42,657 bases of DNA, taken from the NCBI GenBank assembly GCA_905235705.1, contig CAJOML010000003.1, positions 1 to 42,657 on the forward strand, given 5' to 3'. A model generated the notes under the pieces. That model saw only the letters and a program-made list of their open reading frames with translations. It was not told where the DNA came from and did not search any database. This DNA is from an uncultured Bacilli bacterium (GTDB lineage Bacteria; Bacillota_I; Bacilli_A; RFN20; CAG-826). Shown piece by piece: positions 1 through 42,657 of the stretch. A program made the position numbers and the translations under genes. Numbering within the stretch: the first letter of the stretch is position 1; each line of letters opens with the position of its first letter.

Positions 1-9
1 AATATCCAT
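1..9 (-). CDS. 5' end of a minus-strand gene running off the left edge (M-D-I...)
   Basis: The minus strand reads AAGGAG-acttccc-ATG, with ATG at 9..7 and a TACAAT -10-like box at 46..41. Only 3 codons are visible. Confidence 0.45.
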
Positions 10-106
10 GGGAAGTCTCCTTGTGATGTGAGCGATCAACATTGTAAGACTTCCTTTTTTCTTTGTTACCTACAAATAGCTAACGGTATCGCAACTTTTC
101 TCTTTT

Positions 107-135
107 TTGACTTTCCTGAGTTATGGCCCTATACT
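107..135 (+). promoter_or_regulatory. sigma70/sigmaA promoter for a probably leaderless gene
   Basis: TTGACT (107-112), 17-nt spacer, TATACT (130-135). ATG at 143 follows 7 nt after the -10 box with no SD sequence. Confidence 0.75.
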
Positions 136-142
136 CGATACC

Positions 143-691
143 ATGTTAAGCGAAATTGAAGAAATGATCGTTTCAATGCAAACCATTTTAGGTAAGCAAA
201 GCGATTTTGAAGTCACGGTCAGACATTTTAATAGCCTAAAAGGGGTCACTGACATTGTTGGTCAAGGCTTCCTTAGCCGAGAAGAAGGGTATTATTTAGA
301 TGCGTCTTTCCTTTTCACCAAAGGGAAGAAATATCTTTATCTTTCCGATAACCAAGAGGTGAATTGCATTGGCGAAGGAGAGCCCCTTTCCCTTCGCGAT
401 TTTTTGCCGCAAAGCCTGGTTAAAAGCTTAGATGAAGCAAAGAAAGAGTTCGCTTCGATTGATAAAAGGGGAGCGTTATCTTTAAGGCGGGGCAGACAAA
501 TCAATATCATCATCAAAGATGACTTTATCAAAGAAATATCAGTGGTGGAGATGGATGATGTTTGCGTTGCCCCAAATGTCTATTCATCTGTCGAAAACGA
601 AACGACTTATTCCTTTACCCCAATCGAAAAAGGAAGCCGTCATTTAGACCAAGGGCGTCTTCAACATTTTAAGGATGCGAAGATAATTTAA
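143..691 (+). CDS. hypothetical protein (~182 aa)
   Basis: Open frame 107..691. The TTG at 107 is the -35 box, so ATG 143 is preferred. No recognisable motif. Confidence 0.6.
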   Translation: MLSEIEEMIVSMQTILGKQSDFEVTVRHFNSLKGVTDIVGQGFLSREEGYYLDASFLFTKGKKYLYLSDNQEVNCIGEGEPLSLRDFLPQSLVKSLDEAKKEFASIDKRGALSLRRGRQINIIIKDDFIKEISVVEMDDVCVAPNVYSSVENETTYSFTPIEKGSRHLDQGRLQHFKDAKII

Positions 692-698
692 GATACAC

Positions 699-1421
699 GT
701 GAGTTTATTTATGGTGGCGAAAAAGAGATTATTGATATATATCATTGTCGAAGTCGCTTTACTCCTAACTTTGGTTGGCTTTCAAATCGCAACCGTGATA
801 CAGGGCTATAAAGTCTACGATAAAAGCGCCCCCCTGTTTTATCCCTATATCGCCTTATTCCAGGTGAGTTTAACATTTATCTCACTTGCCTTTGCTTTAA
901 TCGAATTCATCATCAGCAAAAGGAAAAAGGCTTATTTTGTTTGGCCTTTATATTTTTTGATCATTTCCATCGCCGATATCTTCTTTTCCTTAACCCCATA
1001 TGTCCTCGGTGGTCATATTGGCTTTACGTGCGCTTATTTGTTGTTTCTTTTCTACCGTAAGCCTAAACGTTTCGAATATGTCATCTACGGGGTTTTAATT
1101 GCCGCTGGAATTTCAATCCTAGCCATCATCAAAAAACTTAGCCCGATGATTGGGGTTGATATAGCTTTAGGGGTGCTTCTCATATCGAATTTAGTTGCCA
1201 CGTGGATTAAATATGGGAAAAGCAAAGACAAAAATATCAGACTTTTCGCCATCGCCTTAACCATTATCGTCATCAGCGATTTGACTATCGCCTTAAGGGC
1301 CGTGATTTCAAATCCATTGGCTTTAAATCATGCCATTAGCCTTATCACGTGGCCGACCTATATTGCCGGGAATATCCTGTTAGTTATCGCTTTCTTAAGA
1401 AAGCAGGAAAGCCTCTTATAA
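699..1421 (+). CDS. polytopic membrane protein, YhhN/lysoplasmalogenase-like
   Basis: About 8 hydrophobic segments. SIADIFFSL, IVISDLTIA and TWPTYIAGNILL resemble the YhhN GD / SD..IA / TY..AQ patterns. Confidence 0.55.
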   Translation: MSLFMVAKKRLLIYIIVEVALLLTLVGFQIATVIQGYKVYDKSAPLFYPYIALFQVSLTFISLAFALIEFIISKRKKAYFVWPLYFLIISIADIFFSLTPYVLGGHIGFTCAYLLFLFYRKPKRFEYVIYGVLIAAGISILAIIKKLSPMIGVDIALGVLLISNLVATWIKYGKSKDKNIRLFAIALTIIVISDLTIALRAVISNPLALNHAISLITWPTYIAGNILLVIAFLRKQESLL

Positions 1422-3524
1422 AGTGATATTTAAAATGTTTTCCTGATTGGAATAGGTGTAATCCACTTTTTTGGCAAGGCTACGGACAACCGATATTCCT
1501 AAGCCTCCGACTAAACCTTCTTCCAGACTATCTTGGACTAGTCTTTTTTTGGTTTCGAGGGGGTTAAATCTCTTTCCGTTATCTTTGATACGAAGGGTGA
1601 TTCCTTCCTCTTCACGAAAAAGGGAAATCTCGATATATTTTTTGCCCTTGGTTTTGGCGTAAGAAATGATGTTATTCATCACTTCATCTAAGATAACGCC
1701 GGCTTTTGAGGCGATGGCGATATCATCTTTTTCCAGGAGTTCACCGACTTTATCGCTTGCATCGGAGATATTTTCGAAGGTCGGGTTTTCATAATATAGA
1801 TGAAGGTCTTCTTGATTGAATTTAATGGCCATCATCGTCATATCGTCAAAGGCTTCCCCTTTGGCAAAGGCGGCCACCTCCGCGGTGACGTGATCAATCA
1901 ATTCCAGGGGCGAAGCGCCTTTGCCTAGGGCTTGGATAAGGCGCTGCTGACCGAATTCTTCTTCCTTTTCGTCGATCGATTCGTTGACCCCATCGGTATA
2001 AAGGAAAAGGATATCGTCTTTTCCAAGTTGGATTTCCTGCTCTTCAAAGGTCATGTTTTCAACTGCCCCAAGGACGAAATTGGGGGAGACTTCGATAGGC
2101 TTGGCATCTTTCCCTTTTTCAAGGCGAAGTGGGGCAAGGTGAGCGGCATTGGCGTAACGAAGAAGATATGTCTTTAAATCGATGATCCCGAAGAAAAGGG
2201 TGACGAAATAGTTTTCTTTATTGTTCTGGCAAAGACGGTTATTCGCCTCATATAGGATTTGGCCGGGGGTCTTGATGCTAGTAAGGGCAACCGACTTTAC
2301 CGCCTCCTTGGCCTTCATCATGAATAAAGCGGCCGGGATGCCTTTCCCTGAAACATCGGCGATGACGATGCCAAGGTGTTGATTATCGATGGGGAAATAA
2401 TCGTAAAAATCGCCGCCCACGGTCTTGGCTGGTTTCATGCTGGCGCGAAGTTCAATGCCATGAGTGAAGAAAGAGCCTTCGGGTAAGGATTCGAGTTGGA
2501 TTTTGCTGGCGACTTGAAGCTCGGCTTCCATTCTTTGCTGGATGGCGGCGTCTTTTTTAATATGGTCGACGTAGGTGATGATTTGCTTTTCCATGATGAT
2601 GATATCGCGGTAAAGATCGCTGATTTCATCATGGGTTCTGATGTTTGCCTCCACCTCTTTTAAGGGGAGGTTATTATTCATCATCGCCACAAAATCCTGC
2701 GCAGATCGCGAGGCTTTTTTGACGTTATTGACGATAAAAGCCTTAGCAAGGAAGGCGTAAGCGGTAACTAAAATCAAGGAAACGCCTAAGCAAGCAAGAA
2801 GCTCGGAAGCCACTTGTTCGGTTGTGTTTTTATTTAACGTGCCTAAGAGGATGACGTTTGTCGAATAGAAGATATAGGTCTTGCCATTAACTTCCCTAGT
2901 TAGGCTTTTGGCATAGGATCGGATGAAGTCGTTGTTAGAAGAAACGGTTTCGGTTAGTTCGCTTTGGGCAAAGAAAGCATTGGCCTCCTCGCTAGCGTTA
3001 GTGATGTATCCGCTGGGATTATCGGCGATGCCTTGGGTAGGGACGAAAAAGGAGATATCTTTCTTTCTTGCGACGTCATAAATGGAAATATCCATAAGCA
3101 TGGTGTCGTAATAGGCGTTGATGGTGGAGGCCTTTGTCAATAAATCGTTATAGATGTTGGCTCTTCTCCCCATATCTTGGCTAAATCCAAGGGTGCCGTT
3201 TCCTCCTCCGCCATAAAGAGAACGATTGAAGTCTTTAATATAAATAACCTTATCTTCCTCGCTTAGGGTGTCATAACGGTCGGCCATACCCTCATATTGC
3301 GCGAATAATGTATCGAAAATGTTGGTATCAGGACCAACCGAATCAAGAAAAAAGCCTGACATCAGGTGGTTAGCATCGCCACAATCATTGACATAGGATT
3401 GCTTCAATTTGTTATAAGAGACTATTGAAGAAATCGTTAAAGTGATGGCGGTGACGAAAAGAGTCAGCCCACCGGTCAGGGCGATGATTTTGGTTAGGAT
3501 TTGCGACCGCCTGATTTTAGCCAT
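1416..3524 (-). CDS. membrane sensor: TM, extracellular domain, TM, HAMP, SpoIIE/RsbU PP2C phosphatase fused to a C-terminal RsbW-like Ser/Thr kinase (HATPase_c_2)
   Basis: PP2C motifs VGGDFYD, IADVSGKG, LYTDGVNE and FDDMTM. HAMP-like THDEISDL. Kinase motifs LDEVMNNIISY, IKDNGKRFNP and GGLGI. Confidence 0.9.
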   Translation of the reverse strand: MAKIRRSQILTKIIALTGGLTLFVTAITLTISSIVSYNKLKQSYVNDCGDANHLMSGFFLDSVGPDTNIFDTLFAQYEGMADRYDTLSEEDKVIYIKDFNRSLYGGGGNGTLGFSQDMGRRANIYNDLLTKASTINAYYDTMLMDISIYDVARKKDISFFVPTQGIADNPSGYITNASEEANAFFAQSELTETVSSNNDFIRSYAKSLTREVNGKTYIFYSTNVILLGTLNKNTTEQVASELLACLGVSLILVTAYAFLAKAFIVNNVKKASRSAQDFVAMMNNNLPLKEVEANIRTHDEISDLYRDIIIMEKQIITYVDHIKKDAAIQQRMEAELQVASKIQLESLPEGSFFTHGIELRASMKPAKTVGGDFYDYFPIDNQHLGIVIADVSGKGIPAALFMMKAKEAVKSVALTSIKTPGQILYEANNRLCQNNKENYFVTLFFGIIDLKTYLLRYANAAHLAPLRLEKGKDAKPIEVSPNFVLGAVENMTFEEQEIQLGKDDILFLYTDGVNESIDEKEEEFGQQRLIQALGKGASPLELIDHVTAEVAAFAKGEAFDDMTMMAIKFNQEDLHLYYENPTFENISDASDKVGELLEKDDIAIASKAGVILDEVMNNIISYAKTKGKKYIEISLFREEEGITLRIKDNGKRFNPLETKKRLVQDSLEEGLVGGLGISVVRSLAKKVDYTYSNQENILNITL

Positions 3525-3528
3525 GTTT

Positions 3529-3828
3529 TTATTCGATATTCAGGAAACGGTTAAAGCCGGTCGCTTGGAAGATTTCGGTAACGACGGGATTGACGTGGGT
3601 GATTTTCAATGTCTTGCCTTCGGCTTCGGCGTCTTTCTTAAAGACGATGAGGGCTCTTAAGCCAGCCGAGGAGATATATTGGAGTTTGGCAAAATCAAGG
3701 ACCAAGTCGAATCCTTTTCTTTCCTCCAAGGTGATTTTATCGGTCAATTCTTGGGCACCGACGGTATCCATTCTTCCTTCTAAGAAGATGGTGAGGGTGC
3801 CTTCTACTTTATTTGAGGTGATTTCCAT
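3529..3828 (-). CDS. STAS-domain anti-sigma factor antagonist (RsbV/SpoIIAA-like)
   Basis: 99 aa. LEGRMDT, LDFAKLQYISSAGLRAL (phospho-acceptor Ser) and VTEIFQATGF. Confidence 0.92.
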   Translation of the reverse strand: MEITSNKVEGTLTIFLEGRMDTVGAQELTDKITLEERKGFDLVLDFAKLQYISSAGLRALIVFKKDAEAEGKTLKITHVNPVVTEIFQATGFNRFLNIE

Positions 3829-3846
3829 ATGGGTAACATCCTTTCT

Positions 3847-6800
3847 TTATATATCATCCCGGTCGAAGAAGCCGAGGGTTTCAAGCGCTTCGATGGCTTT
3901 CTTGAGGTATTCGAAGTCGGTAATGGGCCAACGATACCCTAGACGATACAGGGCCTGCACTGAATAGGATACATCGGAATCGATGAATTCGTGAGAGCGA
4001 TTATCACTTGAAGCGTAAGAAATAAGCGAAGAGACGATAGGCGCTTTCTTTTCGTCTAACATGGCTCCCTTCATGTTTGCTTTGAAGGTTTCGTCGTCGA
4101 CATTATCGATTTTGATGCCGATAAGATTCATGGCGGCGATGATATCGGCCATCTGGACGCGGTGGCAATTGAAGGAATGGAAGACGGTATATTCTACGGG
4201 TGTGGTGGCGAGTAAAAGAATCGTCTTCGCCGTTTCGTCGATCGGTGAGAAGTCGGTTTCCTTATGAAGCCCGGAGATGGGGAATTGGCCAAGGACCTTA
4301 TAACCTTTAAGGTTACGCATGAAGGCGTTGGTGACGGAATTGATTTGGAATTCGCCGTCGCTTTGTCTAGGCATAAGGTTGCCAACGCGGATGATTTTGG
4401 CATCCAGACCATCGTTTTCGATGGCGTCTAAGATGGCTTCTTCGGCTTTGAATTTGGAATGGCAATATTTATTGGAGATATCCTGCCCGAAATAGAGCTG
4501 ATCCTCTTTCATCTTATAATTAGAAGGGAATTTATGGTCGATGTTTTCGCCGGCTACCGATAAGGTCGAGACTTGGATGAATCTGGCTTTTTTCGCTTTG
4601 GCGACTTCGATGAGGTTTTTTACCCCGCCGACATTGACTTTTTCGATGATGTCGGAGCTAGCGAAGTGTTTGACGATCGCGGCCGCGTTAATGATGGTAT
4701 CGAATTCCATTCCCTCAAGACGTTCGAGAAGGTGGTCATCGGTGATATCCTCGCCGACGACTTTGACATATTTTTCGACCTCCTCTTCCAAAGGAGAATC
4801 GAAATAATACATGAGTAACCCTTTGATACGGTCAAGGGGGTCAAGTGTTTTCGAACGGACCAAAATGGTGGTTTCTATTCCTTGGGCAAGCAATTCGCGG
4901 AAGATATGGATGCCAAGGAAGCCAGTGGCCCCGGCAAGGAGGACTTTGCCGAGTTCCCTTTCTTTCTTAATGCCACCAAGGAAGGCGACGTTATTATGGG
5001 ATAAGGAAGAACGCTCGGCATCGTCGAGTGAGACGACTTTTTCTTCTTTGGGGGCGTTATCTTTATTCGATTCCATATAGGCGGCAAGTTCACGTGGGGA
5101 AGGATGGGCGAAGATGTCTTGATATGAGAGCGAATATCCCTTATTTAAGGCGAAAACGACGACTTTTGCGGCGCTTAAGGAAGTTCCGCCGATATCAAAG
5201 AAGCTATCATTTGCCCCGACTTTATCTAGCCCAAGGATTTGCTGATATGCCTCGGCAAATTCTTTTTCCAAAGGCGTTTCAGGGGCGACATATTCGGAGG
5301 AAGAATCAACGAAGACGGGTTTAGGAAGGGCGCGCTTATTGACTTTCTGATTTTGGTTAAGGGGGATCGCATCAAGCTGCATGATAGAAGAAGGCACCAT
5401 ATAAGCGGGTTTATTTTGCTTGATATGGGCTTTTATGGCATTGATGTCCAAATTGCTGGAGGCGGTGAAATAAGCGGCGAGGAATTTGCCGCCGGACTCG
5501 CTATCGAAAGCCTGGACGGTCGCATCTTTAATCCCGGGGAAGGAACGGATAGCCATTTCGACTTCCCCAAGTTCGATACGGAAGCCACGGATTTTCACCT
5601 GCCCGTCATTACGTCCGATAAAGTCGATTTCGCCATTATATAGACGCCTGACGATATCGCCGGTTCGATAGGCACGTTCATATCCTTTTTCATCGGAAAA
5701 AGGGTTTTTGACGAAAGAAGCAGCCGTTTTTTCGGGCAAATTCAAATATCCTAAGCCAACCCCATATCCGGAAATATAGAGTTCGCCAAGGGCACCGATA
5801 GGAAGCTCTTTGCCTAACCGATCAACGACATAGAGACAGTAATTATCCAATGGTTTTCCAATTGGCACGCGGAGATCTAATCCACTCACCGGATGAGCGG
5901 TGGAGAAGATCGTGCATTCCGTCGGTCCATAGCCATTGTGGAGAGTATAACCGGCAGGAGGTTCAATCGGGACGAGCTTTTCTCCGCCGACGGAGAGGTG
6001 ATGGAGGGAGCTCTTGCCGATTTCGCTAGCGAATAGACGTCCGACCTGCGTCGTCATGAAGCTATGGGTAACCCCATTTTTCTCAAAATAGGCTTCGAGT
6101 TGGTCGAGGTTCATGCGGATATCATCGGGCACGACGCAGACACCGGCCCCGCAAGTCAAGGCCGGATATAAATCCATCATCGAGGCGTCAAAGCCGAATC
6201 CGGCATAGGCGGCGACGACGTGATTGGGTTTCAAATCATAATAGCGATGATACCAGTGGCAGAAATTGATGAGGTTGCCTTGGGTTAACATCACCCCTTT
6301 AGGTGTACCGGTGGTGCCGGAGGTATAAAGAAGAATCATCAAATCGTCAAAAGAAGGACCCTGCAAGGCAATGTCTTCTTTAGGAAGGGAAGCGAAATCT
6401 TTGGTGAAGAGGACGGGCTTATTCCAGCTTGGTAGTTTGGAAAGAAGTTCTTCATCGGCGATAAGAATCATCGAAGAGGCGTCTTCGACCATAAAGAGCA
6501 AACGCTCTTCCGGATAAGAGCAATCCAAAGGTTGGTAGGCAGCCCCTGTCTTCATCACGCCTAAGGTGGATAAGACCATATTTTGGCTGCGGTTAATCAA
6601 GATAGAAGCGACTTTTCCTTTGCCTAAGCCTTGCTTAGCCAAAGCAAAGGCGATGCGGTCGGTGATTTCATCGACTTCTCGATATGTGAGTTTTTTGTCC
6701 TTATAGATGACGGCGACGTTGTTTGGATAGGTTTTGGCCGCTTTCTTGAAGGTGCTAATTAAGTCGGTTCTTTCAATCGGGGAATCAGTCGCATTCCACT

Positions 6801-9800
6801 GATCTAATTGGGCCTTCTTTTCTTCATTTAAGAAGGACATGTCATCGGGATCAACGCCATGGAGGAGTTGATTAAAGGCAAGCGAGGTGGCTTCTAATAA
6901 AGAAGTGACACTCCAAGCCTGATAACGGTCGCCATCATATTCGAAATGGAGACGATATCCTTCTTGCGTATCGGAAATGCTTAGCAATAAGGCGGCTTTG
7001 GCTTCGTTAAGGGAAAGCAAATCGATTCCTTCGATGGGCATATCGCCAAAGCTATAGCCTTGGGCGATTTTTCCTTCATAGACGAAGAGGATATCCGCCC
7101 TCATCTCGAATTCGTGGGCGATATCGGCAAAGGAGAAGGAATCATTAGCCATGCTTTTTTTGATTTGTTCGGCCACGTCTTGGACGTAACTTGTCCCCTT
7201 TTTACCGGGGAAGGGATCGCAGGTCACGGGTAAGGTATGAACGAACATACCGATGGAAGAACGAAGTCTTGCGTCGTTTCTGCCGTTATAAACGGTTGCA
7301 AAAATGGCATCATTTCGATTTAAGAATTTCGCAAGGGCTAGACCGAAAGAAGCAATCCAAAGGCTATTGGGGGTGGTTTTGGTGGAGGAGAGGAAGCTTT
7401 CGACTTCTTCTTTATCCGCTTTTACATCGATTTCGACTTCTTGTTTGCCCCTTCCTTTTTCGGCGTGATCGGGGACGGGGAGGCAATCGATGTCGCGACC
7501 TTCCAAGATGCTTGCATAATGCTGTTTTGCCTGATTGTATTCCTCACCTTGACGGAGCTTTTCTTCATCAAGGGACAAATCGAATTCGCTGTAGGCTTCT
7601 TTTTCTAGTTTCTCCCCCTTATAGGCGCGGTCGATATCTTTCATCAAGACGTCAAGGGATTCGCCATCGAAAATCATATGGTGGGCATCGAAGAAGAAGA
7701 CGTTTTCGGATTTGCCCTTAAGTAAGGCAACGCGAGTTAAGGGATCGTGGATGATATCAAAAGGCCTAACTAGGCTTTGCGCCCCGCCTTCTAAAGTATC
7801 GAGGTCAAAATGTCCGATAGGAAGGTCGCTTTCATCTTGGCGGAGAATCCTAAATTGCCCTTCTTCGTTGCTAATCAAACGGACTTTTAGATAAGGGTGG
7901 GCATCGAGAGCCTCTTTAACCGCTTTTGCGAAACGGTCGAGGTCGATTCCTTTAGGCAAGGTGATGGCGGTCGGCACGTTATAGATGGTGGTGTCAGGAT
8001 GGGCTAATGCCTCGGTAAGGATGCCTTGTTGGGCGGAAGTAAGAGGGTAATCTTTTTGTAAGGCATGGGTCTCGTCATTGTCTTTTTCGTTTAAATAGGC
8101 AAGGAGCTTCTCAATGCTTGAATGATTGACGAGTTCGCTTACGCGGACCGATTTATGAAGGAGGGAAGAAAGCTCGGATGTGAATTGCATGGCGCTAAGG
8201 GAGGTAAGGCCGATTAAATCGAAATCATCGGTAACCCCGAAATCACCATAGCCAACGATGCGGGCCAAGGCTTGATAGACTTTTTCCTCAAGTTCGTTAC
8301 GCGGGGCAATCGATGCGATGGAGGCGTGAGTTGGTTCAGGCAAGGCTTTGCGGTCGATTTTGCCACCGGGAGTCATTGGCATTTCATCAAGACGGATGAA
8401 AACGGTGGGGACCATGTATTCGGTTAAGCGCGAACCCATCTTGGCCTTGAGGTCGTTTTCATCAATTTCCCCTTCGGCTGAATAATAAAGGACAAGTTGC
8501 TTGTTTTTGACGCTGGCGAGGACTTGTTTGATATGAGGATAAGAGGAAGCGGCGTTTTCGACTTCGCCAAGTTCGATGCGGAAACCTCTAAGTTTGACTT
8601 GGAAGTCGATGCGTCCGCAGTATTCGAGTTCGCCTTCTTCGTTATATTTGGCGAGGTCACCTGTTTTATACATCTTCTCTCCAGGTAAGAAGGGGCAGGG
8701 GATGAAGCGTTCTTCGTTGAGTTCGGGACGATTATAGTAGCCACAGCTCATTTGAATGCCAGAAAGGCAAAGCTCGCCGATCATGCCACGAGGCAAAAGA
8801 TTCCCGAAAGGATCGCAGATGAAAGAATAAGAATTCGGGACGGCCCGACCAATGGGAATATCTTTGTCTTTTTCCTGGTCGACTAAATGGGCGGATGAAC
8901 AAACCGTGAATTCGGTTGGGCCATAGCCGTTATAGACGCGGATATTCGTCTTTTTGGTGGGCAGTAATTTTTCACCACCGACGACCATGTAATTGAGCTT
9001 TAAATCGGGATGGGCATTGATTAAGGACATACCGATTTGGGTGGACATCGTCAAGCCGGTGATTTTGTTGTCGCGAAGATAAGCGTAAATCAAATCCAAA
9101 TCCATGCGCACTTCTTCGGAGATGATATGAAGTTCCCCTCCGACGGATAAGGAAGCGAAGATATCGTGGACGGAGGCATCGAAAGAGAAGGAGGCGTGGA
9201 CGGCGGCGACGCTTTGCTCGGAAAGATCAAATGCGGCGATATGCCAAGAGAATTCGGCCACAAGCGATTTATGGAGGATAACGACGCCTTTAGGCTTGCC
9301 CGTTGAGCCCGAGGTATAAATCATATAGGCACGTCCATCAAGTTTGGAAAGATTGATCGGTTCGGCTTGTTTGCATTCTTCGAGCATTTTTTCGATGAAT
9401 GGTTCGTCTAAAACGAATTTCGCGCCGGAATCCTCGATCATATATTGGATACGGTCGGCGGGATAAGTGGGGTCAACCGGGATATAAGCCCCGCCGGCTT
9501 TCATAATCCCAACCAGGGAAGAGATGAATTCTTTGACTCGTTCGGTTTTGATGACGACGAAATCATTAGGCTGCAAGCCGTGATTAAGCAAATAGGAAGC
9601 GATGCGGTTAGAGACTTCATCTAATTCGCCATAGGTATATGACCCGTTTTTCGCGATGACGGCCTTTTTATTTGGATGTTTCTTGATTTGCTCCAAGAGG
9701 ATATCGATGAAAGTTTTATCTTTTTGATAATCGAGGTCTCCACCATAGGAAAGGGCGATAAGTTCTTTCGTTTCTTTTTCATCGACGATCGTGATTTCTT

Positions 9801-11052
9801 TTGTTTTTGCCTTGGTGAGGAAGCCAAGTAGCACTTTGCCGTAAGAAACGAGAAAGCCTTCGATAAAAGCTTCGCTATAGAGGTTAGCTTGATATTGGAT
9901 GGAAGCGACCATTTTGCCATTTTCGACATAGACGGAAAACGACATCTTCTCGCCGGTGGCTTGATAAGGTAAATGCTCAAATGGGGCTTTCTCCTCTCCC
10001 CATTTTTGCATGTCATAGAGGGTGCCTTGATAAGCGAAAAGGATATCGCTGGTATAGCCGCTACTGGAGGCAAGTTCGGAGAATGAATAAGCGTCATTGG
10101 CCCTTGTCCCCATGATCTGGGCTTTCATCTTGGCTAGATGTTGTAAGGTTGTTTCTTTGGGATCGATGATAGATAAGACGGGGAGGGTGCGGACAAACAT
10201 CGAGACGGTGCGATCGGTGGAATGGTCGTGACGTCCGATATAGATGGTGGCAAAAGCGGTCTTCTTCGTATTTGCATATTCGCTAAGAAGATAACCAAAT
10301 GCGGAGGTGGTTAAAACGGCGGGGGTGATATCGTTTTCTTTGTAAAAGGCCTTGATTTTATCGAAATCGATATCATATGAGGCTTTCTTTTCTTGAATCG
10401 AAACGGTGGTTTCTTTTTTATCTCCGGCGGGGATAGTGACTTCTTCGACGTCCCGGAAAGTCTCCAAATACCATTTCTTCGCTTCTTCGAAAGATTGTTC
10501 CCTTCTTTTGAGCTCGTCATTAGCGGCATCGAAGGCGGTGTAGGTTTCTTTTTCGATTTCCTTGCCTTCATAAGAAGCGGCCATATCCTGAAGAAGGATT
10601 GTCATAGAGAATCCATCGTAGACGATGTGATGGATATCCATAAATAGATAAACGGTGCCTTCGACTTCATATATGGCAAAACGGAAGAGACGGTCTTTAT
10701 CAAGATTAAAGGGGACGATGAGGCTTTCTTTTGCCTTGGTCCATTCTTGCTGATTTAAATGAACGACTTTAACGATTTCTTCCTTTTCTTCTAAGGGATG
10801 ATAGCGCATTAAGGGGAGACCGTCCTCGCCAAAAGCGATTTGCGAAAGCAGACCTGGGTGGCAAGCGAGCGTTTTTTCAACGGCGATTTTTAAGCGATCG
10901 ATATCGATTCCTTCAAAACGAAGCAAAGTCGGATTGTTATAGACGCTTTCGCCAACCCGTTGCATGCAGGATAGATAAATCCCCAATTGGGCTTGGTTAA
11001 GTGGCGCTTCTGATGTAGAAGCAAACGACTCGCCAGCAGATAAAGAAGACAT
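3847..11052 (-). CDS. bimodular non-ribosomal peptide synthetase C-A-T-C-A-T-R with a terminal thioester reductase
   Basis: C domains HHIVYDG and HHMIFDG. A domains YTSGSTGKPKG / YTSGTTGTPKG, YGPTE, YKTGDL / YRTGDI and GFRIELGEVE. T domains FDLIGLTSL and FFDIGGTSL. R domain GATGFLG and YCHSK. G-rich SD precedes the ATG. Confidence 0.95.
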   Translation of the reverse strand: MSSLSAGESFASTSEAPLNQAQLGIYLSCMQRVGESVYNNPTLLRFEGIDIDRLKIAVEKTLACHPGLLSQIAFGEDGLPLMRYHPLEEKEEIVKVVHLNQQEWTKAKESLIVPFNLDKDRLFRFAIYEVEGTVYLFMDIHHIVYDGFSMTILLQDMAASYEGKEIEKETYTAFDAANDELKRREQSFEEAKKWYLETFRDVEEVTIPAGDKKETTVSIQEKKASYDIDFDKIKAFYKENDITPAVLTTSAFGYLLSEYANTKKTAFATIYIGRHDHSTDRTVSMFVRTLPVLSIIDPKETTLQHLAKMKAQIMGTRANDAYSFSELASSSGYTSDILFAYQGTLYDMQKWGEEKAPFEHLPYQATGEKMSFSVYVENGKMVASIQYQANLYSEAFIEGFLVSYGKVLLGFLTKAKTKEITIVDEKETKELIALSYGGDLDYQKDKTFIDILLEQIKKHPNKKAVIAKNGSYTYGELDEVSNRIASYLLNHGLQPNDFVVIKTERVKEFISSLVGIMKAGGAYIPVDPTYPADRIQYMIEDSGAKFVLDEPFIEKMLEECKQAEPINLSKLDGRAYMIYTSGSTGKPKGVVILHKSLVAEFSWHIAAFDLSEQSVAAVHASFSFDASVHDIFASLSVGGELHIISEEVRMDLDLIYAYLRDNKITGLTMSTQIGMSLINAHPDLKLNYMVVGGEKLLPTKKTNIRVYNGYGPTEFTVCSSAHLVDQEKDKDIPIGRAVPNSYSFICDPFGNLLPRGMIGELCLSGIQMSCGYYNRPELNEERFIPCPFLPGEKMYKTGDLAKYNEEGELEYCGRIDFQVKLRGFRIELGEVENAASSYPHIKQVLASVKNKQLVLYYSAEGEIDENDLKAKMGSRLTEYMVPTVFIRLDEMPMTPGGKIDRKALPEPTHASIASIAPRNELEEKVYQALARIVGYGDFGVTDDFDLIGLTSLSAMQFTSELSSLLHKSVRVSELVNHSSIEKLLAYLNEKDNDETHALQKDYPLTSAQQGILTEALAHPDTTIYNVPTAITLPKGIDLDRFAKAVKEALDAHPYLKVRLISNEEGQFRILRQDESDLPIGHFDLDTLEGGAQSLVRPFDIIHDPLTRVALLKGKSENVFFFDAHHMIFDGESLDVLMKDIDRAYKGEKLEKEAYSEFDLSLDEEKLRQGEEYNQAKQHYASILEGRDIDCLPVPDHAEKGRGKQEVEIDVKADKEEVESFLSSTKTTPNSLWIASFGLALAKFLNRNDAIFATVYNGRNDARLRSSIGMFVHTLPVTCDPFPGKKGTSYVQDVAEQIKKSMANDSFSFADIAHEFEMRADILFVYEGKIAQGYSFGDMPIEGIDLLSLNEAKAALLLSISDTQEGYRLHFEYDGDRYQAWSVTSLLEATSLAFNQLLHGVDPDDMSFLNEEKKAQLDQWNATDSPIERTDLISTFKKAAKTYPNNVAVIYKDKKLTYREVDEITDRIAFALAKQGLGKGKVASILINRSQNMVLSTLGVMKTGAAYQPLDCSYPEERLLFMVEDASSMILIADEELLSKLPSWNKPVLFTKDFASLPKEDIALQGPSFDDLMILLYTSGTTGTPKGVMLTQGNLINFCHWYHRYYDLKPNHVVAAYAGFGFDASMMDLYPALTCGAGVCVVPDDIRMNLDQLEAYFEKNGVTHSFMTTQVGRLFASEIGKSSLHHLSVGGEKLVPIEPPAGYTLHNGYGPTECTIFSTAHPVSGLDLRVPIGKPLDNYCLYVVDRLGKELPIGALGELYISGYGVGLGYLNLPEKTAASFVKNPFSDEKGYERAYRTGDIVRRLYNGEIDFIGRNDGQVKIRGFRIELGEVEMAIRSFPGIKDATVQAFDSESGGKFLAAYFTASSNLDINAIKAHIKQNKPAYMVPSSIMQLDAIPLNQNQKVNKRALPKPVFVDSSSEYVAPETPLEKEFAEAYQQILGLDKVGANDSFFDIGGTSLSAAKVVVFALNKGYSLSYQDIFAHPSPRELAAYMESNKDNAPKEEKVVSLDDAERSSLSHNNVAFLGGIKKERELGKVLLAGATGFLGIHIFRELLAQGIETTILVRSKTLDPLDRIKGLLMYYFDSPLEEEVEKYVKVVGEDITDDHLLERLEGMEFDTIINAAAIVKHFASSDIIEKVNVGGVKNLIEVAKAKKARFIQVSTLSVAGENIDHKFPSNYKMKEDQLYFGQDISNKYCHSKFKAEEAILDAIENDGLDAKIIRVGNLMPRQSDGEFQINSVTNAFMRNLKGYKVLGQFPISGLHKETDFSPIDETAKTILLLATTPVEYTVFHSFNCHRVQMADIIAAMNLIGIKIDNVDDETFKANMKGAMLDEKKAPIVSSLISYASSDNRSHEFIDSDVSYSVQALYRLGYRWPITDFEYLKKAIEALETLGFFDRDDI

Positions 11053-11188
11053 AGAATTCCCCCTAAATAATCTTAAAAAGATTTTTTAACATCTTGTAGG
11101 ATAGTATAGTCTAAGGTCACTTTGCAAAAAAGGAAAAAACATTGAGGTAAGCCCCTAAGGGGATTAAAATTCTCCATGAGGTAAAATT

Positions 11189-12079
11189 ATGAAACAGATG
11201 CGTATTCCTTTATATGTTGTTCTTGGCATTGCCGTCATCGGAATCATCTTCGGTTCGTTCTTCGATCTGCAGATTTCTTCGGCGATTGCTTCCTCCACCA
11301 GCGGATTCGGCTTAGGCGTATCCATCGTCGGCCCAACCATCGGCTTTATGGGATTAGCTTTATTTGGAGGTGGATTCATTGGCTTAGCGATCCATGGCCA
11401 ATATCCAAAATGGGCCAAAGCCTTATTTTGGGTTGCCGGCATTGCCAGTTATGTCGTCTCCGTTTATTTTTCCGGCACCGAATATTTCGGCGTCAACGGA
11501 TTCTATGGCAATATCCCCGAATGGGTTGGCTTTATCATCGCCGCTATTCCTTTGGCCGGGGCTGAAGTCGGTGGCTATTTCTTATTTAGAAAAACCGAAA
11601 ATAAATATGCATGGGTTATCTATCTTATCGCCTTCGCCGTCTTGTTATTGACCCTTGTTGGTGGCGTTACGGGTTTAAAGGCGATTTTCCATCGTCCCCG
11701 GTTCCGCACCGTTTCGACAACTGCGATCGACTTCCATAATTGGTGGCAGCCCTGTCGCGATTATAAGAATTTGATGCAAGCATATGGGCTCGTCTCCGAA
11801 GAATTTAAATCCTTCCCCAGTGGCCATACCGCCGAAGCTAGCATTCTTCTTGTCACGACGACTTTCGCTCCGCTTGTGAATCCGAAATTAAAGAAGATTC
11901 AGCTTCCTTGTTTCATCGTCGCCTTTGCCTTTGTCATGTTAGTCGCCTTTGCCCGTATCTTAGCCGCCGCCCATTATTTAAGCGATGTCTCCATGGGGGC
12001 AACGATTACCACTATCTTCACCGTCATCGCCAACGAAATCGTGATTCACAACAAGCGACTTCAAGAAACAGCGAAATAA
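11189..12079 (+). CDS. PAP2 family membrane phosphatase
   Basis: Three catalytic motifs: KAIFHRPR, FPSGH and ARILAAAHYLSDV. Multiple TM helices. SD GAGG. Confidence 0.9.
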   Translation: MKQMRIPLYVVLGIAVIGIIFGSFFDLQISSAIASSTSGFGLGVSIVGPTIGFMGLALFGGGFIGLAIHGQYPKWAKALFWVAGIASYVVSVYFSGTEYFGVNGFYGNIPEWVGFIIAAIPLAGAEVGGYFLFRKTENKYAWVIYLIAFAVLLLTLVGGVTGLKAIFHRPRFRTVSTTAIDFHNWWQPCRDYKNLMQAYGLVSEEFKSFPSGHTAEASILLVTTTFAPLVNPKLKKIQLPCFIVAFAFVMLVAFARILAAAHYLSDVSMGATITTIFTVIANEIVIHNKRLQETAK

Positions 12080-12085
12080 AGCCTT

Positions 12086-12115
12086 AACAGCCAGGTGATG
12101 ACTTGGCTGTTTTTA
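12086..12115 (+). terminator. rho-independent terminator
   Basis: AACAGCCA-loop-TGGCTGTT followed by a T-run, directly after the PAP2 stop codon. Confidence 0.75.
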
Positions 12116-12161
12116 TTGAATATCCAGGGCGCTTTGATATGCTTTTAGGCGGAGGAAAATT

Positions 12162-12845
12162 ATGAAAAGAATCCAAGAAACCGTCGTTGCCTATATTTCC
12201 ATCATCTTTGGGGCTTTGCTCTTATTGATCTATCTCAATGCTTTAGGAGGTGGCAATGGATTAGGCATTGTCCTTGGCGTCATCGCTTTAGTCATGGCGA
12301 TTTATTATATCGCCATCGGCGTTATCGATGCTGTGGCAGGGGACAAATTACCCGCAAAAGCCAATAAAATCTTTGGCATCATTTCGATTGCCGCTTACCC
12401 CGTTTTATTCTTCGTCCAACTTTTGATCGTCATGATTGGGAATAAAGATTTCTTCGTCCCGACTGGTTGGGTGATTTCCATCTTAGGTATGGTCGCTTCG
12501 CTTGGTTTTGCCATTATCTACGTCGTTTCCAAATTCGCAGGCTCCTTAGCCTTAAAGAAGATTACCCGTCTTTGCGGTATGGTCTTTGCTTTGGTGATGC
12601 TACTCAACGTCTTATTCGATGCCTTTGGCGCACCTAACGCATTAGGACAGATTTCCCTGATCGGAACCATCACCTATATTGCTTATGGTTTTATGCTTTA
12701 CACGGCTTTAAAAGAGAAAGAAGAAGCGGTCGAGCCCGTCCCTGCCCCAGTCCAAGAAGAAGCCGAAGAAGCCCCCACTGAGATTGCTCCGGAAGAAGCT
12801 GAGCCTGAAGAAGAACCAAAAGAAGAACCTAAAGTCGAGGAATAA
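12162..12845 (+). CDS. hypothetical membrane protein (6 TM) with an acidic Glu/Pro-rich C-terminal tail
   Basis: Hydrophobic helices followed by EEAEEAPTEIAPEEAEPEEEPKEEPK. SD GGAGG. Candidate promoter TTGAAT-16-(TG)aTATGCT at 12116-12143. Confidence 0.8.
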   Translation: MKRIQETVVAYISIIFGALLLLIYLNALGGGNGLGIVLGVIALVMAIYYIAIGVIDAVAGDKLPAKANKIFGIISIAAYPVLFFVQLLIVMIGNKDFFVPTGWVISILGMVASLGFAIIYVVSKFAGSLALKKITRLCGMVFALVMLLNVLFDAFGAPNALGQISLIGTITYIAYGFMLYTALKEKEEAVEPVPAPVQEEAEEAPTEIAPEEAEPEEEPKEEPKVEE

Positions 12846-12851
12846 GCAATC

Positions 12852-12883
12852 AAAAAAATTGACCAGCGCCCGCTGGTCTTTTT
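12852..12883. terminator. bidirectional terminator
   Basis: A-run, GACCAGC-gccc-GCTGGTC, then T-run, between convergent genes. Confidence 0.8.
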
Positions 12884-14062
12884 CTATTCACGTCCTTCTT
12901 CTTTATTTTCGCTTGGGACAGTTTCTTCAGGTTTGGTTTCGCCTTTTTCCATTTTGCCAACCCGAATTTCGAAAACAAGGGAAGTAATAAAGGAAAAGAT
13001 GAGGATCATATAGAAAGAAATGCCTCTAGATAATAATGAAACGGCTTGGGCGACGTTATAGTCTAAAGCCTGCCCAGAACCTACGGTGATTGAGCCTAAG
13101 ACCACAGCCCCGACAAGCTCTCCTGCCCCAACTGCCCCGGGAGTAGGGAACCAAGCGACGCAGACGGTGGCGAAGGCATTTCCCAATAAGCAGACCCAGA
13201 AATCTTCGATCCCGATTTGTAAAGACGGCATTGCCATCATCAGAAAGAAGGGTATCGCGTAGCAAAAGCAAAGGATGACCATGCGTAAAACAACGGCCAA
13301 GATAAACGTCTTCCAATGTTTGATGACTTCTTTGGCGGCGGATTGGGCCTTTTCCAAATAGGCATCAAGAGCAGGTTGGAATTTAGAAAGCTTCCTTAGG
13401 AATTTGGGTTTTGTGATGAGTCTAAATAAGGCTGAGATGATTCTTCTTGCCGTTTTGGAGAATCCTAAGACGGTGAAGAAAGCAAGGTTAATGGAATTCA
13501 GGATAATCCCGGCGACGGCAATCCATTGTAAGGAAGATAAATCCATATCAAGGCCTTGGATATTGGAAAGCCCTTGGACGTAACGAGGGTAATAAATCAA
13601 GGAGATAAAGCCGAATAAGACCGAGCATAAAACGATGTTGATGTAATTCATCAAAATGACGCCTGTGGCTTTTCCCCCGTCGTCTCCGCTTTGATGGAGG
13701 GCGAAGGCTTGGAAAGGCTGTCCCCCGACGGAAGAGGGGGTGACGCCATTATAAAAATGCTCGCAGTTGCCAATTAAATATAAGTCGCTGGTTTTTGATT
13801 TTAAGCCCGATTTGCGGCTAATTAGAAGCAAAGGAAGGGGATATAAGGCAAAGAAAGCGACGCCGCAAAGGATAGCCAAAATCAAATAAACGACATTGCC
13901 GCCTTGGACCATTTCATTAAAAGCCCCAGCCATGCGGGAGAGGTCGCCGAAGGAGAAGATCAAAAACGCCACCAAAGCGACTAAGCAAATGAAAATGAAA
14001 ACGTAAATCGCGTTTTTCCTGAATCTCTTTTTCCGTTGGGTGTCCGTCGGCTTTTCGCTCAT
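12884..14062 (-). CDS. lysylphosphatidylglycerol synthase TM-domain / UPF0104 flippase-like protein
   Basis: FYNGVTPSSVGGQPFQ, FPTPGAVGAGE and LLSRGISFY motifs. About 8-9 TM helices. Confidence 0.85.
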   Translation of the reverse strand: MSEKPTDTQRKKRFRKNAIYVFIFICLVALVAFLIFSFGDLSRMAGAFNEMVQGGNVVYLILAILCGVAFFALYPLPLLLISRKSGLKSKTSDLYLIGNCEHFYNGVTPSSVGGQPFQAFALHQSGDDGGKATGVILMNYINIVLCSVLFGFISLIYYPRYVQGLSNIQGLDMDLSSLQWIAVAGIILNSINLAFFTVLGFSKTARRIISALFRLITKPKFLRKLSKFQPALDAYLEKAQSAAKEVIKHWKTFILAVVLRMVILCFCYAIPFFLMMAMPSLQIGIEDFWVCLLGNAFATVCVAWFPTPGAVGAGELVGAVVLGSITVGSGQALDYNVAQAVSLLSRGISFYMILIFSFITSLVFEIRVGKMEKGETKPEETVPSENKEEGRE

Positions 14063-14877
14063 TGTTTCTCGAATTCCTCGATACGTTGACTATATTGCCC
14101 TAGCACATCGTCATATCGGTTTGATTTTTCCCATGAGGCGACTTTATCGACATGCCAAGGTTTCACCGAGACGGTGTGGAAGAAGGGAAAGAAACGGATG
14201 GTCTTGGAGAAATGACGGATGACCGTATCGTCATGCCCGCGGGTTTGCTCGTTATAAATTTGGGGCAGGAATTTTTTCTTTTTGACGCAGCGGTTGAGGG
14301 CGTCTTGATCGGCAAGGATCGGGTGTTTCTTTTTTAGGTAATCGCGACAAGAGGCGAATAGGCCCGTTTCCTTGCATCTAGCCATATTAAAGAGAAGGAC
14401 GCCTGAATTTTGATAAGTCGCCCCAATCCAGAAAGTCCCCAATTGGTCATAGCATCCGGCGAATTCATAATCTTCCATATCGGTATGATATAGAGGCGAG
14501 ATATTGCCTAAAATGAAGGTATCGGTATCCAGATAAAGGACTTTTTCGGGAAGGGGAAGGAAGTCGGCGAAAAGTCGGCATAAGGCATAAGGGGTATAGG
14601 CCGAACGTTTGAATTTCTTGTGCCAGGTCTGGGCTTGATATTCTTTGCCGACATCATAAACGATGATGGAGGATTCTTCGTTTTTTTGTTTTAGAAGGGA
14701 ATCGATATAGGCGATTTGTCCCTCGCTAGGCGGGATAAATGAGGCGCCAAGATGATGCAGATCCATCGAAAGGAAATGGATGGTGACGGCCTCATCGTTA
14801 TAGGCTAGGTAAGATAAAACGACGACCAATAGGCCTTTCCCTACATTTTTATTCCCGGCTAACATTAAATGGATCAC
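14059..14877 (-). CDS. glycosyltransferase family 8
   Basis: YALCRLF, LYLDTDT (DxD), YQNSGVLLFN, DQDALN and KPW motifs. ATGA overlap with the flippase gene. Confidence 0.88.
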   Translation of the reverse strand: MIHLMLAGNKNVGKGLLVVVLSYLAYNDEAVTIHFLSMDLHHLGASFIPPSEGQIAYIDSLLKQKNEESSIIVYDVGKEYQAQTWHKKFKRSAYTPYALCRLFADFLPLPEKVLYLDTDTFILGNISPLYHTDMEDYEFAGCYDQLGTFWIGATYQNSGVLLFNMARCKETGLFASCRDYLKKKHPILADQDALNRCVKKKKFLPQIYNEQTRGHDDTVIRHFSKTIRFFPFFHTVSVKPWHVDKVASWEKSNRYDDVLGQYSQRIEEFEKQ

Positions 14878-14954
14878 GAAGGCAATTTACCATAGTTTTC
14901 CTCTAAATGCACGTAAAAGGGTTGAAACGGTTTTCATTTAATGAAAAATCCATA

Positions 14955-14990
14955 TAAAAAGGAAAACCCATCGCGAGGATGGGCTTTCCC
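14955..14990 (-). terminator. terminator of the galactan operon
   Basis: Minus strand reads GGAAAGCCCATC-ctcgc-GATGGGTTTTCC followed by TTTTT. Confidence 0.8.
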
Positions 14991-15007
14991 GAAAGGAGAG
15001 AGGAAGG

Positions 15008-16123
15008 TTATTTACGTTTTCGGAAGGCGAATAAGCCAAGGGTTCCATCGCCATCATAATCGAATAAGCATTGGTTTGCCCATTCGTTGGTGGTCGGTTT
15101 TTCGGTCTCGTGGATATATTCTTCGCCTTCTTTGCTGGCCCAGCTAAGCCCTGGCAAAGGAAGCCATAAAGGCTCCCAGTAGATTATCGCATCGACGTGA
15201 TGCGATTTGGCTTTCTTTAGAAGGGTGGAAAGGAAGGATGCTTGCCCTTGTTGGGTCAAAGGATAAGGTTCACTTGCATCGCCTTTTTCAAATAAGGTCT
15301 TGTCGACGAGGGGTTTGAAGGGGATGGAGTCCTTATAAGCCGTCTCATAGGTGAAACCATAAGAGGTCTCGACAATCCAAACCGTCTTTCCATAACGCGT
15401 CCTAACGAAATCGACGTTAGAGAAGAATTCGTCAAAGCCGTGATGCCAATATGGGTAATAAGAGAGGCCGATGATATCAAAGGGAAGTTTCGCTTTGGTG
15501 ACTTCGTCGAAGAATTCGCCATAGACGTCCTTATCGTAGCTTCGTTCCAAGTGGATGACGATTTTCGCTTCAGGATAGATTTTCTTGGCCGATACGATTC
15601 CTTGCTTTAAAAGAGGGATAAAAGAATCATAGCCTTGACGGGGGCTTCCTTCTTCGCCGCTAAGTTTGCCATAGGGCCAAAGCATCCCGTTGGTAATCTC
15701 GTTGCCGATTTGGATGGCTTCGAGTTCAATCCCCTCTTCATGAACGGTTTTAAGGGAGGATTCAACGTAATTTTGCAAGATTTCAATGAGTTCTTGCAGG
15801 CTTTTCGGCTTCCATGATTTGGGGAGGAATTGCTTGCCTGGATCGCACCAAAAGTCAGAAAAATGGAAATCAAGGAGAATCTTATACCCCTTGTCCATAC
15901 CGACTTTGGCAAGGCGAAGGAAAGAATCCATATCGCTACTGCCGCCACCATAAGGGCGGCCCTCCTCATCATAAGGATTCACCCAAAGACGAAGGCGCAT
16001 GATGTCGCATCCGTTGACGTCATGAAGATAGCTTACAGGGTCAACGCGGCGACGGAAAACCGTATAGGAGGCGCCGGCTTCTAGACATTCTAGGTACGAT
16101 GAAATATCAATTCCTAATCTCAT
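15008..16123 (-). CDS. GH53 endo-beta-1,4-galactanase, no signal peptide (cytoplasmic)
   Basis: GIDISS, RLRLWVNP, LDFHFSDFWCDPGKQ, QIGNE (acid/base), SYYPYWH, IVETSY (nucleophile) and YWEP. Confidence 0.92.
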   Translation of the reverse strand: MRLGIDISSYLECLEAGASYTVFRRRVDPVSYLHDVNGCDIMRLRLWVNPYDEEGRPYGGGSSDMDSFLRLAKVGMDKGYKILLDFHFSDFWCDPGKQFLPKSWKPKSLQELIEILQNYVESSLKTVHEEGIELEAIQIGNEITNGMLWPYGKLSGEEGSPRQGYDSFIPLLKQGIVSAKKIYPEAKIVIHLERSYDKDVYGEFFDEVTKAKLPFDIIGLSYYPYWHHGFDEFFSNVDFVRTRYGKTVWIVETSYGFTYETAYKDSIPFKPLVDKTLFEKGDASEPYPLTQQGQASFLSTLLKKAKSHHVDAIIYWEPLWLPLPGLSWASKEGEEYIHETEKPTTNEWANQCLFDYDGDGTLGLFAFRKRK

Positions 16124-16380
16124 TGTTCGCCCGCCTTATAAGGATGGAAGGAAAGGGGCTCGTTATCTTTGCCAATACCATCGATTCTATCCCCATAATG
16201 GGCATATTTCTCTTTGCAGTTTTCGTTCCAATGGAGGACTTTTTCCTCATCGCCATGGAAACAGCAACGGATGCAATAATATTCTTTCTTCTCCTCGTCA
16301 TAGAACATGTCGATGTCGAGGTCGCGTTCAAAACAAACGGGGCAACGGAAATTTAGTTTGCCTTTTTTACTTTGAGCCAA
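16120..16380 (-). CDS. small Cys-rich protein (CxxC-x19-CxxC, zinc-ribbon-like)
   Basis: RCPVC...YYCIRCC. TTG start preceded by a strong SD (AGGGAGG). Overlaps both neighbours, with ATGA coupling to the GH53 gene. Confidence 0.75.
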   Translation of the reverse strand: MAQSKKGKLNFRCPVCFERDLDIDMFYDEEKKEYYCIRCCFHGDEEKVLHWNENCKEKYAHYGDRIDGIGKDNEPLSFHPYKAGEQ

Positions 16381-18173
16381 GAGCTAACCCTCCCTTCTTT
16401 GATATTCTTTTTTGCGGATAAACGGAACATCGGGGAGAAGGCGATGCCTTCTTCGATCCTTGCCCTAGTTCCGTCGCCACCGACTTCCAAACGGGCTTGG
16501 ATTTGGGGGACGTTGGCATAAGCGACCCCATCTTTCCCTTCGATGTGACGGTATTTATAAAGGTAATCGATTTGGCAAGGTTCGCTTCCCTCGATACCTA
16601 AGGTGATGCCAGTCATATCCAAGGAATATTCTTCCTTGCCATAGGTGGCAACGATATAGTCCTCGATTTCGACTTCAAGTTGATTGGGGTTATCGAGGAT
16701 GATACGTTCGAAGACGATTTCCCCTTTCCCTTTCTTGAAGATGAAACGGGATTGCATTTTGATGGTCCCATCGCTAAAAGCAACGTCGAATGGGTCGGTT
16801 GTAAGGACGGTATCTTCGCCTTCTTTGCAGTAGGTTGCCATCGTCCTTTCCAAAGCCAAATCGACGATTTCGTCTTTATATTTGACTTGGCAGGATTTTA
16901 AGGTCCCTTGTCCGGCGTAATGGGTGAAGTAGCCAGCCCTATAATTGGCTTGGATCATGTAAGGGTAAGACGCGTTATAGGCATTCCCGGTGCCAATGCC
17001 AACGGGGATCTCGAGCTTAGCGGCATAGTTGCGAAGATCGATCATGGCCCCGCCTTGGTTGAAGTCAAGACAGCAACGTAAATAGGGGTCATAATACCAG
17101 AAATACTGCTTATCCGAGCCATAAAGGATATCTTTCCATAAAGCCACTTCGGGGGTCTTATAGTCAGGATGTTCTTTCCGGTAATAGGCTGCATATTCTT
17201 CCATCGTCATATCGATGAGGCGGCCTTCCTTTTTGAGTTTGCCATAATAATCCAAGGCATCCTCATAGGACTTCTTCAATAAAGAATAAGGGGCTTCCCA
17301 ACGGCCGAGCTTATTTAACCAGCCCGGTCCGACGAACATCATATTATAGGCGTGTCCATCATTATATTTGGCTTGGTGGGCAAACATGTCGACGAGGTTA
17401 TAGAAATAGGGGATTTCGTTATTTTTATAAATCATCCCACGGAGGACATTCTGCGGATGGGTGCCAAAGTTGGAGCCGTTGCCGTCAAAGCAAGCCATCG
17501 GGTCACGGCTAAGGTGGGGGATGGCGACGATGCCGGAATCCTCTTCTTCGTTTTCCGCCGGCATCGCCGAGTTGATTTTAGAGGGGATCCAAGGGGCCCA
17601 AGGTCCGCCATCCATAAACGTATACCAGGAATTGTTGGTCGTGTGGTATGCCTTAACCCCTTCTTCGAAGCAGGTGGCAACCGCGCAAGTCACGGATGGA
17701 TAAGTGGCCTTGATGTAATTGATGGTAAAAGCGTCAAGATAGTAAGACCCGGTGGAAGCGGGATAGAACCCGAATTTCTCTTTGAAGAGGGCAAAGCAAT
17801 CATCGACGATGGCTTTTTTGTCTTCATCGGAGAACATCCAGATGCAGAAATCCTTTGTTTTGTATTTTTCTTCGAACTGAGGGCAAGGAAGGCCAAGCAA
17901 AGTCAACGCGATTTCATCGCCATAAAGTTCGTGGTGCTTTTTGGCAAGGGAGACAACCGTGTCGTTAAATAAGGAGGCGTAGGTCATCTCGATGGTGGTT
18001 TTTAAGCCACGGGAATGGGCGCATTCTTGCTGAAAGAGGAAGATGGAAAGGGATTCGTCTAGCAGCGCATCATCGCCTAGTTCGTCCTTTTTGCCGTTTT
18101 GCGTCAGCTTTTGCGCGTATTCAGGGGCCATTTCGGGCCGATGAATTAAGGTGAGGATAAAATCGTTTTTCAT
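16353..18173 (-). CDS. uncharacterised 606-aa soluble protein, putative carbohydrate-active enzyme
   Basis: Long ORF inside the operon, with no signal peptide or TM segment and rich in aromatic residues. The N-terminal pattern (FKEKFGFYPASTGSYYLD...GGPWAPWIPS) recalls deacetylase/GH57-clan barrels. The C-terminus is beta-strand rich. The CDS is secure and the function is inferred. Confidence 0.7.
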   Translation of the reverse strand: MKNDFILTLIHRPEMAPEYAQKLTQNGKKDELGDDALLDESLSIFLFQQECAHSRGLKTTIEMTYASLFNDTVVSLAKKHHELYGDEIALTLLGLPCPQFEEKYKTKDFCIWMFSDEDKKAIVDDCFALFKEKFGFYPASTGSYYLDAFTINYIKATYPSVTCAVATCFEEGVKAYHTTNNSWYTFMDGGPWAPWIPSKINSAMPAENEEEDSGIVAIPHLSRDPMACFDGNGSNFGTHPQNVLRGMIYKNNEIPYFYNLVDMFAHQAKYNDGHAYNMMFVGPGWLNKLGRWEAPYSLLKKSYEDALDYYGKLKKEGRLIDMTMEEYAAYYRKEHPDYKTPEVALWKDILYGSDKQYFWYYDPYLRCCLDFNQGGAMIDLRNYAAKLEIPVGIGTGNAYNASYPYMIQANYRAGYFTHYAGQGTLKSCQVKYKDEIVDLALERTMATYCKEGEDTVLTTDPFDVAFSDGTIKMQSRFIFKKGKGEIVFERIILDNPNQLEVEIEDYIVATYGKEEYSLDMTGITLGIEGSEPCQIDYLYKYRHIEGKDGVAYANVPQIQARLEVGGDGTRARIEEGIAFSPMFRLSAKKNIKEGRVSSWLKVKKAN

Positions 18174-18181
18174 AATGGTAA

Positions 18182-20815
18182 TTATTTATGGGTAAGGGCG
18201 AAGTCGGTCATTCTTCCCCAGGCGCCGCCTTTGGCATTGACTTCCAAGCCGACGGTGACTTTTTTGCCTTCGGGGATATTGATCCCTTCTAATAAGACGT
18301 CTTTGGTTGAGGCAACGTCAGAAGTCGTCCAGGGAAGGAGATAGGTATCGCTATTGAGGTCGAATGTCACTTTCTCGGCGCCTTCGACTTGGTAATAGAA
18401 GACGAATGATTCGTACTTATCCTTGGTGGCGGAAAGGAGATGGAAAGAGAAAGTGTATTCCCCGGCGGTGAGGCCTTTGATGTTTTGATGGACGTCGAAG
18501 GAGAAAGCGGATTCGGCCCACCATTTGAAGTAATTGCTGGTGCCTTCTTCTTTCTTCATGGATTCGTTATCGGCGACGGATAAGATATTGCTTTCATCAT
18601 GTCCGACAATCCAAGGAGAGTTAGGAGCGGCCCATAAGGTTTGGGCGGCGAGGTTACCGTCTTCAAGAGCGCCAGTGGCGACGTATTCCTCTTCGGGGAG
18701 GATCTCTTGATGCTTGGCAAAGGACCAAAGATCATTATGACCCCAAGCCGAACCGACGGCTTCAACCGTCATACCGACGGTGATATCGGTGCCGTTAGCA
18801 GGGATTTCGATATTTTGGATGAGGCCGTGTTGCATATATCTAGCTAAGGGGGCGCCCCAACCTTTGACGAGGACGGAAATCATATCGACGGTGACTCTTT
18901 CTTGGCCATCGATTTGATACCAGAGGTCGAACTTCTTATATAAGGAAGCGGTGTCACCGGCCATGACATAGGTGGAAAGGTCGTAGTTGCCCTCTTTTAC
19001 GTTGGTGATTTTTTGCTGCAAGGTGAAGCCGAAATCGGAGACGTTATACCAGTGGAAATATTTATTCCCATCGAGGTTACCGGCCGATTTTTCTTCGATC
19101 CAGACGACGTGTTTGCCGGTGACTTTGGAAAGTTCCCAAGGCTCTTTGACTTCGACTTCTTCTCCGCTTCCTTGGTTTTCGAAGGAATAATCGGCGATAT
19201 AGTTGGTCTCGGCTTTGACTTTGGCGACGACGTCGAAGGTGTTATCGACTTTGCCGTTAACTTCATAATCACCATCGCCATCTTCTAAGATTTTGGCGAT
19301 TTTGGCTTCGTCCCAAGTCACGGGGCGGGCACGTAAGGCGTCGAGGTTGGTCTTAACCTGCAAAGTGGTGGGCAAATTGACTTTGCCATCGAGGAGGTTG
19401 ACGTTGACTTCGATTTCGTCTGCGACTAACCCAGCGGCGACTTCTTCGACTTTGCGGTCGCCTTCTTGGATATGGCGATAGGCGCTTGCCCCAGGAAGGG
19501 CTTTGCCGGTGTAGGAGAACCAGCCTTGGTTGCACCAAGAAGGCAAGCAGGATTTATCGGTATAGGCTTCGAATTGCATAAGCGAGGTGGCGTCTTTGCC
19601 GTTGTCGTTATAATATTGGCCCGCTTTAGAAGCCCAGGTTGAACCAGCGACGGGAAGCCAAGCGGGTTCCCAATAGAAGATGCCGCGTCCGCCTTGATTT
19701 TTCACTTCGGAAAGCAAGGAGACGAGATCGGCTAATAAAGTGGCTTGGCCTTGGTCGCCGGTGATATAACCACCGGTGGATTCGAAGGTGGAGGAATGGT
19801 ATTGGTTTTGGCAATTTTCGTTAGGATCATCGGTCACGCCATAGGCGGTTTCGGCGATGATGCAGGGCTTGCCGTAATTATCCTGGATGGTGTTCATGAT
19901 ATTGAGGAGGTTTTCCTGGCTACCATGCCAATAGGGATAATAAGAAAGGCCGACCATGTCATAATCGATATCTTTGACGGCATCGAGGAAACGATAGACG
20001 CCTCTGGGGGATTTGATATTGGTCAAATGGACGAGGGCCTGGATGCTAGGGAAGACGGATTTGGCGCCTTTAACGCCAGCATCGACCATTTCGGCGATGG
20101 TTTCGCCTTCGGAGGTCGGGATTTCCGCGATGGCGGTATTGGTTTCGTTACCGATTTGGACCGAATCGACGGTGATACCGGCATCTTTGAAGGCTTGGAG
20201 GGATTCCTTGGTGAAATTGCCGATTAATTCGGGCAGTTCATTGGGCAAGGCATCGGCCCAGGCTTTGGGGAGCCATTGCTTGCTGGGGTCGGCCCAGGAG
20301 TCACTATAATGGAAGTCGATAAGGACTTTCATGCCGGCTGCTTTGGCGCGTCTAGCCAAAGCGATATCGGTGGCTAAATCGTTGGTGCCGCCGCCATAGG
20401 GAAGGGGCTTTCCGTTTTCATCTTTTAATTTCTCGGAATAGGGGTTATTCCAAAGACGGAAACGGGCATAGTTGACGCCATCGTTATAAAGAAGTTTGAA
20501 GATGTCTTGTTCTTTTCCTTCTTCGTTATAGTAAACGCCGCCATTGGCTTCGATTTCGGCGACGATGGAAAGGTCGGCGCCATAGGCGAAATCGTTGACG
20601 AGGGCATTCTTGGGGGTGTTGACCTTTAAGGAAGCGTAGTCATGAGGCTCATCGTTGGTTTTTCCTTCGGGCTTGGGTTGCCAAGATGTGGAGATCTCTC
20701 TTTCGCTTGAGGAGGTCTCGCTTTGCTTGGTGGATTCGCTGCTATTTCCTCCCCCTCCGCAAGAAGCGAGGGTCAACGCGGAGAGAAGCAGGAATAAGGG
20801 GCTTAGTTTTTTCAT
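18182..20815 (-). CDS. surface lipoprotein GH53 endo-beta-1,4-galactanase with an Ig-like domain and two CBM61-like modules
   Basis: Lipobox LTLASC plus Ser-rich linker. YGADLS, RFRLWNNP, DFHYSDSWADPSKQ, QIGNE, IAETAY and FYWEP. LP...VTWD...Y.V.G Big-like segment. Two C-terminal repeats ending in AWG. Confidence 0.92.
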   Translation of the reverse strand: MKKLSPLFLLLSALTLASCGGGGNSSESTKQSETSSSEREISTSWQPKPEGKTNDEPHDYASLKVNTPKNALVNDFAYGADLSIVAEIEANGGVYYNEEGKEQDIFKLLYNDGVNYARFRLWNNPYSEKLKDENGKPLPYGGGTNDLATDIALARRAKAAGMKVLIDFHYSDSWADPSKQWLPKAWADALPNELPELIGNFTKESLQAFKDAGITVDSVQIGNETNTAIAEIPTSEGETIAEMVDAGVKGAKSVFPSIQALVHLTNIKSPRGVYRFLDAVKDIDYDMVGLSYYPYWHGSQENLLNIMNTIQDNYGKPCIIAETAYGVTDDPNENCQNQYHSSTFESTGGYITGDQGQATLLADLVSLLSEVKNQGGRGIFYWEPAWLPVAGSTWASKAGQYYNDNGKDATSLMQFEAYTDKSCLPSWCNQGWFSYTGKALPGASAYRHIQEGDRKVEEVAAGLVADEIEVNVNLLDGKVNLPTTLQVKTNLDALRARPVTWDEAKIAKILEDGDGDYEVNGKVDNTFDVVAKVKAETNYIADYSFENQGSGEEVEVKEPWELSKVTGKHVVWIEEKSAGNLDGNKYFHWYNVSDFGFTLQQKITNVKEGNYDLSTYVMAGDTASLYKKFDLWYQIDGQERVTVDMISVLVKGWGAPLARYMQHGLIQNIEIPANGTDITVGMTVEAVGSAWGHNDLWSFAKHQEILPEEEYVATGALEDGNLAAQTLWAAPNSPWIVGHDESNILSVADNESMKKEEGTSNYFKWWAESAFSFDVHQNIKGLTAGEYTFSFHLLSATKDKYESFVFYYQVEGAEKVTFDLNSDTYLLPWTTSDVASTKDVLLEGINIPEGKKVTVGLEVNAKGGAWGRMTDFALTHK

Positions 20816-21630
20816 TTGTCTTTCGTCCTCCTGTTTTCTTGACGATAGGCTTGGGGTGATAAGCCATAATAGGCATGGAAGGCTTTGGAGAAGTGGAGGG
20901 GGTTAGGGTAACCAACCGATATGGCCACTTCGGTGATGGAACGCGAGGTGAAGCTCAATAAACGAGCCGCCTCTTCCATCCGCAGCCTCGTCAATAAGGT
21001 TTTGGGGTTTTCCTCCCCTTCCCTTTTAAATAAATTGGCGAGGTAGTTGGGGGAGACGCCGATACTTCTAGCGACGTCTAAGATGGAGATTTTGAATTGG
21101 TAATTGTTGGCAATGAAGGCTTTGGCGGCCTGGATATGCCCTTTTTCTTTGAATTGTTTCGGGGTTTCTTTGCCCTTGACCATCTTATCTAATAAAGCGT
21201 AGGCTTCGGCAAGGCAATCTAGCCCGAACTTGCCATTTAGGAAATAGGATTCGTAAATGGCTTCGAAGTGGGAACGTCCTTCTTTTTTCTGATCGTGGAG
21301 GACGGGGACTTCTTGGCTAAATCCAGCCAAATTCAGAAGCGCGTTGATACGACTTCCCCCAAGTCCCACCCAAAGGTAGGACCAGGGGTTATCTTTTTCG
21401 GCTTGGTAAGAGGCTGAATCGCCAGCCCGAATCAAGAAGCAATCACCGGCTTTTAGGCGATAACTCACCCCGTTACGGGTAAATATCCCGCGCCCTGCAT
21501 AGACATAATGCAAGGTGGCATAGGGTTTCGGGGTGAAGACGATGTTTTTATCCGCGATGCAGGTTTCTCTTCCCGCCTCGGCGACAGAGACGTCGAGAAA
21601 GGAAGAGGAGTCGACTAGGCTTAAATCCAT
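20812..21630 (-). CDS. AraC family transcriptional regulator
   Basis: Cupin ligand domain (LHYVYAGRG, NPWSYLWVG) and double HTH (VSPNYLANLFK, SITEVAISVGYPNPLHFSKAF). ATG 21630 has SD AAAGGA just after the permease stop and is preferred over GTG 21666. Confidence 0.92.
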   Translation of the reverse strand: MDLSLVDSSSFLDVSVAEAGRETCIADKNIVFTPKPYATLHYVYAGRGIFTRNGVSYRLKAGDCFLIRAGDSASYQAEKDNPWSYLWVGLGGSRINALLNLAGFSQEVPVLHDQKKEGRSHFEAIYESYFLNGKFGLDCLAEAYALLDKMVKGKETPKQFKEKGHIQAAKAFIANNYQFKISILDVARSIGVSPNYLANLFKREGEENPKTLLTRLRMEEAARLLSFTSRSITEVAISVGYPNPLHFSKAFHAYYGLSPQAYRQENRRTKDK

Positions 21631-21637
21631 GTTGGGT

Positions 21638-22867
21638 TTATCCTTTGACAGCACCACCGGTAACACCGCCTACATAGTATTTCTGGACGACCATAAATAA
21701 GGTCGACAGCGGGATGGAGACTAACACCGCCCCGGCGGCGAAGACGCCGAACCAGTCCGCGATATTGCCTTCACCTAACATCGTGAATAAGCCGATCGCG
21801 ACGGTGTAATTATTGGCTTGGGCTTGCGGACCAAGGATGATCTTGGCGAAGACGAAGTCAACCCAAGGTGACATGAATGAAGTGATGATCGTATAAACGA
21901 TGATCGGCTTAGAAAGAGGAACCAAGATCTGGAAGAAGACACGGGCTGCGGAAGCGCCGTCGATCTTGGCCGCTTCGTCGATATCCATCGGGATGGTGTC
22001 GAAGAAGCCCTTTGCCACGAGATAGCCAAGTCCAGCACCGGCGGAATAAGCGATGATAAGACGGACTAGACCGGCATCGATATGGAAGACGTATTCGAAT
22101 AAGTAATAGGATACGAGCATCGTAAGCATCCCTGGGAAAAGGGAGACGATCATCGAGAGGTTCATCAAGCCTTTTCTCTTCTTGAAACGGAAACGAGAGA
22201 AGGCGAAGGCGGTTGCTAGGACAAACAAGGTGGAGACGATGGTCGAGCAAACCGAGACCAATAAGGTATTGGCCAGCCAAGTGGGGAATTGGTTGACCCC
22301 ACCGGTGCGGGTGAAGAGATCGATATAATGACGGAAGGTGCCGGCTTTGGGGAAGAAGCTCGACATCGAAGGACCATGGAGCCCATCGGTAAAGCTAACC
22401 AGAATCAGCCAAACAACCGGGATAAGCCAGAAGAGGACAAGGGCGGCGATAAAGACGTTATGGAAGACGGTAAGGGAGACGTCCCCGACTTTATGACGGA
22501 CCATGCGTCCATGGTTATGACGTTGCGTTTTGGCTAGGCTAACCGAGTTTTCGTCGGATTCGTAGATGAGGAGTTTTTCCTCGCCGCGGATATAGGTTTC
22601 AAGATGGATATCATATGTTCCATCACGACCGATGATGACTTTACGACCTTCTTCATCGGGCATGGCTTCGGCATCGTTTGCCCCAAGGGCGCGATATCCG
22701 ACGGTACGGTCGCCTTGGGTAAGATAGAGGATATCGCCTTTTTTCAGTTCGACGAAGAAAGCGATGACTTCGTCTTTGGCGGAAGCCCCGCCGGCAAGGG
22801 TGATGCGTTTTAAGAGTTTGCCATCACGGATAATATGGGCTTTCCAAGCGCCAGATTTATATTCCAT
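21638..22867 (-). CDS. sugar ABC transporter permease (MalG/GanQ-like) with an extra N-terminal soluble domain
   Basis: EAA loop FFDTIPMDIDEAAKIDGAS and C-terminal QKYYVGGVTGGAVKG. About 125 soluble residues precede TM1. Confidence 0.92.
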   Translation of the reverse strand: MEYKSGAWKAHIIRDGKLLKRITLAGGASAKDEVIAFFVELKKGDILYLTQGDRTVGYRALGANDAEAMPDEEGRKVIIGRDGTYDIHLETYIRGEEKLLIYESDENSVSLAKTQRHNHGRMVRHKVGDVSLTVFHNVFIAALVLFWLIPVVWLILVSFTDGLHGPSMSSFFPKAGTFRHYIDLFTRTGGVNQFPTWLANTLLVSVCSTIVSTLFVLATAFAFSRFRFKKRKGLMNLSMIVSLFPGMLTMLVSYYLFEYVFHIDAGLVRLIIAYSAGAGLGYLVAKGFFDTIPMDIDEAAKIDGASAARVFFQILVPLSKPIIVYTIITSFMSPWVDFVFAKIILGPQAQANNYTVAIGLFTMLGEGNIADWFGVFAAGAVLVSIPLSTLFMVVQKYYVGGVTGGAVKG

Positions 22868-24459
22868 TATTGCATCCTCCTTTCGCGGTTACCTTTGGTC
22901 GACTGAGTGAAGGTGACCAAGGTGAAGATCGTCGAGATGGTGAACATCATGATACCGACGATGGAGGCCATGTAGTATTCGTGCTTGGCTCCGCCGGCGA
23001 TCATGTTGTAAAGCCAGGTGATGAGGAGGTCGCTTTCCTTGGCCGAGACGTTGATGTAGTCCTGGTTTTGGGTGACCCCGTCACTGGTAAGAAGATAGAT
23101 AACGTTGAAGTTATTGATGTTGGAAACGAAGCTGGAAATCAAGTAAGGAGTGCAAACCTGAAGGATATAAGGCATCGTAATGGAACGGAACATCCTGGCT
23201 TTGGAAGCCCCGTCAATTCGCGCGGATTCGTAGAGATCTGCGGGGATATTCATCAAAATACCCGAGATCATTAACATCAAATAGGGGAAGCCGACCCAGC
23301 AGTTGACGATGATGACGGTGACCTTCGTCCAAGTGGGGTCGCTAAGGAAGGGGAAGTAGGGGGTGGAGATAAATCCGGAAGCCTGGGCGGCTTGGGTCCA
23401 ACCCCATTGCGACAATAAGTTATTGACGATGCCATTATCGGCTAAGAAGTAACGGACTAACATCAAGGACACGAATTGAGGAACGGCAATGGTAATGACA
23501 AAGCCGGTTCTCCAAACCTTGGGGAATTTGGTCCGTTTGGAATTAAGGAGCAAGGCAAGTAATAAACCACCGAAGAAGCAGGTGAAGGTGGCAAAGAAGG
23601 CCCAGACCAATGTCCAGATCAACTGTTGACCAAAGACGACGAGGAAGGATGAGGAGTTAAGGTTAAACAAAGAGCTCCATAAATTGAATCCTTCCCATTT
23701 GAAGGCATCGATGGTGACGGTCGCCCCACCGGCGTCTTTGGCGCCATAGTTAGTGAAGGCGATGAGGATCATCATGATGGTCGGGACGACGGTGAAGACC
23801 AAGATGCCAAGGATTGGGAGGGCCAAAACGGTCATGTAGAAATGATCGTTGATTAATGAGCCCATGTCGTCTTTGGCGGAGTTGATATGCTTGCCTTCGG
23901 CGATGTTTTCTTCGTTACGATAGACGCTCTTGATGGAGGCGATATGGATAAAGAAGAAGGCGACGATGACAAGGATTGCCATGACCGAGTTCAAGACGAC
24001 TAAGAATGCGTTGTCGCCTTTGACACAGTCGAGTTCACCGGTCTCGAAATTGATTTCACAGCCGCCGTTTTCAAGCGTTCCGGCAGGGGTGAGATTATTT
24101 AAACCGAGTTTGGGGAAGTTGGGGACGCCCCAGAAGATGATGGCCAAAATGGCGAGAACCTCAATGAGGAGGAAGAAGACGCCACGGAGCCATTGAACGA
24201 CGTGGACGCGACGCTTGATGGCGACCGAATCGGGGTGGCCTTGTTCGTCGGTGATGATCTCGTGTTCAATGACTTCCTGATATTGGTGGTGGACAAAGAA
24301 CCCAAAGCCCGAAATGAGGAAGGATAGGCGCGTGGCCCAATCGCCATAGCGCATCGCATCACCCAAAGGGGCAAAGTAGCCTTTGAAAGAGCGTCCGATT
24401 TTCTTCCAAAAGGAATACTTCTCTTTCGGTCCCTTTTCTTTTTTCTTAGGCTTAGACAT
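22867..24459 (-). CDS. sugar ABC transporter permease (MalF/GanP-like)
   Basis: NIPADLYESARIDGAS, NINNFNVIYLLT and DLLITWLY motifs. Confidence 0.92.
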   Translation of the reverse strand: MSKPKKKEKGPKEKYSFWKKIGRSFKGYFAPLGDAMRYGDWATRLSFLISGFGFFVHHQYQEVIEHEIITDEQGHPDSVAIKRRVHVVQWLRGVFFLLIEVLAILAIIFWGVPNFPKLGLNNLTPAGTLENGGCEINFETGELDCVKGDNAFLVVLNSVMAILVIVAFFFIHIASIKSVYRNEENIAEGKHINSAKDDMGSLINDHFYMTVLALPILGILVFTVVPTIMMILIAFTNYGAKDAGGATVTIDAFKWEGFNLWSSLFNLNSSSFLVVFGQQLIWTLVWAFFATFTCFFGGLLLALLLNSKRTKFPKVWRTGFVITIAVPQFVSLMLVRYFLADNGIVNNLLSQWGWTQAAQASGFISTPYFPFLSDPTWTKVTVIIVNCWVGFPYLMLMISGILMNIPADLYESARIDGASKARMFRSITMPYILQVCTPYLISSFVSNINNFNVIYLLTSDGVTQNQDYINVSAKESDLLITWLYNMIAGGAKHEYYMASIVGIMMFTISTIFTLVTFTQSTKGNRERRMQ

Positions 24460-24486
24460 GAAGGGATTTCCTTTTCCTATGAATGA

Positions 24487-25854
24487 TTAATTGCCAGAGA
24501 GCGCGTTAACGCATGCGTCAAGGGCGGCTTGGACGGCGGCTTTGTCGATGACGATGTCGGCAGTTCCTTCGCCGGAGGTGATGAAGGAAGCGCTGGCGCC
24601 GGCACTGCCTGCGCAAAGCTGGTCGGATAAACCGTTGGAAGGATTCCAGAAGGCTTCGTTGACCTTTTCGGTGAAGGCGCCTTTGGCCCATTGCTCGTCT
24701 AAGGCTTTGACGGCCGGATTTGTGGTGGTGTCAACCTTGGAAGCGGCTTCCGTGTTGGTGGGCGCTTCGGAAAGCGAATTGAAGCGGAGGATTTGGTTAT
24801 CGTAGTTGGTGAGGAATTCGGCGAATTTGGCGGAATCGATGAGGGTTTTGGCACGCTTTGCGTTAACGATACCGATCTTGAAGCCTTTGACCGATTGCAT
24901 GGAGAAGTCTTTGCTAGCTTCGTCAACGTGGTAGCTAGGCAAGACGGTCGCGGCGGTGTTATCACCCCAGGCGGCTTTGATACGTTTGTAGTTCCAAGTG
25001 CCGTTAATGGTGGCGATGATTTGGTTAGGCTGGGCATCATCGATTTGGGTCATCAAAAGGGCTTGGGTTTGGCTGGTCCATTGGTTCTTATATTCGCCAT
25101 GGGCCAATTTGACTAAGGAAGAAGCGACGTCGACGCCTTTGACGCCATTGACTTCTTTATTCCAGTCGCATTGGACAGTGGTGGAACCCGCTTCGCCAAG
25201 GACACTGAAACCAGCGCCACGGAACCAGCCGTCTAAATACCAGCCAGAGTGGTGGGGGAAGCCGAAGCGGAAGTTCTTCCCATATTGTTCGGAAGCGCGC
25301 TTAACGGCGGCAAGGAGGGAAGAGAAACTCGTGGTGTCTTCTTTGTTGATGTATTTGGAGTTGTAATAGAGGATATAGCCGTTGGAAGCGGAGACGGGGA
25401 AGCCATAGGTCTTGCCTTCACTGGTGACCATATCGATGGATTCTTTGGAGTTCCTGGTCTTGATGGTATCGGAGAGTCCTTCGATATAACGATCAAGGGG
25501 TTCCAAGCTTTGGATGAGGTTGGATTTGATCATGGCCGGGATTTGGTCATCGGCGGCGATGGCGAAATCGGCAGCTTGAGAAGGGTCAGCCGCCCAGTCG
25601 CCCGATACTGAAGATTCGGAGACGGCTTTGACGGTAAAGTTATATTCTTTCTCGGGATGGGCTTTCTTGAAGGCTTCGGCGACTTCATTGACGTAAGCTA
25701 ATGAGTCTTCGGTTTCCCCAGCCCACACGGTGATGTTGGTGACGCCGCCGGCACTAGAGGCAGCTGAACTGCTAGCTTGGGACGATTCACCTCCCCCTCC
25801 GCAGCTAACAAGGGCGATGAGGGAAAGGGCTGACATTAAATATTTGGCTTTCAT
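24487..25854 (-). CDS. oligosaccharide ABC transporter substrate-binding lipoprotein (MalE/GanS-like)
   Basis: Lipobox LIALVSC, ITVWAG, YGFPVS...ILYYN and INGTWN. SD AAGGAG. First gene of the operon. Confidence 0.9.
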   Translation of the reverse strand: MKAKYLMSALSLIALVSCGGGGESSQASSSAASSAGGVTNITVWAGETEDSLAYVNEVAEAFKKAHPEKEYNFTVKAVSESSVSGDWAADPSQAADFAIAADDQIPAMIKSNLIQSLEPLDRYIEGLSDTIKTRNSKESIDMVTSEGKTYGFPVSASNGYILYYNSKYINKEDTTSFSSLLAAVKRASEQYGKNFRFGFPHHSGWYLDGWFRGAGFSVLGEAGSTTVQCDWNKEVNGVKGVDVASSLVKLAHGEYKNQWTSQTQALLMTQIDDAQPNQIIATINGTWNYKRIKAAWGDNTAATVLPSYHVDEASKDFSMQSVKGFKIGIVNAKRAKTLIDSAKFAEFLTNYDNQILRFNSLSEAPTNTEAASKVDTTTNPAVKALDEQWAKGAFTEKVNEAFWNPSNGLSDQLCAGSAGASASFITSGEGTADIVIDKAAVQAALDACVNALSGN

Positions 25855-25889
25855 GGTTTTCTCCTTCTAAACGATTTTCAGTCAGCAAA

Positions 25890-25912
25890 ATTATAGTATG
25901 AAACCGCTTACA
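25890..25912 (-). promoter_or_regulatory. -10 box (TATAAT, 25895..25890) plus cre/LacI-family operator TGAAACCGCTTACA (25899-25912)
   Basis: 14/14 match to the cre consensus TGWNANCGNTNWCA, lying in the promoter spacer of a sugar-uptake operon. The -35 region is poor, consistent with activator dependence. Confidence 0.65.
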
Positions 25913-26034
25913 TTCATATGTAAAAAATTATGCTCAAACATTATCTTTATAGCCAAATTATGCGATTGGAAGCCTATTATGTAGAAATTTGGTATGGAAA
26001 AAACTAAGTTATCTGAGGAAAGTTCATGTTTGAT

Positions 26035-26065
26035 AAAAAGAAAACCCCACCGCGAAGGTGAGGCT
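26035..26065 (-). terminator. terminator after the 174-aa membrane protein gene
   Basis: Minus strand reads AGCCTCACC-ttcgc-GGTGGGGTT followed by TTCTTTTT. Confidence 0.75.
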
Positions 26066-26084
26066 AACTGAATAAGGGACTTGC

Positions 26085-26609
26085 TTATTTGCTTTTCTTG
26101 TCAAAGACAAACATGAAGACGACGGACAAGACGGCGTAAACGGCCATCAAGATACCGACGATGATCCAGAACGCTTGACGGAAGTCGGGGATGGCGAGAT
26201 AGAGTGAGGCAATCAAGACCGCGACGGCGCCGAAGACGATTTGGGCAATGCCCGTGGGAACAAGATCACGGCCACGGGTGAGAGTGTAGATGCCATAAAG
26301 GATAAGTCCAGCGCCACCACCAAGAACGACTAAGACAAGGGCGTTGATGAGCGGGGCAATCGTGAACCATTCCGTAAAGATGCCAACGCCAAGGCCGATT
26401 AAGGCGCCACCGCCAAGAACGACGGCAGGGCCAAGGGGGCGCTTAGTCGCCAATAAGACGATAGTAAGAATCGCAAGGGCGCCACCTAAGACAAGGCAAA
26501 CGACACCGAAATATTTATCCAAGACGGCTCCGCCACCATAGATGGCAACAAGGACACCGAGGATAAATAACACGGCAGCTTCGACAATCATTGTAACTTT
26601 TTTGTTCAT
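26085..26609 (-). CDS. small 6-TM membrane protein (HdeD/DUF308-like)
   Basis: Repeating Gly-rich hydrophobic helices. SD AGGA. Confidence 0.65.
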   Translation of the reverse strand: MNKKVTMIVEAAVLFILGVLVAIYGGGAVLDKYFGVVCLVLGGALAILTIVLLATKRPLGPAVVLGGGALIGLGVGIFTEWFTIAPLINALVLVVLGGGAGLILYGIYTLTRGRDLVPTGIAQIVFGAVAVLIASLYLAIPDFRQAFWIIVGILMAVYAVLSVVFMFVFDKKSK

Positions 26610-26752
26610 TTTTCCTATTATTCCTTTCGCGGATTATTGTAGCGGTCTTTCCCCGTCAATCAACAAAAAAAGAAACAAGAAGATATCGCTTTTATGGATG
26701 AAATACTTCCTATTGCTAGAAAACATTCTTTTGCCATACAATACTTCGGCTT

Positions 26753-29683
26753 ATGAATGGCAACGTATTATCTTTGGGTATCGATTTAGGTTCTACGACG
26801 GTTAAAACCGTCATTTTGGATGAGAATGGGAAATTGCTCTTTGGCAAATATCTTCGTCATGGGTCGAAAGCCAAAGATACATTACTTAGCGAATTAAAAG
26901 AAATCCAAACCCAATTCGGCGATATCGCGGTCTATCCATGCATGACGGGTTCGGCTGGGTTAGGCTTATCCAAACGTAGCGGCATCCCTTTCATCCAAGA
27001 GGTCGAAAGTTCTTTTGCCGCGATTAAAGCCCTATATCCGAAAACCGACTGCGCCGTCGAACTTGGCGGGGAAGATGCCAAAATCATCTTCGTCACCGGC
27101 GGGGTAGAGGAAAGAATGAACGGCCAATGCGCCGGTGGGACTGGAGCGTTTATCGACCAAATGGCGACTTTGCTTAATGTCGATGTCTCCGCATTGAACG
27201 AAATGGCAAAAAGGGCCGAAAAGGCTTATCCCATCGCTTCCCGTTGCGGGGTCTTTGCCAAAAGCGATATCCAATCCATCCTTAACCAGGGGGCTTCCAA
27301 AGAAGATATCGCCCGTTCCATCTTCTATGCCGTTGCCGATCAAACGATCGCCGGTTTAGCCCAAGGTAGGGAAATCGGCGGACATGTCCTTTTCTTAGGC
27401 GGTCCTCTCCATTTTATGCCTTCTTTGCGCGATGCTTTCCGTAAGAGATTAAACCTCACTGAGGAAGATGCCTTTGCTCCCGAAGAAGCGCCTCTATTTG
27501 TTGCCATTGGGGCAGCGCGTCAAGCTAAGACCTTAGGCCAACCGATTCTTGTCTCTGAGTTAATCAAAAATATTCAAAATTCAGGACATGGCGATGAAGT
27601 AAGCCACGGCAAACCCTTATTCAATAACGAAGAAGAATATGAAGCGTTCAAAGCGCGTCACCGTGACGTCGATTTGAAACGGGCTAAATTAGAAGAATAT
27701 CAAGGCAAAGCATATCTAGGGATCGATGAAGGTTCGACCACGACAAAAGTGGTTTTGCTATCCGAAAATAATGAGATTTTGTATCAATCTTACCAGTCTA
27801 ACGAAGGCTTGCCCTTAGACAATTTATTGCTTCGTTTACGGGAGATTTGCGCCAAAAAACACCCAAATTGCGAGATTGTTTCCTCTGCCGTTACAGGATA
27901 TGGCGAGGATTTAATCCGTTCCGCCTTTGGGGTGGATTATGGCTTAGTCGAAACCTTGGCCCATTTAAAGGCGGCTTCTTATTTCGAACCTGACGTCGAA
28001 TTCATTTTGGATATCGGCGGGCAGGATATCAAATGCTTCAAAGTCAGCAACGGGGCGATTGATTCCATCATGCTAAATGAGGCATGTTCGTCGGGCTGCG
28101 GATCGTTCTTGCAGTCCCTTGCCACTTCTTTAGGATATCCCTTAACCGAATTCGTCCATCTTGGCTATTTTGCCAAGAACCCGGTTGAATTAGGGTCACG
28201 TTGCACCGTCTTCATGAATTCTTCCATTAAGCAAGCTCAACGCGAAGGGGCAAACATCCAAGATATCTCGGCTGGGTTAAGCCGTTCGATTGTGAAGAAC
28301 GCCTTATATAAGGTGATCCGTGTCTCCAAAGCCGAAGACCTTGGCAAGAAAATCGTCGTCCAAGGCGGGACCTTCCTTAACGATGCCGTCCTCCGCGCTT
28401 TCGAACAAGAAATCGGTCACGAGGTTATCCGTCCTTCTATTTCTGGTTTGATGGGGGCTTTTGGCGCCGCCTTATATGCGAAAGAAAAAGGCGTGGGGGG
28501 AGGGCTCCTTAACGAAGAGCAACTTGCTTCCTTCACTTATAAATCACGTCACTTAACCTGCAATGGCTGCACTGCCCATTGCGCCCTTTCCTTGCTGGAA
28601 TTCCCCGGCGGAAAACGTTTCCTCTCGGGCAACAAATGCGGTAAGCCCGAAGGCAAAAAAGAAGCGACCGACGAATACAATATCTTCGCCTGGAAGAGAA
28701 AACGTCTTCTTTCCCTTGCTCCGAATCCGGAGAAGCCTATCGGGACGGTCGGTTTACCTTTATGCCTATCGATGTATGAGCAACTTCCGTTATGGGATAC
28801 CTTCTTTAAGGAATTAGGCTTTGCCACCATCACCACCAAAGAATCGACAAGGGCGATGTACCGCGCCGGACAAAAGACGATTCCTAGCGATACCGCCTGC
28901 TATCCCGCCAAGCTTTTCCATGGACACGTGGACTCTCTTTTAAAGGAAAACGTGGATTTTATCTTCTATCCTTCCGAGTCTTATAACACTGATGAAAAAC
29001 GTGGCGATAACCATTTCCATTGTCCAGTGGTCGCTTATTATGGAGAATTACTAAAGAGAAATGACGTGCGTTTAAATGAAGAGAATTTCTTTGATCCGTT
29101 CGTCTTTGTCGACGACATCAAAACCACGGCCAAAACGCTTACCGATGTGCTAAAGAAATACAACATCAAATTCGCCGATGCCAAGAAAGCTTTCGCCAAA
29201 GGCTACCAAGCGATGATGGATTATCGCGAAGATACCAAAAAAGAAGCTGACCGTCTTGTTCAAGAAGCCAAAGAAAAAGGTCGGCGCATCATTGTTTTAT
29301 GCGGACGTCCATATCATATCGATCCGGAAGTGAGCCATGGCATCGACAAGTTGCTTGTTGGCATGAATTGCTCCGTCTTATCCGAAGATTCACTTCGTTT
29401 TGAAGAGAAAATTAGGCCGCACGTCCTTAACCAATGGACGTATCACGCAAGGCTTTTCGATGCCGCCAATTATGTTAGCGAACACCCTGAAATGGAACTT
29501 GTCCAACTTGTTTCTTTCGGTTGCGGCATTGACGCGATTACCGGTGACGAAGTCCGTTCGATCCTAGAAGCAAAAGGCAGACTTTATACCCAAATCAAGA
29601 TCGATGAAATTCAAAACCTCGGGGCGGTGAAGATTCGTTTGCGTTCCCTTTTAGGCGCGATTGAAGAAAGAGAAAAAAGATGA
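26753..29683 (+). CDS. plsA: acyl-CoA dehydratase/reductase activase (two BcrAD_BadFG domains plus DUF2229-type domain), PlsA-like plasmalogen synthase subunit
   Basis: GIDLGSTTVK and GIDEGSTTTK ATPase motifs, ELGGEDAK / DIGGQDIK, Fe-S Cys motifs MNGQCAGGTG / LNEACSSGCG / SRCGVF / SRCTVF, SDTACYPAK and VSFGCGID. The symbol follows the C. perfringens two-gene architecture. Confidence 0.75.
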   Translation: MNGNVLSLGIDLGSTTVKTVILDENGKLLFGKYLRHGSKAKDTLLSELKEIQTQFGDIAVYPCMTGSAGLGLSKRSGIPFIQEVESSFAAIKALYPKTDCAVELGGEDAKIIFVTGGVEERMNGQCAGGTGAFIDQMATLLNVDVSALNEMAKRAEKAYPIASRCGVFAKSDIQSILNQGASKEDIARSIFYAVADQTIAGLAQGREIGGHVLFLGGPLHFMPSLRDAFRKRLNLTEEDAFAPEEAPLFVAIGAARQAKTLGQPILVSELIKNIQNSGHGDEVSHGKPLFNNEEEYEAFKARHRDVDLKRAKLEEYQGKAYLGIDEGSTTTKVVLLSENNEILYQSYQSNEGLPLDNLLLRLREICAKKHPNCEIVSSAVTGYGEDLIRSAFGVDYGLVETLAHLKAASYFEPDVEFILDIGGQDIKCFKVSNGAIDSIMLNEACSSGCGSFLQSLATSLGYPLTEFVHLGYFAKNPVELGSRCTVFMNSSIKQAQREGANIQDISAGLSRSIVKNALYKVIRVSKAEDLGKKIVVQGGTFLNDAVLRAFEQEIGHEVIRPSISGLMGAFGAALYAKEKGVGGGLLNEEQLASFTYKSRHLTCNGCTAHCALSLLEFPGGKRFLSGNKCGKPEGKKEATDEYNIFAWKRKRLLSLAPNPEKPIGTVGLPLCLSMYEQLPLWDTFFKELGFATITTKESTRAMYRAGQKTIPSDTACYPAKLFHGHVDSLLKENVDFIFYPSESYNTDEKRGDNHFHCPVVAYYGELLKRNDVRLNEENFFDPFVFVDDIKTTAKTLTDVLKKYNIKFADAKKAFAKGYQAMMDYREDTKKEADRLVQEAKEKGRRIIVLCGRPYHIDPEVSHGIDKLLVGMNCSVLSEDSLRFEEKIRPHVLNQWTYHARLFDAANYVSEHPEMELVQLVSFGCGIDAITGDEVRSILEAKGRLYTQIKIDEIQNLGAVKIRLRSLLGAIEEREKR

Positions 29684-30909
29684 GCAAGGCAAAAAGAGAG
29701 AAGAAAGCGTTATTCAAACGTTTAGTCGATGAGGGCTATACCGTTTTAGTGCCGGATATGTGCCCCATCCAGTTTCATTTGATTTCACGTGTCGCGGCTT
29801 TAGATGGACTGAAGTTTGTCGTGATTTCCCCGACCGACCAAAAAGCCAAAGACGATGGACTTTCCGTCATCCATAACGATGCTTGCTACCCCGTTGTCAT
29901 TGTCGCCGGGGCATTTATGAACGCGTTACGTTCAGGTAAATATGACGTGAATAAGACAGCTGTCTTAATCACCCAAACCGGCGGGGGATGCCGCGCCTCT
30001 AATTATTTATCTTTGTTTAAAAAGGCGTTCGCCAAAGAATTCCCGAAAGTTCCCGTTCTGTCTTTGAATTTTTCAGGTTTATCTGAAGAATATTCGCTGC
30101 CGTTATCGTTGCCTAGATTGATTCAACTTTTCTATGGAATCCTATATGGGGACATGCTGATGAACCTATATTTGCAGGCACGTCCTTATTATCCTGAAGA
30201 CGTGGTGGAGAAAGCGTTAAACGATACCTTGGCCAAACTTGATGCCCAAATTGGGACAAGGCGGTTCCTCCAAAAGAAAAAGAATTATGGCCTTATCCTT
30301 CATCATTTTAAGAATCTTCAGCCCCCGGCTAAGCGTAAACCCCTTGTCGGCATCGTCGGGGAAATCTATGTGAAGTATTCGCCTTTTGCCAATAACCATC
30401 TTTCCGATTTCCTCCATAAGGAAGGCTGCGAGGTCGTTTATCCGTCTTTGATGGAGTTCCTTCAGTATTTCGTTTATAACTGCATCAATGACCACGATCT
30501 TTATAAGATGAATCGCCGCACCTATCTCCTTTGGAAGATCGCTTACCGGTATTCGCTCCGGATTTGCAAAGAAGCGGCGAAAGCATTAGAAGGAACTTCC
30601 TTCCGTCCTTTCGAGGATTTCCAAGCCCTTGTCAAAGCCGGCCAAAAAGTCATCTCGACCGGCGTGAAGATGGGAGAAGGCTGGCTTATCCCGGCCGAGA
30701 TGGTCGAATATACCTCTGGCGCGGTCAAAAATATCGTGGTCGTGCAACCGTTTGGCTGCCTTCCTAACCATATCGTCGGCAAAGGAATGATTCGCCCGGT
30801 CAAGCAGCTTAACCCTGACGCGAATATCGTCGCTATCGATTTCGATGCCTCATCGACATCGGTTAACCAAGAAAACAGACTTAAACTGATGCTTGCAAAT
30901 TTGAATTAA
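29680..30909 (+). CDS. plsR: 2-hydroxyacyl-CoA dehydratase-like reductase subunit, PlsR-like
   Basis: HNDACYP, QTGGGCRASNY, VGIVGEIYVK, GEGWLI and QPFGCLPNH motifs. ATGA-coupled to the upstream gene. Confidence 0.72.
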   Translation: MSKAKREKKALFKRLVDEGYTVLVPDMCPIQFHLISRVAALDGLKFVVISPTDQKAKDDGLSVIHNDACYPVVIVAGAFMNALRSGKYDVNKTAVLITQTGGGCRASNYLSLFKKAFAKEFPKVPVLSLNFSGLSEEYSLPLSLPRLIQLFYGILYGDMLMNLYLQARPYYPEDVVEKALNDTLAKLDAQIGTRRFLQKKKNYGLILHHFKNLQPPAKRKPLVGIVGEIYVKYSPFANNHLSDFLHKEGCEVVYPSLMEFLQYFVYNCINDHDLYKMNRRTYLLWKIAYRYSLRICKEAAKALEGTSFRPFEDFQALVKAGQKVISTGVKMGEGWLIPAEMVEYTSGAVKNIVVVQPFGCLPNHIVGKGMIRPVKQLNPDANIVAIDFDASSTSVNQENRLKLMLANLN

Positions 30910-31004
30910 TTTTCCCTCAAAAACATCTTTTTTGCGGGTTTTATCGAAAATTAATCGTTTTCGCCTTTGGTTTATGTGCGCAAGCGTGCTAGGATAATGT
31001 CGCT

Positions 31005-31826
31005 ATGTTTAGATTTGCTCCGTTATTACAATTAGTCGGCCCAATTGCCCACATGAATGAGTACCAAAATTATTTGGGCTTAGTCTTTGCCATCTTGATT
31101 TTTATTGGCTTGGATGTCGTCTTTTTCATCATGATTAAGCGTTCCTTACCCCGTGGGTTTGTTATCGGCGCCGAAATCGCCCTTCTTCTCTTCTGGCTTT
31201 TTGGCCTTGATATTGGGGTTATCGTTACCTCGATTGCCCTTGTTTCTGGATGCACGTTATTCTTCGTTGCCAATATCAACGAGAACCGCACTTTCATCGG
31301 AAACAATATGCTGAACAAGGTGGCAAAACCGCGAAAACGTCGTGCACGTCCCGAGTCTTTGTTCGATCGCGAGGCGATGTATCATAAAGTCGAAAACGCC
31401 GTTATCACCTTATCCAGAAAGAAAACCGGCGTGCTGATTACTTTCCAAAAGAAGGATTTGCTTTCTTCCGTGATGAAGACCGGCACCCCAATCAACGCAC
31501 CTGTCTCTTCTGAATTGCTCCAAACCATCTTCTATCCTGGCACCCGTCTCCACGATGGGGCCGTCATCATCATCGAAGATCAAATTGCAGCCGCTTCCGT
31601 TTATTTCACCCCGACCACCCGCCCGTTAACCGGCAAATATGGATCTCGTCACCGCGCGGCTATCGGCATTTCGGAAGTTTCCGATGCCGTCACCGTTATC
31701 GTTTCCGAAGAAACGGGACGTATCTCCATCGCCTATGAGGGTGAATTGCAGACCGTTGGTCCCGATACTTTCTATGACACGTTATTAAGCTACATGTCCT
31801 TGGAAAAACAGGAAGACGAAGAATGA
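31005..31826 (+). CDS. cdaA: membrane diadenylate cyclase (c-di-AMP synthase)
   Basis: N-terminal TM helices, LHDGA and GSRHRAA motifs, VSEETGRIS. Lies upstream of glmM. Confidence 0.93.
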   Translation: MFRFAPLLQLVGPIAHMNEYQNYLGLVFAILIFIGLDVVFFIMIKRSLPRGFVIGAEIALLLFWLFGLDIGVIVTSIALVSGCTLFFVANINENRTFIGNNMLNKVAKPRKRRARPESLFDREAMYHKVENAVITLSRKKTGVLITFQKKDLLSSVMKTGTPINAPVSSELLQTIFYPGTRLHDGAVIIIEDQIAAASVYFTPTTRPLTGKYGSRHRAAIGISEVSDAVTVIVSEETGRISIAYEGELQTVGPDTFYDTLLSYMSLEKQEDEE

Positions 31827-33112
31827 CCACCTTTCCGCCTTTTGGAACCGATGGAATCCGTGGGGTTTATGGAAAAACCATAACCCCTTTTTTCTCCTAT
31901 GCCTTAGGTAAGGCAATTTTCAAATTAGGAAATATCAAGCGTCTAGCCATCGGCATGGATAACCGTCAAAGCGGGTCTCCTTTAATGCTTACTTTAGCTC
32001 AAGGGTTTGGTGAGAAAGTCGAAAGCTATGGCCCTTTGACAACACCTGCTTTTTCCTCGGTTTTAAGAAAAGGCAATTATGATTTAGGGGTAATGATCAC
32101 CGCTTCGCACAACGGACCTGAATATAACGGCTTTAAATTGCTAAACCCCGATGGAAGCAAAATAGACGTTAAATTAGAAAAACAAATCTCCTCTTTGCTA
32201 GAAATAGAAACCAATCCAAGCGGACCTATACATTTGAAAGAAAAAGACTTTTTTGATATCTACCGTGCAGGCTTTGTTTCATTTAAGACTAAAGGAAAAT
32301 ATGTCTTTGACCTTGCTTCCGGGGCAAGTCAATTTGTGGCGCCTGGAATCTGCGCTTTATTAGGAATCGATGCGACTTATATTGGCCTAGGAGAAGGAAG
32401 CACGATTAATCAAGGATGCGGCTGTCTCCATATGGAAAATCTGGCTAAGGCCATGGCCGCCGGGAATTATGATTTAGGTTTTTCTTTCGATGGCGATGGC
32501 GACCGTGTTTTGGCGATGGATAAAGAAGGCCATATCCTTGATGGGGACGATTTCTTATATTTGTTCGCCCTTTCTTTTAAACAAGATAATCGATTAAAAG
32601 GAAATGCCATTGTTTCGACAATCTATTCGAATTCATTCCTAAAAGAAGCGTTAAAGGAAGAAGGGATAGATTGCTTTGAAGCAGATGTGGGGGACCATAA
32701 TGTCTATCTCAAGCTCCAAGAGAATGATTTTCTTCTAGGTGGGGAGAATTCCGGACATATCATCGTTATGGATGAACTCCCTAGTGGGGATGGGCTCGCC
32801 AATGCGTTAAGGCTTATCGACATCTACGAAAACAAATCCCCCATTTTTGAGAAATTTAAAACCCTTTCCCATACACCAAGATCTGAAAAGGATGTTCATT
32901 TCGCCGCCGCGACTAAAGCCAAAGAAGCCTATGAATCAATTTCCTTTGCGAAAGCCGTAAAAGAAGGCCAAGCGAAAATCGAAGGGAAAGGGAAATTAGT
33001 CACCCGCCTTTCTGGGACCGAACCGTTAATTCGCGTTTTCGTGGAATCCCAAGACAAGGTGAAAAATGATACAATCGTTAGCGATATCGTTTCTTCGCTT
33101 AAAGAAAACTAA
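31823..33112 (+). CDS. glmM: phosphoglucosamine mutase
   Basis: FGTDGIRG, ITASHN, FDGDGDR, GGENSGH and RLSGTEPLIRV. Located between cdaA and glmS. Confidence 0.9.
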   Translation: MTTFPPFGTDGIRGVYGKTITPFFSYALGKAIFKLGNIKRLAIGMDNRQSGSPLMLTLAQGFGEKVESYGPLTTPAFSSVLRKGNYDLGVMITASHNGPEYNGFKLLNPDGSKIDVKLEKQISSLLEIETNPSGPIHLKEKDFFDIYRAGFVSFKTKGKYVFDLASGASQFVAPGICALLGIDATYIGLGEGSTINQGCGCLHMENLAKAMAAGNYDLGFSFDGDGDRVLAMDKEGHILDGDDFLYLFALSFKQDNRLKGNAIVSTIYSNSFLKEALKEEGIDCFEADVGDHNVYLKLQENDFLLGGENSGHIIVMDELPSGDGLANALRLIDIYENKSPIFEKFKTLSHTPRSEKDVHFAAATKAKEAYESISFAKAVKEGQAKIEGKGKLVTRLSGTEPLIRVFVESQDKVKNDTIVSDIVSSLKEN

Positions 33113-33115
33113 ATT

Positions 33116-34879
33116 ATGTGTGGGATTATCGGCGCTTGCGGCAAAGTCAATTTCAAAGAATATTTAACCGCCCAATTACGGAAACTCGACTACCGAGGAT
33201 ATGACTCCGCGGGGATTGGCTATTTCGTTTCTGATAAAATAGAGGTAAAGAAAGTTTTTGGTCGTGTCTCTTCGCTTGAATCTCTTCTCCCACCTAATAT
33301 CGATTCGCGCGTTGGCATTGGTCATACCCGCTGGGCGACGCACGGTCGTCCTAACGCCACTAACGCCCATCCTCAATGCTCAAATGATGGGAAAATCGCA
33401 CTTGTCCATAATGGGGTGATTTCCAACTATAAAACCCTGCAAAACCAACTTAAAGTCCGCAATTACCGCTTCTTTTCCGAAACCGATACAGAGGTGATTG
33501 TGAATCTTTTGGATTGGTATTATCGTCGTTCGGGCTCTTTTATCGAAGCCTTAGCCGAGGCAAGCGAAAACCTTGAAGGAACCTATGCCTGCGCGATTAT
33601 CGTCGAAGATGAACCTAACCGTCTTTTCTTTTTGAAAAAGGGCTCACCCTTATTAATATGCAAAGGTGAAGAAACGACCTATGTTAGCTCCGATCCGATT
33701 TCATTTGAAAAGGAAGCCGGACCCGTCTATGAACTTGAAGATGGAAGTTATGGCTATCTTAGCGATAAAGAGATTTCGGTTTATCAGAAAGGGGAACTAG
33801 TTTGCCCTAAACAAATTACGTTGCCGACTTCTTCTAACGACCTGGAATTAAATGGCTACTCCTATTATATGGAAAAGGAAATTCACCAAATTCCCCAATG
33901 CTTGGATAATCTCGTTTCCAATTATTTTGGTGAGGGCAAATTGAATTTCGAGTCTTCTTTGCTTGAAGCGATCGACAAAGCCAAAGAAGTTGAAATCTTA
34001 GGATGTGGCAGTTCTTATTTTGCCGCTTCTTCATCTTCTTTTTGTTTCCGCAAAAACGGGAAAAGATGCAGAGCCCAAATCGCTTCGGAATGGGATGAAG
34101 ACCAATTACGGCAGGAGGACGCTTTCTATATCCTTCTTTCGCAATCGGGTGAAACGGCTGATTTAATCCGTTGCCAAAATATCTTAAATCAAAGGGCCAT
34201 CCCCCATTTGGTGATTACCAACAAGAAAGGTTCGACCTTAGAAAGGAAGGCGACCTATTGTTTGCTTCTTTATGCCGGCGATGAAGTCGCGGTCGCTTCG
34301 ACTAAGACTTTCGCTTGCGAAGTGGGCTTGCTTTATCTTCTTTCTAGCCACGGCCGAGCTCTGGATGAACTTTCTTCCTCTTTTAAGCAATTAGGCGAAT
34401 GCATCGAAGATATTTTGTCGCGAAAAAAAGAAATCCAAAATCTCTCCGCTAAGCTTAGCGGCTCCTTATATGTTTTAGGGAAAGGGGAGTCTTATCCTTC
34501 CAGCCAGGAAGTCGCACTCAAATTCAAAGAAGTTTCTTATATTCATGCCGAGGCTTTCCCCAGTGGCGAATTCAAGCACGGCCCCATCGCCTTAATCGAA
34601 AACGATTTCCCTGTTTTAGTCCTCATTTCTTCTTCCAAAAACAACGCTTCCCTGCGGCTAGACACCGAAGGAATCAAATCACGTCAAGGCAATCCTATCA
34701 TCATTTGCAATGGTCCTTTTGCCTTAGATGGGGATGACTTCGCCTTTAAGGAAATCGAACCCGAATTAAACGCGATTGCCTTTGGTTGCATTGGGGCATT
34801 GCTATCTTTCTTTTATGCCTTAAATCAAGGTTATTCCATCGATAGGCCAAGAAATTTGGCCAAATCAGTCACCGTTTAG
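33116..34879 (+). CDS. glmS: glutamine--fructose-6-phosphate transaminase
   Basis: MCGIIG, YRGYDSAG, GHTRWATHG, SQSGETAD, KHGPIAL and PRNLAKSVTV. Confidence 0.95.
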   Translation: MCGIIGACGKVNFKEYLTAQLRKLDYRGYDSAGIGYFVSDKIEVKKVFGRVSSLESLLPPNIDSRVGIGHTRWATHGRPNATNAHPQCSNDGKIALVHNGVISNYKTLQNQLKVRNYRFFSETDTEVIVNLLDWYYRRSGSFIEALAEASENLEGTYACAIIVEDEPNRLFFLKKGSPLLICKGEETTYVSSDPISFEKEAGPVYELEDGSYGYLSDKEISVYQKGELVCPKQITLPTSSNDLELNGYSYYMEKEIHQIPQCLDNLVSNYFGEGKLNFESSLLEAIDKAKEVEILGCGSSYFAASSSSFCFRKNGKRCRAQIASEWDEDQLRQEDAFYILLSQSGETADLIRCQNILNQRAIPHLVITNKKGSTLERKATYCLLLYAGDEVAVASTKTFACEVGLLYLLSSHGRALDELSSSFKQLGECIEDILSRKKEIQNLSAKLSGSLYVLGKGESYPSSQEVALKFKEVSYIHAEAFPSGEFKHGPIALIENDFPVLVLISSSKNNASLRLDTEGIKSRQGNPIIICNGPFALDGDDFAFKEIEPELNAIAFGCIGALLSFFYALNQGYSIDRPRNLAKSVTV

Positions 34880-34889
34880 TAGAAATTGG

Positions 34890-34919
34890 CTATGGGAATT
34901 TTTCCCATAGTGATAAAAT
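34890..34919 (+). promoter_or_regulatory. inverted repeat plus extended -10 box upstream of deoD
   Basis: CTATGGGAA-ttt-TTCCCATAG (34890-34910) immediately followed by TGaTAAAAT. No U-tract. Confidence 0.5.
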
Positions 34920-34944
34920 CAAATTAACCACCAGGAGATTTTTT

Positions 34945-35664
34945 ATGCCTACCCCTCACAATGAAGCAAAAGCTGGCGAATTCGCCAAAGTCGTCCTTAT
35001 GCCGGGCGATCCTTTACGTGCCCAATGGATCGTCGATACCTTCCTTCATGATGCCAAGCGCGTCAATAACCTCCGCGGCATCAACGGCTACACCGGTTTC
35101 ACCAAAAACGGAAAACGGATTTCCGTCATGGCTTCCGGTATGGGCCTTCCCTCCATCGGTATCTATAGCCATGAACTTTATGACCAATATGACGTCGATC
35201 TCATCATTCGCGTCGGCACCGCCGGAAGCTATAACCCGAAAGTGAAAGTCGGGGATATCGTCATCGCCGAAGGGGCATCCACCAATTCCAATTGGCCCGC
35301 CCAATTTAATCTCCGTGGCGGCACATATTCGGCAACCGCCGATTTCGATTCGCTTCTTGCCGCCGTCGAAGTTTGCAAAGAAAAAGGCAAAAAATTTCAT
35401 GTCGGCAATACTTTATCCTCCGATATCTTCTATGACGTCGACCCCGTTTTCTGGAAAAAATGGGCCGAACTTGGCGTCCTTGCCGTTGAAATGGAAGCCT
35501 ATGCCCTTTATACCAACGCCGCAAGATTCGGTAGACGTGGGCTTTGCATCTTAACGATGTCGGATTCTTTCGTCGCCAAAGAAATCCTCTCGCCCGAAGA
35601 AAGGCAAACCGGGCTTGTCGATATGATTGAAGTGGCGATTGCCACGGCGGAGAAATTTGCCTAA
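34945..35664 (+). CDS. deoD: purine nucleoside phosphorylase (DeoD type)
   Basis: MPTPHN, MPGDPLRA, GMGLPSIGIY, IRVGTAG and VEMEA. SD AGGAG. Confidence 0.96.
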   Translation: MPTPHNEAKAGEFAKVVLMPGDPLRAQWIVDTFLHDAKRVNNLRGINGYTGFTKNGKRISVMASGMGLPSIGIYSHELYDQYDVDLIIRVGTAGSYNPKVKVGDIVIAEGASTNSNWPAQFNLRGGTYSATADFDSLLAAVEVCKEKGKKFHVGNTLSSDIFYDVDPVFWKKWAELGVLAVEMEAYALYTNAARFGRRGLCILTMSDSFVAKEILSPEERQTGLVDMIEVAIATAEKFA

Positions 35665-36284
35665 TGCCCTATAAGGCGGAGCTGACTTTATTTATCGTTC
35701 TCGCGGTTATCGCCGCCTTGTTTTTCCTTTTCTTATTTCTTTATCCGCCGATCAAAAGGTCGTTTTATAAGCATCATACGGTGAGGGCTTATTACAAAAA
35801 AGTCGCCCGCATCGCCGAAGATAATGACTTTTATCTCATCAACAATTTCAAATCCCACACGACCGATTCTTTGACGTTCCATATCGATCATCTTCTTGTT
35901 GGCGATAAATATATTTATTGCATCAGGGATAGATATTATGATGGGGCCCTTTCGGCGAAAGAAGAAGACGAAAGCTGGATATATTACCAAGGCAAAAACG
36001 CCAAATATATCGATAATCCGATGCGCATGAACGAACTCCGCGTTGAGAAGCTTGCTCTTATGTCGGGAATTAAACGGGACATCTTCGTTTCCATCGTTTT
36101 GATTAATGACGATTGTTGGATCACCCCGCTTTCTAATACCGTGTCCCGTTCTTATTTATCTAGTCTAGCGATGTTACCGAAAATCATTAAAACCCTTGAA
36201 TCGGATGATGTGCCCTCCTTAGATCAGTGGGCAGTCGAACGAGTCGTCTCAGATTTCGCCACCTTGAAAAACAATGAAAATTGA
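35664..36284 (+). CDS. membrane-anchored NERD-domain protein
   Basis: N-terminal TM helix, then LINN...HIDHLLVG...W....NPMRMN NERD pattern. Confidence 0.7.
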   Translation: MPYKAELTLFIVLAVIAALFFLFLFLYPPIKRSFYKHHTVRAYYKKVARIAEDNDFYLINNFKSHTTDSLTFHIDHLLVGDKYIYCIRDRYYDGALSAKEEDESWIYYQGKNAKYIDNPMRMNELRVEKLALMSGIKRDIFVSIVLINDDCWITPLSNTVSRSYLSSLAMLPKIIKTLESDDVPSLDQWAVERVVSDFATLKNNEN

Positions 36285-37305
36285 CCCTGCTAAAAGTTAT
36301 CTTCGTGCCGGGGCGACATACGGAAAACATTACCAAGATTATTTAGCCGCCTCAGCTTGGTTTTTCCTTGTTTCTATTTTGCCTATCGTCATTTGCTTAT
36401 TGACCCCTTTAACATTGATTCTCACCTTGCCTTTATTTTATGCCGCCGTCTTTTTTGTCCTTGAATTATATGTGATGGCGAAAAAAGACAACCTAAAGGT
36501 CGGTTTTAACGGGGTGAAGACCTATTATTTCCGTTATTTCTCGCCCTTTTTTAAGCGTATATATCGGGTGTGGGTAGGATGTGGCAAAGCGGTTGGGTTT
36601 GCCGCCGCGATAAGCTTTATCATCGGCTTAACCTATGGATTAATCGCCAATTATTTGAATCCCGAATTCGCCCAGGCGATGAACGAACTCTATTCCAGCT
36701 ATTTACTGATGGATATGCAAATCTTCCTTGCCTTAACGCGGGAAAACGTCCATGTCCTTTCCTTATTAAGAGTGGTGCAATTCGTCGCCGTTTCTGTCTT
36801 TACTTTGGTCTTTGCCGCCCATTTGCTAAGGCATAGCCTAAATGTTTTTGTCCGCGCCCATTATGCCCCTCCTTATCCTTACCAACAGGCAAATGAGGTC
36901 TTCTTATTTGCATATAAAGGACACAAGCGTGAGATTAACCGCCTTTTCTTTCGGTTAGACATCTTGCTGATCTTGGTTCATTTATTAAGTTTCGGCCTAT
37001 TTTTCTTTATCTCGGCTTATTTTAATTTCGATATATTGTATTCTTTGGCTTTGTCTCTTGCCTTATCTTCCCTGATTTTCTCTTTTGCTTTGCCTTTTTA
37101 TCTTTGCCTTATCGAATCGATTTCAAAACCATTTGATTATTATGCCAAACAAAGCGTCATCACCTTGACCTTGCGGGCAATCAAGCAACAAGAAATCATT
37201 TCTAATGGTCCGACTCCCGAAACCGAAGCGACAAAAGAAGAACTAAAGGCTCTCGAAGAAACGCTGAAGCGCCAAGAAGAAAACAAAGACGCTGAAGAGA
37301 AATAA
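36274..37305 (+). CDS. hypothetical polytopic membrane protein
   Basis: 343 aa, about 6 TM segments and a charged C-terminal tail. Confidence 0.75.
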   Translation: MKIDPAKSYLRAGATYGKHYQDYLAASAWFFLVSILPIVICLLTPLTLILTLPLFYAAVFFVLELYVMAKKDNLKVGFNGVKTYYFRYFSPFFKRIYRVWVGCGKAVGFAAAISFIIGLTYGLIANYLNPEFAQAMNELYSSYLLMDMQIFLALTRENVHVLSLLRVVQFVAVSVFTLVFAAHLLRHSLNVFVRAHYAPPYPYQQANEVFLFAYKGHKREINRLFFRLDILLILVHLLSFGLFFFISAYFNFDILYSLALSLALSSLIFSFALPFYLCLIESISKPFDYYAKQSVITLTLRAIKQQEIISNGPTPETEATKEELKALEETLKRQEENKDAEEK

Positions 37306-37328
37306 AAAAGGCCGGAATGAACCGGCCT
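37303..37328 (-). terminator. terminator for tRNA-Gly (possibly bidirectional)
   Basis: AGGCCGG-loop-CCGGCCT with a T-run on the minus strand. Confidence 0.75.
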
Positions 37329-37338
37329 AATTATCATC

Positions 37339-37412
37339 TGGAGCAAGCGACGGGAATCGGACCCGCATAACTACCTTGGCAAGGTAGTGTTCTACCACTG
37401 AACTACGCCTGC
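37339..37412 (-). tRNA. tRNA-Gly (GCC)
   Basis: GCAGGCG/CGCTTGC acceptor stem, anticodon arm CTACC-TTGCCAA-GGTAG, U73 and encoded CCA. Confidence 0.95.
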
Positions 37413-37442
37413 GACTCACTCCGTTTGATTTGGAGCGTGAGA

Positions 37443-37472
37443 ATTATAAGACCCTTAGAGGGGGGAGTGCAA
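37443..37472 (-). promoter_or_regulatory. promoter of tRNA-Gly
   Basis: TTGCAC, 18-nt spacer, TATAAT on the minus strand. Confidence 0.7.
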
Positions 37473-37557
37473 GAGCGAGTTTATCACTTTCTTGTTTCTA
37501 CGCGTGCAAACTCGCCCACGTAGCCTTATAATCACCTCGCCATAAGGAGAGTCAAAG

Positions 37558-39213
37558 ATGAATCCAAATGATGAGCTAGCAGAACTATTATTCCCCGAAA
37601 TCAAGGAGACAATCGAGGATCTTGAAGCCCGTTTCCCGCCGCGTCAGCTTCCCGAAGGTGCCCAAGTCACCCGTTTCGCCCCTTCCCCAACCGGCTTTTT
37701 ACATACCGGCTCTTTGTTCACGGCCATGATCTCTTCGACCGTCGCCAAACAAAGCGGTGGGGTTTATTGCTTCCGCTTAGAAGATACCGACACCAAAAGG
37801 ACGGTCACCGGCAGCGATCAAGATCTAATCGATCAATTGGCCGCTTTCGGAATCGTTGCCGATGAAGGATATTTCCCTAATGGGGACAAAGGAGCTTATG
37901 GCCCTTACCGTCAATCCGACCGCGCCTCCATCTATAAAACCGTCATCAAAGAACTCATCCGCGAAGGCAAAGCCTATCCTGATTTCTGCACCCCCGAAGA
38001 TTTAGATCAAATCCGTAAAATCCAGGAAGAAAAGAAAATCCTTCCCGGCTATTATGGGGAATATGCCCGTGACCGTAACCTCACATCCGAGGAACGTATC
38101 GCCAGAATTAAAGCGGGAACCCCTTGGGTTATCCGTTATCGTAGCAATGGCGACCACGAGAGAAAGACCAAATTCACCGATGTGATCCGCGGCGAAATCG
38201 AGCTTCAGGAAAATGACACCGATGTCGTTATCCTTAAATCCGATGGCCTTCCCACTTATCACTTCGCCCATGTCGTCGATGACCATTTTATGCGCACGAC
38301 AATGGTAACCCGTGGCGAGGAATGGATTCCTTCCACCCCGATTCACCTCGATATGTTCCGTGCCTTAGGATGGAAAGTCCCTAAATACGCCCATCTTCCT
38401 TCCATCATGAAATTGGATAATGGCAATCGCCGTAAATTATCCAAACGTAAAGACAAGGAAGCCGCCGTTTCCTATTTCCTTGATCAAGGTTATCCCGCCG
38501 AAGCGCTTAAGGTGTATTTGATGTCCATCGCCAATTCCAATTTCGAGGAATGGTCCATCACCAATAAGTCATTCGACATCGATAAATTCAAATTCTCCAT
38601 CAAGAAGATGTCCTTCGATGGGGCCTTATTCGACATGGATAAGCTCAATTATTTCTCCCGCGAAGTCATCGTCAGGATGCCGTTAGAGGAAGAATTCGAA
38701 GCCGTTTATGAATACGCCAAAGCCCACGAGGAAGTCTTTGCCAAACGCATCGAAAGCGATCCTATTTATTTCAAACGCATCCTCAATATCGAAAAAGACA
38801 GCAAGAACCCACGTAAGGACTATGCCAAATATAGCGACATCTATCCCATTATCCGTTATTTCTATCCTGACGAATACGATAAAATCGCCGCTTCCGAACT
38901 TCCTTTTAATCCCGCTTATTCGAAAGAATTAATCGCCGCGATGATGGAAGACTTCAAAGGCATGCCTTTCGGGGTCGATGAAAATACCTGGTTCGGCTTT
39001 ATCAAAGAAGTGGGGGCAAAACATGGCTTCGCCTCTTCCAATAAAGATTATAAGACCGACCCCTCCGCCTTCGTTGGTTCACTCTCCGATGCGGCTGGGG
39101 TGCTTCGCGTTGCCATTGTCGGCTCGACCTTATCGCATAACCTCCACGAGATCCTTGATATCCTAGGTCACGATGAAGTGGTGCGCCGCTTAGAAATCAT
39201 TAAATCCAAATAA
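37558..39213 (+). CDS. gltX: glutamate--tRNA ligase
   Basis: TRFAPSPTGFLHTGS (HIGH), RLEDTD, GPYRQS, DGLPTYHFAHVVDDH and KLSKR. SD AAGGAG. TATAAT at 37527. Confidence 0.95.
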   Translation: MNPNDELAELLFPEIKETIEDLEARFPPRQLPEGAQVTRFAPSPTGFLHTGSLFTAMISSTVAKQSGGVYCFRLEDTDTKRTVTGSDQDLIDQLAAFGIVADEGYFPNGDKGAYGPYRQSDRASIYKTVIKELIREGKAYPDFCTPEDLDQIRKIQEEKKILPGYYGEYARDRNLTSEERIARIKAGTPWVIRYRSNGDHERKTKFTDVIRGEIELQENDTDVVILKSDGLPTYHFAHVVDDHFMRTTMVTRGEEWIPSTPIHLDMFRALGWKVPKYAHLPSIMKLDNGNRRKLSKRKDKEAAVSYFLDQGYPAEALKVYLMSIANSNFEEWSITNKSFDIDKFKFSIKKMSFDGALFDMDKLNYFSREVIVRMPLEEEFEAVYEYAKAHEEVFAKRIESDPIYFKRILNIEKDSKNPRKDYAKYSDIYPIIRYFYPDEYDKIAASELPFNPAYSKELIAAMMEDFKGMPFGVDENTWFGFIKEVGAKHGFASSNKDYKTDPSAFVGSLSDAAGVLRVAIVGSTLSHNLHEILDILGHDEVVRRLEIIKSK

Positions 39214-39219
39214 GGAAGG

Positions 39220-39245
39220 TCTCCCAGTTGGGAGATTTTCTTTTT
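39220..39245 (+). terminator. terminator of gltX
   Basis: TCTCCC-agtt-GGGAGA followed by TTTTCTTTTT. Confidence 0.7.
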
Positions 39246-39252
39246 GGCAAAG

Positions 39253-39279
39253 AAAAAACGGCTAGAAGAACCAGCCGTT
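39253..39279 (-). terminator. terminator of tRNA-Glu
   Basis: AACGGCT-loop-AGCCGTT with a T-run on the minus strand. Confidence 0.7.
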
Positions 39280-39289
39280 AATGTCAAGA

Positions 39290-39364
39290 TGGTGATCCCA
39301 ACTGGAGTTGAACCAGTCATTCGACCTTGAGAGGGTCGCGTCTTAACCGATTGACCATGGGACC
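39290..39364 (-). tRNA. tRNA-Glu (CTC)
   Basis: GGTCCCA/TGGGATC acceptor stem, anticodon arm CGACC-CTCTCAA-GGTCG, T-arm GGTTCAACTCC and encoded CCA. Confidence 0.95.
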
Positions 39365-39463
39365 AACCGCATGGCAAATTAAAGCACTTAAATGGGAAGA
39401 GGGCAATCTTTTTCTTACGCTTGGGATTTAAGAAGAAGGCGAAATGGGATAAACTTAGTCGTT

Positions 39464-40468
39464 ATGATTCGACCCCCGTTTTTAGAAAAAGGCGATACGA
39501 TTTATCTTGTCGCCCCTTCCTTCGGCTGCACCGAAGAGCCTTATCTCACCCGTCTTGAAGTTTCTTTGAAGAAATGGAAGAACAAAGGCTATAAAGTCAT
39601 CGAAGGGAAAAATATCCGTAAAGCCGAGGGCGTCGCCGCCTCAACCTCCCCCAAAGAAAGGGCGGAGGAGATTTTAGAAGCCTTTTCTAGCGAGGCCAAA
39701 GCCGTCATTTCCGTCGGCGGTGGCGAATTAATGAACGAGATGCTTGGCAAACTCGATTTCGATGCCTTAAGGAAACTTCCGCCGAAATGGTTCATGGGGT
39801 TCTCCGACAATACGAACCTTACTTTTTTGTTAACGACTAAACTTGGCTGGATGAGTATCTACGGTCCTTGCTTCCCTCAGTTTTTCCAAAAGAAGTGGCG
39901 TCTTTCCGAAGCTGATGGGTTTGCCTTACTTCATGGGGCAACCCATTTGGAAGGATATCCGAAATATTCGATTACGAGGCGAAACGAGAACCCTCTTATC
40001 TCTTATCGATGCACCCAGATGAAAATCATTACCGCGGTCGATTATGAAAAACCGTTGATCGGCACCTTATTAGGTGGATGCATGGATATCTTGCAAATGT
40101 ATCCCGGCACTTCTTTTGATGATGTCGATAAGTTTAACCAAGAACATCCAGAAGGCATCATTTGGTATTTGGAAGCCTGCGACTTAAATCCCCTTGATAT
40201 CCGTCGCGCCTTATGGCGGTTTAAAGAAGCGGGGTGGTTTAAAAACGCGAAAGGCTTCTTATTCGGAAGACCCCGTAATGGACGTTATGAACTTCTTGGG
40301 GTTGATCGCTTCAATGCCGTCATCGATGTCTTGAAACCATTAGGCAAACCCATCCTTCTTGATGTCGATTTGGGTCACGTCTCGCCTTCTTTGCCCATCG
40401 TTAACGGAGCCAAAGCCAAAGTCACTTTGGAAGAAGGCAACATTATCTTTGATTATCTTTATGAATAA
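39464..40468 (+). CDS. S66 family peptidase (LD-carboxypeptidase/MccF-like)
   Basis: VAPSFG, GFSDNT (Ser nucleophile), LLGGC, WYLE and DLGH. ATG 39464 (MIRPPFL) fits the family N-terminus better than 39392. Confidence 0.88.
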   Translation: MIRPPFLEKGDTIYLVAPSFGCTEEPYLTRLEVSLKKWKNKGYKVIEGKNIRKAEGVAASTSPKERAEEILEAFSSEAKAVISVGGGELMNEMLGKLDFDALRKLPPKWFMGFSDNTNLTFLLTTKLGWMSIYGPCFPQFFQKKWRLSEADGFALLHGATHLEGYPKYSITRRNENPLISYRCTQMKIITAVDYEKPLIGTLLGGCMDILQMYPGTSFDDVDKFNQEHPEGIIWYLEACDLNPLDIRRALWRFKEAGWFKNAKGFLFGRPRNGRYELLGVDRFNAVIDVLKPLGKPILLDVDLGHVSPSLPIVNGAKAKVTLEEGNIIFDYLYE

Positions 40469-40480
40469 AAAGGAGAAAAT

Positions 40481-40998
40481 ATGATCATCTTAACGATTAA
40501 AGACCACGGTCAAATCAAACTCGAACTCGACCGTGAAAACGCCCCCATCTCGGCGGCGAACTTCACTTCCTTGCGAACTTCACTTCCTTGGTGAAAAAGG
40601 GCTTCTATAACGGACTGACCTTCCACCGTATCATTAAAGGCTTTATGATCCAAGGCGGCGATCCGCGCGGCAACGGGACGGGAGGACCTGGGTATTCGAT
40701 CAAAGGCGAATTCGCCAAAAACGGGGTCGACAATAAGCTCCGTCATAGCCGTGGCGTCATCTCCTTTGCCCGTAGCGCCCTCCCCAATTCCGCCGGCAGC
40801 CAATTCTTCATCTGCGATAAAGACGATTATTTCCTTGATGGCTCTTATGCCGCCTTCGGCAAAGTCATCGAAGGCATGGAAGTGGTGGATTCCATCGCTT
40901 CTAGCAAGACCGGGCCAAATGACCGTCCGGTTAAACCCGTCGTCATCGAGAAGGCGGAAGCCATCGATGAACCTGACGTCGAATTCGCCAAATTCTAA
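40481..40998 (+). pseudogene. cyclophilin-type peptidyl-prolyl isomerase, frameshifted by a 17-bp tandem duplication
   Basis: SD AAGGAG and ATG 40481 give MIILTIKDHGQIKLELDRENAPISAANFTSL, then the frame shifts and stops at 40592-40594. The downstream frame has FHRIIKGFMIQGGDP and AGSQFFI. Removing one copy restores a 166-aa protein. Confidence 0.85.
40556..40589 (+). repeat. perfect 17-bp tandem duplication, GCGAACTTCACTTCCTT x2
   Basis: Copies at 40556-40572 and 40573-40589. Confidence 0.97.
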
Positions 40999-41000
40999 TC

Positions 41001-41891
41001 ATGAACCAAGGACGGGCCCTCTTTCTTTATTCAAACGCGACGGGGCGAGGCAAGGTCTTTCGCGACATCGCGAAAATCAAGGCCCGTCTTTCTTTGTGCT
41101 TTGAGGAATTCGTTTCCCATCAAACCTCCTCGATGGAAGAGGGAATGGAACTTGCCCGGAAAGCCTGCGGCAAATACCAATATCTCATCATCGCCGGGGG
41201 AGATGGGACGATGAATCATATCGTCAACGTCCTCGCCAAAGAAGAGAACCCCCCGATACTTGGCTATATCAATGCCGGGACGATTTGCGACATCGGTTCG
41301 GATTTTGGGATACATGGTCATTATCATCGCGCCCTAAAAATCATCGAGGAAGGATATACCAAGCATTTCGACGTCGGAATAATCAATCACCAATATTATT
41401 TTGGCTATGTGGCGGCGATCGGTTCTTTCGCCGATATCCCTTATATCACCCCACGTGCCTATAAAAAACGGATTGGTCGCATCGCCTATTATACCGTCGC
41501 CGCCAAAGAAGCCCTCTTCACCTTTAAGAAAATCCCCGTCCATGTCGAAGTCGATGGCAGGCATTATGATTTGAACGTCCCTTTTGTTTTGCTCCTATCC
41601 GGGAAGAAAGTCGGTGGCTTTGTCGTCAACACAAGCGACCATCGTATTGACGATGGAAAAATGGAACTGTTTTTAACCAAACCGGGGCTATTTAATGGAC
41701 TTGTGCATTATCTTTTCTTTAAGACAAGGACGGTGAAACTGCGCGGTTCCCATTTCAAAATCACCCTCGATTATCCCTACCCTTGGTGCATCGATGGGGA
41801 GGCAGGGCCTAGCGGAAGCGTGGAGATCGAAGTGCTTCCGCGAAAATTGACGATGTTTTGCGCCAAAAAGATTGCGAATAACCGTAAATAG
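41001..41891 (+). CDS. diacylglycerol kinase family lipid kinase (YegS/DgkB-like)
   Basis: AGGDGT, LGYINAGT, KKRIGRIAY, IDDGKME and IDGE motifs. Confidence 0.88.
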   Translation: MNQGRALFLYSNATGRGKVFRDIAKIKARLSLCFEEFVSHQTSSMEEGMELARKACGKYQYLIIAGGDGTMNHIVNVLAKEENPPILGYINAGTICDIGSDFGIHGHYHRALKIIEEGYTKHFDVGIINHQYYFGYVAAIGSFADIPYITPRAYKKRIGRIAYYTVAAKEALFTFKKIPVHVEVDGRHYDLNVPFVLLLSGKKVGGFVVNTSDHRIDDGKMELFLTKPGLFNGLVHYLFFKTRTVKLRGSHFKITLDYPYPWCIDGEAGPSGSVEIEVLPRKLTMFCAKKIANNRK

Positions 41892-41976
41892 CGAACATTT
41901 GCGGTTTTTTTCTCTCTTGTGCTTTTACGCGCGTGACCTTATACTCATTCATAGATAAATTTGCGGAGGAAAGCAA

Positions 41977-42657
41977 ATGAAAAAGAAAGTGATAGTCACA
42001 TCCATCCTCGGCTTCATCTTTATGGCAGCCGGATTTGTGCTCTTCCTTTTCATGGGCAATTTTGTCACCACCGACGGGGCGATCGTTTATTCGTCCGATA
42101 ATTTCTTCGCCGGTGACGTGCTCAAAAACCTGTTCATTGGGGAATTCACAAAACTCCAGGTGATGTCCTATGTCAACATCGGTTTGACCGCCGTTATGCT
42201 GATTTTGGTCATCGCCCACCTCATCATGCTCATTAGCAAGCGTCATGGCGCTGCTTTCTGGGAATTCTTAGTCGCTTTAATCGAAACGGTTGCCCTCTTT
42301 GGCTTTATGACCTTGAGCTTTGCCCCTGGTTATTTCGCTCAGGCCAACGTTTCTTTATATGCCTATGGCGGTATCGAATCCAAGGATATCGTCGGCGGCT
42401 TCTATCAATGGGTCGTCGCCTTGTTCCAAGGCAACCTCATTGGCGTTGGCAATATGTTGGTGTTCTTCATCCCGGCCCTCTTATTTGTCGTCGGTTTGAT
42501 CCTCGCTCTTATCGCCCTCATTGGCGATATGCGTTATCTCGCCTCCCTTAAGAAAGATAAGAAAGGCGAATCCGACGACGAAGTCTTCGTCATCGATGAT
42601 GAAGACCTTGAAGAAGGCGAAAGCAAAGAAGAAGCTCCTGCTCCTGCTTCTTCTCCT
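41977..42657 (+). CDS. membrane protein, truncated by the window end (absent from the ORF track)
   Basis: Promoter TTGTGC-17-TATACT (41917-41945), SD GGAGG, ATG 41977. Reads MKKKVIVTSILGFIFMAAGFVLFLFMG... and stays open to the end, with about 4 TM segments and then an acidic stretch. Confidence 0.8.
   Translation, partial: MKKKVIVTSILGFIFMAAGFVLFLFMGNFVTTDGAIVYSSDNFFAGDVLKNLFIGEFTKLQVMSYVNIGLTAVMLILVIAHLIMLISKRHGAAFWEFLVALIETVALFGFMTLSFAPGYFAQANVSLYAYGGIESKDIVGGFYQWVVALFQGNLIGVGNMLVFFIPALLFVVGLILALIALIGDMRYLASLKKDKKGESDDEVFVIDDEDLEEGESKEEAPAPASSP

Follow-up and report, generated by a model that had tools for sequence, protein, structure and literature searches.

An NRPS gene of an uncultured Bacilli bacterium shares an operon with genes for a STAS protein and for a membrane sensor in which a PP2C phosphatase and an RsbW-like HATPase_c_2 domain are fused. 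We propose, with moderate confidence, that the STAS protein and the sensor form a partner switch dedicated to the pathway and independent of any sigma factor, and that its target follows the logic of export, the transporter being encoded elsewhere. The observations behind this proposal can be summarised as (i) the domain content of the three genes; (ii) the conservation of their neighbourhood; (iii) the discordant histories of NRPS and sensor; (iv) the lack of an alternative sigma factor in near-complete relatives.

Layout of the operon

The window is the whole stretch of DNA analysed here, 42,657 nt of contig CAJOML010000003.1 (GCA_905235705.1). The ORF list places all three genes on its minus strand, with the following features.

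3847..11052, minus strand: NRPS of 2401 aa, domain order C(starter)-A-T-C-A-T-R, ending in a thioester reductase (Pfam, core motifs)
3529..3828, minus strand: STAS protein of the anti-anti-sigma type, 99 aa (Pfam STAS E 3e-15; profile match to structures)
3667..3669, minus strand: codon of STAS Ser54, the predicted phospho-acceptor (alignment to SpoIIAA and TM1442)
1416..3524, minus strand: membrane sensor, 702 aa, PP2C fused to HATPase_c_2 (RsbW-like Ser kinase) (Pfam, hydropathy)
2802..3431, minus strand: extracytoplasmic domain of the sensor, aa 32-241, without known family (Pfam, AlphaFold, Foldseek)
1818..2384, minus strand: PP2C/SpoIIE phosphatase domain of the sensor, aa 381-569 (Pfam E 2e-47)
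1422..1706, minus strand: HATPase_c_2 domain of the sensor, aa 607-701, likely STAS kinase (Pfam E 3e-14)
11053..11188, no strand assigned: 136-nt gap from the NRPS start to the divergent PAP2 gene, presumed promoter region

The NRPS and STAS genes are separated by 18 nt and the STAS and sensor genes by 4 nt, the sensor start codon lying 4 nt downstream of the STAS stop codon. A GGGGGA ribosome-binding site precedes the NRPS ATG, and the upstream neighbour of the NRPS is the PAP2 gene on the opposite strand. A consensus scan gave no minus-strand promoter match in 11053..11188; in the promoter/terminator scan, promoter-like sites did not rise above shuffles and no convincing site lay between the three genes. 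Pfam searches of the 28 other ORFs of the window found ABC sugar-importer permeases and a solute-binding protein, and no sigma factor, PPTase, MATE exporter or ABC exporter, in agreement with what had been read from the sequence alone. The sequence-only reading had further described NRPS, STAS and TM/HAMP/PP2C/HATPase genes on one strand with gaps of 18 and 4; the ORFs bear out the layout and Pfam the domains, except HAMP, for which the window sensor has no match even at E<=10. Weak HAMP matches occur only in homologues, at the same position (L019, E 3.6e-4; L081).

The NRPS and its expected product

The Pfam content of the NRPS is two Condensation, two AMP-binding and two PP-binding domains with a terminal NAD_binding_4 reductase. 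Catalytic sites were scored with general NRPS motif patterns. The condensation motifs (HHIVYDG at 141, HHMIFDG at 1124), the A3/A5/A7/A8 motifs of both A domains, the carrier serines (GLTSL, Ser951; GGTSL, Ser1958) and the reductase motifs (GATGFLG at 2041, YCHSK at 2196) are all intact, in the C-A-T-C-A-T-R order of a reductase-terminated dimodular NRPS. Because the protein has a starter C domain and a terminal reductase, a product of the N-acyl dipeptide aldehyde type would be expected.

The STAS protein and the membrane sensor

A profile of 10 such STAS proteins matches the structures of SpoIIAA, RsbV and TM1442, with E down to 9e-17. In the alignment, YISSAGL of the window protein is matched by FMDSSGL in SpoIIAA and by YMDSAGL in TM1442, and Ser54 falls on the first Ser after the Asp, the phosphorylated Ser58 of SpoIIAA. 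Ser54 is the predicted phospho-acceptor, and the window protein thus carries the phosphorylatable serine of an RsbU/V/W-type partner switch. STAS genes adjoining family NRPSs all encode Y[IVL]SS[AS]GL (30/30).

A hydropathy scan of the sensor predicts two transmembrane helices (13-31 and 242-260) flanking an ectodomain of ~210 aa. The ectodomain has no Pfam match at E<=10, and its AlphaFold model (mean pLDDT 60) no Foldseek match at E<=0.001. The weak top Foldseek matches of the model are mostly PDC/Cache-type sensor domains, a hint only. The ectodomain evolves faster than the cytoplasmic part, a divergence that is compatible with, and not diagnostic of, the NRPS product being the ligand of the sensor.

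In the PP2C domain the motifs GDFYDY, DVSGKG, TDG and DDxT are invariant in 6/6 aligned homologues; across 25 cluster sensors they are kept in 22, 25, 24 and 20, respectively. The domain matches SpoIIE structures, and the PDB match 3ke6 is Rv1364c of M. tuberculosis. The HATPase_c_2 domain keeps the N-box DEvmNN and the G2 box GGLG, the latter as GG[FL]G in 27/28 cluster sensors. At the level of sequence the sensor therefore contains both the metal-binding aspartates of the phosphatase and the RsbW/SpoIIAB-like serine kinase of a partner switch, and its HATPase_c_2 domain is likely to be the STAS kinase. A second signalling pair, with STAS::APH, is found in the same genome as the window.

Sigma factors

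RsbU/V/W systems normally gate a sigma factor. Textbook use of STAS, PP2C and HATPase_c_2 would have the kinase domain sequester a sigma factor like SigB or SigF, encoded at another place in the genome, and this factor would transcribe the NRPS operon. The MAG of the window has no Sigma70_r2 match and, at 76.6% complete, is too partial for its sigma content to be judged, which leaves some room for such a factor. Near-complete relatives that carry the same modules argue otherwise. G176 (97% complete) and G520 (96% complete, 9 contigs) each have one Sigma70_r2 match, the frames (439 and 435 aa long) being of primary-sigma size, and the additional sigma frames of G351, G162, G696 and G709 are only of ECF size (174-198 aa). 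The ~250-aa frame expected of a group 3 sigma factor was found in none of the near-complete relatives examined. The absence of an evident sigma target, first remarked upon for the neighbourhood, extends to the near-complete genomes of G176 and G520. Since these two have a primary sigma factor only, sigma control of this operon is unlikely, and we consider a classical switch very improbable.

Conservation and re-association

The family NRPS occurs in 35/401 genomes of the order, that of the window included. A first contig scan with a single sensor protein as query had returned only 3 loci, and the surveys were then made genome-wide. Counting was restricted to those 29 of 38 family loci whose flank past the 3' end of the NRPS measures at least 4.5 kb. 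STAS and PP2C are both present in 23 of them, and at least one of MatE::HATPase_c_2, STAS and PP2C in 27, although these genomes are related to one another, a single genus supplying many of them (11/13 sampled g10 genomes), and the counts overstate independence. None of the three was found at 7 non-family NRPS loci, 4 of which have a flank of at least 5.8 kb. Four loci fall just under the 4.5-kb threshold. Three of them (the window, L138 and L139) have STAS and PP2C, and the fourth, L145, has MatE::HATPase_c_2 only. Incomplete sets occur, as MatE::HATPase_c_2 only (L145, L148, L155) or without the sensor (L146, L161), and at two loci (L135 in G709, L152 in G426) all three genes are missing from the vicinity of the NRPS.

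The survey bears directly on whether the NRPS and a signalling pair unrelated to it are neighbours by chance. Fusions of PP2C with HATPase_c_2 abound (of 7999 proteins scored, 5200 reach E<=1e-10) and are found in other contexts, at 79 metagenome loci and in the STAS::APH-containing pair mentioned above, so that an accidental neighbour is conceivable. Because the pair is present in 23/29 family loci vs 0/7 non-family loci, the adjacency is more than chance, and the pairing on which the sequence-only reading was built is indeed conserved. The 18- and 4-nt spacing is operon-like, and the pairing survives inversion and partner exchange. Chance is the least probable of the explanations considered here.

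The partner exchange is seen when gene trees are compared. Type I clusters have the order PPTase - NRPS - MatE::HATPase_c_2 - STAS - sensor. The NRPSs of the window, G520, G351 and G696 form one clade (SH-aLRT 99), the Type II subclade, which is without the cluster MatE::HATPase_c_2 and PPTase genes. The sensors of the same four genomes, in contrast, are spread among those of Type I and derive from at least three lineages; a single clade for them was rejected (AU test, p 7.9e-07). Since the two trees disagree at this level, NRPS and sensor have been re-associated several times. The gene order of G520 is that of the window, and the STAS-sensor pair is inverted relative to the NRPS in G351 and G696. 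The conserved and repeatedly re-associated neighbourhood supports the view that this NRPS family is functionally linked to the STAS/PP2C-kinase pair. To this extent the signalling circuit suggested from the sequence alone is upheld.

The target of the switch

At least 17 loci have MatE::HATPase_c_2 between NRPS and STAS with the sensor also present. The fusion is a genuine family with 226 protein clusters, of which the top 120 all combine PF01554 with PF13581. It also accompanies STAS and PP2C sensors at loci with no NRPS (L060, L073, L080, L081, L090). The G2 box of the MATE tail reads S-T-S-G in about 134/142, vs GG[FL]G in the sensors; this difference suggests a docking or pseudokinase role for the tail. 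A MATE protein with an RsbW-like tail in most relatives points to export as the output of the switch, and here we depart from the earlier suggestion that STAS phosphorylation acts upon the NRPS.

In the window no MatE::HATPase_c_2 gene lies between NRPS and STAS and no Sfp-type PPTase gene is linked to the cluster upstream of the NRPS. MatE::HATPase_c_2 was found neither elsewhere in the window nor in the assembled part of the MAG (76.6% complete), and is also absent from G520 and G351. Unlinked Sfp-size PPTase candidates are present in the window's genome (C5) and in G520, G351 and G696. The sensor of G520 holds the only HATPase_c_2 domain of that genome, so the Type II subclade is without the classical third partner and export control there is an extrapolation. 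A candidate transporter comes from the congener G709, where the same kind of STAS-sensor pair lies directly downstream of two ABC exporter genes. Because orthologues of these two genes (57-64% identity) lie on contig C70 of the window's genome, the C70 pair is our candidate. It has no STAS gene after it and is tied to the NRPS solely through the G709 arrangement. For the window we favour an exporter encoded elsewhere as the target first, then the NRPS itself.

Direct control would require that dephosphorylated STAS, or the kinase domain for which it competes, binds the NRPS and switches initiation or reductive release. The NRPS is the sole conserved neighbour of the pair in Type II (in the other orientation in G351 and G696), G520 has neither another HATPase_c_2 domain nor an alternative sigma factor, and HenR/All4160 provides a precedent for a partner-switch-like system acting directly on a biosynthetic enzyme (preprint 10.64898/2026.04.08.717354). 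Against this, Type II NRPSs have no extra domain (2401-2403 aa vs 2408-2415 aa in Type I) and most relatives have an obvious partner that is not the NRPS. No NRPS-STAS fusion was found; the four longer related STAS proteins contain no NRPS domains, a weak test confined to 175-2000 aa. We regard direct control as possible and rather doubtful. Type II STAS phosphorylation would then turn the assembly line on and off, and the signal could be the exported product of the cluster, read by the fast-evolving ectodomain in an autoinducer-like loop, a suggestion that we make equally tentatively.

Loss of the exporter could also have left a remnant, with STAS and sensor phosphorylating and dephosphorylating each other to no output. 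The missing PPTase and MatE::HATPase_c_2 genes would fit such a remnant, as would the partial sets elsewhere (L145, L146, L148, L155, L161), and the cluster family does decay, with in-frame stops in the NRPS genes of three congeners (G618, G646, G686). However, all three window genes are intact, catalytic motifs included, and the pair is kept with the NRPS subclade in at least four genomes. Recruitment of sensors from at least three lineages argues for selection on the pairing, and the unlinked PPTase candidates noted above also speak against decay. A remnant is accordingly improbable.

Model for the switch

We return to the favoured reading, a dedicated switch with a transporter as target; its binding and phosphorylation steps, like the product and the target in the window's genome, are what we infer. 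The three genes would belong to a single operon within a conserved family of NRPS clusters from small-genome rumen and gut Bacilli, in which the STAS protein and the 702-aa sensor act as a pathway-dedicated, sigma-independent partner switch. An external cue sensed by the ectodomain would shift the balance between the sensor's own HATPase_c_2 kinase and PP2C phosphatase, and with it the phosphorylation state of STAS Ser54. Dephosphorylated STAS would bind a partner and change its activity post-translationally. In most relatives this partner is most likely the cluster MATE exporter with its RsbW-like C-terminal domain, such that peptide export is gated. The subclade of the window would have lost the exporter and PPTase genes and kept STAS and sensor, and for it we favour the same logic with a transporter encoded elsewhere, the ABC exporter pair on C70 being the candidate.

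To our knowledge, accounts of how natural-product pathways are regulated nearly all concern transcription. In this case a full phosphorylation switch lies inside a biosynthetic operon, in hosts without an alternative sigma factor for such a switch. If the model is correct, rumen and gut bacteria would use a signal-gated, post-translational control over whether a peptide aldehyde of the protease-inhibitor type is secreted (or made). This would account for the silence of such clusters in culture and in heterologous hosts, and STAS Ser-to-Ala replacement or deletion of the sensor might turn them on. The exporter-less variant in the window is the informative case, because its target is not guessable from the genes.

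Comparison with known systems

The window shares a phospho-serine STAS protein, a PP2C phosphatase and a HATPase_c_2 kinase with RsbU-RsbV-RsbW-sigmaB and SpoIIE-SpoIIAA-SpoIIAB-sigmaF of B. subtilis. Unlike these, it is without a sigma factor, kinase and phosphatase are fused in a membrane sensor, and the module sits inside a biosynthetic operon. In HsbR-HsbA (P. aeruginosa) and SypE-SypA (V. fischeri) a bifunctional kinase/phosphatase acts on a STAS protein with an output other than sigma, and Rv1364c (M. tuberculosis) is grouped with such sigma-independent bifunctional PP2C/kinase switches. These systems resemble the window in that a single protein is both kinase and phosphatase for STAS. 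A receiver or PAS domain provides their input, and their outputs are c-di-GMP, flagella or polysaccharide, whereas the window has a two-TM ectodomain as input and a natural-product pathway. The Type I clusters share with the window the architecture of both NRPS and sensor as well as the STAS motif, with sensors interleaved in the tree, and differ by the presence of MatE::HATPase_c_2 and PPTase genes.

Reductase-terminated NRPS clusters of gut anaerobes were reportedly described by Guo et al. (in Cell, 2017) and by Schneider & Balskus (2018, ruminopeptin). The products of gut-bacterial dipeptide-aldehyde NRPSs are dipeptide aldehydes or pyrazinones, according to a review (PMC12327764). The window NRPS is likewise reductase-terminated, a likeness of architecture.

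The M. ruminantium neighbourhood of NRPS, phosphatase and anti-anti-sigma genes, mentioned in the sequence-only reading, is confirmed by Leahy 2010 (PMC2812497). In the cluster mru0066-mru0071, mru0068 has on its flanks genes for a MatE pump, an anti-sigma factor antagonist and a pair of serine phosphatases, and Leahy et al. proposed sensing, regulation and export roles. The cluster is like the window in its two-module NRPS, terminal reductase and neighbouring serine phosphatase and anti-sigma antagonist, and unlike it in its archaeal host, two phosphatases and MatE gene within the cluster. In our literature search, Leahy 2010 was the only work found to connect STAS/PP2C genes with an NRPS, and no description of MatE::HATPase_c_2 fusions was found.

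In Anabaena PCC 7120, phosphorylation of a STAS domain directly controls polysaccharide synthesis in the partner-switch-like module HenR/All4160 (preprint 10.64898/2026.04.08.717354). The system is similar to our proposal in that STAS phosphorylation acts on biosynthesis without a sigma factor, and different in its separate kinases, its phylum and a target named by experiment, where the window is read from genes alone. Set beside these systems, the window operon is an exporter-less variant of known sigma-independent partner switches.

The operon and its surroundings

Three tightly spaced open reading frames occupy 1416..11052 on the minus strand, with gaps of 18 and 4 nt. ORF scanning and Pfam agree that the same-strand NRPS, STAS and sensor genes described in the sequence-only reading are real.

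3847..11052, minus strand: nonribosomal peptide synthetase (NRPS), 2401 aa, C-A-T-C-A-T-R, with terminal NAD_binding_4 reductase (Pfam)
3529..3828, minus strand: STAS protein, 99 aa (ORF scan, Pfam)
1416..3524, minus strand: sensor, 702 aa, with SpoIIE/PP2C at 381-569 and HATPase_c_2 at 607-701 (Pfam)

The STAS gene is preceded by its own ribosome-binding site (AAAGGA), and the sensor gene starts 4 nt past the STAS stop codon. Judged by general NRPS motif patterns, the synthetase looks functional, with two HHxxxDG motifs, the core motifs of its A domains, a serine in each carrier domain and the reductase GxxGxxG/YxxxK all present. In alignment, Ser54 of the STAS protein falls on the phospho-serine of SpoIIAA, RsbV and TM1442, and comparison with homologues indicates that the sensor keeps the PP2C aspartate motifs and the N and G2 boxes of the kinase. 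A hydropathy scan places two transmembrane helices (13-31 and 242-260) around an outside domain of ~210 aa, which matches no Pfam family down to E<=10. The HAMP domain previously assigned to this sensor is not confirmed, having no Pfam match at E<=10; homologues alone match HAMP at the same position, and weakly. In 10 of 11 pairs, divergence is faster in the outside domain than in the cytoplasmic part, a pattern that would fit changing ligands and identifies no ligand.

Pfam identifies neither a sigma factor nor a PPTase nor a MATE/ABC exporter among the window's 28 other ORFs, in agreement with what had been noticed from the sequence. Neighbouring genes comprise a PAP2 gene in divergent orientation, a locus for galactan utilisation, housekeeping genes and two ORFs lacking a Pfam family (107..691 and 699..1421) that converge on the operon's end. 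The second of these (plus strand, 240 aa, about seven predicted transmembrane helices) overlaps the end of the converging sensor gene by 6 nt. The galactan locus (15008..25854, minus strand) encodes an AraC regulator, a solute-binding protein, a pair of GH53 enzymes, of which one has 877 aa and a Big_4 domain, and two BPD_transp_1 permeases that, at 409 and 530 aa, are unusually long. At 26753..30909 (plus strand) a 976-aa CoA-enzyme-activase-type protein (BcrAD_BadFG/DUF2229) precedes a 409-aa partner that matches DUF2229 weakly.

Conservation of the cluster

With the NRPS as query, two genome sets were searched, one of 400 from the class and then one of 401 from the order. Synthetases of the same family occur in 35 of the 401, the window's own genome included. 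They are spread unevenly: in the window's genus 6 of the 37 other genomes sampled carry one, as do 11 of 13 in one relative genus, g10. HMMs were built from the initial examples and run over the fetched loci, with parts cross-checked by Pfam; 29 of 38 family loci extended 4.5 kb or more past the 3' end of the NRPS. The pairing noted in the window is kept in relatives: STAS and PP2C genes are both present at 23 of these 29 loci, compared with none of these genes at seven control loci, in the same genomes, whose NRPS belongs to another family (four with at least 5.8 kb of flank), although the surveyed genomes are kin and the counts therefore not independent. At least one of MatE::HATPase_c_2, STAS and PP2C is found at 27 of the 29; four carry partial sets (L146, L148, L155, L161) and two have none near the NRPS (L135 in genome G709, L152 in G426). 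Among four loci slightly below the flank threshold, the full pair is present in the window, L138 and L139, and a partial set in L145. Single in-frame stops (TGA or TAA) interrupt the family NRPS genes on G618:C13, G646:C5, G686:C74 and G533:C73, which may be pseudogenes or assembly errors.

At most loci the order is PPTase, NRPS, MatE::HATPase_c_2 (about 585 aa), STAS and sensor (Type I). In the fusion, the MATE part is a full, DinF-BH-like transporter and the final ~145 residues form an RsbW-like domain. The N-box and a DDGxPFDP motif are conserved in this tail; at the G2 box about 134 of 142 sequences have S-T-S-G, whereas 27 of 28 sensors have GG[FL]G. We infer from these motifs that the sensor HATPase_c_2 would be the kinase and the MATE tail a docking site for STAS. 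The fusion forms a populated but unannotated family, which at E<=0.001 comprises 226 protein clusters. All of the best 120 carry PF01554+PF13581 (Atlas) and, where named, are called 'ATP-binding protein' or 'hypothetical protein'. Five metagenome loci (L060, L073, L080, L081, L090) combine the fusion and STAS with Cache- (dCache+HAMP) or 5TMR-LYT-type PP2C sensors and have no NRPS nearby, so the switch-gated MATE module extends beyond the NRPS cluster. The L090 transporter also matches MurJ and adjoins an LPG_synthase_C gene. In L146 (genome G605, 10268..15948) a 255-aa response-regulator protein takes the sensor's place after PPTase, NRPS, MatE::HATPase_c_2 and STAS; the radical-SAM/SPASM enzyme and C39-peptidase ABC transporter downstream look like a RiPP cluster.

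The window keeps STAS and sensor without MatE::HATPase_c_2 and PPTase (Type II) and is an exporter-less variant of the conserved NRPS-switch cluster. Genome G520 has the identical gene order with gaps of 11 and 7 nt, G351 (two loci) and G696 have the pair inverted, and further Type II loci lie on metagenome contig L041 and, with a different sensor, in G524.

Trees of the synthetases and sensors

A tree built on the A2-T2-R region unites the synthetases of the window, G520, G351 and G696 in one clade (SH-aLRT 99). The sensors of these four do not group this way in a tree of the PP2C-kinase region but are dispersed among those of Type I: the sensor of the window adjoins that of G671, G520's groups with that of G601 (SH-aLRT 98), and those of G351 and G696 fall within the g10 group. 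Constraining the four sensors into one clade, a group chosen from the NRPS tree with identity matrices known beforehand, costs 142.6 log-likelihood units (p-AU 7.9e-07). This NRPS lineage has thus been joined with switches of at least three origins, with the pair beside the NRPS each time. Of all the evidence for a functional link, this repeated joining is the strongest, and it holds independently of the exporter. A link between the switch and the NRPS pathway is well supported.

The switch and its possible targets

The window is contig C3 of a 1.26 Mb MAG in 88 contigs, 76.6% complete. Its NRPS is the only one in the assembled part, which holds two domains each of STAS, PP2C and HATPase_c_2; a candidate PPTase of Sfp size lies on C5, and there are three plain MatE genes. 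The second switch, on C31 (L005, 256..3292), is likewise sigma-less; in it a STAS domain fused to an APH-type (APH/choline-kinase-like) phosphotransferase (385 aa) lies ahead of a PP2C-HATPase_c_2 protein of 628 aa. HATPase_c_2 frames of the same size occur in G162, G176, G197 and G709, and STAS::APH fusions in G601, G709 and metagenome loci L049, L066, L083 and L109; in G601 and G709 the module directly adjoins an NRPS-type pair.

One candidate target is a sigma factor. No Sigma70_r2 match was found anywhere in the MAG, and its only strong Sigma70_r4 match is truncated where contig C21 begins and probably represents the primary sigma gene, cut by the contig end; the MAG itself therefore cannot decide the question. 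In line with the sequence-only observation that no sigma factor lies nearby, more complete relatives show no evident sigma target: G176 (Type I, 97% complete) and G520 (Type II, 96% complete, 9 contigs) each have a single Sigma70_r2 frame, of 439 and 435 aa, and in G520 the sensor's HATPase_c_2 is the sole such domain in the genome. Additional Sigma70_r2 frames in G351, G162, G696 and G709 are only of 174-198 aa, and none of the Sigma70_r2 matches in these genomes, G176 and G520 included, is of SigB/SigF size. Control through a sigma factor is unlikely.

Transport is a recurring theme. In Type I the HATPase_c_2 tail is carried by a MATE transporter, and in the congener G709 a STAS-sensor pair of the NRPS-linked kind follows two ABC exporter genes (ABC_membrane+ABC_tran) rather than an NRPS. 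There (L163, G709:C42, 2446..11721) the ABC pair, STAS and sensor converge on the STAS::APH module; G709's NRPS (L135) has one extra module and no switch nearby. Orthologues of the ABC pair (57-64% identity) lie on C70 of the window's genome, where no STAS gene follows them. By extrapolation from this theme, we favour an exporter encoded elsewhere as what the switch in the window would control. Direct control of the NRPS is a live alternative, with recent precedent for enzyme targets of such switches in Anabaena (preprint 10.64898/2026.04.08.717354).

Comparison with known systems

No description of MatE::HATPase_c_2 fusions was found in the literature searched. For the link between NRPS and STAS/PP2C genes, only Leahy et al. 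2010 (PMC2812497) was found there; the accessory genes in Guo 2017 and Schneider & Balskus 2018 lay outside the comparison. The Methanobrevibacter ruminantium parallel drawn in the sequence-only reading is correct: Leahy et al. place the same neighbourhood around mru0068 and venture sensing, regulation and export as its roles, and the bare arrangement has thus been published before.

What the first reader, a model, noticed from the sequence alone, without database searches (positions are those of the whole stretch)
16353..18173. Uncharacterised 606-aa protein in a galactan operon that lacks a beta-galactosidase: candidate new glycosidase or phosphorylase family
Seen: the operon is tightly coupled (SBP, MalF, MalG, AraC, surface GH53, this ORF, Cys-rich ORF, cytoplasmic GH53, terminator) and has no GH2, GH35 or GH42 gene. 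Established: Bacillus-type gan operons pair the ABC importer and GH53 with a cytoplasmic GH42 that breaks down imported galacto-oligosaccharides. Inference: this soluble, aromatic-rich protein fills that role or removes decorations such as acetyl or arabinosyl groups. Its segment F..KFG.YP.S.G.YY.D...GGPW.PW.PS....PA....D.G.V reminds me of GH57/CE4-clan barrel proteins of the DUF3863 type. That resemblance is from memory and not from a search.
Basis: partly seen in the sequence, partly recalled or inferred. Interest (0 to 1): 0.85.

Follow-up and report, generated by a model that had tools for sequence, protein, structure and literature searches.

The report
Unnamed two-part enzyme in galactan operons
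A 606-residue protein of no described family and a small zinc-ribbon protein that always follows it sit beside galactan-cutting enzymes in many gut and rumen bacteria, and are probably an undescribed sugar-cleaving enzyme that finishes the breakdown of imported plant galactan.

Summary
The ORF is real: 16353-18173, minus strand, 606 aa, cytoplasmic. It lies in an eight-gene operon (SBP, two permeases, AraC, lipoprotein GH53, this ORF, an 86-aa four-Cys ORF, cytoplasmic GH53, strong terminator). It matches no Pfam, NCBIfam or PDB entry at significance, although more than 2,400 homologues exist, all named hypothetical.

New here: the 86-aa zinc-ribbon ORF overlaps its 3' end in 80 of 80 related loci. 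It also follows distant relatives that have no GH53, and it is fused to the C-terminus in two distant relatives. The two are therefore one enzyme. GH53 is present in 76 of 80 loci. In 61 genomes of the window's own family, the protein occurs in 11 of 12 GH53-bearing genomes and in 0 of 49 others. GH42 occurs in none of those 12. One 96%-complete genome has galactokinase but no GH1, GH2, GH35 or GH42.

Against a simple GH42 replacement: 16 of 80 loci also carry GH42.

Fold evidence is weak and mixed. DUF3863 matches are sub-threshold, profile comparison with GH57 is negative, and the N-terminal third resembles the GH42 barrel.

Best reading: a new two-subunit glycosidase acting on imported galacto-oligosaccharides. 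A phosphorylase is not excluded.

The parts
24487..25854 (-). Solute-binding lipoprotein of the ABC sugar importer, first gene of the operon
   Evidence: Pfam SBP_bac_8, E 1e-23. Homologue present in 57 of 80 related loci.
22867..24459 (-). MalF-type ABC permease, 530 aa
   Evidence: Pfam BPD_transp_1, E 1.9e-18. Homologue present in 62 of 80 loci.
21638..22867 (-). MalG-type ABC permease, 409 aa, with a long N-terminal extension
   Evidence: Pfam BPD_transp_1 at residues 217-398, E 2e-15. Homologue present in 64 of 80 loci.
20812..21666 (-). AraC-family regulator inside the operon
   Evidence: Pfam HTH_18, HTH_AraC and AraC_binding. Homologue present in only 7 of 80 loci; a LacI-family gene cluster is present in 29 of 80.
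18182..20815 (-). Surface lipoprotein GH53 endo-beta-1,4-galactanase, 877 aa, with a Big_4 domain and a long C-terminal region
   Evidence: Pfam Glyco_hydro_53, E 2.7e-94, and Big_4. The N-terminus reads ...LTLASCGGGG; reading this as a lipoprotein signal is my own, from the sequence.
16353..18173 (-). The finding: a 606-aa cytoplasmic protein of an undescribed family, the candidate catalytic subunit. Acidic residues E87 and E171 are invariant, and D224 is invariant in 39 sequences spanning 25-91% identity. The most conserved blocks are CFEEG (168-172), GGPWxPWxPS (189-198) and PHLxRD (219-224).
   Evidence: for sequence and conservation. for context.
16120..16380 (-). 86-aa zinc-ribbon-like protein, with C13, C16, C36 and C39 invariant. 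It overlaps the 3' end of the 606-aa gene by 28 nt and is the candidate small subunit.
   Evidence: A homologue overlaps the end of the large gene in 80 of 80 loci. It also follows distant relatives and is fused to the C-terminus of P0192 and P0194. The family has 2525 members, none named.
15008..16123 (-). Cytoplasmic GH53 endo-beta-1,4-galactanase, 371 aa, no signal peptide. Its ATG overlaps the stop of the zinc-ribbon ORF.
   Evidence: Pfam Glyco_hydro_53, E 7.9e-81. A GH53 of this type starts about 230 nt after the large gene's end in most loci.
14960..14990 (-). Intrinsic-terminator-like hairpin (13-bp stem followed by a T run) that closes the operon

Best explanation
The 606-aa protein and the overlapping 86-aa zinc-ribbon protein are the large and small subunits of one cytoplasmic carbohydrate-active enzyme of an undescribed family.

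In this subfamily the enzyme belongs to the beta-1,4-galactan pathway. The surface GH53 cuts galactan outside the cell. The ABC importer brings galacto-oligosaccharides in. The cytoplasmic GH53 shortens them. The new enzyme then most likely acts as an exo-glycosidase on the short products (galactobiose, galactotriose), releasing galactose for galactokinase and the Leloir pathway. That is the job GH42 GanA does in Bacillus-type gan operons.

Shown: the two genes form a fixed pair, and in some lineages a fusion. The pair is nearly inseparable from GH53. Relatives sit in other glycan-utilisation loci. At least one nearly complete genome has the pair, GH53 and galactokinase but no classical beta-galactosidase family.

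Inferred: that it is an enzyme, that it is a hydrolase, which bond it cuts, and that E87, E171 and D224 are catalytic. From my own knowledge, not from a call: GH53 enzymes act poorly on galactobiose.
For: 1. The pairing with the zinc-ribbon ORF is fixed.
- A homologue overlaps the 3' end of the large gene in 80 of 80 loci from genome contigs.
- It also follows the 30%-identical relative in L085, and relatives in 10 of 13 metagenome loci that have no GH53.
- Both P0192 and P0194 (25-28% identical, 676 and 671 aa) carry it fused at the C-terminus. For P0192, hhalign gives 83.6%, E 8e-6. For P0194 the fused motif was read from the sequence.
- The family sizes match: 2446 large-subunit and 2525 small-subunit proteins.

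2. The link to galactan is strong.
- GH53 is present in 76 of 80 loci.
- Of the four loci without GH53, two contigs end within 360 nt after the large gene. One has GH42 in GH53's place and then ends. One (L063) has 2.7 kb downstream without GH53.
- In 61 genomes of the window's own family, the protein is in 11 and GH53 is in 12, with an overlap of 11.
- Lachnospiraceae loci add GalK (11 loci), GalT (11) and GalE (10).

3. A beta-galactosidase is missing where the pair is present.
- GH42 is in 0 of the 12 GH53-bearing genomes of that family. It is in 1 of 61 overall, and that genome has neither GH53 nor the protein.
- GH42 and GH35 are in 0 of 5 genomes that carry the protein.
- G272 (96% complete, 5 contigs) has the pair, four GH53 genes and galactokinase 15 kb upstream, but no GH1, GH2, GH35 or GH42.

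4. The family behaves like a CAZyme family. Distant members lie next to GH26+CBM11 and GH5, next to GH16, and next to apiosidase-like, GH28-like, GH63-like and YdjC genes, together with SBPs and permeases.

5. There are hints of a barrel fold.
- hhalign of the family profile against a GH42 alignment gives 77%, E 2e-5, over the first 143 columns. Two further profiles that exclude the window's subfamily, one of which (A5) is a subset of the other (A4), give 75.9% and 25%.
- The true clan pair GH53-GH42 scores only 13% in the same test, and the reversed query scores 0.2%.
- Sub-threshold DUF3863 and 3lm3 matches fall on the GGPW..PS..PA block.

6. The acidic residues E87 and E171 are invariant down to 25% identity.
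Against: - GH42 sits in the same locus in 16 of 80 cases, so the protein is not merely a GH42 substitute there.
- Four of five genomes checked that carry the protein, and the window's own genome, have GH2-family genes elsewhere that could be beta-galactosidases.
- The fold signals disagree with one another: DUF3863 is sub-threshold, GH57 appears by language-model features but not by hhalign, and GH42 matches only over the N-terminal third.
- In the GH42 alignment, the GH42 acid/base Asn-Glu (placement recalled) lines up with Asp147-Ala148 of this protein.
- D224 is replaced by N in P0192.
- Two distant members (L085, L097) lie between secA and cotJ-like genes with no sugar genes nearby.
- Several invariant arginines (R223, R245, R366, R381) would suit phosphate binding as well as sugar binding.
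- Related genomes are not independent samples, so the co-occurrence counts overstate the statistical weight.
Confidence: 0.45

Rival explanations
1. The pair is a glycoside phosphorylase. It splits imported beta-1,4-galacto-oligosaccharides with phosphate to give galactose 1-phosphate, which enters the Leloir pathway at GalT and saves ATP, as anaerobes do for cellodextrins and mannobiose.
For: - The location is cytoplasmic and the hosts are strict anaerobes of gut and rumen (record titles).
- GalT is in 11 of 80 loci.
- Four invariant arginines and two nearly invariant histidines could bind phosphate.
- Coexistence with GH42 in 16 of 80 loci is easier to explain if the two enzymes do different chemistry.
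Against: - GalK accompanies GalT in the same loci (11 loci) and is present in G272 and G000. This would be expected in either case.
- There is no similarity to any known phosphorylase family in Pfam or PDB searches.
- No direct evidence for phosphate use exists.
Confidence: 0.17
2. The pair is a transglycosylase (disproportionating enzyme), the galactan counterpart of MalQ in the maltodextrin system. It would rebuild short galacto-oligosaccharides into longer chains plus galactose, and the adjacent cytoplasmic GH53 would cut those chains again.
For: - The conserved core is large subunit, zinc ribbon, cytoplasmic endo-GH53, usually in that order. A cytoplasmic endo-enzyme makes most sense if longer chains exist inside the cell.
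- The importer is MalEFG-like.
- Language-model features place the protein nearest to GH57 4-alpha-glucanotransferase-type clusters at 0.86-0.87, which is a lead only.
Against: - hhalign against GH57 is negative, at 0.4-0.9%.
- The idea rests on analogy alone.
- Imported oligosaccharides may already be long enough to need an endo-enzyme.
Confidence: 0.1
3. The pair removes a decoration or an odd linkage from imported type I arabinogalactan fragments (arabinosyl caps, branches or esters) so that GH53 and a beta-galactosidase can finish the job.
For: - It coexists with GH42 in 16 of 80 loci.
- Distant relatives lie beside an esterase-like GDSL gene and a YdjC gene in L102.
- If DUF3863 belongs to the hydrolase/deacetylase barrel clan, which is recalled and not tested, deacetylase chemistry would be possible.
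Against: - No arabinose-catabolic or acetyl-related gene recurs among the neighbour clusters that were annotated. The ten scanned were ABC ATPase, LacI, GH13, GH42, pullulanase-like, GalK, GalT, GalE, GGDEF-PBP and MCP.
- G272 would still lack any enzyme for galactobiose.
Confidence: 0.1
4. The pair is not an enzyme. It could be a sugar-sensing, scaffolding or chaperone protein for the cytoplasmic GH53 or the transporter.
For: - No catalytic residues have been demonstrated.
- The GH42 acid/base position is not conserved in the hhalign alignment.
- Zinc ribbons often mediate protein contacts (general knowledge).
Against: - Conservation is very high: 60-90% identity across Bacilli, Lachnospiraceae and Oscillospiraceae.
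- Acidic and aromatic residues are invariant down to 25% identity.
- The pair occurs with quite different glycosidases and also without GH53, so it is not a GH53-specific helper.
Confidence: 0.06

Closest known systems
GH42 beta-galactosidase GanA of Bacillus-type gan operons
   Same: - Same pathway position: a cytoplasmic enzyme encoded with a MalEFG-like importer and an extracellular GH53 (recalled for Bacillus subtilis ganSPQAB; the window's operon is).
- The N-terminal 143 profile columns align to GH42 residues 41-189 at 77% probability, E 2e-5.
   Different: - No Pfam GH42 hit.
- Only the first third aligns.
- The GH42 Asn-Glu acid/base lines up with Asp-Ala (the placement of the GH42 motif is recalled).
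- It has an obligate zinc-ribbon partner.
- It coexists with true GH42 in 16 of 80 loci.
DUF3863 (Pfam PF12979; PDB 3lm3, 'uncharacterized protein')
   Same: - The block GGPWxPWyPSkxNxxxPA matches 3lm3 residues 184-216. A second, collinear stretch (EF..w....W....R) matches 315-370.
- Two distant relatives hit PF12979 at 12-17 bits.
- An Atlas cluster of 619 aa with TM 0.94 to relative P0351 is labelled PF12979.
   Different: - All sequence matches fall below Pfam's 27-bit cut-off.
- 0 of 28 close relatives hit it.
- DUF3863 itself has no known function. No paper in the library holds 'DUF3863', 'PF12979' or 'DUF3864'; the 36 papers returned for these terms plus '3LM3' matched only the string '3lm3', and the 20 listed were unrelated by title.
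- DUF3863 proper was not found in 401 + 301 + 5 genomes searched.
GH57 (alpha-amylase / 4-alpha-glucanotransferase family)
   Same: - Similar length. A barrel-plus-C-terminal-domain layout is suggested by language-model features, with the nearest named clusters at 0.86-0.87.
   Different: - hhalign against an alignment of 22 GH57 proteins (those of 480-800 aa among 30 loci fetched from 201 genomes) gives 0.4-0.9%.
- No Pfam hit.
- GH57 acts on alpha-glucans, whereas the context here is beta-galactan.
Heteromeric LacLM beta-galactosidase (GH2) of lactobacilli
   Same: Both would be two-subunit glycosidases encoded by overlapping genes (LacLM is recalled, not tested here).
   Different: There is no sequence relationship. 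The small partner here is a 70-86-aa zinc ribbon, not part of a split catalytic chain.

Membership tests
GH42 (Pfam PF02449) | Significant match to the GH42 catalytic-domain model | tested here: not met
   No PF02449 hit for the protein or for 28 close and 28 distant relatives, even at E up to 10. hhalign similarity covers the N-terminal third only.
GH42 (Pfam PF02449) | Acid/base Glu of the Asn-Glu motif at the end of strand 4 (placement of the motif recalled) | tested here: not met
   In the hhalign alignment the template's conserved ...DNE... lines up with Y-L-D147-A148 of the protein.
DUF3863 (Pfam PF12979) | Score at or above the curated 27-bit cut-off | tested here: not met
   The window protein has no hit. 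The best relatives score 16.6 and 12.3 bits.
DUF3863 (Pfam PF12979) | Same fold as PDB 3lm3 | not testable with these tools
The only indirect evidence is the Atlas label on one structurally similar cluster.
GH57 (Pfam PF03065) | Match to the GH57 model or profile | tested here: not met
   No Pfam hit. hhalign gives 0.4-0.9%. Atlas feature scores of 0.86-0.87 are below the tool's 0.9 bar.
CE4 / hydrolase-deacetylase barrel clan | Asp-His-His metal triad and seven-stranded barrel (recalled) | not tested
   No structure model was available and no CE4 alignment was built.
Bacillus-type gan (galactan utilisation) operon | ABC importer with SBP and two MalFG-type permeases | tested here: met
Bacillus-type gan (galactan utilisation) operon | Secreted or surface GH53 endo-galactanase | tested here: met
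   877-aa GH53. The lipoprotein-type N-terminus was read from the sequence.
Bacillus-type gan (galactan utilisation) operon | Cytoplasmic GH42 beta-galactosidase | tested here: not met
   None in the operon and none in the genome, which is 76.6% complete.
Zinc ribbon (for the 86-aa ORF) | Two CxxC knuckles that are conserved | tested here: met
   C13, C16, C36 and C39 are invariant in 30 sequences. No Pfam zinc-ribbon model matches significantly. Metal binding itself was not tested.

The most novel reading that the evidence does not exclude
The large protein and its zinc-ribbon partner found a new carbohydrate-active enzyme family with a heteromeric (sometimes fused) architecture seen in no described glycosidase. 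The galactan subfamily would be a beta-1,4-galacto-oligosaccharide phosphorylase or disproportionating enzyme. I recall no enzyme described with either activity on beta-1,4-galactan; no search was run for these activities. Sister subfamilies would do the same chemistry on mannan- or glucan-derived and other oligosaccharides.
Probability: 0.25. Interest if true: 0.88.

Novelty: new variant of a known kind. Interest (0 to 1): 0.72.

Why it matters
Beta-1,4-galactan side chains of pectin are a major dietary fibre. How gut and rumen Bacillota finish their breakdown is known only through the Bacillus and Bifidobacterium GH42 route.

Here a gene pair with no name, no Pfam model and no structure is the most constant companion of GH53. 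It is found in at least 586 genome stretches, spanning Lachnospiraceae, Oscillospiraceae, Erysipelotrichaceae and small-genome Bacilli. In one bacterial family it stands where GH42 would be expected.

If it is an enzyme, it would define a new CAZy family with several substrate-specific subfamilies. It would also correct the metabolic reconstructions that now call these organisms unable to use galacto-oligosaccharides.

The question is directly testable, because cultured Waltera species carry the locus (L017, L023, L024).

Tried and rejected
- DUF3863 sequences for a profile-profile test: PF12979 was sought in the own genome, in 401 genomes of the own phylum, in 5 genomes holding related loci and in 301 genomes of the Waltera phylum. 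Nothing rang, including in the control genomes, so the DUF3863 comparison could not go beyond HMMER.
- GH57 kinship was tested by hhalign and rejected at this sensitivity. The true clan pair GH53-GH42 scored only 13% in the same set-up, so a negative result at clan level is weak.
- The 66% hhalign hit between the GH13 and SBP alignments covers 25 N-terminal columns. I read this as shared signal peptides. It shows that short hits in this test are unreliable.
- Longer fused forms: one protein only, 1334 aa with RNA-polymerase beta domains on a 4-kb contig. I read it as a chimeric assembly.
- Expression: an RNA run (X1, sheep gut metatranscriptome) held 7% of the sampled words. Laid on the operon, it gave one 213-nt contig with 2 differences on 17708-17920 and one 168-nt contig on the cytoplasmic GH53. 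These are contigs in an RNA library and do not prove transcription. Parts of the operon without cover mean nothing. The joint at 22012/23281 comes from a 6.5-kb contig that fits only about 25 letters on each side, so it belongs to another organism.
- The promoter scan found no more sites than shuffled sequence (10 found, 12.6 expected). No promoter is claimed.
- Literature: six full-text searches found no paper on this family. For PMC5320581 I saw only the passages returned by 'find'. They describe a three-GH53 arabinogalactan locus in Roseburia faecis and R. hominis without mentioning such a protein. Its supplementary tables, which list the locus genes, were not seen. For all other papers I saw only search listings. 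CAZy and dbCAN could not be consulted, so a very recent CAZy family cannot be excluded.
- The first Atlas call failed because the exact sequence is not held.
Full report
**What is there**

The finding's coordinates hold a real gene on the minus strand, 16353-18173, encoding 606 aa. The plus strand of the same span is closed by stops. I read the N-terminus as having no signal peptide or membrane segment.

The gene is the sixth of eight tightly packed minus-strand genes:
- SBP 24487-25854
- MalF-type permease 22867-24459
- MalG-type permease 21638-22867
- AraC regulator 20812-21666
- 877-aa lipoprotein GH53 with Big_4 18182-20815
- the 606-aa gene
- an 86-aa ORF 16120-16380
- a 371-aa GH53 without signal peptide 15008-16123

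All eight were scanned against Pfam. The 86-aa ORF starts at a TTG, 7 nt after GGGAGGG, inside the last 28 nt of the 606-aa gene. Its TGA shares bases with the ATG of the last GH53. A 13-bp-stem hairpin with a T run follows at 14990-14960.

**It belongs to no described family, yet it is common**

Pfam and NCBIfam give no significant hit for the protein. Pfam also gives none for 28 close relatives, even at E up to 10. Sequence and profile searches of PDB give nothing significant.

The family is nonetheless large:
- The word-indexed search found 2446 proteins at E ≤ 0.001 among the 8000 candidates scored. The 120 best are 62-100% identical over the full length, and every name given is 'hypothetical protein'.
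- The exhaustive search of 50%-identity representatives found 595 proteins at E ≤ 0.001, including full-length relatives down to 25% identity.
Of these, 586 were confirmed, and the best 80 were kept. They come from Lachnospiraceae (including cultured Waltera intestinalis, W. acetigignens and W. hominis), Oscillospiraceae, Erysipelotrichaceae, Christensenellaceae and Bacilli MAGs from gut and rumen.

**The 86-aa ORF is an obligate partner**

- tblastn with the window's proteins against the 80 loci found a homologue of the 86-aa ORF overlapping the 3' end of the large gene in 80 of 80 loci. In L036 only 25 aa are seen before the contig ends.
- Its N-terminal 60 residues are highly conserved. C13, C16, C36 and C39 are invariant in 30 sequences: a CPxC...CxRC zinc-ribbon pattern. 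Pfam does not recognise it.
- The same small ORF follows a 30%-identical relative in L085. It also follows relatives in 10 of 13 metagenome loci. Of the other three, L101 is cut at the contig end, L100 matches over only part of its length, and L098 shows none.
- In two distant relatives, P0192 (676 aa) and P0194 (671 aa), the zinc ribbon is part of the same chain, at the C-terminus. For P0192, hhalign of the small-protein profile gives 83.6%, E 8e-6, at residues 624-666. For P0194 the motif was read directly from the sequence.
- The small-protein family has 2525 members at E ≤ 0.001, about the same size as the large one, again all unnamed.

Conserved overlap, co-occurrence across the whole superfamily, and fusion in the gene order large-then-small together argue that the two form one protein complex. 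Physical binding could not be tested.

**The link to galactan**

- GH53 is present in 76 of 80 loci, usually starting about 230 nt after the end of the large gene, that is, right after the small ORF.
- Of the four loci without GH53, L034 and L036 end within 360 nt of the large gene. L067 has GH42 directly after the small ORF and then ends. L063 has 2.7 kb downstream without GH53.
- MalG, MalF and SBP homologues are in 64, 62 and 57 loci.
- Clustering all 1269 locus ORFs and scanning representatives of ten recurrent neighbour clusters gave these further neighbours: an ABC ATPase (38 loci), LacI (29), a 540-aa GH13 (24), GH42 (16), a pullulanase-like GH13 (12), GalK (11), GalT (11) and GalE (10).
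- Typical Lachnospiraceae loci read: GalT-GalK-GH42 divergent from LacI-SBP-MalF-MalG-large-small-GH53, then GalE-GalK-GH53(surface)-GalT.
- In a sample of 61 genomes of the window's own GTDB family, the protein is in 11 and GH53 is in 12, and the 11 are a subset of the 12. None of the 49 genomes without GH53 has it. These genomes are related and not independent, so I give the counts without a test.

**Is a beta-galactosidase missing?**

- The window's genome (76.6% complete) has no GH42, GH35 or GH1. It does have two GH2-family genes on other contigs, and a galactokinase.
- In the 61-genome sample, GH42 occurs once, in a genome with neither GH53 nor the protein.
- Among five good-quality carriers, GH42 and GH35 are absent from all five and GH2 is present in four.
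- The fifth carrier, G272 (0.8 Mb, 5 contigs, 96% complete), has the pair, four GH53 genes and a galactokinase 15 kb upstream on the same contig. It has no GH1, GH2, GH35 or GH42. In that organism, free galactose from galactan must come from GH53 enzymes or from the new pair.
- Against a simple 'GH42 replacement': 16 of 80 loci have both.

**The wider family looks like a CAZyme family**

The distant relatives are very diverse, 25-50% identical to one another, whereas the galactan subfamily is 60-90% identical across classes.

Thirteen metagenome loci of distant relatives have no GH53. Where flanks are long, the neighbours are other glycan genes:
- GH26+CBM11, GH5+CBM4_9, an FGGY kinase, RpiR, an apiosidase-like protein and an ABC importer (L091, L092)
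- a GH16 and a CBM-bearing surface protein (L096)
- an apiosidase-like protein, GDSL esterase, YdjC, GH28-like and GH63-like proteins, an SBP and a two-component AraC system (L102)

Two loci (L085, L097) instead lie between secA and cotJ-like genes.

In 301 genomes of the Waltera phylum, only 4 have a family member, so the family is sparse and accessory.

**Fold and active site remain unresolved**

Indirect signals are:
- (a) Profile searches of PDB with two different family profiles both rank 3lm3 first, at E 0.017 and 0.012.
- (b) Two of 28 distant relatives hit Pfam DUF3863 at 16.6 and 12.3 bits, against a cut-off of 27.
- (c) The ESM Atlas holds a confident model of relative P0351 (pTM 0.88). 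All of its 30 nearest models fall in four listed sets, three without a family name. One 619-aa cluster at TM 0.94 carries the PF12979 label.
- (d) Language-model features put GH57 clusters nearest among named ones, at 0.86-0.87, which the tool rates as a lead only.
- (e) hhalign of the family profile against alignments I built from locus ORFs gives 0.4-0.9% for GH57. For GH42 it gives 77% (E 2e-5) over the first 143 columns against GH42 residues 41-189. Two profiles that omit the galactan subfamily give 75.9% and 25%; one of them (A5) is a subset of the other (A4), so they are not independent of each other. Controls: the true clan pair GH53-GH42 scores 13%, the reversed query scores 0.2%, and unrelated families score 1.4% or less.

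In that alignment the GH42 Asn-Glu (placement recalled) faces Asp147-Ala148, so the catalytic apparatus is not that of GH42.

I conclude only that the N-terminal half is probably a glycosidase-like beta/alpha barrel.

Residues invariant in 39 sequences down to 25% identity are E87, E171, G172, G189, W192, P197, R223, D224, R245, Y256, W285, R366, D379, R381, G392 and P404. In a second alignment that adds P0192 and P0194, D224 drops to nearly invariant because P0192 has Asn there. E87 and E171 are my candidates for the catalytic carboxylates. This is inference.

**Reading**

The most economical explanation is a two-subunit cytoplasmic glycosidase of a new family. In this subfamily it completes the breakdown of imported beta-1,4-galacto-oligosaccharides together with the cytoplasmic GH53. 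Phosphorylase, transglycosylase and debranching roles remain open, and coexistence with GH42 in a fifth of loci keeps them alive.

No paper in the searchable library mentions DUF3863, PF12979 or a protein of this kind in GH53 loci. The only relevant passages seen (PMC5320581) list a three-GH53 locus in Roseburia without it. Supplements were closed, and CAZy could not be consulted.

**Verdict**

The function is still inferred.

Noticed in passing
window 3847-11052 (-): A 2401-aa non-ribosomal peptide synthetase-like gene lies just downstream of the region in a roughly 1.3-Mb genome. It has two Condensation, two AMP-binding and two PP-binding stretches and a terminal NAD_binding_4 reductase domain.
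   Followed up: partly
window 26753-29683 (+) and 29680-30909 (+): A 976-aa protein has two BcrAD_BadFG ATPase stretches plus DUF2229 (CoA-enzyme activase type). It is followed by an overlapping 409-aa ORF with no Pfam hit.
   Followed up: partly
L085 10004-11889 and L097 8001-9886: Distant members of the pair (about 30% identity, with the zinc-ribbon ORF) sit between secA and cotJ-like spore-coat genes (Mn_catalase type), with no sugar genes nearby. This does not fit the glycan-locus pattern of the other relatives.
   Followed up: partly
protein P0256 (1161 aa): An N-terminal region 30% identical to residues 108-386 of the finding is fused to a long, very hydrophobic C-terminal region that looks polytopic. 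The whole protein has no Pfam hit. The CFEEG block is not kept.
   Followed up: no
L067 10001-14155: In this Lachnospiraceae locus a GH42 gene directly follows the zinc-ribbon ORF, in the position where GH53 sits elsewhere.
   Followed up: no
window 21638-22867 (-) and 22867-24459 (-): Both permeases are unusually long (409 and 530 aa). The MalG-type one has about 200 residues before its permease domain (BPD_transp_1 at 217-398).
   Followed up: no
G113:C3:76764-77855: This is the only genome of the 61 sampled that has a GH53 (426-aa frame) without the new pair.
   Followed up: no
protein P0356 (1334 aa): This is the only 'longer' relative. It is 70% identical over 48% of the query and joined to RNA polymerase beta-subunit domains on a 4-kb contig, so it is probably an assembly chimera.
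   Followed up: no
window 12884-14877 (-): Directly downstream of the operon's terminator lie a GT8 glycosyltransferase (14059-14877) and an LPG_synthase_TM-type membrane protein (12884-14062), which overlap by 4 nt.
   Followed up: partly
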